64,000 bases of DNA from a bacterium. GTDB lineage: Bacteria > SZUA-182 > DTGQ01 > JAFGSM01. This document shows positions 1 to 64,000 of this stretch, piece after piece; position 1 is the stretch's first letter, and each line of letters begins with the position of its first letter. The DNA lies in contig JBLIRP010000003.1 in assembly GCA_049472355.1 (NCBI GenBank), forward strand, positions 2,636 to 66,635, read 5' to 3'. Both the position numbers and the translations under genes were made by a program. The notes beneath the pieces were generated by a model. That model made no database searches. It had not been told where the DNA came from and worked only from the letters and a program-made list of their open reading frames with translations.

Positions 1-63
1 TGCCATCGGACAGAGGAGGAACAGGATGAGTATAATGACTATAAAGGGGCCTGTCTTTTTCAT
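1..63 (-). CDS. 5' end of a secreted protein running off the left edge
   Basis: Minus strand GAGGAGG RBS, 8 nt, then ATG: MKKTGPFIVIILILFLLCPMA, which is signal-peptide-like. Not in the ORF track. Confidence 0.65.
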   Translation of the reverse strand, partial: MKKTGPFIVIILILFLLCPMA

Positions 64-1008
64 GTGCATGTCCTCCTCTTTACGACGTGATTGTTGTCTG
101 GGCACAATGCATCGATCCCTTGTGCAGGGTTGACCGGGGCAGCGGGTTTCCATGTCTGTAAAAAAGGGCTCAATGAGAAAAAAACAGGGCGTACCCGCCC
201 CGATACATGTCTGCATCTAAATTGTGCTGATCGAGGAATTGAACATTCAAACCCTGCCGGGTGAACCGTATACAAGGATGGGGGTAACACAAAGCATAAC
301 TCCCTTCAATATTATACAATTATTTTTCCATCATCCGAAATGACAATAACTGATATTACCGGGATTTCAGGAATGACAAGGATCATGAAGAGCATCCGGT
401 GCTATCTGTGTCCATTCAACGTCCATTCCGGGCCTTTCCTTTGTTGACTGTTTTACACTGCATCATTGAGCTGCTGAGCAGTGGTCATCGAGATAAGGCT
501 GCCATATTTCTCTCAACGAACCTCGTGGTGAACGATGTGAAATTCCGGAACAAAAGAAAAAGGGGTTGCTAACCGATAGAGAAATAAAGACCGGAATATA
601 AAAAGGGCAGAAAATACAATAAGCTATTAAAAACGCAGTGGTCAGCGATAATGGGCGTCGGCTGCTGATTTTCGATCAGGTTACCGAGGGTGCTGCAGGG
701 CGTTTCCCGAGTTACCGACAATACCACTTCCTGCCGCAACACATGCCGCCGATTGAAATAGAACACGTACCAGGGTGATTGGAGTATTTCTCGTATGTGC
801 CGTACCAATATGGTGCAGTAATGGTGCGAAGCAGTAGTGGTATGAAAAGGGTGCCGCGTAACCATATGAATCGGTGCATGGCAAATGATGTGATAGGGGG
901 GAACGTGGCTTTACGCAACTATCAGGCAACTCAAAACCGATACCAGGTCCGAACCAATATGCGTGGAGGACTACTCTCAGTCCTCAGAGTAAAAAAGGGG
1001 GAAGAACT

Positions 1009-3198
1009 ATGAGCACGAACGATAAGGATCAAGAGCAGGGACAGGTTGAAGAGACGAGTAGTGCAACAGGGATAATCGTAAAGGAGGAAGTGAAGGGCGC
1101 GGAGGAGGACGTGCAGGCAAAGGATGAGGAGCTTCAAGGCCGGGAGGTGGATGCTTCGGTGCAAGAGGAGGGGGACGAAAAGACCCGGCTTGAGGATGTG
1201 CCGAAGATCACGGTCAAAAGGGGCGCCGAGACCCTGATGGAGTGCGAGATCACCAAGGAAGAATTGACTATCGGCCGCAGGCAGGGAAACGACATACTTC
1301 TTGATGATCGAAAGGTATCCAGGGAACATGCCCGGATCAGACGGGAAGGGAGTACCTTTCGCATAGAGGACCTGAAGAGCACCGGGGGCCTGGAGGTGAA
1401 CGGAACGAAGGTCACCTCGCAGGAGATCTTTACCGGTGATGTGATCACCATAGGTGATTTCCAGCTCCATTTCTTCTCGGGCGTTCCCGGTGAAGAAAAG
1501 ACGGTTTTTGAGGGAGAGTCGGATGGGGAGCGCACCACGTTTGATGATGACAGGACGAAGTTTTACGAAGAGCCTCAGGCGAAATTGGTGGTAAAGCGGG
1601 CAGACAACCTTTCGGGTGTCATCGACCTGGCGGAAGAGGTGGTCATCGGCCGTGGCGAGGACGCTGATGTCCGGCTGGAGGACGGACGCGCCTCCCGAAG
1701 ACACAGCAAAATCGCCTTGACCAACGGCAGCTTTGTCATCACCGACCTGCAGAGCGCGAACGGCACCTTCGTCAACGGAGAGAGGATCACGGAGAGTGCC
1801 CTGCAGAATGGAGACAAGGTCCAGATCGGTAATGCGCTTTTCGAGTTTCAGATGGAGACGGGCGGGAGCGTGGCCCCCGGATCGGGTATCTTGAAACGAG
1901 TTATGAAGTTTTTCGGTTTTCTTGCAGCGATTGCGCTGATTGCATGGATCATCATCCTGCTGTCGAACAGCGTCAATGCCCCCCATAATGTCATCATCAG
2001 CACATTGTGGGAGAAACAGACCAAGGGGCCAATCCACGTCTGCGCAGCCATCGGTGATCTCAACAACGACGTATTCAACGACATCGTGGTTGCCGACGAT
2101 CTCGGATATATCTATGCCCTGGATGGCCGAACCGGCGGCAGCATCTGGAACAAACCCTTCTTCACCGGGGGGGCGATTTTTTCCTCGCCCAGCCTTGGGG
2201 ACGTCAACCAGAAGGACGGCACCCTGGATGTCATCGTGGGCTCCGAGAAGGGGCATCTCTATACGGTGGACGGGGGAAGGGGAACTCTGATCTGGACAAG
2301 CACGGTAATCAAAGGCGCTGTTACCTCCTCACCCGCACTGGCCGATCTGAATGCAGACGGTGTGCCGGATGTGGTGGTGGGATCAAAGGACAACTACGTA
2401 TACGCCCTTGACGGAAAGCAGGGAGGGGAGATCTGGAATTTCGATGCAAAGGGTGAAGTGACCGCTACCCCCGCCTTGGCGGACGTGGATGGAGACGGCG
2501 TGCTTGACGTCATCATCGGCTCAGTAGGAAACCTCTATGCCCTTTCAGGGGCCAACGGTAAACGCCTGTGGGTGTATCAGGGCGAAGGGGCACCCTCTTC
2601 AGCGGCTGCGGGAAGGTTGAATGATGACCTTATCGAGGACATAGCGGTTTGCTTTCATAAGGAACTGGTGGTGCTCAATGGCAAAACCGGCGCCGCATTG
2701 TGGACATGGACCATCCCCTTTATTACCTCTAAGGACAGTCTAAAGTCCATTGCCCCTGCTATGGCCGACATCAATGAGGATGGCGTCCTGGATGTGGTGT
2801 GTTCATCCGGCAAGGGGCATGTGTACGTGGTTGACGGTATGTCAAAAGGGAATCGCTATCTCTGGGATTTCAACACCGAGGGTGAGGTTCCCTCTACTGC
2901 CGCGATTGCGGATTTCAATGAGGATGGGACCCTCGACGTGGCCGTCACCGTCCGGGCAGGCACCATCTATGTGATCAACGGCAAGGATGGGCATATGCTG
3001 GCACACTTCGATGTGCATGAAAAGACCGTGAGCCCGGTAGCCATTGCCGATGTCAATGACAACAGTATGGTCGATCTGGTTCTGGGCACCGAAAAGGGCA
3101 TGATCCGGGTCGTGGAGACGAATACCAGGTGCAAAAAGAACGAGGTTCTTTGGAACTCTTTGGGCAGGGGGCAGCTGCACACCGCCCGGGTTGACTGA
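1009..3198 (+). CDS. Membrane protein with two FHA domains, one TM helix and an extracytoplasmic PQQ/FG-GAP-type beta-propeller
   Basis: FHA motifs IGRRQGND..VSREHA..DLKSTGG and IGRGEDAD..ASRRHS..DLQSANGTFVNG. TM FFGFLAAIALIAWIIILL. Repeated SSPALADLNADGVPDVVVGS..VYALDG..W blades. Confidence 0.9.
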   Translation: MSTNDKDQEQGQVEETSSATGIIVKEEVKGAEEDVQAKDEELQGREVDASVQEEGDEKTRLEDVPKITVKRGAETLMECEITKEELTIGRRQGNDILLDDRKVSREHARIRREGSTFRIEDLKSTGGLEVNGTKVTSQEIFTGDVITIGDFQLHFFSGVPGEEKTVFEGESDGERTTFDDDRTKFYEEPQAKLVVKRADNLSGVIDLAEEVVIGRGEDADVRLEDGRASRRHSKIALTNGSFVITDLQSANGTFVNGERITESALQNGDKVQIGNALFEFQMETGGSVAPGSGILKRVMKFFGFLAAIALIAWIIILLSNSVNAPHNVIISTLWEKQTKGPIHVCAAIGDLNNDVFNDIVVADDLGYIYALDGRTGGSIWNKPFFTGGAIFSSPSLGDVNQKDGTLDVIVGSEKGHLYTVDGGRGTLIWTSTVIKGAVTSSPALADLNADGVPDVVVGSKDNYVYALDGKQGGEIWNFDAKGEVTATPALADVDGDGVLDVIIGSVGNLYALSGANGKRLWVYQGEGAPSSAAAGRLNDDLIEDIAVCFHKELVVLNGKTGAALWTWTIPFITSKDSLKSIAPAMADINEDGVLDVVCSSGKGHVYVVDGMSKGNRYLWDFNTEGEVPSTAAIADFNEDGTLDVAVTVRAGTIYVINGKDGHMLAHFDVHEKTVSPVAIADVNDNSMVDLVLGTEKGMIRVVETNTRCKKNEVLWNSLGRGQLHTARVD

Positions 3199-3221
3199 GC
3201 ACGTTCGGAAAGAGACCGAAA

Positions 3222-3989
3222 ATGAGAATACATGGATTCGGCATCACCGATATTGGGCTGAAACGAAAGCTCAATGAGGATCATTACATCTGCGACAACG
3301 AGAGGAACATCTATCTCGTTGCTGACGGGATGGGCGGCGTGGAGGGGGGCGAACTGGCAAGTAAGATGGCCGCCGATATCTTTCTTGCCAGAATTCACCC
3401 CTTGCTTTGGGATGAGGAAATGACCCTGCCCTGTGAAATAGAGGCGGGCGAGGATTTCCATTCCTCCCTCATCAAGTATGCCATAGCACAGGCCAACGAG
3501 GCGGTGTATCAGTTCGGCATGCAGGATGCCTCGCGGAGAGGGATGGGCACCACCTTTACGGCTGCCGTCCCTGTCAGCGACAGGCTCTATGTGGGGCACA
3601 TCGGCGATTCGAGGGTATATCGATACCGCGACGGGGTGGTGGAACAGCTTTCCGAGGATCACACCCTGGTGCAGCAGATGGTCCGGGAGGGGAAGCTTTC
3701 CCCTCAGGAAGCCCGGCACCATCCGAAGAAGAATGTCATCACCCGTTCACTGGGGCCAAAGAAGGGTGTCACCCCGGACCTCTTTTCCGAGCAGCTCGCC
3801 CCGGGTGACATCTATCTTCTGTGCAGTGATGGCCTTTACGGGATGGTTGAAGATGGGCAATTGGTGAACGGGCTTCATTTGAGCGACGGCAAGGGCCTCG
3901 AAGATCTGGGCAGGAAGTTGATTGCAATGGCAAATGAGGGAGGGGGAAAGGACAACATAACCGTGGTTCTCTTCACCGTGGAAGAATAA
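3222..3989 (+). CDS. PP2C/Stp1-family Ser/Thr phosphatase
   Basis: Motifs RKLNED, VADGMGG, GTT, HIGDSR, LCSDGL, GGKDNITV. Confidence 0.95.
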   Translation: MRIHGFGITDIGLKRKLNEDHYICDNERNIYLVADGMGGVEGGELASKMAADIFLARIHPLLWDEEMTLPCEIEAGEDFHSSLIKYAIAQANEAVYQFGMQDASRRGMGTTFTAAVPVSDRLYVGHIGDSRVYRYRDGVVEQLSEDHTLVQQMVREGKLSPQEARHHPKKNVITRSLGPKKGVTPDLFSEQLAPGDIYLLCSDGLYGMVEDGQLVNGLHLSDGKGLEDLGRKLIAMANEGGGKDNITVVLFTVEE

Positions 3990-4003
3990 CCCCCCATACA
4001 TGC

Positions 4004-5155
4004 ATGGCGAAGGAATTAGGCAAATACAGGATCATTGAGCGTCTGAGCATCGGGAGCGCATCCAATATCTACCTGGCCGAGCAGAAGACCCTTGAACGCC
4101 AGGTGGTTATCAAGGAGCTGATGCGGGAGTTCTCCATCAACCAGAAGGTGATCGCCCGTTTCGAGCAGGAGGCACGGGTGATCTCCTCCCTGCGCTACGA
4201 CTCCATCATCCACATCTATGATTACTGGAAGAAGGGCAACTCCTACTACATCGTGATGGAGTATGTCCCCGGCAAGACGCTCAAGGACATCCTCACCCAG
4301 ATCGAGTGCTTTCCCATCGATGTGGGGCTCATCGTATTCTATGAGATTGCCAAGGCCCTAGAATACGCACATAATCGAGGGATTATCCACCGTGATCTCA
4401 AACCGGCCAACATCATCCTTTCTGATGAGGGAATGCTGAAGCTGCTTGATTTCGGCATCGCCCATGTGAAGGAGACAAATCTGACCACCCCCGGGGTGAT
4501 CCTCGGGACCTATTCGTATATGTCCCCCGAGCAGGCAATCGGGACCAAGATCGACAACCGCTCGGATATCTTTTCCCTGGGAATCATCATGTACGAGCTT
4601 TTGACGGGAGAGCGGCCCTTCAAGAAGGATGGCGAGCGGGAGGTCACCGAAAAGATCATCAACGACAAACCAATCCCCGTAAGGAAGCTCAATCCCGCCA
4701 TCCCGCGCCCGGTGGCGCGGATCATCAAGAAGTGCCTGAAGAAGAATCCCAAACGGCGATTTCACACCATGGGACAGCTCAAGGAGCGGCTTGAGCGGCA
4801 CATACGCAGATTCCCCCTCGATCATCAATCCCTTCTCAGGGAATTTTTGAAGGACTCGGTACGCATAGCGAATCAAAAGACCATGTTCATGGACAGCGAC
4901 AAAGACGGGGAGCAGAAGAAGACCCGGCGAGGCAAGAAGGACACCTCCAGGACCTATTTCAAACAGAGGCGCCGCCCCTTCCTCACGGTGATCAAGGTGT
5001 GCATGCTTATCGGATCCATCCTCGTCATCCTGGCGGGAATCGAGATGCTTCTGGTTTACATCTACGGCATACCCCTCGGCATCCAAAAGCTATGGCTGCT
5101 CAGCACATGGGAGAGGATTTCCCTCTCAGCACGACGCATCCTCCCCTTTATCTAA
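4004..5155 (+). CDS. Hanks-type Ser/Thr protein kinase with C-terminal TM helix
   Basis: VVIK, HRDLKPAN, DFG, GTYSYMSPEQ, DIFSLG. Hydrophobic segment near the C-terminus with only a short tail after it. Confidence 0.95.
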   Translation: MAKELGKYRIIERLSIGSASNIYLAEQKTLERQVVIKELMREFSINQKVIARFEQEARVISSLRYDSIIHIYDYWKKGNSYYIVMEYVPGKTLKDILTQIECFPIDVGLIVFYEIAKALEYAHNRGIIHRDLKPANIILSDEGMLKLLDFGIAHVKETNLTTPGVILGTYSYMSPEQAIGTKIDNRSDIFSLGIIMYELLTGERPFKKDGEREVTEKIINDKPIPVRKLNPAIPRPVARIIKKCLKKNPKRRFHTMGQLKERLERHIRRFPLDHQSLLREFLKDSVRIANQKTMFMDSDKDGEQKKTRRGKKDTSRTYFKQRRRPFLTVIKVCMLIGSILVILAGIEMLLVYIYGIPLGIQKLWLLSTWERISLSARRILPFI

Positions 5156-5226
5156 CCGCCAGAACATAGGGATCACACCGAGTCACGAAGGTGTATAGAA
5201 ACGAGCAGGTATCCGCACGTAGTTGC

Positions 5227-5727
5227 TCAAAAACCTTCATATGGTTTAAGGCCGTATATCCCTTGATAGACACCGGTTGTCTGGGAGAAGGGATTCATCC
5301 CCCACTGATAGCGGTAGAAGGGCCACATACCCGAGGCGGACTGGAGATTCGCAGGCGAACCAGCAGACACGAGATCCGGTGACCGTGTCACGAAACCTTC
5401 ATATGCCATTCCCATCCAGGGGACACTGCTTCTGGTCAGGACTTGGTAGACCTGGGACGGGGTCCAGGTGAAACGCCGGGCACCCGGGGGGTAGACTGAC
5501 AGCCTCTTGACAACGGTGAAGATACTCTCGTCGTCAACCAATGGGGCTCGTCCCGGGATGATGCCGTCGTAATGAGGCAGGAATACATACAGTCCGAGAC
5601 CATACTGATTCCACAAGGAATAGCCCTCGGCTGCCGAGACGTATCTGACCGTGTGACCTGGCGCCAAGGCCAAGGCACATACAATCAGGATGATGCAACT
5701 TACTGAATAATGGGTTTTCGGCTTCAT
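5227..5727 (-). CDS. Hypothetical secreted protein, Tyr/Gly/Trp/Pro-rich
   Basis: GGAGAA RBS and N-terminal hydrophobic signal-like segment. No family recognised. Confidence 0.6.
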   Translation of the reverse strand: MKPKTHYSVSCIILIVCALALAPGHTVRYVSAAEGYSLWNQYGLGLYVFLPHYDGIIPGRAPLVDDESIFTVVKRLSVYPPGARRFTWTPSQVYQVLTRSSVPWMGMAYEGFVTRSPDLVSAGSPANLQSASGMWPFYRYQWGMNPFSQTTGVYQGIYGLKPYEGF

Positions 5728-5796
5728 GGAATTCTCCCGTTATGGCATGGGATAGCGTCCTCTCTGTAGACTCATGTAAGAACCTGTAAACGGTTT

Positions 5797-6228
5797 TCAA
5801 AAATAGCCCGGGATGTAGACCGGGCAGTAGAGCGGGGTGTGGCAGGCCCCGCGCGATGTGCACCTCCTCTCATCCCAGCGCAGGGTACATCCCTGTGGTA
5901 GGCTGGAGTGCATCGAAAATCCGCCGAACAGGTACTGGTATCCCCCCTGGATGCTTGGATAACCGGAGGGAAATGCGTACCGGGTGACTCCTTGAAATGA
6001 CATCCACGGTACGTTCGTTTGTCCGAAGCCATAGCTTGAATACGCCGGCCAGTATCTGCCTGAGGAGGAGTACGAGGTATAGGGGTAGTACATCGATACA
6101 TCCCATGAGCTGGTTCCCGAGGGGAGGAATGAGGTGCCCTGGGCCATGACGGATAATGGCCGACAGAACATCATCCCATACAGTAGAATAAAAATAAATC
6201 CGTATAATACGATTGTTTTGCGACACAT
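5797..6228 (-). CDS. Hypothetical secreted protein, Ser/Tyr/Gly-rich with a 4-Cys C-terminus
   Basis: GGAGA RBS, signal-like N-terminus ending VMAQ, C-terminal GCTLRWDERRCTSRGACHTPLYCP. Confidence 0.6.
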   Translation of the reverse strand: MCRKTIVLYGFIFILLYGMMFCRPLSVMAQGTSFLPSGTSSWDVSMYYPYTSYSSSGRYWPAYSSYGFGQTNVPWMSFQGVTRYAFPSGYPSIQGGYQYLFGGFSMHSSLPQGCTLRWDERRCTSRGACHTPLYCPVYIPGYF

Positions 6229-6721
6229 GATTGTATCTCCCGAAAAAATATTCGATTATGTAACCATATAATGCGGCCGTGAAACCGGAATCATTACATT
6301 TTCTTCATGTGAGAAACCTGTTGTGAGGAGAGCGCGGAATGTCTCCGGAATCATGGGTCATAAAATAAACCTCACCGATGAAAGGGACAATCAACTGCGG
6401 GTGAAAAGCGGCTTGTATGGGGCTTTCGGGGGCACTGCAATCCGGATGGAGCGTCAAAACATGCTGCGGTGAAATCGTCATCCTGCGCGATGTTAAGCCA
6501 ATGAAAATTATTTCTTGTTGTGGCTTTCCACCCCTGCATCAGTTCTCGCTGATGACCTTATTCTTCTATCACTATATCCCCAGGCGTATTCTTTGTCAAG
6601 TATTCACAGATCCTTCTAAGTACCTAACTTTTAGAATACTATTATATTGCGGAGCGCTGACAGGCATACTTTTTTTTGTCATACGGTATATGTGATGCTT
6701 TGTATTTATTGACTGTAAAAA

Positions 6722-6814
6722 CCACCACTTTTAGTGGTGGATTACCTATTAAAAATAATTTACACCCCTTTAAGGGGTAACATCTTTTTTAAACCACCCC
6801 TTTTAGGGGTGGTT
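6722..6814. repeat. Three related palindromes upstream of a TA operon
   Basis: CCACCACT-TTT-AGTGGTGG (6722-6740), ACCCCTT-T-AAGGGGT (6764-6778), AACCACCCCT-TTT-AGGGGTGGTT (6792-6814). Confidence 0.8.
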
Positions 6815-6893
6815 GTTAATTAGAATTTTTATAACACAGCCGGTCAGTAAAAGGAATAAATTATTGTCAATTCTCAATAGCAAGGCGCCGTAT

Positions 6894-7085
6894 ATGCCTA
6901 AAATCACTTTGGATTTGCCTTTTGAAAAAATTGTGGAAACGGTTAAATGTCTCAGTGAGGAAGAAAAGGAACAATTGTTTTTTGCCGTCAATAAGGACTA
7001 TGCAAAGGCTTTGGGAAAGATGAAGGACGAAGCATTAAAGGAACATCAAGCTGGAAGAAGCATTCCTCTTGAAGATCTGAAATGA
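6894..7085 (+). CDS. Putative antitoxin of a RelE-type TA module
   Basis: 63-aa ORF ending ALKEHQAGRSIPLEDLK, typical of an antitoxin C-terminus. ATGA overlap with the downstream toxin. Confidence 0.65.
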   Translation: MPKITLDLPFEKIVETVKCLSEEEKEQLFFAVNKDYAKALGKMKDEALKEHQAGRSIPLEDLK

Positions 7086-7346
7086 GTTATACTATTTTTC
7101 TTTCAAGAAAAGCTGATAAGCAATATAATACCCTTGATCACCATATCCAGGACAAAATTAAATCAATTTTTTTAGAATTAAAGGAAGATCCTCAAAAAGG
7201 CATTTCTCTTGTTGGTGAAAAATATGCTGGTTTGCAATATATAAAAACAAAGTACAAGGGTACAGAATAGTAGGATAGTATATAATATCTGTAATGAGAA
7301 AAAAGAAATATTGATCATCTTTCTCGGCACCCGAGAAAATTTTTAA
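7082..7346 (+). pseudogene. RelE/ParE-family toxin broken by a 1-nt insertion
   Basis: MSYTIFLSRKADKQYNTLD..LKEDPQKG..GTE stops at 7268-7270. The shifted frame from 7272 reads RIVYNICNEKKEILIIFLGTRENF*, the RelE C-terminal signature. Confidence 0.8.
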
Positions 7347-7386
7347 GTAACCTTCCGATTACTTCAGGCACCATAATCCTCCCGAT

Positions 7387-9834
7387 TCAGTGATCGGGAT
7401 GCCCCTCCTTGGGAGCGTCCTGCATGCCCTGCTTGAACATGTCGAGGAGCGGGCCGATGGCGGAGACGAGCCCCTCCATGACCTTTGGCTCGGGCACGGG
7501 GATCCTGAGATATGACCTGCCGCTTTCCTTGTCCGTATCGATAAGGGATGCGAGGGGAGGGTGCCCTTGTTTTCTGCCCTCGGCGACAAAGGTGCCCAGT
7601 TGTTTGAGAAATGCGGCCCCCGCCTCAAGGAGAGGCTGGAGGGGCATGGCGGGTGCGGGAGCAACACACGGTTTTTCCTCCTCATCCGCCTCTTCCTGAA
7701 CCTGTATGGGAGGGGGCTCCTGGGCCGTCTCCGGGATATGCCCGGTCACCGCGTCAACGCTCTCCATGAATCGGTTCAGCCTCGTCTTGCCCATGAACAC
7801 GGCATCCTCGCCGCCATCGAGAACGCCTGCAAAGATCGATCGCTTGAAGGAGAGGATATCGAGCATCCCATGCTCAATGGTGCCCTCCGAGATGAGGTTT
7901 ATCACCCGCACGGGCTGGTGCTGTCCGATGCGGTGCACTCGTCCGATGCGCTGCTCGATCACCGCCGGATTCCACGGCAGGTCGAGATTGATGACCGTGG
8001 AGGCGCTCTGGAGGTTCAGGCCGGTGCCCCCGGCGTCGGTGGAGAGGAAGATGCGGATCGCAGGGTCCTCCCGAAAGGCGGTGGTCAGATCCTTTCGCCC
8101 CTTACCGGGCACGCCGCCATGGAGATAGACAAAGGGGATGCCCTCCCTTTCCAATGATCGGGAGACCAGGCTGTTCATGCGCTGCCACTGGCTGAAGATC
8201 ACCACCTTGGCGTCCGGCTGTTCGAGGATCTCCTTGAGCAGCATGATCAGCTCATCCAGCTTCGGGCCGAAGCAGGTGTTCTGATCGACGAGAAAGGTGT
8301 TGTCGCACGCCATGCGCATGTTCTGGAGCGCGCAGGTCAATCTCCGCTGGTCGGCCTCGGAGAGAAACGTGTACCTTTTCCATTTCGCTACCATCCGGGC
8401 AACGGTTTCACGGTTCTCCTCATGAATGAGCCTCTGTTCCTTTGTCATGGGGACGAAGAAGTTCTTGTCCATCCGCTCCGGAAGCTGCTCGAGCACCTCT
8501 TTTTTCTTCCTGCGTATCAGGATGGGGGCAAGGGTCTCGCCTATGGCATGAAGGTTTTTATAGCCGATGGCCCTGCCTGTTTCCGGTTCAGAGATCTGGT
8601 GGTCGGCAAGGAATCGGAACAGGGGCCCGAGCCGGTGCCGGTCGACGAACTGAACGATGGAATGCAGCTCCTCCAGCCTGTTTTCCAGGGGGGTCCCGGT
8701 CAACACAATGGCATACCCGGATGCAATGGACTTTGTCCCTTGTGCTGCCCGTGTTTTCCAATTCTTGATCCTCTGGGCCTCGTCGAGGATAACAAGGTCC
8801 GGGCAGATGGCATTGATTGAATCAAGGTCGCGGATCACAAGCTCGTAATTGACGACCTTGAAAAAGGCATCGGATGCATAGAGCCTCCGTCTGATATGAG
8901 AAGGCCCCTCGATCACCATGACGGAGCGGCCGCAGAATTTTTCTATCTCGTGTTTCCATTGGTATTTCAAGGAGGTGGGACAGACAATGAGCGCATTTTC
9001 AACGCCGAATTCCCTGGCCATGATCTCGGCTGCGGCAACGGCCTGCACCGTCTTGCCGAGCCCCATGTCGTCGGCGATCAAACACCTGCCTGCCTGTGCG
9101 GCAAACAATGCCCCCTCGACCTGATAGGGATACAGCGTAACCTTCAGGAGGCCGTTTATCTTCTCCGTGCCTGCGCCGTTTCGATACCCCTGCTCGATGA
9201 GCGCCCGGCGGCGTTCGACGTCGCGCTGTTCCGCGATAAAGCCGAGCGCATCGTCATAGCAGCGCAACTCGTGGCCGAAACGGCCTGCCTCTTCAAGGAA
9301 ACGCTCGAACCGTGAGAATGCCTCCTGCCTGAGAAGCCCCTCATCGGTGAAGTACTGAAGGGCCGTTTGCCGTAACCCTTCCGGCGCCTCGGTGCCCGGC
9401 GAGAAGACCGCATGGCGTTGTGCGCCGTAGCGCAGGTATACCTCGGAAAAGGGTGGCGTGTATCCTCCTGCCCTCAGGAGCTTTCGTGCCCGTTTTGAGT
9501 TCCCCAGACGCGACAGGGCGAATTCTATGTGTTTACAGGTGCCGATGGTGTTTACCGCAAAATCGGGACAGGAGCAATAGTTTATGCCCGGTCTGTCACC
9601 ACGGATCGCCACGCGGTAGGTTTTGCCTGATCCCGTGTTGGTGATCGAGAACTCGGAGAAGATCGGATGATCCCCGATGTTTTTCATGGCGAATTGCTGA
9701 TCGCGTCCGAATTGTCGGCGCAGCTCCACCTGCCATTGTTCCAGTGTCATGTCATCGGGCTTGCGGGTGCGCGACAGCCTTTTTGCCTTTGGGATTGACA
9801 TTGCTTTGTTCCGACGTCTCAAATCCTTGTCCAT
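7387..9834 (-). CDS. SWIM zinc-finger SNF2-family helicase/ATPase
   Basis: SWIM CSCPDF..CKH, Walker A DDMGLGKT, ILDEAQRIKN, helicase-C STDAGGTGLNLQ..QRIGRVHRIGQ. Start placed at the ATG after GGGGGAG (ORF open to 9999). Confidence 0.92.
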   Translation of the reverse strand: MDKDLRRRNKAMSIPKAKRLSRTRKPDDMTLEQWQVELRRQFGRDQQFAMKNIGDHPIFSEFSITNTGSGKTYRVAIRGDRPGINYCSCPDFAVNTIGTCKHIEFALSRLGNSKRARKLLRAGGYTPPFSEVYLRYGAQRHAVFSPGTEAPEGLRQTALQYFTDEGLLRQEAFSRFERFLEEAGRFGHELRCYDDALGFIAEQRDVERRRALIEQGYRNGAGTEKINGLLKVTLYPYQVEGALFAAQAGRCLIADDMGLGKTVQAVAAAEIMAREFGVENALIVCPTSLKYQWKHEIEKFCGRSVMVIEGPSHIRRRLYASDAFFKVVNYELVIRDLDSINAICPDLVILDEAQRIKNWKTRAAQGTKSIASGYAIVLTGTPLENRLEELHSIVQFVDRHRLGPLFRFLADHQISEPETGRAIGYKNLHAIGETLAPILIRRKKKEVLEQLPERMDKNFFVPMTKEQRLIHEENRETVARMVAKWKRYTFLSEADQRRLTCALQNMRMACDNTFLVDQNTCFGPKLDELIMLLKEILEQPDAKVVIFSQWQRMNSLVSRSLEREGIPFVYLHGGVPGKGRKDLTTAFREDPAIRIFLSTDAGGTGLNLQSASTVINLDLPWNPAVIEQRIGRVHRIGQHQPVRVINLISEGTIEHGMLDILSFKRSIFAGVLDGGEDAVFMGKTRLNRFMESVDAVTGHIPETAQEPPPIQVQEEADEEEKPCVAPAPAMPLQPLLEAGAAFLKQLGTFVAEGRKQGHPPLASLIDTDKESGRSYLRIPVPEPKVMEGLVSAIGPLLDMFKQGMQDAPKEGHPDH

Positions 9835-10428
9835 TGCTCTCCCCCTACCTACATGTGTTTTACGTACGAGAATCTCGGATATTGTTTTCTCGCATGATTT
9901 TTTTCTCTCATTCTTGGGCAAGTTGCCTGCGGAGTTCATCAGGTCCGATCTTAATAATGAGCACAGCACTCGGTGGACAGGGCCAAATCTTAAAAACAAC
10001 TTAAGCTACTGAGAAGAGATCATGCGTAATTGTATGACCGCGATTCCTGAATTTCAAGCCCCTTTCCCGGTGAATGCCACGCGGTAAGGATAACAAGACC
10101 GAAGCGGCCTTTCTGCAGACCTGGAACTTTATCCTGCCTGGCATCTGCCTGAGAGAGGTTTTTTATTTTTACGAGATACGCTATACTGGGATATATTCCT
10201 TGATGACAAAACGTGCATCCTCGTATTCGCACAGCAGCGATTACGTCGCACCATTCTCTCCATTTATCAACGATGTTTGCCCGTGTGGCAGGGATGGCAG
10301 ATTTACAGGATCTTCTCGGTCATGGATTTATCGTGGAAGATTACAGAATGGAAAGGTCAATCCAATCCCATCGCCGGGGATGTGCCGTGGGATATCCGGT
10401 GGGCATTTAGAGGACTCCTGGACGCATC

Positions 10429-11118
10429 ATGATGGAAGTCATTATGGATATTCCGGTCGAATTGGACCTGGGGGCACTTTTTAAGAGGGCGGGCATAGAG
10501 CCCGATACGACCGAAGCGGAAGGATTCGAGTGGCTTATTCAAGAGGTCCATGTTCAAGCAAGCCCTAAGGCCATTTATAAGGCCGCATTTATAGAGGCCA
10601 AGGGAGTGGACACGGTTGTCATCGATGGGGTTGAATTTACGAGTCATGTGTTGAGGATGAATCTGGACAAGGCAGAGCGGGTATTTCCCTATATCGCCAC
10701 CTGCGGTCATGAACTCGACCAGATCCGTCTCCCCGAAGATGATGTGCAGGCGCATCGCTGGCTGGATGTGATCAAGGCGGAGATATTGAGACAGTGTTTG
10801 CGGTTTTTGAAGGACCTGCTGGACCATAAATACATGCCCGGAAGGACCTCCACAATGAACCCCGGCTCCGGAGATGCGTCCGTGTGGCCGATCGAGCAGC
10901 AAGGGGCGTTGTTTTCCCTTTTTGGGGATGTGCAGCGCCTCATCGGTGTAACACTCACGGAAGACTTTGTGATGATTCCCGATAAGACGGTATCCGGGAT
11001 ACGATTCCCGACCCAGCTCGACTTTCGAAGCTGCCAGATCTGCAGGAAAGAAGATTGCCCCCTGCGAAGGGCCTCATTTAACAGGGATCTGTGGGAGTCC
11101 CTCATGCGGGAGCATTAG
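10429..11118 (+). CDS. Stand-alone protein resembling the B12-dependent methionine synthase activation domain
   Basis: YIATCG, NPGSGD..WPIEQQ, IGVTLTEDFVMIPDKTVSGI, C-terminal CQICRKEDCPLRR. Confidence 0.75.
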   Translation: MMEVIMDIPVELDLGALFKRAGIEPDTTEAEGFEWLIQEVHVQASPKAIYKAAFIEAKGVDTVVIDGVEFTSHVLRMNLDKAERVFPYIATCGHELDQIRLPEDDVQAHRWLDVIKAEILRQCLRFLKDLLDHKYMPGRTSTMNPGSGDASVWPIEQQGALFSLFGDVQRLIGVTLTEDFVMIPDKTVSGIRFPTQLDFRSCQICRKEDCPLRRASFNRDLWESLMREH

Positions 11119-11427
11119 CAATGGTGTAGAGGCAGGCGGAATAGAGAATAGGGCATCCCTAAGCATACTCGGCAGTTCGTGGATACCCTACTATGAGCCT
11201 GCCCGGGGATATTGGGTCTATCCTTCCCAACAGACCACCCTGTCGGTCAATGCCATCCAGTAGTGACACCCTGTTGCACTCAATCCGGATCTCCCTCCGA
11301 CCCGGAGGGCGGACCGTGAGGTAGTGGGAATCCGGCTGAAGCCGGCAGGGTGAATTGAAAATGGTGGGTGCAGATCTGAAAAGCCGGAAGCATAATTAGG
11401 CGGATGCGCCCTGCCTGGTGAATAACA

Positions 11428-11457
11428 CAAGGGGCGACCTTGAAAGGCCGCCCCTTG
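11428..11457 (-). terminator. Intrinsic terminator of the small secreted-peptide gene
   Basis: Stem CAAGGGGCGGCC/GGTCGCCCCTTG followed on the minus strand by TGTTATT, about 40 nt after the stop. Confidence 0.6.
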
Positions 11458-11494
11458 ACGGAAAGATCAAACACAACGTAAGAATTGGTTCAGA

Positions 11495-11635
11495 TCACTT
11501 GTTGACGCGTACCTGCTTCTGTACCACCTCACCCTGTCCTTTATCACCCCTGTTCTTCCCCCCGCTCGCATACACAGGGGTGGCTGCCAGACCCAGAACA
11601 AAGGCAATCAACATAACGATAGCTGTCTTCTTCAC
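11495..11635 (-). CDS. 46-aa secreted small protein, missing from the ORF track
   Basis: AAGGGAGA RBS, GTG start, MKKTAIVMLIAFVLGLAATPVYA|SGGKNRGDKGQGEVVQKQVRVNK*, followed by a terminator. Confidence 0.75.
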   Translation of the reverse strand: MKKTAIVMLIAFVLGLAATPVYASGGKNRGDKGQGEVVQKQVRVNK

Positions 11636-12078
11636 GTGATACGTCTCCCTTCTTTGATAGGTTCACGTTGTACAAAGATCTAACTACTTATGAGAATATA
11701 CTAATATTCTTTAATAGCAAATGCAAGTGGAAATTCTCTGCCGGAATTCTCCGACTCTATCTTTTTTACCAGGACCTGCTGGCCTCAGGCCGGACCTCAA
11801 GCCTGTTAAGCGGCTTTAGGGAGAAGGTGTTGCCGATTTCTTTATGTCCAAGGAGAGGGTGCAACTTCACCTCTTCCAGATATGCTCAAAGATGGAAAAA
11901 CTCGGGTCTGGCCTTTATATCGAAGGGGAGAAGGATAGGTTCGTCTTTCCTAACGCCTTAGGGGATGTTGCTCCATAGGATTAATTGCTTGAAAGTGCAA
12001 GCGTTGGTATATGGGGTGTATTTCTAATATATAAATGATTTGCATTATAATACAATTTGGTATTATTATGTAAATATT

Positions 12079-12948
12079 ATGAAGCGTTACAATGATAACC
12101 TTATCAGACGGTCTGAAATCCTCCAATTGATCATCGTTCACTGCTTATATTCCTTGAAGGAAAGCAAGGACATGTTCCTTCAGGGAGGGACAGCCATCCG
12201 GTGGTGTCATAACGGCAGCAGGTTCTCGGAAGACCTTGATTTTGTCATCCATGGTGATGCAAAATTCACCGATGCTGTTATGAACAAAATATTCCAACAG
12301 CTTCGAAGAGAGGTCATCGCACATTTAGGACTGGGCACCCTCGATATCGTATTCAAGAAATCATCCAGAGCCTATTCCCATGTTTACTACTGTGATTTCG
12401 TCCCCGACCGGGAACGGGGAAAAATCTCCGTCAAGGTGGAGTTCGAAGAATTGATCGAGGACCTCTCTCCTCATACCGACAGGATGATTCTCTCAATGCT
12501 GCCGCCGGTCCGCCGGCTTATCGCTGCCGGAGAATTCAGGATCCCCACCCCCAGCAGCATTATTCTCGTTGAAACGATGGAGGAAATCCTCTCCGATAAG
12601 ATCAGGGCCTTACTGGAACGAAGGTACCTAAAGGGAAGGGATTTTTATGATGTCTGGTTCCTGAACTCATTGGGGATTACCTGCACGGAAGAGAACATCA
12701 AGAGAAAGCTTACCATGTATAAGACGGCATTTGTCCAGCACAGGCAGATTGATTTTTTCCTGAAACCGAATAAGGAGGAGAGACGGGAGATTGTCGAGGC
12801 CGTTAAGCAGGATCTCTCCCGGTTTTTACCTCCGAATGAGATGGCATTTTTCGAAGGTACGGATTTCGATGCCGTTTTCGATTCGTTGAGGATTGTGTTA
12901 TTACCTCTCAGGGTCATGGGGAAGAATGATGAAGGCAAAGTCCGTTGA
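12079..12948 (+). CDS. abiEii: AbiEii-family nucleotidyltransferase toxin (type IV TA)
   Basis: LQGGTAIR, RFSEDLDF, EILSDKIRALLER..GRDFYD. Confidence 0.9.
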   Translation: MKRYNDNLIRRSEILQLIIVHCLYSLKESKDMFLQGGTAIRWCHNGSRFSEDLDFVIHGDAKFTDAVMNKIFQQLRREVIAHLGLGTLDIVFKKSSRAYSHVYYCDFVPDRERGKISVKVEFEELIEDLSPHTDRMILSMLPPVRRLIAAGEFRIPTPSSIILVETMEEILSDKIRALLERRYLKGRDFYDVWFLNSLGITCTEENIKRKLTMYKTAFVQHRQIDFFLKPNKEERREIVEAVKQDLSRFLPPNEMAFFEGTDFDAVFDSLRIVLLPLRVMGKNDEGKVR

Positions 12949-13492
12949 CGTCATGCGTTTCCTGCCGGTATTGTTTAGATATTCGGACACCCTTAAACTG
13001 GTATCAAATCCAAATGTCTTTTTAACCCGCGCCTTAAAGGCAGGGTATGTGAAGCGTATTGCCAGGGGAATATACTACAATACCTTTAAGGAGTTGCCGC
13101 AGGTTGAAGAAGTGGCCTGCTTTGTGAGAACCCCATCCTATATTTCATGCGAATGGGCATTGAATGCTCATGGCGTGATCCTCCAGGTGCCCTCGGTCTG
13201 TTCAGCGATAACATTGAGCCCATCCGTCGGGAAGCGGAACACCGTCACCTATAAAGGTATTGTCATTGAATATTCGAAGATTGCCGAAAGGCTTTTTCGC
13301 GGATATGAGACAAAGGGTGGATTCAATATGGCAGCACCGGAAAAGGCGCTGCTCGATGCCGTTTATCTCAGGGGGTTTATCCCGTTTGCCGATGAACTGG
13401 AGATCGAGAGGCTGCATATCAAGCAACTGAACAAATGGCTCCCGCTTTACCCGAAATCCGTGCGCCAAAAGCTTGATCCGCTGTTTCAATAG
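12926..13492 (+). CDS. abiEi: AbiEi-like antitoxin/transcriptional regulator
   Basis: RIARGIY, PSYISCEWALNAHGVI, AAPEKALLDAVY. Overlaps the toxin gene. Confidence 0.85.
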   Translation: MMKAKSVDVMRFLPVLFRYSDTLKLVSNPNVFLTRALKAGYVKRIARGIYYNTFKELPQVEEVACFVRTPSYISCEWALNAHGVILQVPSVCSAITLSPSVGKRNTVTYKGIVIEYSKIAERLFRGYETKGGFNMAAPEKALLDAVYLRGFIPFADELEIERLHIKQLNKWLPLYPKSVRQKLDPLFQ

Positions 13493-13933
13493 ATCCCTGT
13501 CATCCAAATATCCAAGGAAGTTGCCCGAATATCCAGGGAATTCGAGGCTCCCGTAAAAGGGATACGAATTATAATGCAAGGGGAGCCCTTAAAGGTCAAG
13601 ACCCCAAATCTCCTGTCATGCCGCTTATCCTGAGTTTACAGTCAGAAGAAGCGATAATGTGCCATCCATCGTGTCGGAGCGGTAAGGTGTTGTTTCCCTA
13701 TTATCTAACCGCTATCTAAAAGTCCAAAAATTCCGATCTATAAAGTATACATCAAGAATATTCATATGAAGGTTTTTGACTAATTATTTGTTTTTATAAA
13801 CATTCATCATTTGTTGTGATTGCCGGGTCATCGTGGTCATATAAAAATTGCGTCGAAACCATTATCGATGCGCCATGATCGACCGACATCACGGTTGTCG
13901 CTGCCAAGTCGACTAATGCACAAGGGCGATGTT

Positions 13934-14398
13934 ATGGAGGATGGTTTCAAACCCAGGATCATCATCTTTTGCTGTAACTGGTGCGCCTATGCCGGCGCAG
14001 ATCTTGCCGGGGTAACCCGCCGAAAAATAAAGCCCTATTTCAGGGTGATTCGGACACTCTGTTCCGCCCGCGTGGACCCGGAGTTCATCATGCATGCATT
14101 CAAGAAGGGTGCGGACGGCGTCATGGTGGCCGGGTGCCATCCGGGCGATTGCCACTACATCGGCGGGAATTACCGCACCCGCAGGCGAATGGCATTGCTG
14201 AAGGCCATGCTCATCCAGTTCGGCCTGAACAAGAAACGGTTTCGGCTGGAGTGGATCTCTGCTGCCGAGGGTGAGAAATTCGCCGCAGTAGTCAACGAGT
14301 TTGTGGACACCATCATTGAGCTGGGCCCCAGCCCCTACCGGACCATGATCGAGGAAAAGCGGGACAAGGAGCAGGCTGTCCCGGCACATACGGGATAA
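13934..14398 (+). CDS. mvhD: MvhD [2Fe-2S] subunit
   Basis: FCCNWCAYAGADLAG, CSARVDP, GADGVMVAGCHPGDCHY, WISAAEG. Confidence 0.95.
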   Translation: MEDGFKPRIIIFCCNWCAYAGADLAGVTRRKIKPYFRVIRTLCSARVDPEFIMHAFKKGADGVMVAGCHPGDCHYIGGNYRTRRRMALLKAMLIQFGLNKKRFRLEWISAAEGEKFAAVVNEFVDTIIELGPSPYRTMIEEKRDKEQAVPAHTG

Positions 14399-14434
14399 GC
14401 GCTCATGCCGCATTGTGGCGCCACGAAGAATGAG
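14399..14434 (-). repeat. Copy of a dispersed intergenic repeat
   Basis: Reverse complement TCTCATTCTTCGTGGCGCCACAATGCGGCATGAGCGC closely matches 46758-46796. Confidence 0.7.
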
Positions 14435-14477
14435 AGTGTAATTTTATTTTCGGGATAACTGAATCGAGGCACGAGGA

Positions 14478-15527
14478 ATGTCGGAAAAGATCACCATAGC
14501 CCTTAAACGGGGGGCATCATGTGTGGGGTGTGACATAGCCGTGGTGAACTTCAACGAGGCCCTGTTCACGCTCCTGAGCGTGGCGGATATCGTGTTCTCC
14601 CCGACCCTGCTCGATGTGAAGTATGACGACCTAAAGAGGATGCCCTCCCGATCCATTACCATAGGTTTCTATCACGGCGCGGTCAGAAACTCGGACAACG
14701 AGGAGATGGCGCGGGTCATGCGGGACAAATGCCAAATCCTGATCGCCTACGGGGCGTGCGCGCACATGGGGGGCATACCCGGGCTGGCCAATGTGACCAC
14801 CAGGCAGGCGATCCTCGAGCAGGTCTACCATAACACCGTGACCACCGCAAACGGGGACCACGTGTTCCCCCAGGAGCGATATGTGGATGAGGCAGGCCAT
14901 GAATTGACGCTCCCTGCATTCTGGGACGAGGTGAAGGCATTGGATGATGTGGTGGAGGTCGACTACTATGTGCCCGCCTGTCCCCCCACCCACGACATCA
15001 ATATGCAGATCCTGAATGTGGTCAAGGCCTTTGTGGAGGAAGGCACACCCCTTCCCCCCAAGGGCACGGTGATCGCCTCCGAAAAAAACCTCTGTGACGA
15101 GTGTGAGCGGAAACGAAGCGATCAGTTGAGCGTGGAGCAATTTGTCCGGATCCACGAAAAGGTGTTTGATCCGGAGAAATGCTTTCTCGAGCAGGGGATT
15201 ATCTGCATGGGGCCTGCCACCAGGGCCGGCTGCGGGGCCGTGTGCCCCGGCGCGAACATGCCGTGCCGGGGGTGCATGGGGCCGACCGCAGCGGTATCCG
15301 AGCAGGGTGCCTCCATGCTCTCGGCCCTGGCCTCCATCTATCGGATCAGCGACCGGGAGAACGAGCTTGCCGAGGAGCAGATCGAAAGGCTCATGAGCCA
15401 GATCACCGATCCGTTGGGATGCTTCTACCGTTTTTCGCTGCCCAAGTCGGAGTTGGGCCGGGTGGTGAGGGACATCAAGACACCGGCACAAAAGGCGCCG
15501 GAGAAGGTGAAAAAGGGGAAGGAATAA
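14478..15527 (+). CDS. mvhG: Group 3c [NiFe]-hydrogenase small subunit
   Basis: SCVGC, GACAHMGGIPGL, PACPP, CDEC..CFLEQGIICMGPATRAGC..CP..CRGCMG. Confidence 0.92.
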   Translation: MSEKITIALKRGASCVGCDIAVVNFNEALFTLLSVADIVFSPTLLDVKYDDLKRMPSRSITIGFYHGAVRNSDNEEMARVMRDKCQILIAYGACAHMGGIPGLANVTTRQAILEQVYHNTVTTANGDHVFPQERYVDEAGHELTLPAFWDEVKALDDVVEVDYYVPACPPTHDINMQILNVVKAFVEEGTPLPPKGTVIASEKNLCDECERKRSDQLSVEQFVRIHEKVFDPEKCFLEQGIICMGPATRAGCGAVCPGANMPCRGCMGPTAAVSEQGASMLSALASIYRISDRENELAEEQIERLMSQITDPLGCFYRFSLPKSELGRVVRDIKTPAQKAPEKVKKGKE

Positions 15528-15530
15528 AAC

Positions 15531-17030
15531 ATGCCGCAGATCTGGGACAAAACACACAAGGCAGCAACACGGCACATCCGGATCGAGCCGGTCACCCGTC
15601 TGGAGGGGCACGCCAAGATCGATATCTTTCTGGACAAGGACGGGAACGTGGAGGACACCTATTTTCAGGTGGTGGAGCTGCGGGGATTCGAGGAGTTCTG
15701 CAAGGGCCGTCCAGCCGAAGAGATGCCGAGGATCGTGACCCGCCTGTGCGGGGTGTGCCCATGGCCCCATCATATCGCATCGAGCACGGCACTGGACAAG
15801 CTGTTTGATGCACCACCCCCCGTGCCCGCCCTGAAGGTCCGGGAGATGGGGTATTGCGCCCATATGCTGGAGAGCCACCTGGAGCATATCTATGCCCTGG
15901 GACCGGCGCCCGATTTTGTTCTGGGGCCCGCAGCCGATCCCAAGAAGCGGAATGTGTTCGGGGTTATCGAGGCGGTCGGGCTCGAGGTGGGGAAAAAGGT
16001 GATTGTCCACCGGGGGTATGCCGTGGAGATCGAGAATATCGTGGGCGGGAAGTCCACCCATCCGGTCTTCAGCATACCGGGGGGCATATCCCATCCGATC
16101 ACCTCGGAGCAAAGGGACAGGATCAGGACGATGGCGGACCAACTGGTGGACTTCTGCGAATTCACCCTCACCATCGTCAATGACGTGATCCTCTCCAACA
16201 AGGAGTACATGGATATCATCCTGAATCAGGATCTGTACTATCACCGCTCCTATCACCTGGGGATGGTGGATGACGACAATCGATTGACGTTCTACGGAGG
16301 CACCCTGCGGATCATGGACCCGGAGGGAAACGAGACGGCCCGGTTCTGCGATGAGGAATACGCGGACTACATAGCCGAACACCCGGTGCCCTGGTCCTAC
16401 CTCAAGTTCCCCTATCTCAAGAGGATAGGGTGGAAGGGGATCACGGACGGCATGGAGAGCGGCCTGTACCGGGTGGCACCCCTTTCCAGGCTGAATGTGG
16501 CGGACGGGCTCACCACACCCAAGGCCCAGAAGGCATACGAGACATTCTTCAGCACCCTGGGAACAAAGCCGGTGCAGAATTCCCTGGCCTTTCACTGGGC
16601 GCGCGCCATCGAATGCCTGTATGCTGCCGAACGATTGCAGGAGCTTGCCAATGACGACGAGATCCTGAGCAGTGACCACCGGACGATCAGCAGGAATGTC
16701 GTAGGGGAGGGCGTGGGTGTCATAGAGGCGCCGCGGGGCACCCTGTTCCACCATTACAAAACGGACGGAAACGGCATTATCACCGATCTGAACCTCCTGG
16801 TGGCCAGTGCCCAGAACTATGGCGCCATGAACATGGATATCAAGAATGTGGCCCGGCATCTCATCAGGAACGGCGAGATCAGCAACGGCATCCTGAATAT
16901 GGTGGAGATGGGATTCCGCTCCTACGACCCCTGTTTTTCATGCGCCACCCATGCGGCCATCGGCGAGATGCCCATGCAGATCCGGATCTTCAACAGCAAC
17001 CGGGAAGAGATCAAACGCATATCACGATAG
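15531..17030 (+). CDS. mvhA: Group 3c [NiFe]-hydrogenase large subunit
   Basis: PVTRLEGH, L1 RLCGVCPWPH, EAPRGTLFHHY, L2 YDPCFSCATH with a C-terminal extension. Confidence 0.95.
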   Translation: MPQIWDKTHKAATRHIRIEPVTRLEGHAKIDIFLDKDGNVEDTYFQVVELRGFEEFCKGRPAEEMPRIVTRLCGVCPWPHHIASSTALDKLFDAPPPVPALKVREMGYCAHMLESHLEHIYALGPAPDFVLGPAADPKKRNVFGVIEAVGLEVGKKVIVHRGYAVEIENIVGGKSTHPVFSIPGGISHPITSEQRDRIRTMADQLVDFCEFTLTIVNDVILSNKEYMDIILNQDLYYHRSYHLGMVDDDNRLTFYGGTLRIMDPEGNETARFCDEEYADYIAEHPVPWSYLKFPYLKRIGWKGITDGMESGLYRVAPLSRLNVADGLTTPKAQKAYETFFSTLGTKPVQNSLAFHWARAIECLYAAERLQELANDDEILSSDHRTISRNVVGEGVGVIEAPRGTLFHHYKTDGNGIITDLNLLVASAQNYGAMNMDIKNVARHLIRNGEISNGILNMVEMGFRSYDPCFSCATHAAIGEMPMQIRIFNSNREEIKRISR

Positions 17031-17048
17031 GGGGAGGCATTCAGATCA

Positions 17049-17540
17049 ATGGCAACCGCAACGGACACCCTGGTCATCTACTTGGGCAACCCCATCATAA
17101 AAAACGACTGCATCGGGATCAGGATCGGACGGCGCCTTGAAGAGGACCTCAGCAATCACACGAATATCAGCATCCGTGAGTTCGTGGGCTCCCCCCTCGA
17201 CCTGATCACCCATTTTGCCGGATATCAACGGGTGATACTCGTTGACTCGATCATGACCGGCAGCATGGAGATCGGCACCGTGGTGCTGTTCAAGGAGGAC
17301 GAGATCCTCACCCATGCCGGAAACTACCATTCCCTGCACGGGATCAATCTTCCGGAGGCCCTGGCCCTGAGCAAACGAATGGGAATGGATATGCCCCCCC
17401 ATATCCTTTTGGTGGGCATCGAGATCGGGGATGCGGGCGAGTTCGGCGAGACCCTCTCGGAGGATCTCCACGGGCAACTCGAGGGTATCTATAAGAACGT
17501 CCGTTCGGTGGTATCCGGGTTTGCGCAGATGGAGATGTGA
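17049..17540 (+). CDS. Hydrogenase maturation endopeptidase
   Basis: LGNPIIKNDCIG, ILVDSI, SLHGINL. Lies directly after mvhA. Confidence 0.9.
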   Translation: MATATDTLVIYLGNPIIKNDCIGIRIGRRLEEDLSNHTNISIREFVGSPLDLITHFAGYQRVILVDSIMTGSMEIGTVVLFKEDEILTHAGNYHSLHGINLPEALALSKRMGMDMPPHILLVGIEIGDAGEFGETLSEDLHGQLEGIYKNVRSVVSGFAQMEM

Positions 17541-17542
17541 TC
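17418..17542 (+). repeat. Left copy of a 125-bp direct repeat (3' end of the maturation protease gene)
   Basis: Matches 32948-33072 with 6 mismatches and no gaps (offset 15530). Confidence 0.95.
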
Positions 17543-17830
17543 GGGCTTCCCTTCAATAATATGGGCCGTTTTTCGAATATTGACTCAAAAACAGGAAGTC
17601 TCCCTATTACGTAACCTTCGTTGCCTTGCCGAAAACAACGGCGGCCCCCGTATTTCATTCGGCAGCTTATCGCCTTCCATGGTTGACACGGAGCGATCCT
17701 TTTGATTATATTAAAACATATTCAAGCCGAACTCAGTCGAGAAAATTCACCTGAAGAGACTAAGGAACGCTATATCTGAGCCCCGCGGGTGATTCAGGGG
17801 GATTATCAGGCATATAAGAATAAATAGACA

Positions 17831-18040
17831 ATGCCAAGAAAAATAAGAGATCTCATCAAAGACTTGGAAGCTGTAGGATTCATCAACAGAGGAGGAAAGG
17901 GAAGTCATCGGAATTTTGTGCATCCAAATGTCAGAAAACCTATTACCATTTCCGGAAGGGATAGTGACGATGCAAAACATTATCAGGAGAAGGCCGTACG
18001 GCTTGCTATAAAGGAGGCAAAAGATGAGAGAGGGGTCTAA
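17831..18040 (+). CDS. hicA: HicA-family toxin
   Basis: LEAVGF..GGKGSHRNFVHP. Confidence 0.9.
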   Translation: MPRKIRDLIKDLEAVGFINRGGKGSHRNFVHPNVRKPITISGRDSDDAKHYQEKAVRLAIKEAKDERGV

Positions 18041-18263
18041 ATATGTAAAGATTATCGAGTGGTCCGAGGAAGATAACTGCTTTATAGGGAGTTGTCCGGA
18101 GCTTTTCTATGGAGGATGTCATGGTGATAACGAGCATGACGTTTTTGATGAGCTGTGTCAAATTATCGAAGAGACAATAGAATTGTATAAACGGGATGGC
18201 AAGCCGTTACCCCGTCCGCTTTCAGGAAAGGACTTTGTCAATAAAATGCAGAAGGTTGCATAA
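18024..18263 (+). CDS. hicB: HicB-family antitoxin (short form)
   Basis: IEWSEEDNCFIGSCPEL..GCHGD..GKPLP. Overlaps hicA. Confidence 0.9.
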   Translation: MREGSKYVKIIEWSEEDNCFIGSCPELFYGGCHGDNEHDVFDELCQIIEETIELYKRDGKPLPRPLSGKDFVNKMQKVA

Positions 18264-18420
18264 ACAATAACAGGGACAAATACCTTTGAGCTTACCAACC
18301 CCTTTCCTAAAACCCAGGGCTTGTTTACAGGGTCGCTGCCGTGGCAACGCTCATCTAAGGGGATGCCAGGGCGGGTCCGCTACGGAATTATGTGTACCAG
18401 CAGTATTATTATCCAGATGA

Positions 18421-18458
18421 ACCCTCATGCCCATTCAGGGCATCACAAGGCATAGAAA
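18421..18458 (-). repeat. Degenerate copy of the dispersed intergenic repeat
   Basis: Reverse complement TTTCTATGCCTTGTGATGCCCTGAATGGGCATGAGGGT resembles 46758-46796. Confidence 0.5.
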
Positions 18459-18540
18459 TCTATTTTCTGAACGAGGCAATGTCGATGGATTCCACGATGG
18501 TACAATTCATGGATGATACGTCAGCCAATGCGCGCCATTC

Positions 18541-21500
18541 CTAATTCCCTTGATCATGAGGCACGATGACCTGTGTCTCGAATGTATATCCACCTGAGCA
18601 GTCCGAAGCCGTCACCGTGATGGTATAGGTCCTGCCTTGAGAAGGCCCTGTCCTCTCGCTTCGAAGATTCAGGCTCAGATCCCCGGTTATCACGTAATCC
18701 GGTTCGAAGTCGTTTTCATCATAGACGATCTCGCCATACGTCTCACTCCCCTCCTGATCACTGTACTCGGAAATGCTTACGGAGGTAATGCTGACAGACG
18801 TATCCGGGTTGCGCATTGTCAGTCCGGAGACATCAATAGTAATGGGAACCATCTCGTGGTTCGGCGGCCAGAGGGTCTCTTTTGAGGGACAAATATCACC
18901 TGTGATCGGCCGGTTGTCACAAGGATCGCAGACATCGCCAATGCCGTCCCCGTCCGTATCCATTTGATCAGGGTTCGGCGTATCAGGACAGTTATCCTCT
19001 GGATCAGGCACATCATCAAGATCGGAGTCAAGCAAGGCGACCACGTAAAAAGAAAAGCTGTCTACGGATGATGTGAGGGTATTCAGAATCAGATCTTGAA
19101 CAGCCGGTTCCAATTCCCACTGCATGCCGTCAACAGAACGGAACACACCCAGGCTTTCTTCGTCTGCATTGGCGGGCTCCTCATATACCAAAGTAAGGTC
19201 CACAGGACCCGAGAGAGGATAAGATGCCGTAATATCGTAAACACTGGTTGAGGCAGTAAGGGTCTCAGGCACCAAGAAGCCTACATTCGTCTGGCTCGGA
19301 TCATAGCCGGTTATGGCAAGGACCGTATTCTTCAGAACTGCATTTTCCGGGACTTCGATGGTCACCGTTTCCGATTGGTTAGTGACGCCACCACCTCCTT
19401 GGCCGACCGTTGTAACACCGGATTGAACCGGGATACAGATGTCTGTGGGACTATTCGGACATGGATCACACACATCACCCTGATCGTCACCGTCGATATC
19501 GGATTGGTCGGGATTCGCAACATCAGGGCAATTATCTAAGTAATCCGGTCTGCCGTCATTGTCACTATCTTGAATCTCTACAACAACTATACTCGAGGGC
19601 ACAGGAGCTGTTAGACCATCGGATGCATACACATAACATGAATATTCCCCAGGTTCGTAAAGAGTGACGAAGCATTCATAGCTTTTACCATCCGCATAGT
19701 TTGTATCGTCAGGGTCCTTCTCATACATTATGTATGGATTTACACTGATTGGTTCACCATCCTTGAATATCACGACCTTGAGATGATTCTCTAAAGGCGG
19801 ATGGTTATCGATATCTGTGTATGATACTACGAAGGTAACGTATTCTCCTACTGAGGGAGTGATAACTGCCGGGGGTGATACAACTGGCGGCTTATCCTTC
19901 ACCACATCAAATTGAACCCCGCCAATTTTTTCCCTATCAATATATGAAGTCACTTCAAAGGTACGGGTCTCGCCCGTTTCTGCATATGGAGGTGCAACGA
20001 CTGTGATGATGGCTGTTTGGGTCTCACCCGGACCCAGGACTTGGGGATACTCCCGGTCTATTCTCGTTCCCCAGGGTGACGACCCGTCGATTTGAAATAA
20101 TTCCAGATAGACTAAGCCTGGCTGCTCGAAGGGATTCGTTACATCCAGAGTAATCACTCCGGGTGAATCAATCGGCTCCACATGCGTATTTTCCTGACCC
20201 TTGTTGTTATCCAGATTGCAATCCCAAGGATGATCGATCTCAACAACAATGCAGACATGACCGTCCGTTGTGGGTACCCATTCCACGCTTGCCTCCACTG
20301 GGCCAGGTTGTGCAGAAGGCACGTCCACGGGGACAGTATCTATGTGATTCCAGGTCTTTTGACCGGTACCCCACAAGGCCCACTTAAAGGTCACTTGCGT
20401 ATCATCAGCCTTTACGAGCCGTGAATTATAAATGTCTGCCTTTATGGTGTAGGTGGTTCCTTGCATGAGATCTGCGGAGGATACGACCACATCTCCTTCA
20501 TATAACTGTATGCTCGGGCTATCCCATACACAATCACCCGAGGCATCCAGATTCCATGTTGCGGGATCCCATTGACTGTAGGAATAAGGGTCCGGCAAAG
20601 GCTCATCCGGTAATACCCTAAAGACTGCCACGGCATCTCGATGGGTTTCCTGACCCTCAGCAACTACATTGGTTGGCCCCTCAGGTGCATCGGGCACAGT
20701 AAAGTTCAAACCGACGAGGTTCCCAAAAATTGATGATGCAGAACCGATCGATATGTCGCCAAATTTGATATCCACTGTTTCGGAGAAACCAAAACCGCTA
20801 CCTGCTATGATAAGGGGAATACCTTCCGACCCAAGGTCAGGTGACAGAGTAATATGTGCGCCATTATCCGTTACTGTAATCTGGCCTTCATAGGGGAGAC
20901 AATTATGGTGGGTTACTGTGATATACATGTCTCCCCCAGTGGATGGCGTAATCCGAAAGATGGCATTTCCGCTGGGGTCCGTATATTCAACCTTACGGAC
21001 GTCGTCTTCCTTCAGCAGACTGACCGCGGCAAAATGTACCGGGCCGTCTGCGTCCGTGACATTCACCACGAACTCCTGTGATCCATGTAATCCATCGGAT
21101 CCTATTCTTGACGGATGATTCACCGTAAGGGCCTTGGGCTGTTCCGTCCATATCGACATCTCCGGATCGCCGAATAGATGGAATTCCTCTAACGTCGTAA
21201 GTTCTATTTTTGGATCACCCCACCAAGGTTTCGGAGTCACGGCCATATGGACCTTCCCATAGGTATGTATCTGGCCAAGCTCAAAAATGGCCCCCGTACT
21301 CATGGTAGGATCAAAATCAGGCCACATCGCATCGTAGAAGCCCCTTATGAGATCGTCGTTATATCCGCTGTAACTATTCCTCGTAGCGCCGAATACGGCT
21401 ATCGCGCCTGTTTGATGCCTGAGAAGTTGCTCGCAGAAACACTCATAGTTCCAGGTATACCGATCTGTTTCGCCATCAAACCAGCCGCTTTGACAGCATA

Positions 21501-24500
21501 TACTGAATACCACGGGTAATCGGTCGGGGTTTGAAAATGCGGTAAAATCATCTGTGGTGAATCGGGGATTATCCCATCCATCAAACCATCCTTGGATTCC
21601 TGAGACATGATCCCAAAAATTTCGGGACAGTCCGTGATCTCGAAAATTCATAATAAGCCTGCCGTCTTGAATGGCATTGGTTATATCCGCTGTGTTGCCG
21701 TTCCAGGGAAAAGGTGGCTGTAATGCATCGGGGAGGGGGAGCCCGGCATCGTAATCGCCATTATTGTAGTTTGTGGGAATTAAGGCGGAGTTTGTGCAGT
21801 AGATCCTTTCTACCGAATACCCCTCGCCCACCAGCAGATCACGTATTTCCTCGGAGGTCAAAACGAAACGCCTGTCTTCGAAACCATCTAGCTCATTGAT
21901 CGTCGGGGTCTCGGGATAGTCTTGGTCCTGAAAGAATGCACATGCCGATATATTTGCATAGAAATCGGCATCATTCGTGGGATTACGTTCATAGTCCAGG
22001 ATCTTATTCACTATGGTAGTGGTTTGCGCCACACTATCAACCGAAATTCTCCCCACAAAGACATCCGGGAAACGGTCACTCCCATCGAGTGTGCCATAAT
22101 ACAAATCCGTGGCTATGTCGAAACCTCCATGCATGTCGCTCGGGTGGGGGGTTCGATAATGTGGCGGGATGAATTCGGCATCCCCAACCAGCAGTATATA
22201 GGTAGGGGGGGGATTCCAGGTGTTGTAAGCGTTCTGGAGATAATTCGTGATATCATCCGCGGTGATGGGGAGCGTGGCAATGCTGCTCGTGTCCACGATC
22301 TCCGTCCTTAATCCCTTCCGCTCCTTCCAGTCTGCCAGTGGCTGGAGCGCAGTAACGAAGCTATTGTCCGTGATGATCAGATAATCCACACTTGGACTCC
22401 CGATCTCCTTATATATTCGTGTAGGATACCGATCAGCGGGTTTATAGTTCAAGATAAAGGATTCGCACAGGGCTTCGAAGGCCTTAGCTTCAAGCCGTTC
22501 CTCAATACCCTGTATCTGTGCGGGTTTATCATAATTGATCCTCACCTCGATCTTCGGGTATACCTTTAGCTGTTGGGTCACCGGATTAAATTGCACGGGG
22601 AAGAAGACAATGGGAATGATTCTATGTCCCCTTATGATTATAGGTTCACCGATCGAGACACTCTTGGGCGGATAGAATTCATTCTTTGAATAGACCTCAT
22701 TGTCTTTGAAGAATTCTATCTCTCTCGCCATCCCTTCGGGTACGGCCATATCTATACGAGGCTGCTGGACAGGATAGACATTGTACCCCTCCCATATGGC
22801 AGGGACTGCGTATAATATCTCCACGGTTACATCAACGTCATAAGGGATTTCCAGATATCGTCTAATGACAGGAAGCCTCGGGCTTCCAATGGTGGTTGTA
22901 TGAAAGGCATGCGGTATATCCAGTCTATGATATACCTCACCGTCCACACGGATATTCGTCCTATACATACCCGGAAAATCGGAATCAAGGGCTATCCCTG
23001 TGGTATCCGAGGATTTGAGTGTTATCGAATGCAGATCATCAGCGGCGTCAGGTATAAACGGGGTCCATACTCGCGGTGGTTCAACGGTATAGGCATTGTA
23101 GCGCATAGCTTGTCCGCCGTCCGGGTTCGTGACAATGATATGATAGGTGCCCTCGGCAAGACCTGCAGGCACTAGGAACCTCATGCAGTCCGGGTCAATA
23201 AATTCTACCGGACTAATGGGTATGGTCTCACTGCCTCCTTCGGGCACAAAGTCCACCTGGGGCCCGGGCGGCCCAGGTTGGAAGCCTCCCCCTGAAATCG
23301 TTACCCATGTGGATACCGTGTTGGCCCACGCCGATGGATTTACCTCAAAGATAGAAAATGCCTGGCATCCGAAGGCATTTTCAAAAGCCTGATTGGCAGA
23401 GAAAAGAGAATCCTGGAGCCACTCCAAATCAGGGAGTGGAAGATAACTATAACCCACAGGTAGGCTGATTGGATTGGGTAAGCCTGTAATGGGATCCAAT
23501 AAATATGGAGGCGGCCAGGGGTTAAGGCCGTAAATATCATCATAATAGTATATGCCGTCTGGCGTATAATAAGACCACCAAGGTTTAACCTTATAAGGGT
23601 CCCAGACGAGGGCAGGCACCGAGAGGATGGTGTCAGTCGTAAACGAGTCGATCAAAGGTGTGGGGATGCCTGTGACAGGATCCGGCGGCGAAAGGATGGG
23701 TGACCATCCAGACCAGAGAATATTGTAGGGCGGCAGTGCGAACCAGCGGTAATTTTTGTCGGGCGGCATTGAGAATAAGCGAAGGAGCAAGCTTTCTTCA
23801 TCCAGGTAGATTGTGGGCAGATTGCGAATCGAGGCATTGACCGGGCCTATGCATGTGAAAGATGCCCCATCCGGGCCGTTTCCATTCCATTGAAGTGAGA
23901 TGGTATGCTCTTCCCCCTCGACGGTCACAGTGATCGTGATCTCATCTGTCCCGTTCCAGATATAGTCAGCAACAGGGAAGGTCAGATCCGCCTCCCCGTC
24001 CCAGGGATCGTCTACTGACTTTATGACCGGGACAATAAGAAGCCCCACTTCCCCCTCCGAGGTTGTTCTGAAGGGAATAATGGGATATCGCACGTCTGTT
24101 CCATCCCAGTACACCGGGATCACCATAAGATCAAGGACCGTGTGATTGGCCGTATCCCAGAAAAGGGGCATCACCCGGATGAAGAGGTCCTCAGCAGGAT
24201 TGACAGGATAAAATTTTAGCATCTCCTCAGAAATACCAATAGCGGAATACCCCATAAAGGGCACAATCCGAAAGGAGGCATCCCCCTGAGGCTCCCAGGA
24301 AAAGGTGATCTGCGCGTCATCCGCAAGCGGATCCGATGAAAAGAACACATTGGGCTCATACGGGCGGGCCATAAAAAGCCGATCCCTGGAGATGAAAAAC
24401 CCCGCCTGATCCGCCAGGGAAAGCCTGAGGGATGATTTTACCGTTGAATCCCAGGTGATGAAGCTAAAGGGATCCTCCCACGTAGGGACCATAAACTCAT

Positions 24501-27500
24501 ATTCCGCGGTCCTGTCCGGCCATTCGAAGGAGAGCTGGAGCATTCTGTCTACGCTATCATAAGTGTACTGCAATGATACAGGGGTTATGGGTTCAGAGAT
24601 TGGTGGGTCAAAGATGAGCCTCATCCCGTCTTCAACCTCCCCCCATCGGATCGGAATCGCTGGAAATGCGGTATCTTTATACGGGTCCCATTCAAACGCT
24701 GCAAGCAAGATGACGGGTCCCTGGGGTTCCTCAGTAAGGGGCACAAACGGGGGGTAAGGGGAATATTGAACAGGTGGATTCTCCCAATCCATTTCTACCG
24801 GCACCATGGCCAGGTAGTAAGGCGCATCGGGATCATCCGAAAGTCCCAGCACCGGGAAGTCGCATTTGTCATACTCGTAGCCAATGGGCATGGTCGGGAA
24901 AAAGATATAACCACCCGGGCCGCCCATGAAGCCGATATCCAGCCCGACCATGGGATCAAAGGAAAAGGCGATCTGACTCAGGCACTGCACGGTTTCCATG
25001 ACCCCGTACTGGCCGCCAACAGCGTGAGAAAGCGCCGGGAAGCTGGTATCCCCGAAATCCTCGGGCCATTCCGAGGGGGGCCTTACGAACCGTATCTCAA
25101 CATTAAAACGGATGGGATCCCCGGCGGAAATAGCCATATCGTAGATATCACCGCTATTGAGCGGATGGCTGAACTCGTAAACCGTTACGCCGCTGCTGTT
25201 GGAAAATGCCCCCCTGCCGTTTCGGGTGCCCCCCTGCTCGGTGTCGCTGACCGTACATATACACTCCGGTGCACAGGGGCACAGATCCGGATCCGTGGTC
25301 CTTGCCTCATCCAGAAATCCGATCTCTTCGATCTCCGGATTATAGAGGATCAGGTCATCAGGGGGCTCGATCACCCCATCTTTATCAAAGGAGATGCTGG
25401 CGCTGTTCCCCACATCCGCATGGTTGGCCCAGATCGCGATATAGAGATTGAATGCATCATTCATGACCAGCATGCCACCATCCACTGTGCCGCCGCCCGG
25501 GATATTCACCGGGAAATCCTGGCTGGCGGCATAATCCCATTCCCCCTCATCCAGAACCCCGTCGATGCTGGGTGAGCCGCAAACACTGTGAAGGACCACG
25601 TTGTCACTGTCACACGTATCACCTATTCCATCCCCATCCGTATCCGCCTGGTCAGGATTGGGTACATCGGGACAGTTATCACAGACATCCCCTATGCCAT
25701 CACTGAGATAACCATAGCCTGCTAATCCATTCTGATAATGCTGCAGTATTTCCTCCGCTGTCAATGCCCTGTCGTAGATTGCTACTTCATCGATGTGGCC
25801 ATTGAAGACAAATCCGAATTGTTGAGGATCGATCATCTTAAGCGCGCCAATCGTTAATGGCGCAGGGATATCTACGGTTTGATTCTCATATGATTGAGAA
25901 CTATCAAACTGACCGTTTATATAGATTCTCTTCTCAGAGGCATCATAGGTAGCGACAACATGATACCATGTATGTGTTGATAAATGGGTGCGGGATACCA
26001 AATTGGTCCATCCTGCACCATTCGATGTGTGAAAATTGATCTGATTGCCGGTTGCACCTCCATACCCGACACCGAAAACCTCCATGCCATAAGTATGGGT
26101 TAGACTAAATTGTTTTGAAATAATGCGCTTTTGAGTATTTCCAAGATCCTGATTCAAATAAATCCAGGCCTCAAGAGTAAAAGTTGGATTATTTAGGGTG
26201 GGCGAGTCAGGAACTTCGATATAATCATCTATACCGTCAAAGCTGAGAGCAGTCAGGCTTCGGCCATCAGTCCATAGTGGATCATTTAGCAAGATGCCAT
26301 GGTTTGAATTAATAGAATCTGCTGCTGTTGTTCCTGCCCCTTCATCCAACTTCCAGTAAGAAACCAAATCGGTTGCTTGGGTGCCGTCCGTATCCGCCTG
26401 ATCAGGATTGGGTACATCAGGGCAGTTATCTATGTAATCCGGCACGCCATCACCGTCTGTATCCAGATGGATGGTCAGGGGGGAACTGCATACCTCACTT
26501 CCATCCTCTACCCCGTCATGAGGAGTTACGCAGGCCTCCCATGAATCACCACCAGTGGTCTCCTGACTCACAATCGTGTCTTTCTGGCCTTGATACAGGG
26601 CCTGAATCTGTTCGGCAGACAAGGCCCTGTTGTATACTCTTACTTCATCTATGATCCCTTCGATATGATAATCTCCAAGCAATGTTTCCAGTCTTCCTAT
26701 CCGCACCTCATGCGTCAAACTTTCTGGCAGGTCCTCAAACCAGTGTCCATTGTTCACGCCATAAGCTACAGTCAAGGTCTCTTCAATGCCGTCAGTATAC
26801 AGCTTGTATTCGAAACCATCAGATGTGACCACCACATGGTGCCAGCCTGGGCCCAAGGCTGTAATAGTGTGGATCAAGACATTATCAGTATGGCCGCCTA
26901 TATAATGCTGAAAATAAAGATTGTATATGTCACTGACTCCAAAACTCATATAGCTCTTTGAATCAGGCACAGATGACGAAAATATGACATCACCAGCAGC
27001 ATTGTCGCAGTTTATCCACGCCTCAATCGCGCCTGTAGACTCAGACATATAGAGGTTCTGGCCTACCTGTATATAATCATTGCGACCGTCAAACTTATAT
27101 GCCCCTTCAAGCGAGTCATGCCCGCCTTGCCTTTCCCACCTGGCCCCGTGGACTGTTCCATGATTCCCGGCCGGGCTGTAGTCCTTTGTCCAGTCTGCCA
27201 TACTCAAGGCGCTATCGGCCTTAAACGGCATGTTCAGTAAGGTGATAGGAATATCGTTCATGTACCAATTGATAATATGATCCACGGGATTTCCATCCGC
27301 ATCAGATGTAGTGCATGTGACTGTCAGATCGTCATCATCTGTTGCAGAGACTGGGCCTAAGGCCACATCAGAGACAACAGGCGGGTGGTTGTTGATGCCC
27401 AGATGGATCTTCACTGTATTGCTGCATACTTCAGGGCCATCATGATTTCCATCATTAGGGGTGACGCAGGCAGTCCAGTATTCTGCGGCCCTTGTCTCAT

Positions 27501-30500
27501 GCTTTACTATGGTGTCATAGCCCTTTTGGAAATTTTCCAAGACCTGCTCTGCTGACAATGGCCTATCATACATCCTCACTTCATCGATCATGCCGTCGAA
27601 TTGATAGTTGCCATTGACGTTCTGAAACCTGCCTATCCTAAAATCATGTGTCACGGGCGTGTGTAAGCTGAAGTGCCCGAACCATCTGCCATCATTCTCA
27701 CCGGTAGCTACGGTCAAGGGCACTTCCTGCCCATCTATATATATCTTATATTTATCGCCGTCTGAGGTGAGTATGACATGACTCCACTGCCCGGCCTGCA
27801 GATGCTCATTCGTGGCAATCATATTATTGTATGCTGGCGGCACATACAACTGGACATAAAGCCCATAGCTCGGATGCAAGCCGAAACATAGCGAGCTTTT
27901 TGAATCAGAGACTGAATGAGATATTATAGGATCAACGTGATTTATGCTGTCGCGCTTTATCCATGCCTCTATGGACCCCTGAAACTTATCCTCGAAAAGG
28001 TCCTGGCCGACCTGGATGTAATCATCGACGCCGTCGAAATCATAGGCCCCGGAGCCATCAGGGCCGCCCGTGCTGTTCCATACAGCCCCATACACCACGC
28101 CATTATTTGCGAGTTGGCTGTAATCTTTGGCCAGGGTCGCTTCACTGCCTCCGTTGGCCTCAAAAGGCATGTTCAGGAGAGATGTCGGGTTCCAGTTAAT
28201 GATAGCCTTTGCCCCTGGAGGAAGAGGTGGGTAATCAACTACCAGATCGTCATACGTCGTGGCAGGGTCAGGTGAAATCTCAGGGGGATAGGATGAAGGA
28301 TCGGTTGGATCAGTCCCCATCTCGACCTCAATGCCATCATTGAATCCGTCGCCGTCAGTGTCAGGATTGTCGGGATCTGTACCGTTGTCATATTCCTCTC
28401 CATTGGTGAGGCCATCTGCATCTTGTTCCGAGTCGGCATTGGCCCTGGTAAAATCCGTACCCCATGTCACCTCCCAGGCATCCGGTATACCGTCATAGTC
28501 AGTATCCCCGGATGGATGAAAATTGATAATTGGTTTAGAGCGTACCGCAAACCCGCCGTCAGAATTTCTCACCTGCAGGCCGTAATAGCCCGGAGGCAAT
28601 TCGGACGGAATATTAAATGCAAAGGTCTCGGAATCAATATAAGTTACCGTTTCAATTGTTATCGGAAAAATTATCTTATAGATGCCTGTTCCATTAACCA
28701 CAAAGGCCTGATTGCCTTGTACAAAGAGATCCGTTACAGTGCCGTCGGGTATATCATTTTTGTATATTTGTTTGAATAGTTGATCACCATCCGGATCCTC
28801 GACACCTGCGACCTTGATCCCAAATTCACCACCTAAAATAACACATGGAGGTGCTCCAAAACCGGCAAGGTCAATACTCGTGGCCGTATCTTCAGTATTG
28901 AGTGAGCTCAGAATAAAAGGGCTTGCAGGATTAGAAATATCTATCACCTGGAGCCCTGAATCACCGGCGGCCACATAGGCATAGGAGCCTTCAACCGCAA
29001 CATCATAGGCTATATCTGGTGTAATGCAGGTGCCCACAATAAAAGGATTCATTGGATTGGAAACATCAATCACCTGGAGTCCTGACAGTCCGTCAGCCAC
29101 ATAGGCATAGGAGTCGCTGACAAATACCCTATTGGCAAAATCCGGGGTAGAGACCGAGCCAACGAGGGTCGGATCTGCAGGATTGGAAATATCTATAATA
29201 GCAAGGCCTGTATCTCCATCAGCAATATGGGCGTATGAACCTCCAATAAAAATCCCACTCGCCATACCTGTGGTTTCACAGGATCCTATGAGCACAGGAC
29301 TGGCCGCATCCTGTATATCAATCACCTGGAGCCCTGCCTGTCCATCAACCACATAGGCATAATTGCCTGAGACAGCAACATACTTGGCATAGCCAGGGGT
29401 ATCACATGAGCTCTCAACCCTAAATTCTTCGCCCTTGATATTGACTATTGATAACCCTGAGTACCCATTAGCCACAAAGGCATAATCGCCACTGACATAG
29501 ATCCCGCTGGCCTGTGCCGGAGAGGGAGTGCCCTCCCCTAATTCTCCATAGCGGGCAAGATATCCTCCGTACCCTGAAGGTACTCCGATTCCCCATTGTT
29601 TTGTAGGCCGAAGGGCCACCTCAGGTGTCAAAAAATTCTGACCGGATACCGTTACAATGGGAGATTCTCCCCAAGGCACATTGAGAGGATCAACGGAAAG
29701 GATGGACACAGGCAGGCAGTTATAGGTGGTCTGATACACCTGGTCAGCTATAGCCTTGATCTGGTTAAACTCTGCTTCATCAATAGGAGGCCTTAAGCCA
29801 ACATCAGGCGGCAGGTCAAGGGGAATAGGATTACCCTCCGGATCGGTAAATCCCGGGGGCGGGTAGGGAAGAAAAGTATCTGTATCCAGGTCAAAGTAAG
29901 CAAGTCCTCCACCATAGTCCATAGACAGATTATAGACAATAACAACAAATCCCCAAGGATCAATCGGATCATCCGAACTAGTACCCACCATCACAGGCGC
30001 CGCCTGCAGTGGTACGGCGCTCCATTTAGGCAGTTCATTAAGAGGGGGACACTTACGGTTGGAGAAAGGATCAGGCGGTGAATAGACGTTAAGGGTCATA
30101 GGCCACAGAAAACCATAAGGAGGCATAGGATGCCAGTTTTCTGAAGCATACTCATAAGCTCCCATATCGGTCCTGGGGATTCCATCACCATCACCGTCCC
30201 AGGGCCGCCTGTTCCCATTTATATCAGTGTAGAGTGTAGACCGCGGATCACCCATATCAATACAGGGAGAATGAGGACTAAGAGAAAAATCTCCCCATAC
30301 CCGACCGTTAAATAAAGGATCAACATTTATATTATTACTACCTTGGAATCCGCCTTGAATATCAGAATAGGTAACTGAAGGAAATTCCCCAGGAAATTCC
30401 CCCATCCCTGTCCCTGCTAGTGTGATTGCACCATGAGAATTATTCCATATAATACAATTTGTAATGGTTGCAGTTGTCAAAGAAGGAAAGGCGCAATCTA

Positions 30501-32265
30501 TTCCACCGCCTGAATTTTCCGTAATAGTACAGTTGGTTATGATTGGTGAACTCTCATTATGGCAAGATATCCCGCCACCAAAATTGGCTGTATTGTTTCT
30601 GATAATGCAATTAGTAATAATTGGAGAAGAATCCTCACAATATATCCCCCCACCCACCCTGGGATCCAGACCGGAGCCAGGGCCTGCTGAATTTTCTGTA
30701 ATAGTACAATTGATTATGATTGGTGAACTCCCAGTAAGGCAATATATCCCACCACCAAACATGGTGACTGTATTGTTACTAATAGTGCAATTAGCAATAG
30801 TTGGAGAAGAACCCACGCAATATATTCCGCCACCATTACTAGTATGACCATTTCTGATGGTAAATCCCTCTACAATGGAATTATCTCCTTCTCCACTATG
30901 AAAATGAAATCCCTGCCCTGAGCCTTCACATTCAATAATACAGTTTCTCGGGCCTTTTTGTGATTCAATCCTGATTGCCTTACCATTAAAATCAATATTC
31001 TTATTGCCAGGTCCTGTGTAGATCCCATTTGCAACCAACACAGTATCCCAATCATCGGCAGCATTTATGGCTTCTTGTATAGTAGAGTAATTAGCAGGGA
31101 CATGGATTAAGCGGTTTTTTTCATAAGCACCCATATCACTGATAAAAAAACCATCCCTATCTCCATCTAGTGGCCTGATTCTCCCGTCTTTATCAGCTAT
31201 TAATGGTATAATGTTAAAGCCTGCATCAATACAGGGTGACTGCTCCTGAAGGTGATAATCTCCTGCATCTATATTCACAAACAAGGGATCAGTATTAATG
31301 TTGCCTATCCCACTGTAACCACCCTGAATGTCGGAATAGGTAATTGTACACGTACTATGATGATCAAAGATTTGATCTGGAGAATTATTCCAGAAAATAG
31401 AGTTAATAATCTCTGTTGCAGTTCCCTGTTCGCAATAAAGCCCACCACCATGCTGAGAGGCCGAATTATTAAACATAACACAATGGACACAATACGGAGA
31501 AGCATTGTGGGCGCAATATATGCCGCCCCCAGAGTTTGATGAATTCCCTGACATTATGCAGTTTGTAATAGTGGATGAAGAATTAGATCCATAAAAAATT
31601 CCACCGCCACCGACTGCTGTGTTACTTCTGATATCACAATTAGTAATATCTAAAGAAGAATCCGCACAATATATACCTCCCCCAGTGTCTGCTGAATTCC
31701 CTGAGATTATGCAATTTGTTATTGTAGATGAAGAATTAGATCCATAAAAAATTCCACCGCCAACACTGTTTACCGTATTGTTACTAATATTACAACTAGT
31801 AAGAGATGGAGATGAACCCAGGCAATATATACCTCCACCATCACTGCTAGCGGTATTGTTACTGATATTACAGTTAGTAATAGTTGGAGAAGAATTCACA
31901 CAATATATCCCGCCACCTTGAATAGCCAATCCATTGCGTATAGTCAATCCATTCAAAACAGCATTACTTCCTTCTCCACTCTCAAAGGTTACTACTGTTC
32001 CTGACCCTTCCCCATCTATAATCGTGGCTGCCGGATCTTCCCCTTGGATAGTAATTTCCATTCCCCAAAAATCAATATTTTCATTATAGGTGCCAGGCGC
32101 TACGATGATTACATCCCCATCAACTGCATGAGCAATAGCCATCTGAATATATTGATAGTCATCCGGTACATAGATTTCCGCTGCCTGGGCATTCACAAAA
32201 AAGAAGAAACAAACTCCTATAATAAAAAACAGGGTACTGAATAAAGCAACAAAAACTTTTTTCAT
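18541..32265 (-). CDS. Giant (4574 aa) secreted multidomain protein: parallel beta-helices, LVIVD repeats, IPT/Ig folds, 3 LamG domains, TSP3 Ca-binding repeats, and a C25 (gingipain-like) propeptide and peptidase
   Basis: Signal peptide (..AQA). GGGIYC..SSPTITNC repeats. YAYVADG.SGLQVID repeats. FDGVDDYI..IDEVRMY LamG motifs. DNCPD.PNPDQ.D.DGDG repeats. C25 motifs YILLVGD, TDLYY, PDVFVGRIS, RDHG, SICCQSG, LFGDP. C-terminal LWPPNH..LRSER..VPHD domain. Confidence 0.92.
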   Translation of the reverse strand: MKKVFVALFSTLFFIIGVCFFFFVNAQAAEIYVPDDYQYIQMAIAHAVDGDVIIVAPGTYNENIDFWGMEITIQGEDPAATIIDGEGSGTVVTFESGEGSNAVLNGLTIRNGLAIQGGGIYCVNSSPTITNCNISNNTASSDGGGIYCLGSSPSLTSCNISNNTVNSVGGGIFYGSNSSSTITNCIISGNSADTGGGIYCADSSLDITNCDIRSNTAVGGGGIFYGSNSSSTITNCIMSGNSSNSGGGIYCAHNASPYCVHCVMFNNSASQHGGGLYCEQGTATEIINSIFWNNSPDQIFDHHSTCTITYSDIQGGYSGIGNINTDPLFVNIDAGDYHLQEQSPCIDAGFNIIPLIADKDGRIRPLDGDRDGFFISDMGAYEKNRLIHVPANYSTIQEAINAADDWDTVLVANGIYTGPGNKNIDFNGKAIRIESQKGPRNCIIECEGSGQGFHFHSGEGDNSIVEGFTIRNGHTSNGGGIYCVGSSPTIANCTISNNTVTMFGGGIYCLTGSSPIIINCTITENSAGPGSGLDPRVGGGIYCEDSSPIITNCIIRNNTANFGGGISCHNESSPIITNCTITENSGGGIDCAFPSLTTATITNCIIWNNSHGAITLAGTGMGEFPGEFPSVTYSDIQGGFQGSNNINVDPLFNGRVWGDFSLSPHSPCIDMGDPRSTLYTDINGNRRPWDGDGDGIPRTDMGAYEYASENWHPMPPYGFLWPMTLNVYSPPDPFSNRKCPPLNELPKWSAVPLQAAPVMVGTSSDDPIDPWGFVVIVYNLSMDYGGGLAYFDLDTDTFLPYPPPGFTDPEGNPIPLDLPPDVGLRPPIDEAEFNQIKAIADQVYQTTYNCLPVSILSVDPLNVPWGESPIVTVSGQNFLTPEVALRPTKQWGIGVPSGYGGYLARYGELGEGTPSPAQASGIYVSGDYAFVANGYSGLSIVNIKGEEFRVESSCDTPGYAKYVAVSGNYAYVVDGQAGLQVIDIQDAASPVLIGSCETTGMASGIFIGGSYAHIADGDTGLAIIDISNPADPTLVGSVSTPDFANRVFVSDSYAYVADGLSGLQVIDVSNPMNPFIVGTCITPDIAYDVAVEGSYAYVAAGDSGLQVIDISNPASPFILSSLNTEDTATSIDLAGFGAPPCVILGGEFGIKVAGVEDPDGDQLFKQIYKNDIPDGTVTDLFVQGNQAFVVNGTGIYKIIFPITIETVTYIDSETFAFNIPSELPPGYYGLQVRNSDGGFAVRSKPIINFHPSGDTDYDGIPDAWEVTWGTDFTRANADSEQDADGLTNGEEYDNGTDPDNPDTDGDGFNDGIEVEMGTDPTDPSSYPPEISPDPATTYDDLVVDYPPLPPGAKAIINWNPTSLLNMPFEANGGSEATLAKDYSQLANNGVVYGAVWNSTGGPDGSGAYDFDGVDDYIQVGQDLFEDKFQGSIEAWIKRDSINHVDPIISHSVSDSKSSLCFGLHPSYGLYVQLYVPPAYNNMIATNEHLQAGQWSHVILTSDGDKYKIYIDGQEVPLTVATGENDGRWFGHFSLHTPVTHDFRIGRFQNVNGNYQFDGMIDEVRMYDRPLSAEQVLENFQKGYDTIVKHETRAAEYWTACVTPNDGNHDGPEVCSNTVKIHLGINNHPPVVSDVALGPVSATDDDDLTVTCTTSDADGNPVDHIINWYMNDIPITLLNMPFKADSALSMADWTKDYSPAGNHGTVHGARWERQGGHDSLEGAYKFDGRNDYIQVGQNLYMSESTGAIEAWINCDNAAGDVIFSSSVPDSKSYMSFGVSDIYNLYFQHYIGGHTDNVLIHTITALGPGWHHVVVTSDGFEYKLYTDGIEETLTVAYGVNNGHWFEDLPESLTHEVRIGRLETLLGDYHIEGIIDEVRVYNRALSAEQIQALYQGQKDTIVSQETTGGDSWEACVTPHDGVEDGSEVCSSPLTIHLDTDGDGVPDYIDNCPDVPNPDQADTDGTQATDLVSYWKLDEGAGTTAADSINSNHGILLNDPLWTDGRSLTALSFDGIDDYIEVPDSPTLNNPTFTLEAWIYLNQDLGNTQKRIISKQFSLTHTYGMEVFGVGYGGATGNQINFHTSNGAGWTNLVSRTHLSTHTWYHVVATYDASEKRIYINGQFDSSQSYENQTVDIPAPLTIGALKMIDPQQFGFVFNGHIDEVAIYDRALTAEEILQHYQNGLAGYGYLSDGIGDVCDNCPDVPNPDQADTDGDGIGDTCDSDNVVLHSVCGSPSIDGVLDEGEWDYAASQDFPVNIPGGGTVDGGMLVMNDAFNLYIAIWANHADVGNSASISFDKDGVIEPPDDLILYNPEIEEIGFLDEARTTDPDLCPCAPECICTVSDTEQGGTRNGRGAFSNSSGVTVYEFSHPLNSGDIYDMAISAGDPIRFNVEIRFVRPPSEWPEDFGDTSFPALSHAVGGQYGVMETVQCLSQIAFSFDPMVGLDIGFMGGPGGYIFFPTMPIGYEYDKCDFPVLGLSDDPDAPYYLAMVPVEMDWENPPVQYSPYPPFVPLTEEPQGPVILLAAFEWDPYKDTAFPAIPIRWGEVEDGMRLIFDPPISEPITPVSLQYTYDSVDRMLQLSFEWPDRTAEYEFMVPTWEDPFSFITWDSTVKSSLRLSLADQAGFFISRDRLFMARPYEPNVFFSSDPLADDAQITFSWEPQGDASFRIVPFMGYSAIGISEEMLKFYPVNPAEDLFIRVMPLFWDTANHTVLDLMVIPVYWDGTDVRYPIIPFRTTSEGEVGLLIVPVIKSVDDPWDGEADLTFPVADYIWNGTDEITITVTVEGEEHTISLQWNGNGPDGASFTCIGPVNASIRNLPTIYLDEESLLLRLFSMPPDKNYRWFALPPYNILWSGWSPILSPPDPVTGIPTPLIDSFTTDTILSVPALVWDPYKVKPWWSYYTPDGIYYYDDIYGLNPWPPPYLLDPITGLPNPISLPVGYSYLPLPDLEWLQDSLFSANQAFENAFGCQAFSIFEVNPSAWANTVSTWVTISGGGFQPGPPGPQVDFVPEGGSETIPISPVEFIDPDCMRFLVPAGLAEGTYHIIVTNPDGGQAMRYNAYTVEPPRVWTPFIPDAADDLHSITLKSSDTTGIALDSDFPGMYRTNIRVDGEVYHRLDIPHAFHTTTIGSPRLPVIRRYLEIPYDVDVTVEILYAVPAIWEGYNVYPVQQPRIDMAVPEGMAREIEFFKDNEVYSKNEFYPPKSVSIGEPIIIRGHRIIPIVFFPVQFNPVTQQLKVYPKIEVRINYDKPAQIQGIEERLEAKAFEALCESFILNYKPADRYPTRIYKEIGSPSVDYLIITDNSFVTALQPLADWKERKGLRTEIVDTSSIATLPITADDITNYLQNAYNTWNPPPTYILLVGDAEFIPPHYRTPHPSDMHGGFDIATDLYYGTLDGSDRFPDVFVGRISVDSVAQTTTIVNKILDYERNPTNDADFYANISACAFFQDQDYPETPTINELDGFEDRRFVLTSEEIRDLLVGEGYSVERIYCTNSALIPTNYNNGDYDAGLPLPDALQPPFPWNGNTADITNAIQDGRLIMNFRDHGLSRNFWDHVSGIQGWFDGWDNPRFTTDDFTAFSNPDRLPVVFSICCQSGWFDGETDRYTWNYECFCEQLLRHQTGAIAVFGATRNSYSGYNDDLIRGFYDAMWPDFDPTMSTGAIFELGQIHTYGKVHMAVTPKPWWGDPKIELTTLEEFHLFGDPEMSIWTEQPKALTVNHPSRIGSDGLHGSQEFVVNVTDADGPVHFAAVSLLKEDDVRKVEYTDPSGNAIFRITPSTGGDMYITVTHHNCLPYEGQITVTDNGAHITLSPDLGSEGIPLIIAGSGFGFSETVDIKFGDISIGSASSIFGNLVGLNFTVPDAPEGPTNVVAEGQETHRDAVAVFRVLPDEPLPDPYSYSQWDPATWNLDASGDCVWDSPSIQLYEGDVVVSSADLMQGTTYTIKADIYNSRLVKADDTQVTFKWALWGTGQKTWNHIDTVPVDVPSAQPGPVEASVEWVPTTDGHVCIVVEIDHPWDCNLDNNKGQENTHVEPIDSPGVITLDVTNPFEQPGLVYLELFQIDGSSPWGTRIDREYPQVLGPGETQTAIITVVAPPYAETGETRTFEVTSYIDREKIGGVQFDVVKDKPPVVSPPAVITPSVGEYVTFVVSYTDIDNHPPLENHLKVVIFKDGEPISVNPYIMYEKDPDDTNYADGKSYECFVTLYEPGEYSCYVYASDGLTAPVPSSIVVVEIQDSDNDGRPDYLDNCPDVANPDQSDIDGDDQGDVCDPCPNSPTDICIPVQSGVTTVGQGGGGVTNQSETVTIEVPENAVLKNTVLAITGYDPSQTNVGFLVPETLTASTSVYDITASYPLSGPVDLTLVYEEPANADEESLGVFRSVDGMQWELEPAVQDLILNTLTSSVDSFSFYVVALLDSDLDDVPDPEDNCPDTPNPDQMDTDGDGIGDVCDPCDNRPITGDICPSKETLWPPNHEMVPITIDVSGLTMRNPDTSVSITSVSISEYSDQEGSETYGEIVYDENDFEPDYVITGDLSLNLRSERTGPSQGRTYTITVTASDCSGGYTFETQVIVPHDQGN

Positions 32266-32947
32266 GAGCTTTGCCTCCTTACGGTTTTATGTATGATGAG
32301 ATAACCTATGCTTTTATGTCCCGTATGATGCAGAACAGGATTTATAAAACGCTATCCTCAGCCGGATATTTAATGAATTGGCCGTAATTCTTTGACTAAA
32401 AAGATAGTAAAAAAACAGTAAAAGGATTTTTTGGAAAAGCACATGAACAAAAACCAATTAAACGACTACATCATAGTTATAAAAGCAAGCGATATGATGC
32501 GCAGGTGAGATTACGTTCCTGGTTCCAATAGCACATGCCGTGAGACGATGGGTATTGCTGCGAAATCCCAATGGAACAGGTTTGTGTGAGAGAAAAGGAT
32601 TTCGGGCAGGAGAAATCGTGGGAAAATAAAGGACTGAAAAACGAAATTCGATTTGTAAATGATGGTTTTTTCCCTATCAAATCCCCTTTTCAAAGGTTAA
32701 GCAATAGGAAAATATGTACATCGTATATCTTCCTATCCATGCATAAAGCCAGCGTCATTTTAGATTATGAAATAAAAAAAGGAATATTTATTATTATAAA
32801 GAATAGACTATCAAGACATGATAGTATGCGCTATATATATCACGATATAAAAATTTGTCAAGAACCAAATAAGATAAAAATGAACTCAATTCTTTTCGGC
32901 TTGATACCCTTTCTCATTAGCATCAAACACTGGGTTGGGCGATCGGG

Positions 32948-33072
32948 ATCGAGATCGGGGACGCGGGCGAATTCGGCGAGACCCTCTCGGAGGAGCTCCA
33001 CGGGCAACTCGAGGGTATCTACAAGAACGTGCGTTCCGTGGTATCCGGGTTTGCGCAGATGGAGATGTGATC
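32948..33072 (+). pseudogene. Orphan duplicate of the last ~41 codons of the maturation protease (right direct repeat)
   Basis: Encodes IEIGDAGEFGETLSEELHGQLEGIYKNVRSVVSGFAQMEM* with no upstream gene body. Confidence 0.92.
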
Positions 33073-33088
33073 AATCCCGCCCTTGATA

Positions 33089-34051
33089 CTATAGGTCATG
33101 GATGGATTTCCTCGGGCTGGCCCTTTTCTTGAAACGCATCTTGAAGGGAATGTCCCAATTGACCTTGACGAAGAAGGCGAAATCATCGTCGGTGTCATGG
33201 ATGCCGCAGCGCACCCCGGCCCCCAGATCCAGATCGCCCCGTATCCATGGATGGCTCTTCTGGGTGAGGACCCAATACACCCCGGTCCTGACATACACGC
33301 TGTTTTGACTCCCTCCGTCGATCCCCGTGGTGACCCACTCGGTATCAAGGGAATATCTGCAAAACCGGGTAGGCAGTGAAAGGCCGACCAGCATACTCAG
33401 GGAGTTGTATGCGGATGTCTCCACCAGCATTTCGATGTTGTCCGGGGAACCCGAAAGGATGTCCAGATTGATATCCGTCAGCAGCAGCATATTATACCAC
33501 TCCGGGAATGTTTTGGTGAAGATGATCTGGGGCCTGTAATGGTAGGTATGGTACTCCTCGGGAGTATCCTCATCGTTGTTGATTGTCGGGATCTGAACGG
33601 AAAAGGCGGTTATGGTATTTACATAGGGCCTGAAGAGTTTTTTCAGATGGTATTTGGTGCCGATGGAGATATCGGACATGCCGTTCCTGTCCTCACCCCT
33701 GGTGGGATTATTGATAAAGGTGTTGAGCCTGAGAAAAAGCTCCCAGTTGGGTGCAAGTTCATATTTGAAATCGATAGGCGGACGCAGGCACTCGTCCTGG
33801 ATGGTATCCGATACCTTGGGCTTGATGGATATTTCAAGATTTTCAATGTGCGGCATACCAGGGAAGATCTTTCCGGAGGGCTCCCCATCACAACTCATTT
33901 CTTCGGCGGTCTCTTCCATGGTTTGCTCAACCGGAACGCTGCGTTCCTCAGGAAAAGCGGGGATTGGAAAAAAGACGAGAACGAGGAGTATCCATATGAT
34001 TATATCACGCAGTGGTGAGAAGCGACGTGATCGGATACGGCTTTTCATCAT
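33089..34051 (-). CDS. Secreted protein, possibly an outer-membrane beta-barrel of the MetA/phenol-degradation transporter type
   Basis: Signal peptide, GMSDISIGTKY motif, amphipathic beta-strand pattern near the C-terminus. Confidence 0.5.
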   Translation of the reverse strand: MMKSRIRSRRFSPLRDIIIWILLVLVFFPIPAFPEERSVPVEQTMEETAEEMSCDGEPSGKIFPGMPHIENLEISIKPKVSDTIQDECLRPPIDFKYELAPNWELFLRLNTFINNPTRGEDRNGMSDISIGTKYHLKKLFRPYVNTITAFSVQIPTINNDEDTPEEYHTYHYRPQIIFTKTFPEWYNMLLLTDINLDILSGSPDNIEMLVETSAYNSLSMLVGLSLPTRFCRYSLDTEWVTTGIDGGSQNSVYVRTGVYWVLTQKSHPWIRGDLDLGAGVRCGIHDTDDDFAFFVKVNWDIPFKMRFKKRASPRKSIHDL

Positions 34052-34513
34052 ATGATATCCTAAGCTATATGTTATTATATTATTTGGTTTTCTCTCCTAT
34101 GGCTTCTCCTTTCATATCCACCCATGTCCCCTATAACATATATCGGAATCCTCGCCCTCGTTAATCCCCCGGCGCACAATCTACGGCCTTGCTCCGCGGG
34201 GGATTCATGCGATGGAAAAAGCTGTTTTCTTGTTTGTCTGTTCACGTGAGCATGATGGGATTCATGCCGCCGATCCGTTGCTTGCGGGGTGGCGAACGGC
34301 GTGGGAATTTTATAGACAAACTGCGCAATCACGCTATTGTGTTGATTTCTTGACAACACATTGATGCGTCTATAAGATGCAATTTTTGTAATTGATAACC
34401 CCTGCAAATGCCGAATAGTGTATGAGTATTATGAGATCACACCGGCCGGAGAATGACGAAAAGGCCCGTGCCGGGCTTCTTAGTATTCCCTGAGCCATGC
34501 GCGAGGTTCGATC

Positions 34514-35788
34514 ATGAGACCAAAACCAAATAATGATGCGGGCAAGATGAAACACAAGGGTGCCGTTATCCTGGGCGCTTTCCTGATGGGGATGATCTGC
34601 GGGTGTGTGGGTGTGCCCAGGAATGAATTGCCCCTGTACCAGCGGTCAATGATCATCGAGAACAAGGCCATGGAGGATCGAATCCTCGCCAAGGCCTCGC
34701 TGGTGGAAACCGCTGATCCCAATGTGAATAATATAAGGATCCTCTCTGTGAGCGGGACGCCCTACGAGATGGGATTTCAGCATGGAAGGCTCCTGAGGGA
34801 GGATGCGCAGGCCAATGTCCACCGGGTGGTCACGTTGGCGAAGACCCTCGGCACCGAGGATATGCTTGATGAGATATACGATCTCATGGCGCCCTACATC
34901 CCCATTGAAGAGAAGGAGGAGATGCGGGGGCTGGCCCATGGCGCGGACATCCCCCTGAGGGTCATCCACTGGTTTCATGCCGTGCCGGAGATCTCCGAAT
35001 ACGGGCCCAAGCGGAGGTTCCTCAAGCAGACCAGTTGCAGCAATGTGGTCACCTTCGGAAAGTCCACGGCGGACGGAGAGCTGTACCATCTCCGGGTCCT
35101 GGACTGGATACGGCGGATGGGGGTGCAACGGCGGCCCGTTATCCTGGTCCACCGGCCTGATTCAGGCAATGCATCGGTTGCCTTCACCTTTGCCGGGTTC
35201 ATCGGCTGCGTGTCCGGAATGAACGAAAAACAAATGAGCTTCGGTGAGATGGGGTATGGGGACCCCCCGGGGGAGAGCCTGGAGGGAATTCCCTTCGTAT
35301 TCCTGTTCCGGAAGCTCATGCGGGAGGCCAATACACTCGATGAGGCATACGAAATCATTCAACATGCCCGCAGGACCTGTTCCTATATCTTCATGATCAC
35401 CGACGCCAAGGCGGAGGATGATGCAAAGAAGGCGCTGCTGTTTATGACGGACAGGAACAGGCTCAAGGTATTCGGGGAGAACACCCCGTTGACGGATGAG
35501 CGGGAGGGCACGGAATATCCGCCCATTGATGACGTGATCTATGGCGGGGCGCGGATGGAGGAGACCTATGAGGGGATTTCGGCACAGTACGGCCGGATCG
35601 ACCCCGGCGTATTGATGTGGCTTGCCCGGGCCATCGCCTTGAAGGGAAACATGCAGAATGTCGTCTTCAAGCCGGGGACCCTCGAGGCATGGGTGTCGCA
35701 CGCCGCCAATGATACACGGGACGAACAGGGCAGGGCGTGCAATCAGCAATGGTTTTATTTTGACTTCGGGGACGCCGTGGGGAGGTGA
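34514..35788 (+). CDS. C45-family Ntn hydrolase/acyltransferase (acid-ceramidase-like), probable lipoprotein
   Basis: GTPYEMGFQHG, EEMRGLAHG, autoproteolytic SCS..TADG..RVLDW, GMNE. Lipobox-like ICGC. Confidence 0.85.
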   Translation: MRPKPNNDAGKMKHKGAVILGAFLMGMICGCVGVPRNELPLYQRSMIIENKAMEDRILAKASLVETADPNVNNIRILSVSGTPYEMGFQHGRLLREDAQANVHRVVTLAKTLGTEDMLDEIYDLMAPYIPIEEKEEMRGLAHGADIPLRVIHWFHAVPEISEYGPKRRFLKQTSCSNVVTFGKSTADGELYHLRVLDWIRRMGVQRRPVILVHRPDSGNASVAFTFAGFIGCVSGMNEKQMSFGEMGYGDPPGESLEGIPFVFLFRKLMREANTLDEAYEIIQHARRTCSYIFMITDAKAEDDAKKALLFMTDRNRLKVFGENTPLTDEREGTEYPPIDDVIYGGARMEETYEGISAQYGRIDPGVLMWLARAIALKGNMQNVVFKPGTLEAWVSHAANDTRDEQGRACNQQWFYFDFGDAVGR

Positions 35789-35792
35789 CCCA

Positions 35793-36758
35793 TCATCCCC
35801 CTTCAAACCGTTTTTTGAAGAATTTCAGGGACTCGCTCTTGATATAAAAGATATACGGGTACGCGGTGTAGTGTCCTGAAAACAGCACGATGGTCTCCGG
35901 CCTTCCGATCCTTTCCCGCAACTCCTTCCCCTTGGCATACGGCACGATCTTGTCGAATAGGGCCAGAATCATCAGCACATCCTTTGCATCGATGTATTCG
36001 GCATAATTCATGGGGTCGCAGGTGATCGTTTCTCTCAATCTTCCATAGAGCGTATCAGGGGTGAGGTCCCTTTCCTTCAGGAACCGGTTCTTCTCCTTGA
36101 CGATGCCCTCCTCCTTTGAATAGGTGAGCAGGTACGGGATGTCTCCCGCTGCCAGCGCGATGACACTTGCATCGATCCGGTCATCGAGTGCGCTGATCAG
36201 GGAGCTCTTGATCCCTCCCATACTCACTCCGAACACGCCGATCTTACTCTTGTCCAGGTCTTCCTGCGTCTCGATCCAGTCGATGACCTGCATCAGATCG
36301 AAGACGATCTGTTTCAACGTGGTGTCGATGGTGTCAATATGCCGCAGCCGTTTGTGTTCCTTCTGCCTCAGCACCAGGACCGATGCATATCCATGCTCGG
36401 AGAAATATGCGGCAAAATTCCTTGTAATCTTGTACGAACCTCCCAGAATGGGCAGCACCATGATCACGGGCCGTTTGTCGTCTCCGTGGATGTCATAATA
36501 ATGGATGACGATGTCATGATCGCCGGGAAATACGCTCTTCGCTGACTTGAAATCGATCCGTTTTATTGCATAGGTACTGTTTTCTTCGAGCATCCTTTCA
36601 TTGTAAACCACGTTATTCTTTGTATATGAAAATTCCTTTTTTATGGCCTCCGGCAATGGTTTCGGACCCGAGTAATTCGCGTTCAGAGAATAGTGGGCGC
36701 ACCCGGTCACCATGAGACAAATGACAATAGACAGTAATAGGATACGAGGATAAATCAT
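35793..36758 (-). CDS. Alpha/beta-hydrolase lipoprotein
   Basis: Lipobox VTGC, nucleophile elbow GVSMGG, FDKIVP, SGHYT. Confidence 0.85.
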   Translation of the reverse strand: MIYPRILLLSIVICLMVTGCAHYSLNANYSGPKPLPEAIKKEFSYTKNNVVYNERMLEENSTYAIKRIDFKSAKSVFPGDHDIVIHYYDIHGDDKRPVIMVLPILGGSYKITRNFAAYFSEHGYASVLVLRQKEHKRLRHIDTIDTTLKQIVFDLMQVIDWIETQEDLDKSKIGVFGVSMGGIKSSLISALDDRIDASVIALAAGDIPYLLTYSKEEGIVKEKNRFLKERDLTPDTLYGRLRETITCDPMNYAEYIDAKDVLMILALFDKIVPYAKGKELRERIGRPETIVLFSGHYTAYPYIFYIKSESLKFFKKRFEGG

Positions 36759-37256
36759 AGTTCTTTCCATGGAAAACACCTGATGTAAATATGTTTGCCT
36801 GTAAACATGCCCTTTGCTGACATTTTTTTCATCTGAGAAAAAAATATCACACCTCCCATTCACAACCCCTTTCCTTGCCATACAATATATTTGAGAAATT
36901 GAATCAAAAATATAAAATAATATTCTGCAAATAGTATGCCGTGTATACGCAGACCGCCGGTCGTTATCCGGTCCTTTATTCGCTCGGAAAAGGTGCGCTG
37001 TTCAGGGTGTCGTGCGCAGTAATGAACGTACTATGGAGCGATGGACCCTACGCGCGGGAATGTACAGCGAAAGAGGCATGCGGCATGCTGGTGCAGCCCT
37101 GCCATGAATGCCGACCGGCTGAATCGGAAGGGTGATCCGCAAAGCTGTGCGGGGTTATGTGAAAGGGGTATAGGGAATGTGCCGTATTCCATGCGTTGAC
37201 GGCATTATACGAAAGGGATCATCTTACCCCATGAAGGGAGACCCTTACCAGCTCGT

Positions 37257-39428
37257 CTACACCCTGCTGTCGAGAAATGTAACCACCCGGTCAAAAACCA
37301 GGTCGGAGCCCTCCCCGCGAATGATGCCGTGGCGGTCATGGGGGAAGATGAACAGTTCCTTATCCGAAGAGCCGAGTTTTTGATGAAGCTGTCTGCTCCC
37401 CTCCGGGTGGACCACCGGATCATCGGATGCCTGGATGATCAGGGTAGGGATGGTAATGGCGTCGAGCCGTTCGGATACCACATCGATGAGTTCGATCAAC
37501 TCCCGTACGCCGCTGATGGGATTTCGCAGGTAATTGATGTGTGGATTTTCCGGCCTGTTGGGCACGAAGTAGTAGCGGCTCTCCTCATTCACGAGTTTGT
37601 CCGCCAGGTTGTGCCAGAGCATGACCGCGGGGGCGATCCTGGCCATCCGTTTTCGCAGTCGCATGGCCGGATTGATCACGCATACGGCCTTGACGTTGTC
37701 ATAGAGATTGCGCGAGGCTGCGAGAAGTGCCAATGCGGCCCCTGCGCTGAATCCGGCCAGGACCACCTTTTCACAGCAGTTTGACAGCACCAGGTACCCC
37801 TGTTCAACCGACTCCAGCCACTCCTCCCAACGCCTCTGGGCCAGGTCTTCGGGGCTGGTGCCGTGCCCCCGAAGCCGGGGTGCATACACGGTATAACCAT
37901 GTCGATAAAGGTCCTCGCCAAGCGGCCTGACCTCCTCGGGTGCAGCCAGGTACCCGTGCACCAGGAGCACCCCGGCCTTTGCCCGCCGGTGACGGAGAAA
38001 GATGGGCGCACCGATGTTCATGGGCTTGGTCTCCTGGTCTATATAGTAGGTTGTGTAGTCGGTGATGAATTCCGCCTGTGCGGACGTGAGGAGCCTTTTT
38101 CTCAGAAGCCGGCGGATGAACCATCGGGGATACCAGGCAATACACTGCAATTTCCTGGTGAGGGTGCGCAGGTATTCCACCTCGTTGAGAATGACCTGAT
38201 ACATATTCTCGATTCGAATCGTATGAAAATTAAAGGGTGCGGATTTGGTTGATTTTTTCTTATAAATGGTTTCCCCCTCCAGGGCAACGACACCGCTTTT
38301 TTCCGCCACGCTGAGAAACTCGGTCAGTTTTTCCTTGTAAGAATCACAGATCTGAACGACCTCGTTTTGGCTGAACGAGGGTTGGAATCGGATGGATGCA
38401 TCCTTTGAAACCGCACCCACCGCCAGATAAAGCCGCTCCGCCAGGTCAAACAGCGTGAGACGCCTGCCGGGATAATACCTCAGGATATAGGCGATCAGAT
38501 GGTCGTAATTGACGCTGGTCATACGATAAACGCTCGCCATTGCATTCATCATCACTGTTGCGGCAATCCGGCATACAAGGGACCGGGAGGGAAGCGTCCC
38601 ATTCAGGGCCATGGGCTGCGGGCTGACGATCTCACGCCCGAATCCTTTTTTATCAAGCAGATTCTTTATTGCCAAGGGATTGCCGATACATATATCGACA
38701 TTCACGCCGGCAAGGAGCATGGCGCCTTCGGTGAGCAACTCATCCCTAAGGCGCTCGGGGATCTCCCTCGTGATATAGGAGGCGAATCTGGTGATGGCGT
38801 TTTCCGCCGGGCGAATGGGGTAATACGTCACATTGACCGGAACGATGAAGATCTCACGGTGGGTCACTTCATCCATGGATTTGAGATCGAGGACCTCCAG
38901 TTGTTGACGAAGCATGGCAGGATCGTTTTTTTGCAGGGAGTACAATCGCCGGCGATAGATCTCGGTGCACAGGGCAAGCACCGCAGCCCCGGTATGCGGC
39001 GCACGCCGGCCGCCCGTATACGAATAGACGCAGAATTTCCCTCCGGTAACGATTTTCTTGTCCTTGATCATAGCCCCTTCCGGGAAAAACAACCAGGGAT
39101 TCTCGCCCTTCAGGAGTGAACGGATGATGATCCTGTTTCGGTTGGGGTCCCTGGTGGATATCGCACCGACATTCTCCAGATAGGAACCGAGGGCGCCGTT
39201 GTAAAAGGTGTGATGGGCCAGGGACATGACGGTCTTTTTGGTGAGCATCGACAATTCGTACACAAGGATGAGGGTTTCCAGACGGGTGAAGTGATTCGCC
39301 ACAAAAATGATCACCCCGTCCGGGATCTTTCCCGCACCGTGGATATGGACGGATGCCTTGAAAAAACGCTCCAGTGCCCGGACTCCCAGCCTGCTGACCG
39401 ATAGAGTGACCCGGTTGATGTCTGTCAT
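37257..39428 (-). CDS. Fusion of a PlsC/PlsB-type acyltransferase and a carboxylesterase/monoacylglycerol-lipase-like domain
   Basis: N-terminal NHFTRLE and FPEG. C-terminal VHGYL, LRGHGT, GFSAG, DDPVV, RHGII. Confidence 0.85.
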   Translation of the reverse strand: MTDINRVTLSVSRLGVRALERFFKASVHIHGAGKIPDGVIIFVANHFTRLETLILVYELSMLTKKTVMSLAHHTFYNGALGSYLENVGAISTRDPNRNRIIIRSLLKGENPWLFFPEGAMIKDKKIVTGGKFCVYSYTGGRRAPHTGAAVLALCTEIYRRRLYSLQKNDPAMLRQQLEVLDLKSMDEVTHREIFIVPVNVTYYPIRPAENAITRFASYITREIPERLRDELLTEGAMLLAGVNVDICIGNPLAIKNLLDKKGFGREIVSPQPMALNGTLPSRSLVCRIAATVMMNAMASVYRMTSVNYDHLIAYILRYYPGRRLTLFDLAERLYLAVGAVSKDASIRFQPSFSQNEVVQICDSYKEKLTEFLSVAEKSGVVALEGETIYKKKSTKSAPFNFHTIRIENMYQVILNEVEYLRTLTRKLQCIAWYPRWFIRRLLRKRLLTSAQAEFITDYTTYYIDQETKPMNIGAPIFLRHRRAKAGVLLVHGYLAAPEEVRPLGEDLYRHGYTVYAPRLRGHGTSPEDLAQRRWEEWLESVEQGYLVLSNCCEKVVLAGFSAGAALALLAASRNLYDNVKAVCVINPAMRLRKRMARIAPAVMLWHNLADKLVNEESRYYFVPNRPENPHINYLRNPISGVRELIELIDVVSERLDAITIPTLIIQASDDPVVHPEGSRQLHQKLGSSDKELFIFPHDRHGIIRGEGSDLVFDRVVTFLDSRV

Positions 39429-39530
39429 TGCATCCTTCCTATGTGTTTCGATATATTTTCCGATCGGTTTGTTGCATTGTTTTCATATGTCTCATGACTC
39501 CATGGGGCATGAGCGGAATTGTTGTCCCTT

Positions 39531-40682
39531 TCACAATTTTCCCAAGAGACTTCCGGCGATAGTATTCTTCTGGATCTCCTTCGTACCCTCGTAAATCTCC
39601 GTGATCCGGGCATCCCGGTAGAATCGCTCCACCTCGTAGTCCAGCATATACCCGTATCCGCCCAGCAGTTGAATCGCCTCCTCGGTCACCTCAACCGCCA
39701 CCCTGGCTGCGTAGAACTTGGCCATGGAGGTGAGCTTGGGATCGATATTCCCCTGATCGAAGTTCCAGGCCGCCTTGTACACCAGAAGCCGGGCGGTTTC
39801 GATCTTTGTGGCCATATCCGCCAGCTTGTGCTGGGTGACCTGAAATTGAGCGATCCTTTTATTGAACTGTGTCCGCTCCTTGCAGTAGGCAATCGCCCGG
39901 TCAAATGCCCCCTGGGCGATCCCCAGGGCCTGGGCCGCGATCTCTATCCTGCTTTCATCAAAGAATTCCAGTGCCTGGTAGAAGCCCCGGTTTTCCTTGC
40001 CCACAAGATTGGCTACGGGGACCCTCACATCGTTGAAGGAGAGCTCCGCAGTGGAGGTCATCTTTATTCCCATCTTTTCACCGATCTCCCGGGCGGTGAA
40101 TCCCGGCGTCCCCGTATCCACGATGATCAGCGACTGGCCGCGATAGGTCGGGTTGGCCTCCCGGTCCGTTTGGCACAGGACAATGACGAAATCCCCCCTG
40201 GTCCCGTTGGTGATGAAGGTCTTGACCCCATTGATGATATATTCATTTCCCTCTCTCACTGCCGTGGTGTTCATCAGGGTGATATCACTCCCATGATCCG
40301 GCTCGGTAAAGGCCCCGCAGGATATGGCCTGGCCCTTGGTGATGGGAACGAGGTACCTCTTTTTTTGTTCCTCCGTGCCTGCCCTCAGGATGATCTCCGT
40401 AGCGAAGTCCACGATGCTCAGGGCGATGCCGATACCTGAATCCCTGCGGCAGAACTCCTCCACGATGAGGGCGTTTTCAAAGACACCGTATTCCTGCCCG
40501 TTGTATGCCTCCGGAAAATGGACCCCCACGAAATTCAGATCACAGGCCTTTTTCCAGATTGTTTCCGGGAAGGTATGGGATTTTTCGTGCTCAAGGGCGA
40601 TCTCCTTGTCGAATTCCCCCTTGGCAAAGTCCCTGGCCGCCTTCTGTATGGCCTCCTGTTCCGGGTTGAGCTTGAAATCCAT
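39531..40682 (-). CDS. Acyl-CoA dehydrogenase
   Basis: FTEPDHGSD, NGVKTFITNG, KMGI, LGGYGY, IYEGTKEIQ. Confidence 0.95.
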   Translation of the reverse strand: MDFKLNPEQEAIQKAARDFAKGEFDKEIALEHEKSHTFPETIWKKACDLNFVGVHFPEAYNGQEYGVFENALIVEEFCRRDSGIGIALSIVDFATEIILRAGTEEQKKRYLVPITKGQAISCGAFTEPDHGSDITLMNTTAVREGNEYIINGVKTFITNGTRGDFVIVLCQTDREANPTYRGQSLIIVDTGTPGFTAREIGEKMGIKMTSTAELSFNDVRVPVANLVGKENRGFYQALEFFDESRIEIAAQALGIAQGAFDRAIAYCKERTQFNKRIAQFQVTQHKLADMATKIETARLLVYKAAWNFDQGNIDPKLTSMAKFYAARVAVEVTEEAIQLLGGYGYMLDYEVERFYRDARITEIYEGTKEIQKNTIAGSLLGKL

Positions 40683-40705
40683 CGTTGACCTCCCTCTGTA
40701 TGGGA

Positions 40706-42478
40706 TTACTCGGGCACCTTGACGGTTTTTTTACACGTATCCGTTGGTTTTTCAATCGGTTCCGATTTGTTTTCTGATTGTTCCCGTATATTCCGGCACC
40801 TCTCCAATTCCGCCGCCCTGAGCTCCTTTTTGAGTATCTTGCCGATCCTGCTCTTGGGCAGGTCGGCCATGAACTCGATCTCCGTGGGGAGTTTATAGAT
40901 GGCGAGCTTCCCTTTACAGAATTCGATCAGCTCCTGTTGCGTTGCGGTCTCCCCCTTTTTGAGCACACAGAATACCTTGACGCATTCCCCCCTTGTGGGA
41001 TGGGGTTTGCCGATTGCAGCCACCTCCTTGATCTTCGGGTTTTCAAACAAGACCTCTTCAACATCGCGGGGGTAGACATTGCAGCCGCCGGACAGGACCA
41101 GGTCCTTGATGCGGTCCACGATGTAGAAGTAGCCCTCCTCATCCATCCGTGCGACATCCCCTGTATGGAGCCAGCCATCGTCAAGGGTCAGTTTCGTTTC
41201 CCCCGGCCTGTTCAGATATCCGTTCATGACCTGGGGCCCTTTGATCAGCAACTCCCCCACCTCCCCGACCGGCACCTCGGTCTTCCCATCCCTGAGGTCC
41301 ACGATCCGGCACTCGGTGTCCGGCAGGGGAAGCCCCACGCTGCCCACCTTCCTCTTTCCCCCGAAGGGATTGATATGGGTCACCGGTGAGGCCTCGGTCA
41401 GGCCGAACCCCTCAACGATGACCGCCCCGGTCCTCCCCTCGAATTCCCGAATCAACTCCACAGGAAGCGGGGCGCTTCCTGAAAAGCATCCCTTGATGGA
41501 GGTCATGTCCACCTTGTCGATATCCGGATGGTTCAGGATGCCGATGTACATGGTGGGCACAAGGGGTGCAAATACGGGCCTGTATCTTTGAATCGCTTCA
41601 ATCAATGCCTCCGGTTTGGGTTTCGGGATGAGGATGTTCCCCCACCCCATGTATACGGCGAAATTCATGGCCGCGGTCAGCCCGAACACATGGAAGAAGG
41701 GGAGGGCGCCCAGCATGACCACATGATCGTTATGGAACTGTGGAAACCAGGCGGCGAGCTGCTGGACCTGCACGCTGAGGTTCCCATGGGTCAGGATGGC
41801 CCCCTTGGAAATCCCGGTTGTGCCGCCCGTATATTGATACATGGCGATATCATCATACCCGAGGGAAACATCGGGAGGAGCCGAGGGGCAACCATTCAAG
41901 ATGTCCTTCCACCGATACACATCCTCTGCGGGTTTGACCTCCGCGGCAAGCCTCCTTTTCCTGGCGACAAACGGGAAGAACAACCGGCTGAGAAGGGGAA
42001 GATAATCCCCGATGGAGGTGTAGATGATCTGTTTGATTTGGGTCTTCGGCCTGAGATCGATCATCCGGTTGGCGAGCAGATCGAGGGTAATCAGGCAGGT
42101 GGACCCCGAATCGTTGAACTGATACGCAAGCTCTCGAACCGAAGAGAGGGGATTATTCATGATGGCGATAGCACCCACCTTCAGGACCGCATAGTAGCTG
42201 ACCACACAGTGGATGCTGTTGGGCAGGAGAATGGAAACCCGGTCGCCCTTCCGGATGCCGAAATGGTGGAGGCAGGCTGCAAAACGGTCCACCATCCTTT
42301 TCATCTCCCCGAAGGTCACCGTGTAGCCCTTGAAGAGAAGGGCCATTCTGTCAGGACATCGATCTGCGGAGGCATCGAGGAACTCGGGAAGGCATTTTCT
42401 CTCGTACTGTAACGACAGAGGGACCCCCGGTTCATAGTGCGTACACCATGGTTTGTTCCGATGCCATTGTTGTTTCAT
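40706..42478 (-). CDS. fadD: Long-chain fatty acid-CoA ligase
   Basis: YTGGTTGISKG, EGFGLTEASP, GWLHTGD, IVDRIKD. Confidence 0.92.
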   Translation of the reverse strand: MKQQWHRNKPWCTHYEPGVPLSLQYERKCLPEFLDASADRCPDRMALLFKGYTVTFGEMKRMVDRFAACLHHFGIRKGDRVSILLPNSIHCVVSYYAVLKVGAIAIMNNPLSSVRELAYQFNDSGSTCLITLDLLANRMIDLRPKTQIKQIIYTSIGDYLPLLSRLFFPFVARKRRLAAEVKPAEDVYRWKDILNGCPSAPPDVSLGYDDIAMYQYTGGTTGISKGAILTHGNLSVQVQQLAAWFPQFHNDHVVMLGALPFFHVFGLTAAMNFAVYMGWGNILIPKPKPEALIEAIQRYRPVFAPLVPTMYIGILNHPDIDKVDMTSIKGCFSGSAPLPVELIREFEGRTGAVIVEGFGLTEASPVTHINPFGGKRKVGSVGLPLPDTECRIVDLRDGKTEVPVGEVGELLIKGPQVMNGYLNRPGETKLTLDDGWLHTGDVARMDEEGYFYIVDRIKDLVLSGGCNVYPRDVEEVLFENPKIKEVAAIGKPHPTRGECVKVFCVLKKGETATQQELIEFCKGKLAIYKLPTEIEFMADLPKSRIGKILKKELRAAELERCRNIREQSENKSEPIEKPTDTCKKTVKVPE

Positions 42479-43723
42479 GATCTTCTACACATCCGTCATC
42501 ACTGGATATTCCTGAAGATCATGGCATCGCCCTGCCCCATGCCGATACACATGGTGACCAGCCCGTACTCGACGTCCGGTCTCCTTTGCAGTTCGTGCAC
42601 CATGGTGGTGGCAAGCTTGGCGCCGGTGGCGCCCAGCGGATGGCCCAGGGCCGTGGCCCCGCCGTTCACATTGATGATGCTCTTGAATTCCTCTTCATCC
42701 AGGTTGTAATCCTTGCACAACTGCTTGATACAGGCGAGTGACTGGGCACAGAATGCCTCGTTCATCTCGATGAGGCCGATGTCGCTGATATCCATGCCCG
42801 CCCTTTTCAGGACCATGCGTGTTGACACCACCGGCCCGAACCCCATGATATTGGGGTCCACGCCCACGGACGCCCATGCAATGATCTCCGCCATGGGTTT
42901 GAGCCCTCGTTTCTTCATATAGGATTCCGTGACCACGAACAATCCCGAGGCGCCGTCCGAATAGGGGGCCGAGGTGGCGGCGGTGACCGTGCCGCCGTTC
43001 TTGAATGCCGGCTTGAGCCTCTTGAACAGGGAAAGGGCGTCATCCAGGGAGGCATACGCCCTGGGACCCACATCCTGTTTCAGCACCTCGCCGTTCGGCA
43101 GGGTGACCGGGACGATCTCCTCGTCGAATTTCCCCTCGGAGGCCGCCTTCACCGCCTTGGTATGGCTCTGATAGGCGAAGACCTCCTGCTCCTTTCTGGA
43201 GACCTGGTACATCTCGGCCAGTTTCTCCGCGGTCAATCCCATGCTCAGGGCCGTGGTGTTGCCCTTTGCGAATTCATCGTAGAAATACTGGCTCGGGGTA
43301 AAGATCTCGGCCATGTCATGGTGGCCCATGTGTTCAATGCCGCTCACCAGGACCGCGCCCGGCTTTCCGTCCTTGAAATTTTGCCCTGCGATCAGGAATT
43401 CGGCTGCCTTCATGGCGGCGGTCAGACTGGAACCGCATAACCGATCCACGCTCACCGCGGGGATCTCCATGGGCAAATCCAGGGTGAGCTGGGCGATCCG
43501 TGCCACGTTCGCCCCCTGGTCCGAATCCTGGATCGCACAGCCGGTGATGATATCCGCGATATCGTTTTTGGGGATGTCGGTGTTTTCGACCAGGTCCTTC
43601 ATGACGCAGGAAAGCAGCTCCACTGAGCCCATGGCCTCATATTTACCGGGATATTTATCCAGGCCGTTTCCCCCCTCCTCGGGCGGTATCTTGTCCCCTT
43701 TGCTCTTACAAACGGGTGTTCTC

Positions 43724-46282
<2,559 letters not shown>

Positions 46283-46475
46283 GGTGCCCCTCTTTTATTG
46301 AATGATGGTGTGCAATCTCCCCAAAATACGTTCGCAGTCGATTGTTTCCCTTTTAAAAATAAAGACAAACCCCTAATTGTATATCGGCCAAATCGCCAAA
46401 GGAATTGGGGTCAAGAGGAATTGAGGAATTGGGATCAGGTCTTGAAATGACAGTTTTTCTGAAAAATGTGAAAAA

Positions 46476-46921
46476 TGGGGTCAGGTCTTGAATTGACAGT
46501 TTTTCTCAGGAAATATGATGTATTCGTTTGAGTATATTATATTTTCATAATTCTTAGCGCCACAAAGTGCACGAGGGTTTGCTCTGAAAATATCCTGTAT
46601 TCACTTGAAAATCCCCTTTGGAGCATTTTCATGCCTCTTTGTGAGCCGAAGGCTCATCTGCGTTTCACTTCTACATTCTACATTCTACATTCTACATTCG
46701 ATATTCGATATTCGCAGTTTCATCAGGCTCATGAGCGTTTCATCTGAAAATATTATATTTTCATACTTCGTGGCGCCACAGAGGGGCATGAGCGTTTGTT
46801 CAGAAAACAAGACCTATGCTCTTAGTGCTCTTAATGCCATTAGTCTCGGCAAGATATTTCATATTTTGTGGCGGGTACGGGGGGGTGGTCCAAAACACTG
46901 TCAATTCAAGACCTGACCCCA
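46476..46921. mobile_element. Non-coding MITE-like element with perfect 25-bp terminal inverted repeats
   Basis: TGGGGTCAGGTCTTGAATTGACAGT (46476-46500) and its reverse complement (46897-46921). Extra degenerate copy at 46430-46454. Internal direct repeats at 46535-46590 and 46751-46806, and a heptamer run. Confidence 0.65.
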
Positions 46922-48699
46922 CCTTGTTTTTGGCCATTGAGGCTCGCCAGGGTTGTTTTGTCGCCGCTTCTGATAAATCGGGACTCTTTCTTCATCTCAG
47001 GGAGGTAGTTTCGGATAAACCGTTCCGCCAGGGGCCTTCTCTCTGGAAATCGTTTGGCCTCATTCACCAGGAGGTGGATAATGACGTTGTAGGCCTTTAA
47101 CCGGGTCAGCCTTTCCGCGTAGAGCATGGCATAGGAAAGGGCGGCCTTTTTCCTTTTCTTGTTTTTGAACAGGCCGGCCAATACGAATGGACGCTTCAGA
47201 TAATCAACCGCAGAGTTGAAGTATATGTCCGCCTTGATCGCCTTTCGATGCAATCGGGATGAAAAGATACCCTTGATCCCCTTGATCCGGTTCCTGAGGG
47301 GTTCCAGATAGGGTACAATCCTTGATTTTTTTAGTGTGTCACCCATGGCCATCAGGGCCTGGATCTGGCTCGTTCCCTCGTAGATCGTGGTAATGATCGA
47401 ATCCCTGAGATGCAACTCCGCAAGGTAATCCGTGGTATAACCATTGCCGCCGTGGATCTGGATGTTGTCCCTGGTGATCTGGATGGATTTTTCGGTGACG
47501 AAGTATTTGACGATGGGGACCATCTCCCGGGCCAGGTATTTATATTTTTTGAATTCCCTTTCAATCCGGGCCCTTTCTTGGGAGTCCCCCTGGAAGCGCT
47601 TCAGCCTTTCCTCCAGTCCGGCCCTGATATCCTCACATTCGCATCCCTTGTACAGCAGACTTCTCATGGCCTTGACATCCGTTTCCATGTCCAGGAGCTT
47701 ATCCGCCACCAGTTCGTGCTGGGCGATGGGTTTGCCGAACTGCACCCGTTCGGCGGCATATTCCCGCGCCTCTTCCAGGGCCTTTTGTGCGATACCGAGC
47801 GCCTGGGCGGATACCCCTAATCGGGCCTCATTCATCAGGTAAAACATCTGCTTCAGGCCCTGGCCCTCTTCACCCACCAGATAGCCGATGGATTTGTCAA
47901 ACAGAAGCTCCAGGGTGGGGGATGCATGGATACCCAGCTTGTGCTCTGCGGTCCCCAGTGAGAAGTTGCTGATTTTGCCTCCATTCTTCTGGATATATCT
48001 CGGCACCACATACATGCTCAGCCCTTTGGTCCCTGATGCCTTCTGGTCGGACCGGGCAAGCACCAGGGTCACCTCGCCGTTCCCATTGGTGATGAATGTC
48101 TTGGTACCTGTTATCTCCCAGTGATCCCCTTTGTTTTCCGCTATGGTTCGGACCTGGCCCAGGTCGGAGCCGGCATCCGATTCCGTCAGGGACATGGACC
48201 CGCCATACTCTCCCTTCACCAGCTTGGGGATGTACTGCCGTTTCAGATCCTCGCTGGCAAAGACCTCCAAGGTCTTTGCCACGCCGGAATAGAATGCGTA
48301 CACCGTCATAAATGCCGCGTCTGCCCTGCAGATCATCTCCATATTGATCATGTGAATCAATCCGGGCATACCAGGGCCTTCATATTCAGGCCGCACATTG
48401 AGGGCCAGGGCCTCGGACTGTTTGAATGCCGCCAGTGCCTTTTTAAAGCCCTCGGTATAGATCACGTCTCCGTTTTCGCATCTGATGCCGATTTCATCGC
48501 TCTCCCTGGCCGTTTCCTCGAGTTCGTTGGCCGCAATGGCGCCGAGCTCTTTCAACGTATCATGGTACATATTGACGGCCTGCTTCAGCGTGAAATTGCC
48601 ATCCAGATTCTCGAACAGAGGGACGATCTTCTCCCAGTTGATGGTATTCTTGAAATGAAATTGGATATCTTCATCCAGGAAGTAGGTCTTTTTGGCCAT
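46906..48699 (-). CDS. Acyl-CoA dehydrogenase (long form)
   Basis: MSLTESDAGSD, GTKTFITNG, EHKLGIHASPT, HGGNGY, IYEGTSQIQ. Confidence 0.93.
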   Translation of the reverse strand: MAKKTYFLDEDIQFHFKNTINWEKIVPLFENLDGNFTLKQAVNMYHDTLKELGAIAANELEETARESDEIGIRCENGDVIYTEGFKKALAAFKQSEALALNVRPEYEGPGMPGLIHMINMEMICRADAAFMTVYAFYSGVAKTLEVFASEDLKRQYIPKLVKGEYGGSMSLTESDAGSDLGQVRTIAENKGDHWEITGTKTFITNGNGEVTLVLARSDQKASGTKGLSMYVVPRYIQKNGGKISNFSLGTAEHKLGIHASPTLELLFDKSIGYLVGEEGQGLKQMFYLMNEARLGVSAQALGIAQKALEEAREYAAERVQFGKPIAQHELVADKLLDMETDVKAMRSLLYKGCECEDIRAGLEERLKRFQGDSQERARIEREFKKYKYLAREMVPIVKYFVTEKSIQITRDNIQIHGGNGYTTDYLAELHLRDSIITTIYEGTSQIQALMAMGDTLKKSRIVPYLEPLRNRIKGIKGIFSSRLHRKAIKADIYFNSAVDYLKRPFVLAGLFKNKKRKKAALSYAMLYAERLTRLKAYNVIIHLLVNEAKRFPERRPLAERFIRNYLPEMKKESRFIRSGDKTTLASLNGQKQGGVRS

Positions 48700-48877
48700 T
48701 TTTTCGATCTCCCTCTTTCATGTCTGAATAATACTATCTACAAAGAAATTATCGACATTTGGCTCATTTTTCTCTTCGTCGATCCCCTTGAAAGGATTCG
48801 AGGGTGAGCCCTTTGAAACGATGGATGCTCGGCACTGAACGGAGCATCAGAAAAGGCCTGGATTGCCTTTTTGACAA

Positions 48878-49351
48878 ATGCACCCGCCCTTGGTGACGGG
48901 TTGTTTTATATTCGAGGCGACAAAGGGTATACTTGTGCATCATAACTACAAGAATGAGATCGCCAATGGCGTGGCAGTGACCAAGAACATCTTCGACCCG
49001 AATTGGGAAGGATTTTACGTCAACGTCCAGGTCGGGGAGGACCTGGTTACCAATCCCGAAGAGGCATCGATTCCGGATGAGTTCCTGGTGGCAAGACTTC
49101 CGGTCTCGGTTTGGCAGATGGATTACGAAATAGTGACCATTCGTCATTCGAATAAGACGGAAAATGGAGAGAATGTGCTCAGCGATCAGCACGTACAGGA
49201 GCTCATCAGTGCAATGGCCGAGATTCAAAACCACTTCAGATGGGTTTACCATATTCCTTCAAATGATCTGGGCTTTGCAATGGATATTGAATTCAAGGTG
49301 ACCCAGGACGATGAGTTACAGATTAAGCAGGCACGTCCCTGGATCGATTAA
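48878..49351 (+). pseudogene. C-terminal fragment of a PEP/pyruvate-binding (PPDK_N-like) domain protein
   Basis: GILVH..ANGVAVTKN..VNVQVGEDLVTNP..MDIEFK..IKQARP. The N-terminal part is absent. Confidence 0.6.
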
Positions 49352-49772
49352 GACCTTATAGCGATCCGGAAGGGTTCGGACCGGCTGGAACCCACCCTTA
49401 TGCGCGACGGTATTTTCAGTTTCGTTGTCAATCCATCTCTTTTATCATATCCAATGTATCATACCTTATTGATCATTTTTATCGTTTAAGTATCCAATAC
49501 CTTTGCGGATTTCTTCATGGTGTCACGCTGCCCCACTGGTTATCAGGCAACCTTCCGGGAAACAATCGCTTTGGCAGGCCTGAATCCTCTCAAATCCAAC
49601 GTGACCTATTAAAATAATTTGACAAAGAGATACTATTTCATATAATTAAATCAAATTTGTTCTATTTTTTAAGATAGGGATCTATGAGGACGGCCCTGTA
49701 TAAATCAGGGCGTCAATCCGAAGGAAAGGCCGTTTTAACGATTCGTCCCGATTTTTAAGGACAGGAGAACAG

Positions 49773-49955
49773 ATGCCAGGGGATTCGACTCCGCGCGAGG
49801 GCCAGATACTGAGAGGATCTCTCTTCAGTGAGCCAATGCGCGTGGAGACCATCCGGCCAAGCGGTGACGCGACATGGGTCCTTGGGCTGGTCGGGATACA
49901 GATGAAGAGGCATTGGAAAATATTAAGGATACTATGCATCTCCATGCCTCGCTAA
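49773..49955 (+). pseudogene. Possible N-terminal remnant of a defence-associated SNF2 helicase
   Basis: CAGGAG RBS. EGQILRGSLFSEPMRVETIR..WVLGLVG recalls the N-termini of SNF2/DUF3883 helicases (from memory, not searched). Confidence 0.4.
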
Positions 49956-49993
49956 TCCTAAACGTTATGCAAAAGCGACCTGACTTCTCATTT

Positions 49994-50473
49994 ATGATTA
50001 GAATAGAAGGAATCGACAATCAATCATTAGAGCTTGAAATTCTTAATTACCAGTTCCCTGAAATTGTTATCGAAGAATATGATGCTAACTGGTTGAATAT
50101 TTATTTCAAGATTGATTCAAAATTTGGGAAATGGCATACAGCCCATGCTTGTTTGTTGACCTGGGAAGTTCAAGAAATCATTAATTGGCTGAAATCCTTA
50201 GCTAATTATGAAAAGGTCAGAAATGAAATATCTTTTATAGAGCCCAATCTGACAATCAAGAAATTAGCAGAAAACGATGAAATAATCAGGTTACGCTTTA
50301 TTTTTGATTATGAATTGAGACCAAAGAAAGCTACTGGCAATCTCGAATGTAATGAAGATATTGAATATTATATGGATTGTGATTTGAAAAGAAATGAACT
50401 GAACAAATTAGCTAAAAATTTTGAAGCAGAACTTTTGAAATTTCCGGAAAGAGTTTATAGAGGAAAGAATTAG
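49994..50473 (+). CDS. WapI-like immunity protein, AT-rich
   Basis: ILNYQFP..YDANWL..CLLTWE..FIEPNL..FPER pattern. Confidence 0.65.
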   Translation: MIRIEGIDNQSLELEILNYQFPEIVIEEYDANWLNIYFKIDSKFGKWHTAHACLLTWEVQEIINWLKSLANYEKVRNEISFIEPNLTIKKLAENDEIIRLRFIFDYELRPKKATGNLECNEDIEYYMDCDLKRNELNKLAKNFEAELLKFPERVYRGKN

Positions 50474-50530
50474 GTTGACATCATATAACACGCCACAAAA
50501 GATTATTCATCAAAACACTACATTCTTCTT

Positions 50531-51610
50531 TTGTGGAGGACAGAATTCATGATGACGCTTCGTCAATTTTTGGCTCAGCATGATACGATTCCTGCGGTGA
50601 CCTCATGGTATCTCGCTGAACTTGGCGAGGATCGAGGAAGGCAGGAACTCTTCACCCGCCAGTCTCCGCAGCGTCTTAAAATATTGCGGGAACATGCGTT
50701 GATCGAAAGCGCGGTTTCCTCAAACCGGATTGAAGGGGTCGAGATCGACAAAAATCGAATCGGCACCGTAGTTTTCGGCAAGCCGGTCCTTCGTGACCGA
50801 AATGAAGAGGAGATCCGGGGTTACCGGGAGGCGCTCAGGATTATTCATGAAAATCCCTCGCGGCTAACGATTACCGAAGAGACCATCCTGTCATTTCACC
50901 GGCTTGCACGAGGAGAGATTTGGGATGCCGGCACATACAAGGAAAAGGATGGGGACATCATCGAAAGGCATTCGGACGGCACTTCCCACACCCGGTTCAA
51001 GACGGTTCCGGCTGCTAAAACCTCCGCCTTCATGCAAGAGCTTGTAGAGCTTTGGGAATACTCGATTCAGGAACGCCTGATGCATCCCTTGATCGTGTTG
51101 GCTGCGTTCAACCTGGATTTTCTATGCATCCATCCATTTCGTGACGGGAACGGACGAGTGTCGCGCTTACTGCTGCTGCTTCAATGTTACCATCTTGGAT
51201 ACGAGGTCGGTCGTTATATAAGCATCGAGCGTATCATCGAACAGAACAAGGAACGTTACTACCAAACACTCGAACAAAGCTCTTATAAGTGGCATGAGGG
51301 GATGCATGATCCCTGGCCCTTCATCAATTACCTTCTTTCCATTCTCAAGGCTGCTTACAAAGAATTCGAGGAACGCCTCGATCATGTTGAAACACCCCGG
51401 GGTGCCAAGACTGAAATGATAGAAGCGGCTGTCAACGGATTTTTAGGGGATTTCACGCTGACCCAACTGGAGCGGACATGCCCGGCAGTGAGCCGTGACA
51501 TGATAAGGCGCATCCTACGTGAGCTTAAAAAGGCGGGCCATGTGGAATGTCTCGGTCGCGGTCCTGGTGCTGTCTGGAGGAAAAAGGGTAATACCTCTAA
51601 GAAAGGGTAA
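50531..51610 (+). CDS. Fic-family protein with C-terminal winged HTH
   Basis: SSNRIEG and canonical HPFRDGNGRVSR. Confidence 0.93.
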   Translation: MWRTEFMMTLRQFLAQHDTIPAVTSWYLAELGEDRGRQELFTRQSPQRLKILREHALIESAVSSNRIEGVEIDKNRIGTVVFGKPVLRDRNEEEIRGYREALRIIHENPSRLTITEETILSFHRLARGEIWDAGTYKEKDGDIIERHSDGTSHTRFKTVPAAKTSAFMQELVELWEYSIQERLMHPLIVLAAFNLDFLCIHPFRDGNGRVSRLLLLLQCYHLGYEVGRYISIERIIEQNKERYYQTLEQSSYKWHEGMHDPWPFINYLLSILKAAYKEFEERLDHVETPRGAKTEMIEAAVNGFLGDFTLTQLERTCPAVSRDMIRRILRELKKAGHVECLGRGPGAVWRKKGNTSKKG

Positions 51611-51645
51611 TAAAGAGGGTAAAAACATGTATCGAGGGTGAAGCA

Positions 51646-51870
51646 TTGCTCGGACGCTACTTTGGTGTCAATTATCCCGGAGGCGTCTTCTGGGTGGATG
51701 CAGACCAGGGGATTTCAGCTTTGATAAACCAGGTGTCACAGGGGGCAGGTATAGATATCGATGCAACCCTCAAAGAAAAGGAACAATTGGACCAGCTTTG
51801 GACAAAGCTCAGCCAGTTTCAGCATGCCCTTATCATTCTCGATAATTTTTCCGAACTTGGGGAGCTTTGA
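51646..51870 (+). pseudogene. Internal fragment of an NB-ARC/STAND-like ATPase
   Basis: YPGGVFWVDA and Walker-B-like LIILDN. No Walker A, and an early stop. Confidence 0.55.
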
Positions 51871-52267
51871 CCATGGCTTCCTCCTGCCGGTTCCATCTAT
51901 ACATACCTATCTCTTCATTTAAGAGATGTGAAAAAAATAAGGCTTTTCGCAAAATCCCTTGATAAAATAAAAGTCTTTCTACTTTTAATGGTGTTATCCA
52001 TGATATTAAGTTTCCAATAAAAAGATGAATGAAATTTGCATTTATTCACCAAAAAATGTAACCCAAACCATGGAACAAAATCAATCGGGATATCTGATTG
52101 ACATAAAAACATAATCAAAGCAAGTGCCAATCTAATCGTATATCAATTTATCATTTAACCCCCTAATATTTTATATACTTATTCCGATAAGTAATAGTAA
52201 AAAGAACATCCCGATTACTGGTTGATTAAGGCCATTTGGGGTATTTACCCGGCGTTTATCAGCAGAA

Positions 52268-54277
52268 ATGGGTAAAGAAACACTTTTGGCGTCTGACGAA
52301 ACAACAATGGGTCTGAACAAGAAAAGAATCGGTGTATTTGTCTGCCATTGCGGGACAAACATTGCCGGCACCCTGGATGTCACAAAGATCGTGGAGTCCG
52401 TAAAGGACGACCCGGATGTGGCATACTGTGTGGACTATGTGTACATGTGCTCGGAACCCGGGCAGAACATGGTCAAGGATGCGATCAGGGAAAAGAACCT
52501 GGACAGCGTGATCATCGCCTCATGCTCCCCCACCCTTCATCAGGCGACCTTCCGGAAGACCATCGCCTCCGCGGGCCTGAATCCCTATCAGTGCGAGATC
52601 GCCAATATCCGGGAGCAGTGCAGTTGGGTCCACCAGGAGGACAAGGAGCAGGCCACCCAGAAGGCCATCCGGATCATCCGGAGCATCATTGAAAAAATGA
52701 AGCTCAACGAATCCCTTGTGCCGATCGGGGTGCATGTCACCCGGAGGGCGCTGGTCATCGGCGGCGGGATCGCCGGGATGCAGGCGGCCCTGGATATCGC
52801 AAACGCCGGGTACGAGGTGGTGCTGGTGGAGCGGCAATCCTCCATCGGCGGTCATATGGCGCAGTTGTCGGAGACATTCCCTACCCTGGACTGCTCCCAG
52901 TGCATCCTCACCCCCCGGATGGTGGAGGTGGGGCAGCATCCGAAGATCAAGCTGCTTACCTATTCGGAGGTGGAGGAGATCTCCGGATATGTAGGGAATT
53001 TCAAGGTAAAGATCCGGCGGAAGCCCACGTACGTGGACTGGACCAAATGCACGGCATGCGGCCTTTGTTCCGAGAAGTGCCCCACCAAGGTCCCCTCCGA
53101 ATTCGACCGGGGATTGAAAACCAGGAAGGCCATCTATGTCCCCTTTCCCCAGGCGGTCCCGAACAAACCGGTGATCGACCATGAGCACTGCCTGTATCTC
53201 AAAATAGGCAAGTGCGGGGTGTGCGAAAAGACCTGCCAGGCAGGGGCCATCAACTATAAGGATGAGGAAACGTATATCGAGGAAGAGGTGGGCGCGGTGG
53301 TGGTGGCCACGGGGTATGAGCTCTACGGCATGGAGCATTTCCCTGAATACGGCATGGGACAGCACAAGGATGTGCTGGATGGATTGTCTTTCGAGCGTCT
53401 GCTGTCCGCTTCCGGACCCACCACCGGTGAGGTCAGACGGCCGTCCGACGGCGCCGTGCCCAAGCGGGTGGCATTCATTGCATGCGTGGGCTCCAGGGAC
53501 CGGGAGCACCATTTCCCCTACTGCTCCAAGATATGCTGCATGTATACGGCAAAACATGCCATGCTCTACAAGCACAAGGTCCCGGATGGAGAGGCCATTG
53601 TCTTCTTTATCGATACACGATGCGGCGGCAAGAATTACGAGGAGTTCGTGACCCGGGCCCAGGAGGAGGATGAGGTGATCTATGTGCGGGGCAAGGTCTC
53701 CAGGGTCCTGAATAGCAACCACAACGGCAAACTCACCATCCTGGGTGCGGATACCCTTTTGGGAAAGCAGATCCAGGTGGAATGCGATATGGTGGTCCTT
53801 TCCATGGCCATGGTGCCGTCGCCCGGCATTCAGGAGCTTGCGAGAAAATTGAAGATCCAGATGGACAGCCATGGCTTCCTCTCGGAGGCGCATCCGAAGC
53901 TTCGGCCGGTGGAGACACTGACCGCGGGCTTCTATCTGGCGGGCTGCGCCCAGGCCCCCAAGGATATACCCGACGTGGTGGCCCAGGCCAGCGGTGCCGC
54001 AAGCAAGGTCTTCGCCCTGTTCTCGCAGGAGGAGTTATCACATGAGCCGGTAGTGGCCACCGTGGATGAGGAGGTATGCAGCGGCTGCGGCAAGTGCGTG
54101 GCAGCCTGTGCCTATAGCGCCATTGAACTGGATCCCCAGCGGAAGATCGCCAAAGTAAACGAGGTGGTATGCGAGGGGTGCGGCGCCTGCGCCTGCGCCT
54201 GCCCGAGCGGGGCGTGCCGGTTGAGGAACCTCACCAGCACCCAGATATTGAACATGGTGGATGTTCTGGAAGGGTAG
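52268..54277 (+). CDS. hdrA: Heterodisulfide reductase subunit A (canonical size)
   Basis: IGVFVCHCGTNI, NIREQCSWVH, GGGIAG, FPTLDCSQC, CVGSRD..CSKICC, inserted and C-terminal ferredoxin motifs. Confidence 0.95.
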   Translation: MGKETLLASDETTMGLNKKRIGVFVCHCGTNIAGTLDVTKIVESVKDDPDVAYCVDYVYMCSEPGQNMVKDAIREKNLDSVIIASCSPTLHQATFRKTIASAGLNPYQCEIANIREQCSWVHQEDKEQATQKAIRIIRSIIEKMKLNESLVPIGVHVTRRALVIGGGIAGMQAALDIANAGYEVVLVERQSSIGGHMAQLSETFPTLDCSQCILTPRMVEVGQHPKIKLLTYSEVEEISGYVGNFKVKIRRKPTYVDWTKCTACGLCSEKCPTKVPSEFDRGLKTRKAIYVPFPQAVPNKPVIDHEHCLYLKIGKCGVCEKTCQAGAINYKDEETYIEEEVGAVVVATGYELYGMEHFPEYGMGQHKDVLDGLSFERLLSASGPTTGEVRRPSDGAVPKRVAFIACVGSRDREHHFPYCSKICCMYTAKHAMLYKHKVPDGEAIVFFIDTRCGGKNYEEFVTRAQEEDEVIYVRGKVSRVLNSNHNGKLTILGADTLLGKQIQVECDMVVLSMAMVPSPGIQELARKLKIQMDSHGFLSEAHPKLRPVETLTAGFYLAGCAQAPKDIPDVVAQASGAASKVFALFSQEELSHEPVVATVDEEVCSGCGKCVAACAYSAIELDPQRKIAKVNEVVCEGCGACACACPSGACRLRNLTSTQILNMVDVLEG

Positions 54278-54374
54278 AAAAATGACAATGGAGAAATGCG
54301 ATGAACGGTTACAAAAATAGAATGGAAAAGAGAGCATATCCAAAACAATGGATAATAACAAAGTTGGAATTGAA

Positions 54375-54821
54375 ATGAAAAGACACCACATCATCACAAT
54401 CGTAGCGGTCATACTGCTGGTCCGCACGATCCCAGCTCATGCAAATCCGATTGTGCCTGACCTATTTGGCACGTCAGGAGACGGTCCGCTGTTTCTGCTT
54501 GTTGCTGTGTCAGCCCTGCTTGTCGAATACCTGTTTGTAAGAAGAGTTTTACACCCTTGGGTGAAATTTAGGTATGTGGTTCCATCCTTCCTGATTGTCA
54601 ATATCGTCTCGTTTCCCCTCACAACAATTCTGGCGACAATGCTTGTTTGGGTCGCGGAGATTCTACCTCTCGTAATCGAACCTCCGATGTATAAGTGGTA
54701 TTTACGTAAAGTCGATGTCGAGGTTCCAAGTATCCGAGCGAGAATCATTGGGGCGAACCTTGCTGGTTTTGCCCTTGGTGTTGTGGCATACCATGGCATC
54801 ATTATCTGGAAAGGTGTATGA
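54375..54821 (+). CDS. Hypothetical membrane protein inserted in the hdr cluster
   Basis: Signal-like N-terminus (..AHA|NP) and 3-4 hydrophobic helices. Codon style differs from its neighbours. ORF open from 54348. Confidence 0.7.
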   Translation: MKRHHIITIVAVILLVRTIPAHANPIVPDLFGTSGDGPLFLLVAVSALLVEYLFVRRVLHPWVKFRYVVPSFLIVNIVSFPLTTILATMLVWVAEILPLVIEPPMYKWYLRKVDVEVPSIRARIIGANLAGFALGVVAYHGIIIWKGV

Positions 54822-54913
54822 ACAATGAACGATTTCAACAAATCCATGCAGGCGATGATGGATAATGGAAGAATGAAAGTGGAGAATACTTCAAAGGCAG
54901 GGGATATACTACA

Positions 54914-57900
54914 TTGATCAAGAACGGAAAAGTCGGGGCCGTGATGGTGATCGGCGGCGGGATCGGCGGTATCCAGGCCTCCCTGGATCTGGCCGAGTCC
55001 GGATACAAGGTCTATGTGGTGGAATCCAAGCCCTCCATCGGCGGGGTGATGCCCCAGTTGGACAAGACCTTTCCCACCAACGACTGCTCCATGTGCATCC
55101 TGTCGCCCAAGCTCGTTGATTGCGGCAGGCACAAGGACATAGAGCTCATCACCTATGCGGACGTGGTGAGTGTGGATGGGGAGCCGGGCAACTTCAGGGT
55201 CCGGGTGAGGAAACGCCCCAGGTACGTGGATGCGCAGAAGTGCAACGGCTGCGGCCATTGTGCCGAGCAGTGCACGGTGGAGCTGGAATCCGAATTCAAT
55301 TTCGGGATCGACAACAGAAAGGCGATCTATGTCCCGTTTCCCCAGGCCGTTCCGAATGTCTACACAATTGTAAAAAAGGGGACGCCCCCCTGCAAATTGC
55401 ATTGCCCGGCAGGGATCAACATCCAGGGCTTCATCGCCCTGATCCGGGCGCGGAAGTATCGGGAGGCCCTGGACCTCATCCGGGAGACCATCCCCCTGCC
55501 TGCCGTCTGCGGCCGGATCTGCCCTCATCCCTGCGAGGATGAATGCAGGAGGGGTGAGGTGGACACGCCGGTCAGCATCTGTGCGCTCAAGCGGTTCGCC
55601 TTTGATTACGGGAGCCAAGCACCCGAAAAATTAGATGATTCAAATGGTGAAACAAAGAAGGAGATCGAAACACAGACATTAGCAGAAGAGCGTAAGGCAA
55701 ACGAAACCCAGAAGGAAAGTGAAACTCACGAGGAAATAGAAACACAAAAAGTCAGCGAAACACAGCAGGCAAATCAAACACAAAAGGGAACGAAGACATC
55801 TCATACAAATACTATAAGAGAAAAACGAAAAGAGAAGGTGGCGATTATCGGCTCCGGGCCTGCAGGGCTGGCTGCGGCGTATGACCTGGCCCTTCTGGGA
55901 TACCCGGTGACCGTGTTCGAGTCCCTGCCGGTTGCAGGCGGCATGCTTGCCGTGGGTATACCGGAGTACCGGCTCCCCAAGGATGTGCTCGAGCAGGAGA
56001 TCGCATTCATACAGGAGGCCGGGGTGGAGATCCGGACCAATTCTCCCATTAAAGGGGACAAGGACCTCAAGGCCCTTTCCAAGGATTACCAGGCCATATT
56101 CCTGGCCACCGGCGCGCACCGGGGATTGAAGCTGGGCATCCCCGGTGAGGACGATTTTCAGGGCATCACGGATGCCGTTACCTTCCTGAGGAAGGTCGCT
56201 CTCAAGGAGAAGATAGCAATCGGGAAGAGGGTCATTGTCATCGGAGGCGGCAATGCGGCGATCGATTCCGCAAGAACCGCCCTGCGCATGGGCTCCGAGG
56301 TGCAGATCCTCTACCGAAGATCCAGGGCCGAGATGCCCGCCTATGAATGGGAGATCGAGGAAGCGGAAAAGGAGGGGGTGAAGATCCATTACCTGGCGGC
56401 CCCGAAAAAGATACTGGGAAGAAACGGGAAGGTCACGGGGATCGAATGTGTGAAGATGAGACTGGGGGAGCCGGATTCAAGCGGCAGGAGAAGGCCCATA
56501 CCCATTGAGGGGTCGGAGTTCGCCATCGAGGCGGACACCGTGATCCCCTCCGTGAGCCAGGCGCCCGCCCTCACATTCCTGGGCGAAAGACACGGATTCG
56601 AGATCTCGGAAAGGGGCACCCTTGTGGTGGACGAAGAGACACTCGCCACCAACAAACCCGGCATATTTGCAGGGGGTGACGCGGCCACCGGTCCCCGCAC
56701 CGCCATCGAGGCCATTGCAGCGGGCAAAAAGGCCGCCATCTTCATGGACCGGTATATCCGGGGTGTGGACCTCAAAGAGGGCAGGGCGGTGGAACAAACA
56801 CCGGTGGATACCTCCCAGCTGGCTCGGCTGTTGAAGGGGATGGAACAGGTGGGGCGGCAGGAGACACTCCAGATTCCGATTAAGGAGCGATTGGCCGGTT
56901 TCAGGGAGGTGGACCGGGGGTTCGATGAAGAAACCGCGGTCAGGGAATCGGAGCGCTGCCTGAACTGTGGCGGGTGCTCGGAGTGCCGGGTGTGCGAGAC
57001 CGCCTGTGAGGCCGATGCCATCCTGCACGATCAGAAGGAGGAAGAGGTGGAGATAGAGGTGGGGGCCATCCTCCTGGCACCAGGCTATCACATCTTTGAT
57101 CCCACACTCCGGCCGCAGTATGGGTATGGACGATTCCCCAATGTCCTTACCAGCCTGGAGTATGAACGTATCCTCTCCGCATCCGGGCCGTTCCACGGAC
57201 ACGTGGTCAGGCCCTTCGATCGCCGGGAGCCGAAAAAGATCGCATTCATCCAGTGCGTGGGCTCCAGGGAGGAGGAACACAACTACTGCTCATCCGTGTG
57301 CTGCATGTATGCCACCAAGGAGGCCGTGATCACCAGGGAGCATGCACCGGACACGGAGATCACCATATTTTATATGGATATGAGGGCCTTCGGGAAGGAG
57401 TTCGACAAGTACATCGACCGGGCTGAGAATGAATACGGGATCCGATACGTGCGCTGCCGGATCACGGAGATCGACGAGATACCGGCAAACCGGGACCTCA
57501 CCATTCGGTATGAGACCGAGGATGGCGAACTCATGGAGGATGAATTCAACATGGTGATCCTTTCTGTGGGCCTGAACCCGCCCGAGCATATCCGGGATCT
57601 GAAGGAGCGGCTGGGTATCGAACTGAACCAGCACGGCTTTATTAAGACCCTGCCATGGACACCGGAGGAGACCTCGATGCCGGGGATCTATGTGTGCGGG
57701 GCATCCTGCGAGCCAAAAGACATCCCGGAGACGGTCACCCAGGCATCGGGCGCCGCTGCCAAGGCCTCCGCCCTTCTCTCCTCCGCCAGGGGGACGCTCC
57801 TCACGGAAAAGGTGTATCCAGAGGAGATGGATGTCACGGATCAGCCCCCCAGGGTGGGGGTCTTTATCTGTAACTGCGGGATCAATATCGGGGGCGTGGT

Positions 57901-59533
57901 CCGGGTCCCGGAGGTGGTGGAATACGCAAGGACCCTGCCGGATGTGGCCTATGCTGAGGAGAACCTGTACACCTGCTCCCAGGATACCCAGGACAAGATC
58001 AAACAAAAGATCGACGAATATCATATCAACCGGGTGGTGGTGGCCTCATGCACGCCCAGGACGCATGAATCCCTCTTCCGGGACACGATCCGGGAGGCGG
58101 GGCTGAATCCCTATCTCTTCGAGCTGGCAAACATCAGGGATCAGTGCTCCTGGGTGCATATGCACGAGCCCGGAAAAGCTACGGAAAAGGCCAAGGCACT
58201 GGTTTCCATGGCCGTGGCCAAGGCCAGTTTGCTCAAACCGCTCCACACCTCCTCCATCGAAGTGGAGCCAAGGGCGCTGGTGATCGGCGGGGGCCTCTCG
58301 GGCATCACCGCATCCCTCTCCCTGGCGGATCAGGGATACGAGGTGCATCTCGTGGAGAGGGAAAAGGAACTGGGGGGCAATCTCCGGACAATCCATTACA
58401 CCCTGGAGGGTCTGGATGCACAGGATCTCCTGAAAGATACGATTCGGAGGGTTGAGAGCAACGACCGCATCCATATCCATACAGATGCCCGGATCCAGGA
58501 GGTCTCGGGTTATGTGGGGAACTTCAGGACCATAATCAAAACAGGGAATGGAAATAATAAAGATGCATCAGGATCGATAGAAGAGATCGCCCATGGGGTT
58601 ATTATCGTGGCCACAGGCGCTAAGGAAAACGTCCCCAAGGAATATCTCTATGGCAAGGACGAGCGGGTGATCACCCAATCAGAGTTGGAGAAACGGATCT
58701 CCGAAAAGAGGCCTGAAATCCGGGATCTGAAGACCCTGGTCATGATCCAGTGCGTGGGCTCCAGGGACGAGGAGCATCCTTACTGCAGTCGGATATGCTG
58801 CTCCCATGCATTGAAGAATGGATTGAAGCTCAAGGAGCAGAATCCCAAGGCCCATATCTTTGTCTTCTACCGGGATGTCCGGACCTACGGGTTCAAGGAG
58901 GCCTACTACAAGGAGGCGAGGGAAAAGGGGATCACCTTTATCCGGTACGATCAGGATGCCAAGCCGCATGTTTCCACCAAAGACGGGCGTCTGTTCGTCA
59001 AGGCCATGGAGCCCATACTGCACCGGGAGGTGGGGATCGCCCCGGACCTGCTCGTATTGAGCCCGGGCATCATCCCGAACCACAACCAGGACTTGGCCCA
59101 GATCCTCAAGGTGCCTTTGACCGGGGATCATTTCTTCCTCGAGGCGCATGTCAAACTCCGGCCCATAGACTTTGCCGCGGACGGCATCTTCCTGTGCGGG
59201 CTTGCGCATTCCCCCAGATTCATAGAGGAGTCCATATCCCAGGCCAACGGGGTCTCCCAGCGGGCGGCCACCATCCTCTCCAAGGACCACCTGGAATCCC
59301 AGGGGACCGTGGTGTATGTAAACGAGCGATGGTGCACCGGATGCGGGACGTGCGTAGCGGTCTGTCCGTACGATGCCAGGGAGATCGATGTAACCACGGG
59401 GATTGCAAGGATAAAAGAGGTATTGTGCCAGGGGTGCGGGGCCTGTGCCGTGGCTTGTCCCTCGGGCGCAACCCAGCAGAAGGGATTCGAGAAGAGACAG
59501 ATCCTGTGCATGGTGGATGCCGCCACAGGGTAG
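54914..59533 (+). CDS. hdrL: Large HdrA-family flavoprotein (HdrL type) with two HdrA modules and an inserted GltD-like NAD(P)H oxidoreductase
   Basis: FPTNDCSMC. GltD-like CP..CGRICPHPCE, GSGPAG, GGGNAAID, FAGGD. Two CVGSR..CS..CC motifs. C-terminal ferredoxin. Confidence 0.9.
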   Translation: MIKNGKVGAVMVIGGGIGGIQASLDLAESGYKVYVVESKPSIGGVMPQLDKTFPTNDCSMCILSPKLVDCGRHKDIELITYADVVSVDGEPGNFRVRVRKRPRYVDAQKCNGCGHCAEQCTVELESEFNFGIDNRKAIYVPFPQAVPNVYTIVKKGTPPCKLHCPAGINIQGFIALIRARKYREALDLIRETIPLPAVCGRICPHPCEDECRRGEVDTPVSICALKRFAFDYGSQAPEKLDDSNGETKKEIETQTLAEERKANETQKESETHEEIETQKVSETQQANQTQKGTKTSHTNTIREKRKEKVAIIGSGPAGLAAAYDLALLGYPVTVFESLPVAGGMLAVGIPEYRLPKDVLEQEIAFIQEAGVEIRTNSPIKGDKDLKALSKDYQAIFLATGAHRGLKLGIPGEDDFQGITDAVTFLRKVALKEKIAIGKRVIVIGGGNAAIDSARTALRMGSEVQILYRRSRAEMPAYEWEIEEAEKEGVKIHYLAAPKKILGRNGKVTGIECVKMRLGEPDSSGRRRPIPIEGSEFAIEADTVIPSVSQAPALTFLGERHGFEISERGTLVVDEETLATNKPGIFAGGDAATGPRTAIEAIAAGKKAAIFMDRYIRGVDLKEGRAVEQTPVDTSQLARLLKGMEQVGRQETLQIPIKERLAGFREVDRGFDEETAVRESERCLNCGGCSECRVCETACEADAILHDQKEEEVEIEVGAILLAPGYHIFDPTLRPQYGYGRFPNVLTSLEYERILSASGPFHGHVVRPFDRREPKKIAFIQCVGSREEEHNYCSSVCCMYATKEAVITREHAPDTEITIFYMDMRAFGKEFDKYIDRAENEYGIRYVRCRITEIDEIPANRDLTIRYETEDGELMEDEFNMVILSVGLNPPEHIRDLKERLGIELNQHGFIKTLPWTPEETSMPGIYVCGASCEPKDIPETVTQASGAAAKASALLSSARGTLLTEKVYPEEMDVTDQPPRVGVFICNCGINIGGVVRVPEVVEYARTLPDVAYAEENLYTCSQDTQDKIKQKIDEYHINRVVVASCTPRTHESLFRDTIREAGLNPYLFELANIRDQCSWVHMHEPGKATEKAKALVSMAVAKASLLKPLHTSSIEVEPRALVIGGGLSGITASLSLADQGYEVHLVEREKELGGNLRTIHYTLEGLDAQDLLKDTIRRVESNDRIHIHTDARIQEVSGYVGNFRTIIKTGNGNNKDASGSIEEIAHGVIIVATGAKENVPKEYLYGKDERVITQSELEKRISEKRPEIRDLKTLVMIQCVGSRDEEHPYCSRICCSHALKNGLKLKEQNPKAHIFVFYRDVRTYGFKEAYYKEAREKGITFIRYDQDAKPHVSTKDGRLFVKAMEPILHREVGIAPDLLVLSPGIIPNHNQDLAQILKVPLTGDHFFLEAHVKLRPIDFAADGIFLCGLAHSPRFIEESISQANGVSQRAATILSKDHLESQGTVVYVNERWCTGCGTCVAVCPYDAREIDVTTGIARIKEVLCQGCGACAVACPSGATQQKGFEKRQILCMVDAATG

Positions 59534-59609
59534 GAGGACACCATAAGTCAACGTGAACCAAAGATCATTGCCTGTGCATAGTGGATGCTGCAACAAGTTA
59601 GAAGGATAC
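59503..59609 (+). repeat. Degenerate tandem duplication of the hdrL-mvhD junction
   Basis: 59503-59541 versus 59571-59609: 32 of 39 identical. The spacer resembles a dead mvhD start. Confidence 0.7.
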
Positions 59610-59693
59610 AAGCTGGTAAGGTACCACGACAGAACACGAAACGCAGTGTGTGATGGCCGGTACTGCTGCGGCATCATCTGTTAGGGGGATAGC

Positions 59694-60116
59694 ATGAGCG
59701 AATACGAACCGACAATCGTTGCCTTTTTGTGTAACTGGTGTACATACGCGGGTGCGGACCTTGCCGGGACCTCCAGGATCCAGTATCCACCGAATATCCG
59801 GGTGATCCGGGTGATGTGCAGCGGGTCCGTGGACCCTGTGTATGTGATCAAACCCCTTCTGGAGGGTGTGGATGGGGTGTTCATCGGGGGCTGCCACCCC
59901 GGGGACTGCCATTACGTCTCCGGCAACTATAAGGCCAGAAGACGGATCACCGTGCTCAAGGCCATCTTGAAGCAGCTCGGGTTCGAGGAGGAAAGGATCA
60001 AGATCCGCTGGGTCTCCGCCTCAGAGGGGCAGAGATTTGCGGATACCATCAAGGAGATGGTGGCGGACCTGAAAAAACTGGGGCCCAATCCCATGCAGAA
60101 GCACTGGGAAATATGA
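59694..60116 (+). CDS. mvhD: Second MvhD-family [2Fe-2S] subunit
   Basis: FLCNWCTYAGADLAG, MCSG, GCHPGDCHY, WVSASEG. Confidence 0.95.
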   Translation: MSEYEPTIVAFLCNWCTYAGADLAGTSRIQYPPNIRVIRVMCSGSVDPVYVIKPLLEGVDGVFIGGCHPGDCHYVSGNYKARRRITVLKAILKQLGFEEERIKIRWVSASEGQRFADTIKEMVADLKKLGPNPMQKHWEI

Positions 60117-60256
60117 TGGGCGTGCCCGTGTGCAGTCGCATGCGGCACCGCACCGTATCAGGATAAGAAAGATACAAAAAGGGAATCGATACATCGGATA
60201 ACAAATAGGAAATAAGAAAGAGTAACATATTCGTTAAAAGGTTGGAGGCAAAAACA

Positions 60257-61417
60257 ATGGCCAAATATTTCAAACTGCCGGTAAAAGATAAGGACGTAAA
60301 GGGCTCGATCAACGGATTCCTCCGCGATATCCTGGAGAAGGGATTGGTCCATGCCCTCCTGGTGCCGCAGGAGGTCCCCTCCGGCGATAACGTGGTGCAG
60401 ACCCTGGTCAGCGACCCTGAGACCCTGAAGCGGGCGGACCCTGTGAGCCCGGTCATGGGGGTTCATTCATCCAGGATCATATCCAAGATGACCAAGCAAG
60501 AGCCGAACTCCCAGAAGGTAGCGGTCGTTTTGAAACCTTGTGAATGGCGGGCACTCGTGGAACTGGTCAAGCTGAAGCAGGCATCCCTGGAGAACATGGT
60601 GGTCATCGGGGTGGACTGCCCGGGCACCTTTCCTATCAAGCAGTATAAAAAGATGATGGAAGAAGGGGCCTCCCCGGACAAGGAACTCCTGAAACTAATA
60701 GAAGGGGTAGGGCAGGGTGAGGGTCAAGAAGCAAATCTGAGAACGGCCTGCCAGGTGTGCGAGCATTTCACACCCCATGGCACGGATATCACCATCGGGC
60801 TGTTCGGCATGGACCTGGGGAACGAGATTCTCATTGCGGCGAATACGGAAGAGGGTGAACGGATACTGAATGGTCTTAAACTCGAATGTAATGAAGACAT
60901 TAAAGAAAAAAGCCCCGGAGGAAAAAACAGGCGGGAAGAGAGCATTGCAAAACTCATGGAACAGAGAATCAAGAAACGGGATGAACTATTTGCAGAGGTG
61001 CAAAAGGAGATCGGATCTCCCGATAAACTCCTGGCGTTCTTTTCAACCTGCATCAAATGCCACAACTGCATGGGGGCCTGCCCGATCTGCTACTGCAGGG
61101 AGTGCTTCTTCGAGTCCCCCACCTTTGAATTCGAGGCAGACCGGTACCTGAAATGGGCGGATAGGAAGGGGGCCATCCGGATGCCCACGGATACCCTCCT
61201 GTTTCATCTGACCCGGATGAACCACATGCTGCTCTCATGTGTGGGATGCGGCATCTGCGAGGAGGCCTGCCCGAACGATATACCCCTATTCAAGGTATTC
61301 AGGATGTTCGGACACACTGTGCAACAAATTTTTAAATATATACCTGGCAAGGATTTAAAAGAAGAGCTTCCCCTTTCCACCTTTAAGGAGGATGAGCTCA
61401 AGGACGTGGGAGAATAG
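60257..61417 (+). CDS. FrhB/FdhB-family flavo-Fe-S subunit
   Basis: KPCEWRALVELVKLKQ..IGVDCPG, CIKCHNCMGACPICYCREC, CVGCGICEEACP. GGAGG RBS. Confidence 0.85.
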   Translation: MAKYFKLPVKDKDVKGSINGFLRDILEKGLVHALLVPQEVPSGDNVVQTLVSDPETLKRADPVSPVMGVHSSRIISKMTKQEPNSQKVAVVLKPCEWRALVELVKLKQASLENMVVIGVDCPGTFPIKQYKKMMEEGASPDKELLKLIEGVGQGEGQEANLRTACQVCEHFTPHGTDITIGLFGMDLGNEILIAANTEEGERILNGLKLECNEDIKEKSPGGKNRREESIAKLMEQRIKKRDELFAEVQKEIGSPDKLLAFFSTCIKCHNCMGACPICYCRECFFESPTFEFEADRYLKWADRKGAIRMPTDTLLFHLTRMNHMLLSCVGCGICEEACPNDIPLFKVFRMFGHTVQQIFKYIPGKDLKEELPLSTFKEDELKDVGE

Positions 61418-61419
61418 GA

Positions 61420-62115
61420 ATGGGTGCCAAGGGAGCCATTTTGACATTGAATGAGCTGGACCTGGATTTCAAGTATGATATCCAGAAAGAGCCCGGAGGG
61501 GAGGGGATCATGCATTGCTTCGCATGCGGCGGATGCACGGCCCGCTGTCCAGTCCGGGAGATCGACGAGAAATATAATCCCAGGAAGATCATCCGGATGG
61601 CCCTATTGGGGCTCAAGGAAGAGGTCTTCCGATCGGAGTTTGTCTGGCTGTGCTCCTCTCATTCGCGCTGTGCCGGCCGCTGTCCCCAGGAAGTCACCAT
61701 CGGGGCCATTGCCTGTGCCTGCAGGAACATAGCCATGCGGGAGGGCTACGGCCACCTGAGCGTGAACAAGGAAACAAAATCGGACCAGGCCATAAAATCG
61801 AGCAGCCTGGATCCCAACTTCAAATACGAGATTCAGAGGGAGCCCGGGGGGGAAAACCTCACCCATTGCTTTGCCTGCGGCACATGCACCGCGAGCTGCC
61901 CTGAAATGGAGAAGGATAATCAATACGACCCCCGGCGCTTCATACGAAAGATCCTGCTGGGGATGAGGGAAGAGGCATTCACCGATGGATTCATGTGGCA
62001 TTGTGCTATGCACTATGCCTGCAATGAGAGATGCCCGCAGGGTGTCAAGATCAGTGAACTCATGAATGCCATCAGAAACATTGCGATCAGAGAGGGGAAT
62101 GCGCCCCCGAAATAA
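61420..62115 (+). CDS. hdrC: Tandem-duplicated HdrC-like Fe-S protein
   Basis: Two homologous halves LD.(D/N)FKY(D/E)IQ.EPGGE...CFACG.CTA.CP...Y.PR..IR..LLG..EE..W.CxxHxxCxxRCPQ.V.I. Confidence 0.85.
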   Translation: MGAKGAILTLNELDLDFKYDIQKEPGGEGIMHCFACGGCTARCPVREIDEKYNPRKIIRMALLGLKEEVFRSEFVWLCSSHSRCAGRCPQEVTIGAIACACRNIAMREGYGHLSVNKETKSDQAIKSSSLDPNFKYEIQREPGGENLTHCFACGTCTASCPEMEKDNQYDPRRFIRKILLGMREEAFTDGFMWHCAMHYACNERCPQGVKISELMNAIRNIAIREGNAPPK

Positions 62116-62191
62116 AAAATAAGGTTTGTCATACGATGAAGAAACAATGGCGAACCCGGACGTTCGGGCTTAAAACGGAGTAAGGATTGAG

Positions 62192-64000
62192 ATGACGAAT
62201 CATAAAAAAACCAATAACCAGCCAGCCAATAACCGGCCGGCCAATGGCCGTCCAGCCGATACAAGACCGGCCAATAACCGTCCGATCGGCGCGGTCATGG
62301 TCGTCGGCGGGGGGATCGGCGGGATTCAGGCCTCCCTGGACCTAGCGGATTCCGGGTACAAGGTCTACCTGGTGGAGTCCAAGCCCTCCATCGGCGGGGT
62401 GATGCCGCAACTGGACAAGACATTCCCCACCAACGACTGCTCCATGTGCATCCTGTCGCCGAAACTAATGGATTGCGGCAGGCACCCGAATATCGAGATC
62501 CTGACCCAGTCCGATATCGAGAAGATCAGCGGTGAGGCCGGGGATTTCACCGTATCCGTCATCAAAAGGCCCAGGTATATAGATGAGGCAAAATGCAGCG
62601 GCTGCGGGCTGTGCACGGAGAAGTGCCCCACCTCAGTGCCGTCCGAATTCGACCGGGGACTGAAGCCCAGGAAGGCCATCTATATGCCCTTTCCCCAGGC
62701 CGTTCCCAATAAACCCACCATTGATCCGGAGCACTGCCTCTATTTCACGAAGGGGAAGTGCCAGTTGTGTAAGAAGACCTGTCAGGCGGATGCCATCAAC
62801 TATGAGCAGAAAACAGAGCACCTCACCATCCAGGTGGGGGCCGTTATCCTTGCCTGCGGGTATGAACTTTTTGATGCACATGTAAAGCCGGGGTATGGTT
62901 ATGGTCAGTTCGAAAATGTCATCACCAGCATTGAGTTCGAACGGATACTCTCCGCCTCAGGTCCATTCGAAGGGCATCTCGAACGATTATCCGATCACAG
63001 AGAGCCCAGGAAGATCGCCTTCATCCAGTGCGTGGGCTCGCGGGATACCTCCTGCCGGATCGAATACTGTTCCTCGGTGTGCTGCACCTATGCCATCAAG
63101 GAGGCGGTCATTGCACAGGAGCACGCCAAGGATGGCCTTGAGACCGCCATCTTTTATATGGATATGCGCACATTCGGCAAGGGTTTCGATCCCTATTACG
63201 AGCGGGCAAAGGAGGAATACGGGGTGCGGTTCATCCGGAGCCGGGTGTCCGAGATCTATGAGGTACCGGAGACAAAGAATCTGCAGATCCGCTATATTGA
63301 AGATGGGGCCCTCCAGCGCGAGGAGTTCGATCTGGTGGTCCTGTCCGTGGGATTCCTCCCCCAGGAGAATGCCAAAAAAATGGCGGAGATATTCGGGATT
63401 TCACTGAACGAGCATGGTTTCTGCCGGACCTCCGAGTTTTCCCCGGTGGAGACCATCAGGGAAGGGATATATGTGTGCGGCGCATTTGCAGGCCCCAAGG
63501 ATATCCCGGAGACCGTCATGCAGGCATCCGGCGCCGCAGGCAAGGCATCCGCCCTTCTATCCAAGGCCAGGGGAAGGCTGATCAAACAGAAGGTATATCC
63601 GGCGGAGATGAGCCTAAACGGCCAGCCCCCCAGGATCGGGGCCATTATATGTCACTGCGGCATCAATATCGGCGGATACCTGGATGTGCCCGCTGTGGTT
63701 GAATATGCCAGAACACTGCCGAATGTGGTGTATGCCGAAGACAGCCTCTATGCCTGTTCCCCGGACATGCAGCGCAGGATCGTGGAGATCATCAAGACCC
63801 ATCAACTGGACCGGCTCATCGTGGCCTCCTGTACGCCCAGGACGCATGAGCCCCTGTTCAGGGAGACCCTCAAGGAGGCGGGCCTGAATCCCCACCTTTT
63901 CGAGATGGCCAATATAAGGGACCAGTGCTCCTGGATCCACATGAACGATCCCAAAGAGGCCACCCTCAAGGCAAAGGACCTGGTCCGGATAGCGGTCAGA
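62192..64000 (+). CDS. hdrA: Third HdrA-family protein (double-module type, no GltD insert in the first module), truncated by the window edge
   Basis: Frame open to the edge (manual translation): GAVMVVGGGIGG, FPTNDCSMC, CVGSRD..CSSVCC, ICHCGINIG, NIRDQCSWIH. Confidence 0.92.
   Translation, partial: MTNHKKTNNQPANNRPANGRPADTRPANNRPIGAVMVVGGGIGGIQASLDLADSGYKVYLVESKPSIGGVMPQLDKTFPTNDCSMCILSPKLMDCGRHPNIEILTQSDIEKISGEAGDFTVSVIKRPRYIDEAKCSGCGLCTEKCPTSVPSEFDRGLKPRKAIYMPFPQAVPNKPTIDPEHCLYFTKGKCQLCKKTCQADAINYEQKTEHLTIQVGAVILACGYELFDAHVKPGYGYGQFENVITSIEFERILSASGPFEGHLERLSDHREPRKIAFIQCVGSRDTSCRIEYCSSVCCTYAIKEAVIAQEHAKDGLETAIFYMDMRTFGKGFDPYYERAKEEYGVRFIRSRVSEIYEVPETKNLQIRYIEDGALQREEFDLVVLSVGFLPQENAKKMAEIFGISLNEHGFCRTSEFSPVETIREGIYVCGAFAGPKDIPETVMQASGAAGKASALLSKARGRLIKQKVYPAEMSLNGQPPRIGAIICHCGINIGGYLDVPAVVEYARTLPNVVYAEDSLYACSPDMQRRIVEIIKTHQLDRLIVASCTPRTHEPLFRETLKEAGLNPHLFEMANIRDQCSWIHMNDPKEATLKAKDLVRIAVR

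Follow-up and report, generated by a model that had tools for sequence, protein, structure and literature searches.

Introduction

Insertion with long target duplication has been described for restriction-modification units by Furuta, Abe and Kobayashi in 2010 (PMC2853133). As set out there, the inserts are shorter than 20 kb, lack mobile-element genes and lie between direct repeats of more than 30 bp; the repeat can span a stop codon, the gene is left intact, and relatives show the empty site. Partial duplications have been obtained experimentally in Escherichia coli conjugation, where partly degraded linear DNA was re-circularised and integrated by a single crossover (PMC3240628). According to that report, partial duplications were found in 56 of 60 clones (109 to 950 bp in the 14 sequenced), and the circle route was ten times more frequent than HFIR, which gave insertion-deletions.

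Displaced gene ends are described in other settings as well. In the rhs, cdi and Vibrio T6SS effector-immunity arrays, a conserved upstream anchor is retained and the old 3′ end is displaced downstream, and an HFIR-like mechanism with later spread by homologous recombination has been proposed for this C-terminal displacement (PMC5361080). In E. coli K-12, the prophage e14 places ~15 kb between icd and a diverged C-terminal orphan, icdC; it undergoes SOS-induced site-specific excision, which would yield a working hybrid gene (PMC13626634). The 12.6-kb H47 genomic island of E. coli is integrase-free and flanked by long imperfect direct repeats, and its excision and integration have been demonstrated, also without RecA (PMC3191183). 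Finally, WHO elements at yeast FBA1 supply a replacement 3′ end and displace the old end downstream, where the orphan serves as a second homology arm; they are described as needing an element-encoded endonuclease and a fixed cut site (PMC7282813).

Here we describe an island behind a hydrogenase maturation protease gene, found in a 64,000-nucleotide stretch of bacterial DNA (the window). It is a known kind of insertion, a long target duplication with 3′-end displacement, except that restriction genes are missing and the two copies are allelic. With a 15.4-kb insert and a direct repeat of 125 to 132 bp, it works like the class of Furuta et al. but is no restriction-modification member, because only hicA, hicB and a giant protein gene lie inside and R and M genes are absent. 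Unlike that class as published, its copies are diverged alleles (93 to 95% identical, with a third-position bias); a copied target accounts for this less well than a donor allele does. The locus resembles the E. coli conjugation system in its partial duplication of a homologous gene and in calling for host recombination only; the laboratory substrate, however, was a plasmid identical to the chromosome, and the route proposed here is by analogy. In the rhs, cdi and T6SS arrays, selection acts on the swapped end as a toxin domain; at this locus, the end belongs to a housekeeping gene and the cargo is unrelated. The distance and the hybrid gene expected upon excision recall e14, but no phage or integrase gene is present. 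In contrast to H47, the repeat here is protein-coding, and neither the endonuclease nor the fixed cut site of WHO elements was found. A limited literature search, with the Furuta supplements outside it, gave no title on this locus or on genome-wide allelic gene-end scars at housekeeping genes.

Results

A low-GC island behind an intact protease gene

The 15.4-kb block between the repeat copies holds hicA, hicB and the giant gene. The features of the locus, in window coordinates, are as follows.

13916-14398, 14478-15527 and 15531-17030, plus strand: mvhD-mvhG-mvhA type [NiFe]-hydrogenase genes (Pfam FlpD, Oxidored_q6 and NiFeSe_Hases; VhuG and VhuA as best NCBIfam matches)
17049-17540, plus strand: intact hydrogenase maturation protease gene, 163 aa, last of the mvhD-G-A type operon (HycI, PF01750; TIGR00072 above cut-off)
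17411-17542, plus strand: left repeat copy, 3′ end of the intact protease gene (from self-comparison and outgroups; core 17418-17542 in the earlier note)
17543-17567, plus strand: diverged copy of the native spacer between the protease gene and the convergent gene (13/25 identical to 33073-33097)
17683-17712, plus strand: sigma-70-like promoter match upstream of hicA (11/12, consensus match only)
17831-18040, plus strand: hicA toxin gene, 69 aa (PF07927, E = 1.5e-11; GC3 0.38)
18024-18263, plus strand: short hicB-family antitoxin gene, 79 aa, overlapping hicA (no Pfam match; homologues named HicB family among the 120 listed)
18420-18467, plus strand: REP/MITE-like element between hicAB and the giant gene, a degenerate member of a ~50-bp repeat family found genome-wide (75 to 85% matches on 12 other contigs)
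18541-32265, minus strand: 13.7-kb gene for a predicted secreted modular protein of 4,574 aa (beta-helix, LVIVD, LamG, TSP3, C25 propeptide and peptidase)
32266-32940, no strand: AT-rich non-coding island end, 675 bp (GC 0.38 in 32001-33000), with the new junction at 32940/32941
32941-33072, plus strand: right repeat copy, an orphan, 5′-truncated protease 3′ end of 42 codons plus stop, undamaged (core 32948-33072 in the earlier note)
33089-34051, minus strand: convergent host gene with a weak MetA-pathway family match, the native downstream neighbour

The mvhD-mvhG-mvhA genes have a GC3 of 0.74 to 0.79 and are syntenic in three related genomes (G003, G004 and G006); this host operon is the likely recombination anchor. 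From hicA to the giant gene, GC3 is 0.38 to 0.48 (0.48 in the giant gene itself) versus a genome median of 0.715. The adjacent hicA and hicB genes, with a candidate promoter of their own known from the consensus match only, have the predicted layout of a HicAB type II toxin-antitoxin pair. The giant protein has a hydrophobic N-terminus, a His-Gly at residue ~3544 and a Cys at ~3590, which we take to be the catalytic dyad of a C25 peptidase. Its C25 region has named homologues in archaea as well as in several groups of bacteria, with 62 to 63% identity for the best. Along the giant gene, GC3 climbs from 0.29 in the N-terminal beta-helix part to 0.55 to 0.58 mid-gene, a gradient that suggests a gene assembled from pieces.

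Family profiles, run on the four open reading frames (ORFs) between or overlapping the copies and on two short ORFs, revealed no recombinase, integrase, transposase or phage gene in the island and, apart from hicA, no nuclease gene. The two short ORFs of the AT-rich end had no Pfam match, and this end gave no blastx match to the called proteins of the genome. No tRNA or Rfam family was found at the island or the repeat, and the island ends lack terminal inverted repeats longer than 10 bp.

The flanking copies as alleles of one gene end

According to the earlier note, the last 125 bp of the protease gene recur 15,530 bp downstream with six mismatches, all at third codon positions, and both copies appear to have evolved as functional genes. 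The first statement was confirmed exactly: 17418-17542 matches 32948-33072, and the mismatches (17432, 17441, 17465, 17492, 17501 and 17507) all fall on codon position 3 of the protease frame, five of them synonymous and one Asp/Glu (P = 0.0011 for 6/6 under position-blind decay). The boundary itself lies further left. Since positions 17412-14 read ATC (Ile) in the right copy and in 7/7 outgroup alleles, the right copy starts at 32941 (equivalent to 17411), and the refined repeat measures 132 bp; of its nine differences, eight lie at codon position 3 and one is a first-position Val/Ile change (P = 0.0007 for at least 8/9 at third positions). By outgroup comparison, the Val/Ile change sits in the left, intact copy, and it is one of three differences found close together within the repeat's first 7 bp. 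Beyond the protease stop, weaker homology extends for ~25 bp (17543-17567 versus 33073-33097; 13/25 identical; P = 0.004). The longest exact run common to the copies, which are 93 to 95% identical, is 35 bp, and the assembly holds no third copy of this protease end.

The orphan right copy comprises 42 codons without a frameshift, stop or private amino-acid change, next to a 25-bp spacer that differs at 12/25 positions. Because the two alleles are ~94% alike and the outgroups only 60 to 77%, the differences were polarised site by site against the outgroups instead of by a two-allele tree. Derived changes were found on the lineages of both copies, 6/9 coding differences looking derived on the left copy, and no crossover point between the alleles emerged. 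Decay after a fresh duplication is ruled out by the undamaged orphan, the 12/25 spacer differences and the derived changes on both lineages. As the earlier note had argued, both copies appear to have evolved as the ends of working genes in different lineages, i.e., as alleles.

The site is empty in related lineages

Six metagenome loci related to this one were found. In three of them (L032, L033 and L034), which represent other species and not strains, the protease gene is followed directly by the convergent gene at 33089 and the repeat is single, so that the empty site looked for in the earlier note exists. The other three have a different flank (L035), stop at the gene (L036) or hold a distant homologue (L037). 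Across relative loci, several of which are only ~1 kb long, the C-terminus was matched once in 7/8 and not at all in 1/8. The island is likewise absent from G003, where the protease gene precedes the same three-gene downstream block in inverted orientation (L012 3896-7503), and from G004 and G006, where it precedes other genes of the downstream block. These three genes (33089-36881), which adjoin the island on its right, are flipped together in G003, and G006 lacks them at this position; the region behind the protease gene is therefore a variable slot across the order. Judged by the empty site in relatives, the block is an insertion.

An AbiEii/AbiEi-like type IV toxin-antitoxin pair lies directly upstream of mvhD in the window (12040-13492), and G004 has ORFs resembling AbiEii/AbiEi two genes downstream of its protease gene (L013 2070-3711).

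Searches for the source of the island gave no long match in 12 other genomes of the order, only short domain-level ones. A contig scan of GTDB with a single protein gave no match; repeated with an alignment, it returned three loci equal in size and match to those of G003, G004 and G006, plus one 28% homologue. In viral contigs, none of 29 pattern matches to the protease was confirmed. With regard to a carrier, phages gave only matches of 22 to 27% identity and plasmids gave none. Since neither the donor nor a same-species empty allele was recovered, the direction of the 3′-end replacement is one that we infer.

Displaced gene ends recur across the genome

Comparison of the genome with itself (148 contigs, 87.5% complete) gave 1,895 intra-contig matches. 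Filtering left 113 entries, and 33 of them are gene fragments that have no paralogue around them. All 33 of these orphan-type entries are direct repeats; among the paralogue-type entries, 12/80 are inverted. Twenty orphan fragments lie downstream of the intact gene. One match, weak and gapped, was dropped, so that 19 pairs on 17 host genes remain; the count is approximate, as genes were called with a home-made program and some entries are reciprocal or fall in spurious frames. The 19 pairs are 37 to 431 bp long (median, 128 bp) with a median identity of 89%, and their members lie 1.0 to 15.8 kb apart. Their mismatches number 74, 62 and 166 at codon positions 1, 2 and 3, respectively; the third-position excess holds without the focal pair (P = 1e-12) and is seen singly in 12/19 pairs, the other 7 having no clear excess. 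All 20 intervening blocks fall below the genome GC.

The host genes include an hdrA-like gene, V-ATPase subunit D, an AcrB-like gene, an ABC operon and an aro junction, all but V-ATPase D being named from sequence and context. No motif is shared over the 19 breakpoints (136 4-mers tested; best P = 0.008, uncorrected), and dyads are not enriched at them (6.05 versus 5.62). GATC, tried as a breakpoint motif, was observed 3 times versus 2.5 expected and rejected. Repeats at C1 95287/109386 and on C90, C104, C75 and C73 were excluded, being tandem or multi-copy intergenic repeats. In a survey of the lineage on 20-kb pieces, G001 had 2 pairs in 359 kb and G004 had 0 in 383 kb, and the present genome under a looser filter had 37 pairs in 3.43 Mb, with 7 inverted entries let in; since these pieces were chosen by hand and come only from the lineage itself, the counts carry no claim of enrichment.

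Individual loci differ in layout. On the contig of the window (C72 64827-73597, from window position 62192 to beyond the window end), an hdrA-like gene is followed by two displaced pieces of itself: 89 bp of internal sequence lie 1.4 kb downstream and 187 bp of its 3′ end lie 5.4 kb downstream, with a transposase-like ORF between them. The event is of the kind described here but was later split. At both the hdrA-like and the AcrB-like loci, one gene is represented by collinear fragments, which shows that orphans get trimmed and split and that the present length of an orphan need not be the original one. Three hdrA-like genes also cluster with a second mvhD within the window (52307-64000). On C60 (17843-33770), a 15.8-kb low-GC block with Hsp70-like genes, PEP-CTERM-like genes and a PIN-like ORF has on either side a 97-bp copy of the end of a PPOX-class oxidoreductase gene; the neighbour expected at an empty site was not within 1.5 kb at the loci of five relatives. 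On C56 (10040-16962), the start of one ABC permease gene and the end of the next lie adjacent to each other before a 4.5-kb low-GC insert in the ABC operon, and this fragment pair is a telescoped copy of two whole genes. A 205-bp displaced copy of most of the 3′ region of V-type ATPase subunit D lies 3.2 kb downstream of it on C31 (1528-4921), and related pieces are found on C1 (5324-5567 and 17456-17575). The genome has two Rpn-family genes; both of these Rpn/YhgA-like (PF04754) genes (C65 7342-8331 and C127 52113-53090) are inside or beside duplicated-fragment blocks.

It is conceivable, though we put it forward tentatively, that this lineage routinely adds pieces of sister-species chromosomes behind almost any gene, recombinase-free, each leaving a datable allelic scar, and that the scars show long target duplications to be a donor plus a recipient allele for which no restriction enzyme is needed. 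Were such capture routine, the orphan ends would act as renewable landing arms for further cargo swaps. A single locus of this kind is ordinary and the value lies in the genome-wide set, and allelic scars give a means to test how insertion with long target duplication arises.

A probable route through host recombination

For the protease locus, we consider it probable that the gene end was displaced by incoming DNA of a related lineage, joined homologously on one side and illegitimately on the other. The incoming fragment of the related lineage's chromosome would have carried the cargo together with the protease end of that lineage and 25 bp of the adjoining spacer; in the donor, the cargo would already have stood ~25 bp behind the protease stop. 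Uptake may have been by natural transformation or another route, and a homologous crossover in the protease gene or its operon would have been made by RecA. A non-homologous join at 32940/32941 would then have completed the insertion, keeping the gene whole and moving the spare 3′ end 15.5 kb downstream. Of the genes relevant to such a route, comEC, dprA and recA are present (recA is partial, at a contig end), and Ku had no match in the genome.

The joins could have occurred in either of two orders. End-joining into a circle may have come first, followed by a single crossover, for which there is experimental precedent for duplications; or a long upstream anchor may have been combined with a back-join into the gene, which would give the same final picture. 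A repeat this short (93 to 95% identical, longest exact run 35 bp) would be ill suited to a single crossover, unless it has been trimmed since. Once formed, the unit could spread by ordinary double crossover, and the orphan would thereby be renewed and kept undamaged. Excision between the copies, judging by their sequences, would leave a working hybrid gene, and HicAB, as the earlier note had suggested, might act against such loss.

Two proposals of the earlier note are upheld in part. That incoming DNA brought its own allele agrees with the insertion and with the diverged working alleles, but which copy is the resident one rests on inference. That capture was homology-facilitated would fit the layout, with a putative homologous anchor at one end and a putative illegitimate join at 32940/32941, and host functions would suffice for it. 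Yet the recipient deletion at the illegitimate join that is the general HFIR outcome is absent; there is a duplication instead, and the native neighbour is intact. As strict HFIR, in the published account, usually leaves deletions and not duplications (PMC3240628), the name needs qualifying here.

Should this reading be correct, host functions alone sufficed to place a toxin-antitoxin pair and a 13.7-kb gene for a surface protein behind an operon of core energy metabolism. Island finders keyed to integrases and tRNAs would miss such a block.

Alternative explanations

The earlier note had also suggested an att site served in trans. An origin of this sort, in which the island is the remnant of an integrase-driven element or such an att site, as with e14 at icd, and the integrase was lost or lies elsewhere, strikes us as unlikely, although it comes closest among the alternatives. 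The geometry is that of icd/icdC, including synonymous and Asp/Glu differences (PMC13626634). An imperfect inverted repeat with 10-bp arms and a 6-bp C6 spacer (window 17384-17409) ends 2 bp before the repeat boundary, and its score was reached by ~6/400 random gene positions. This dyad, however, is outside the repeat, its spacer is absent from the right copy, and it is not kept in the close relatives compared; the comparison at this gene covers one insertion. The genome encodes two full tyrosine recombinases, one XerC-like (beside hslVU-type genes) and one XerD, and neither serine recombinases nor resolvases (PF07508 and PF00239) had a match in it. Two short integrase-like fragments occur on C98 and C79, and with the genome 87.5% complete an integrase could be unassembled. 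Against this stand the 17 different host genes with repeats of 37 to 431 bp and no common motif, the unenriched dyads at breakpoints, and the lack of a protease relative in viral contigs or of any closer phage or plasmid match. The proposal of an att site served in trans is not supported, as the 17 host genes share no breakpoint motif and the only full tyrosine recombinases are XerC/XerD-like.

A true target duplication, in which 132 to 157 bp of the host's own sequence were copied around the cargo at break repair and the left copy was later allele-swapped, is slightly less probable still. Restriction-modification insertions are reported to give such duplications, which often cover a start or stop codon (PMC2853133), and the 6/9 coding differences that look left-derived are what allele replacement of the working gene would give. 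The second event, though, would have to end its tract at the homology edge, include the 25-bp spacer and recur at many loci; moreover, the repeats in the published Table 2 are 44/46 to 49/49 identical (PMC2853133), and the island has no restriction gene.

Homing of the WHO type, with a nuclease that cuts sensitive alleles at ~17411 and an element that supplies a resistant 3′ end, is very improbable. WHO elements give the same layout (PMC7282813), and the three differences clustered in the first 7 bp of the repeat include the only first-position change, which is left-derived; but no DNA endonuclease family was found in the island, and the 19 breakpoints have no common cut motif.

Evidence from sequencing runs

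Part of the left end of the island is present in 20 sequencing runs, four of which, from four studies, were compared (X1, X4, X8 and X10). Island contigs in 4/4 runs differ from the window at 0 to 1 base, except for one 1,144-bp piece with 14 differences. The island contig of X1 is 12,701 bp long with one difference, and inside the giant gene the pieces listed for X4, X8 and X10 show no differing letters. A sister lineage, ~87% identical, co-occurs in the compared runs and carries the protease end and the convergent gene. Among the sites listed, this lineage (in X1, X4 and X10) has the letter of the left copy at at least four spacer sites, and it matches the left spacer at 16/25 if the unlisted sites equal the window.

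That the locus is a two-strain assembly chimera or the remnant of a second paralogous hydrogenase operon is hardly credible: the assembly does have 148 contigs, the sister lineage does co-occur and no contig among those listed in the four runs bridges the right junction, but the longest exact run between the copies is only 35 bp, a chimera would not leave a 5′-truncated fragment fused to an AT-rich end, the island contigs are near-identical in all four runs, and 17543-36000 holds nothing of mvhD, mvhG, mvhA or the first 121 protease residues, with the other protease paralogues of the genome being 26 to 27% identical. Both objections that the earlier note had raised against itself thus fail as far as they are testable.

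For the junction or circle reads joining 17542 to 33073 that the earlier note had proposed, no counterpart was seen among the 14 joints listed (of 24), in contigs only. In X1, depth is ~10 on the island versus ~15 on the flanks, a figure that is no share of cells and was not taken as a sign of excision.

In X8, one contig (17508-18028; 21 differences, 2 gaps) spans the left junction. Its protease end is followed by a version of the hicA region that is 96% identical to the one here, and the protease-hicAB link therefore exists in a second lineage. Since the neighbouring X8 contig departs from the window sequence at 18435, this second lineage probably carries other cargo after hicAB. In X1, the contig at the right end of the island (31733-32876) is the one with 14/1,144 differences, versus 1 in the adjoining 12.7-kb contig, so the right end may have been exchanged between strains. 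Run X4 holds a contig without one 153-bp repeat unit of the giant gene (31573-31727). Elsewhere in the window (46430-46921), a 29-bp inverted repeat pair lies 388 bp apart with an extra arm, possibly IS ends.
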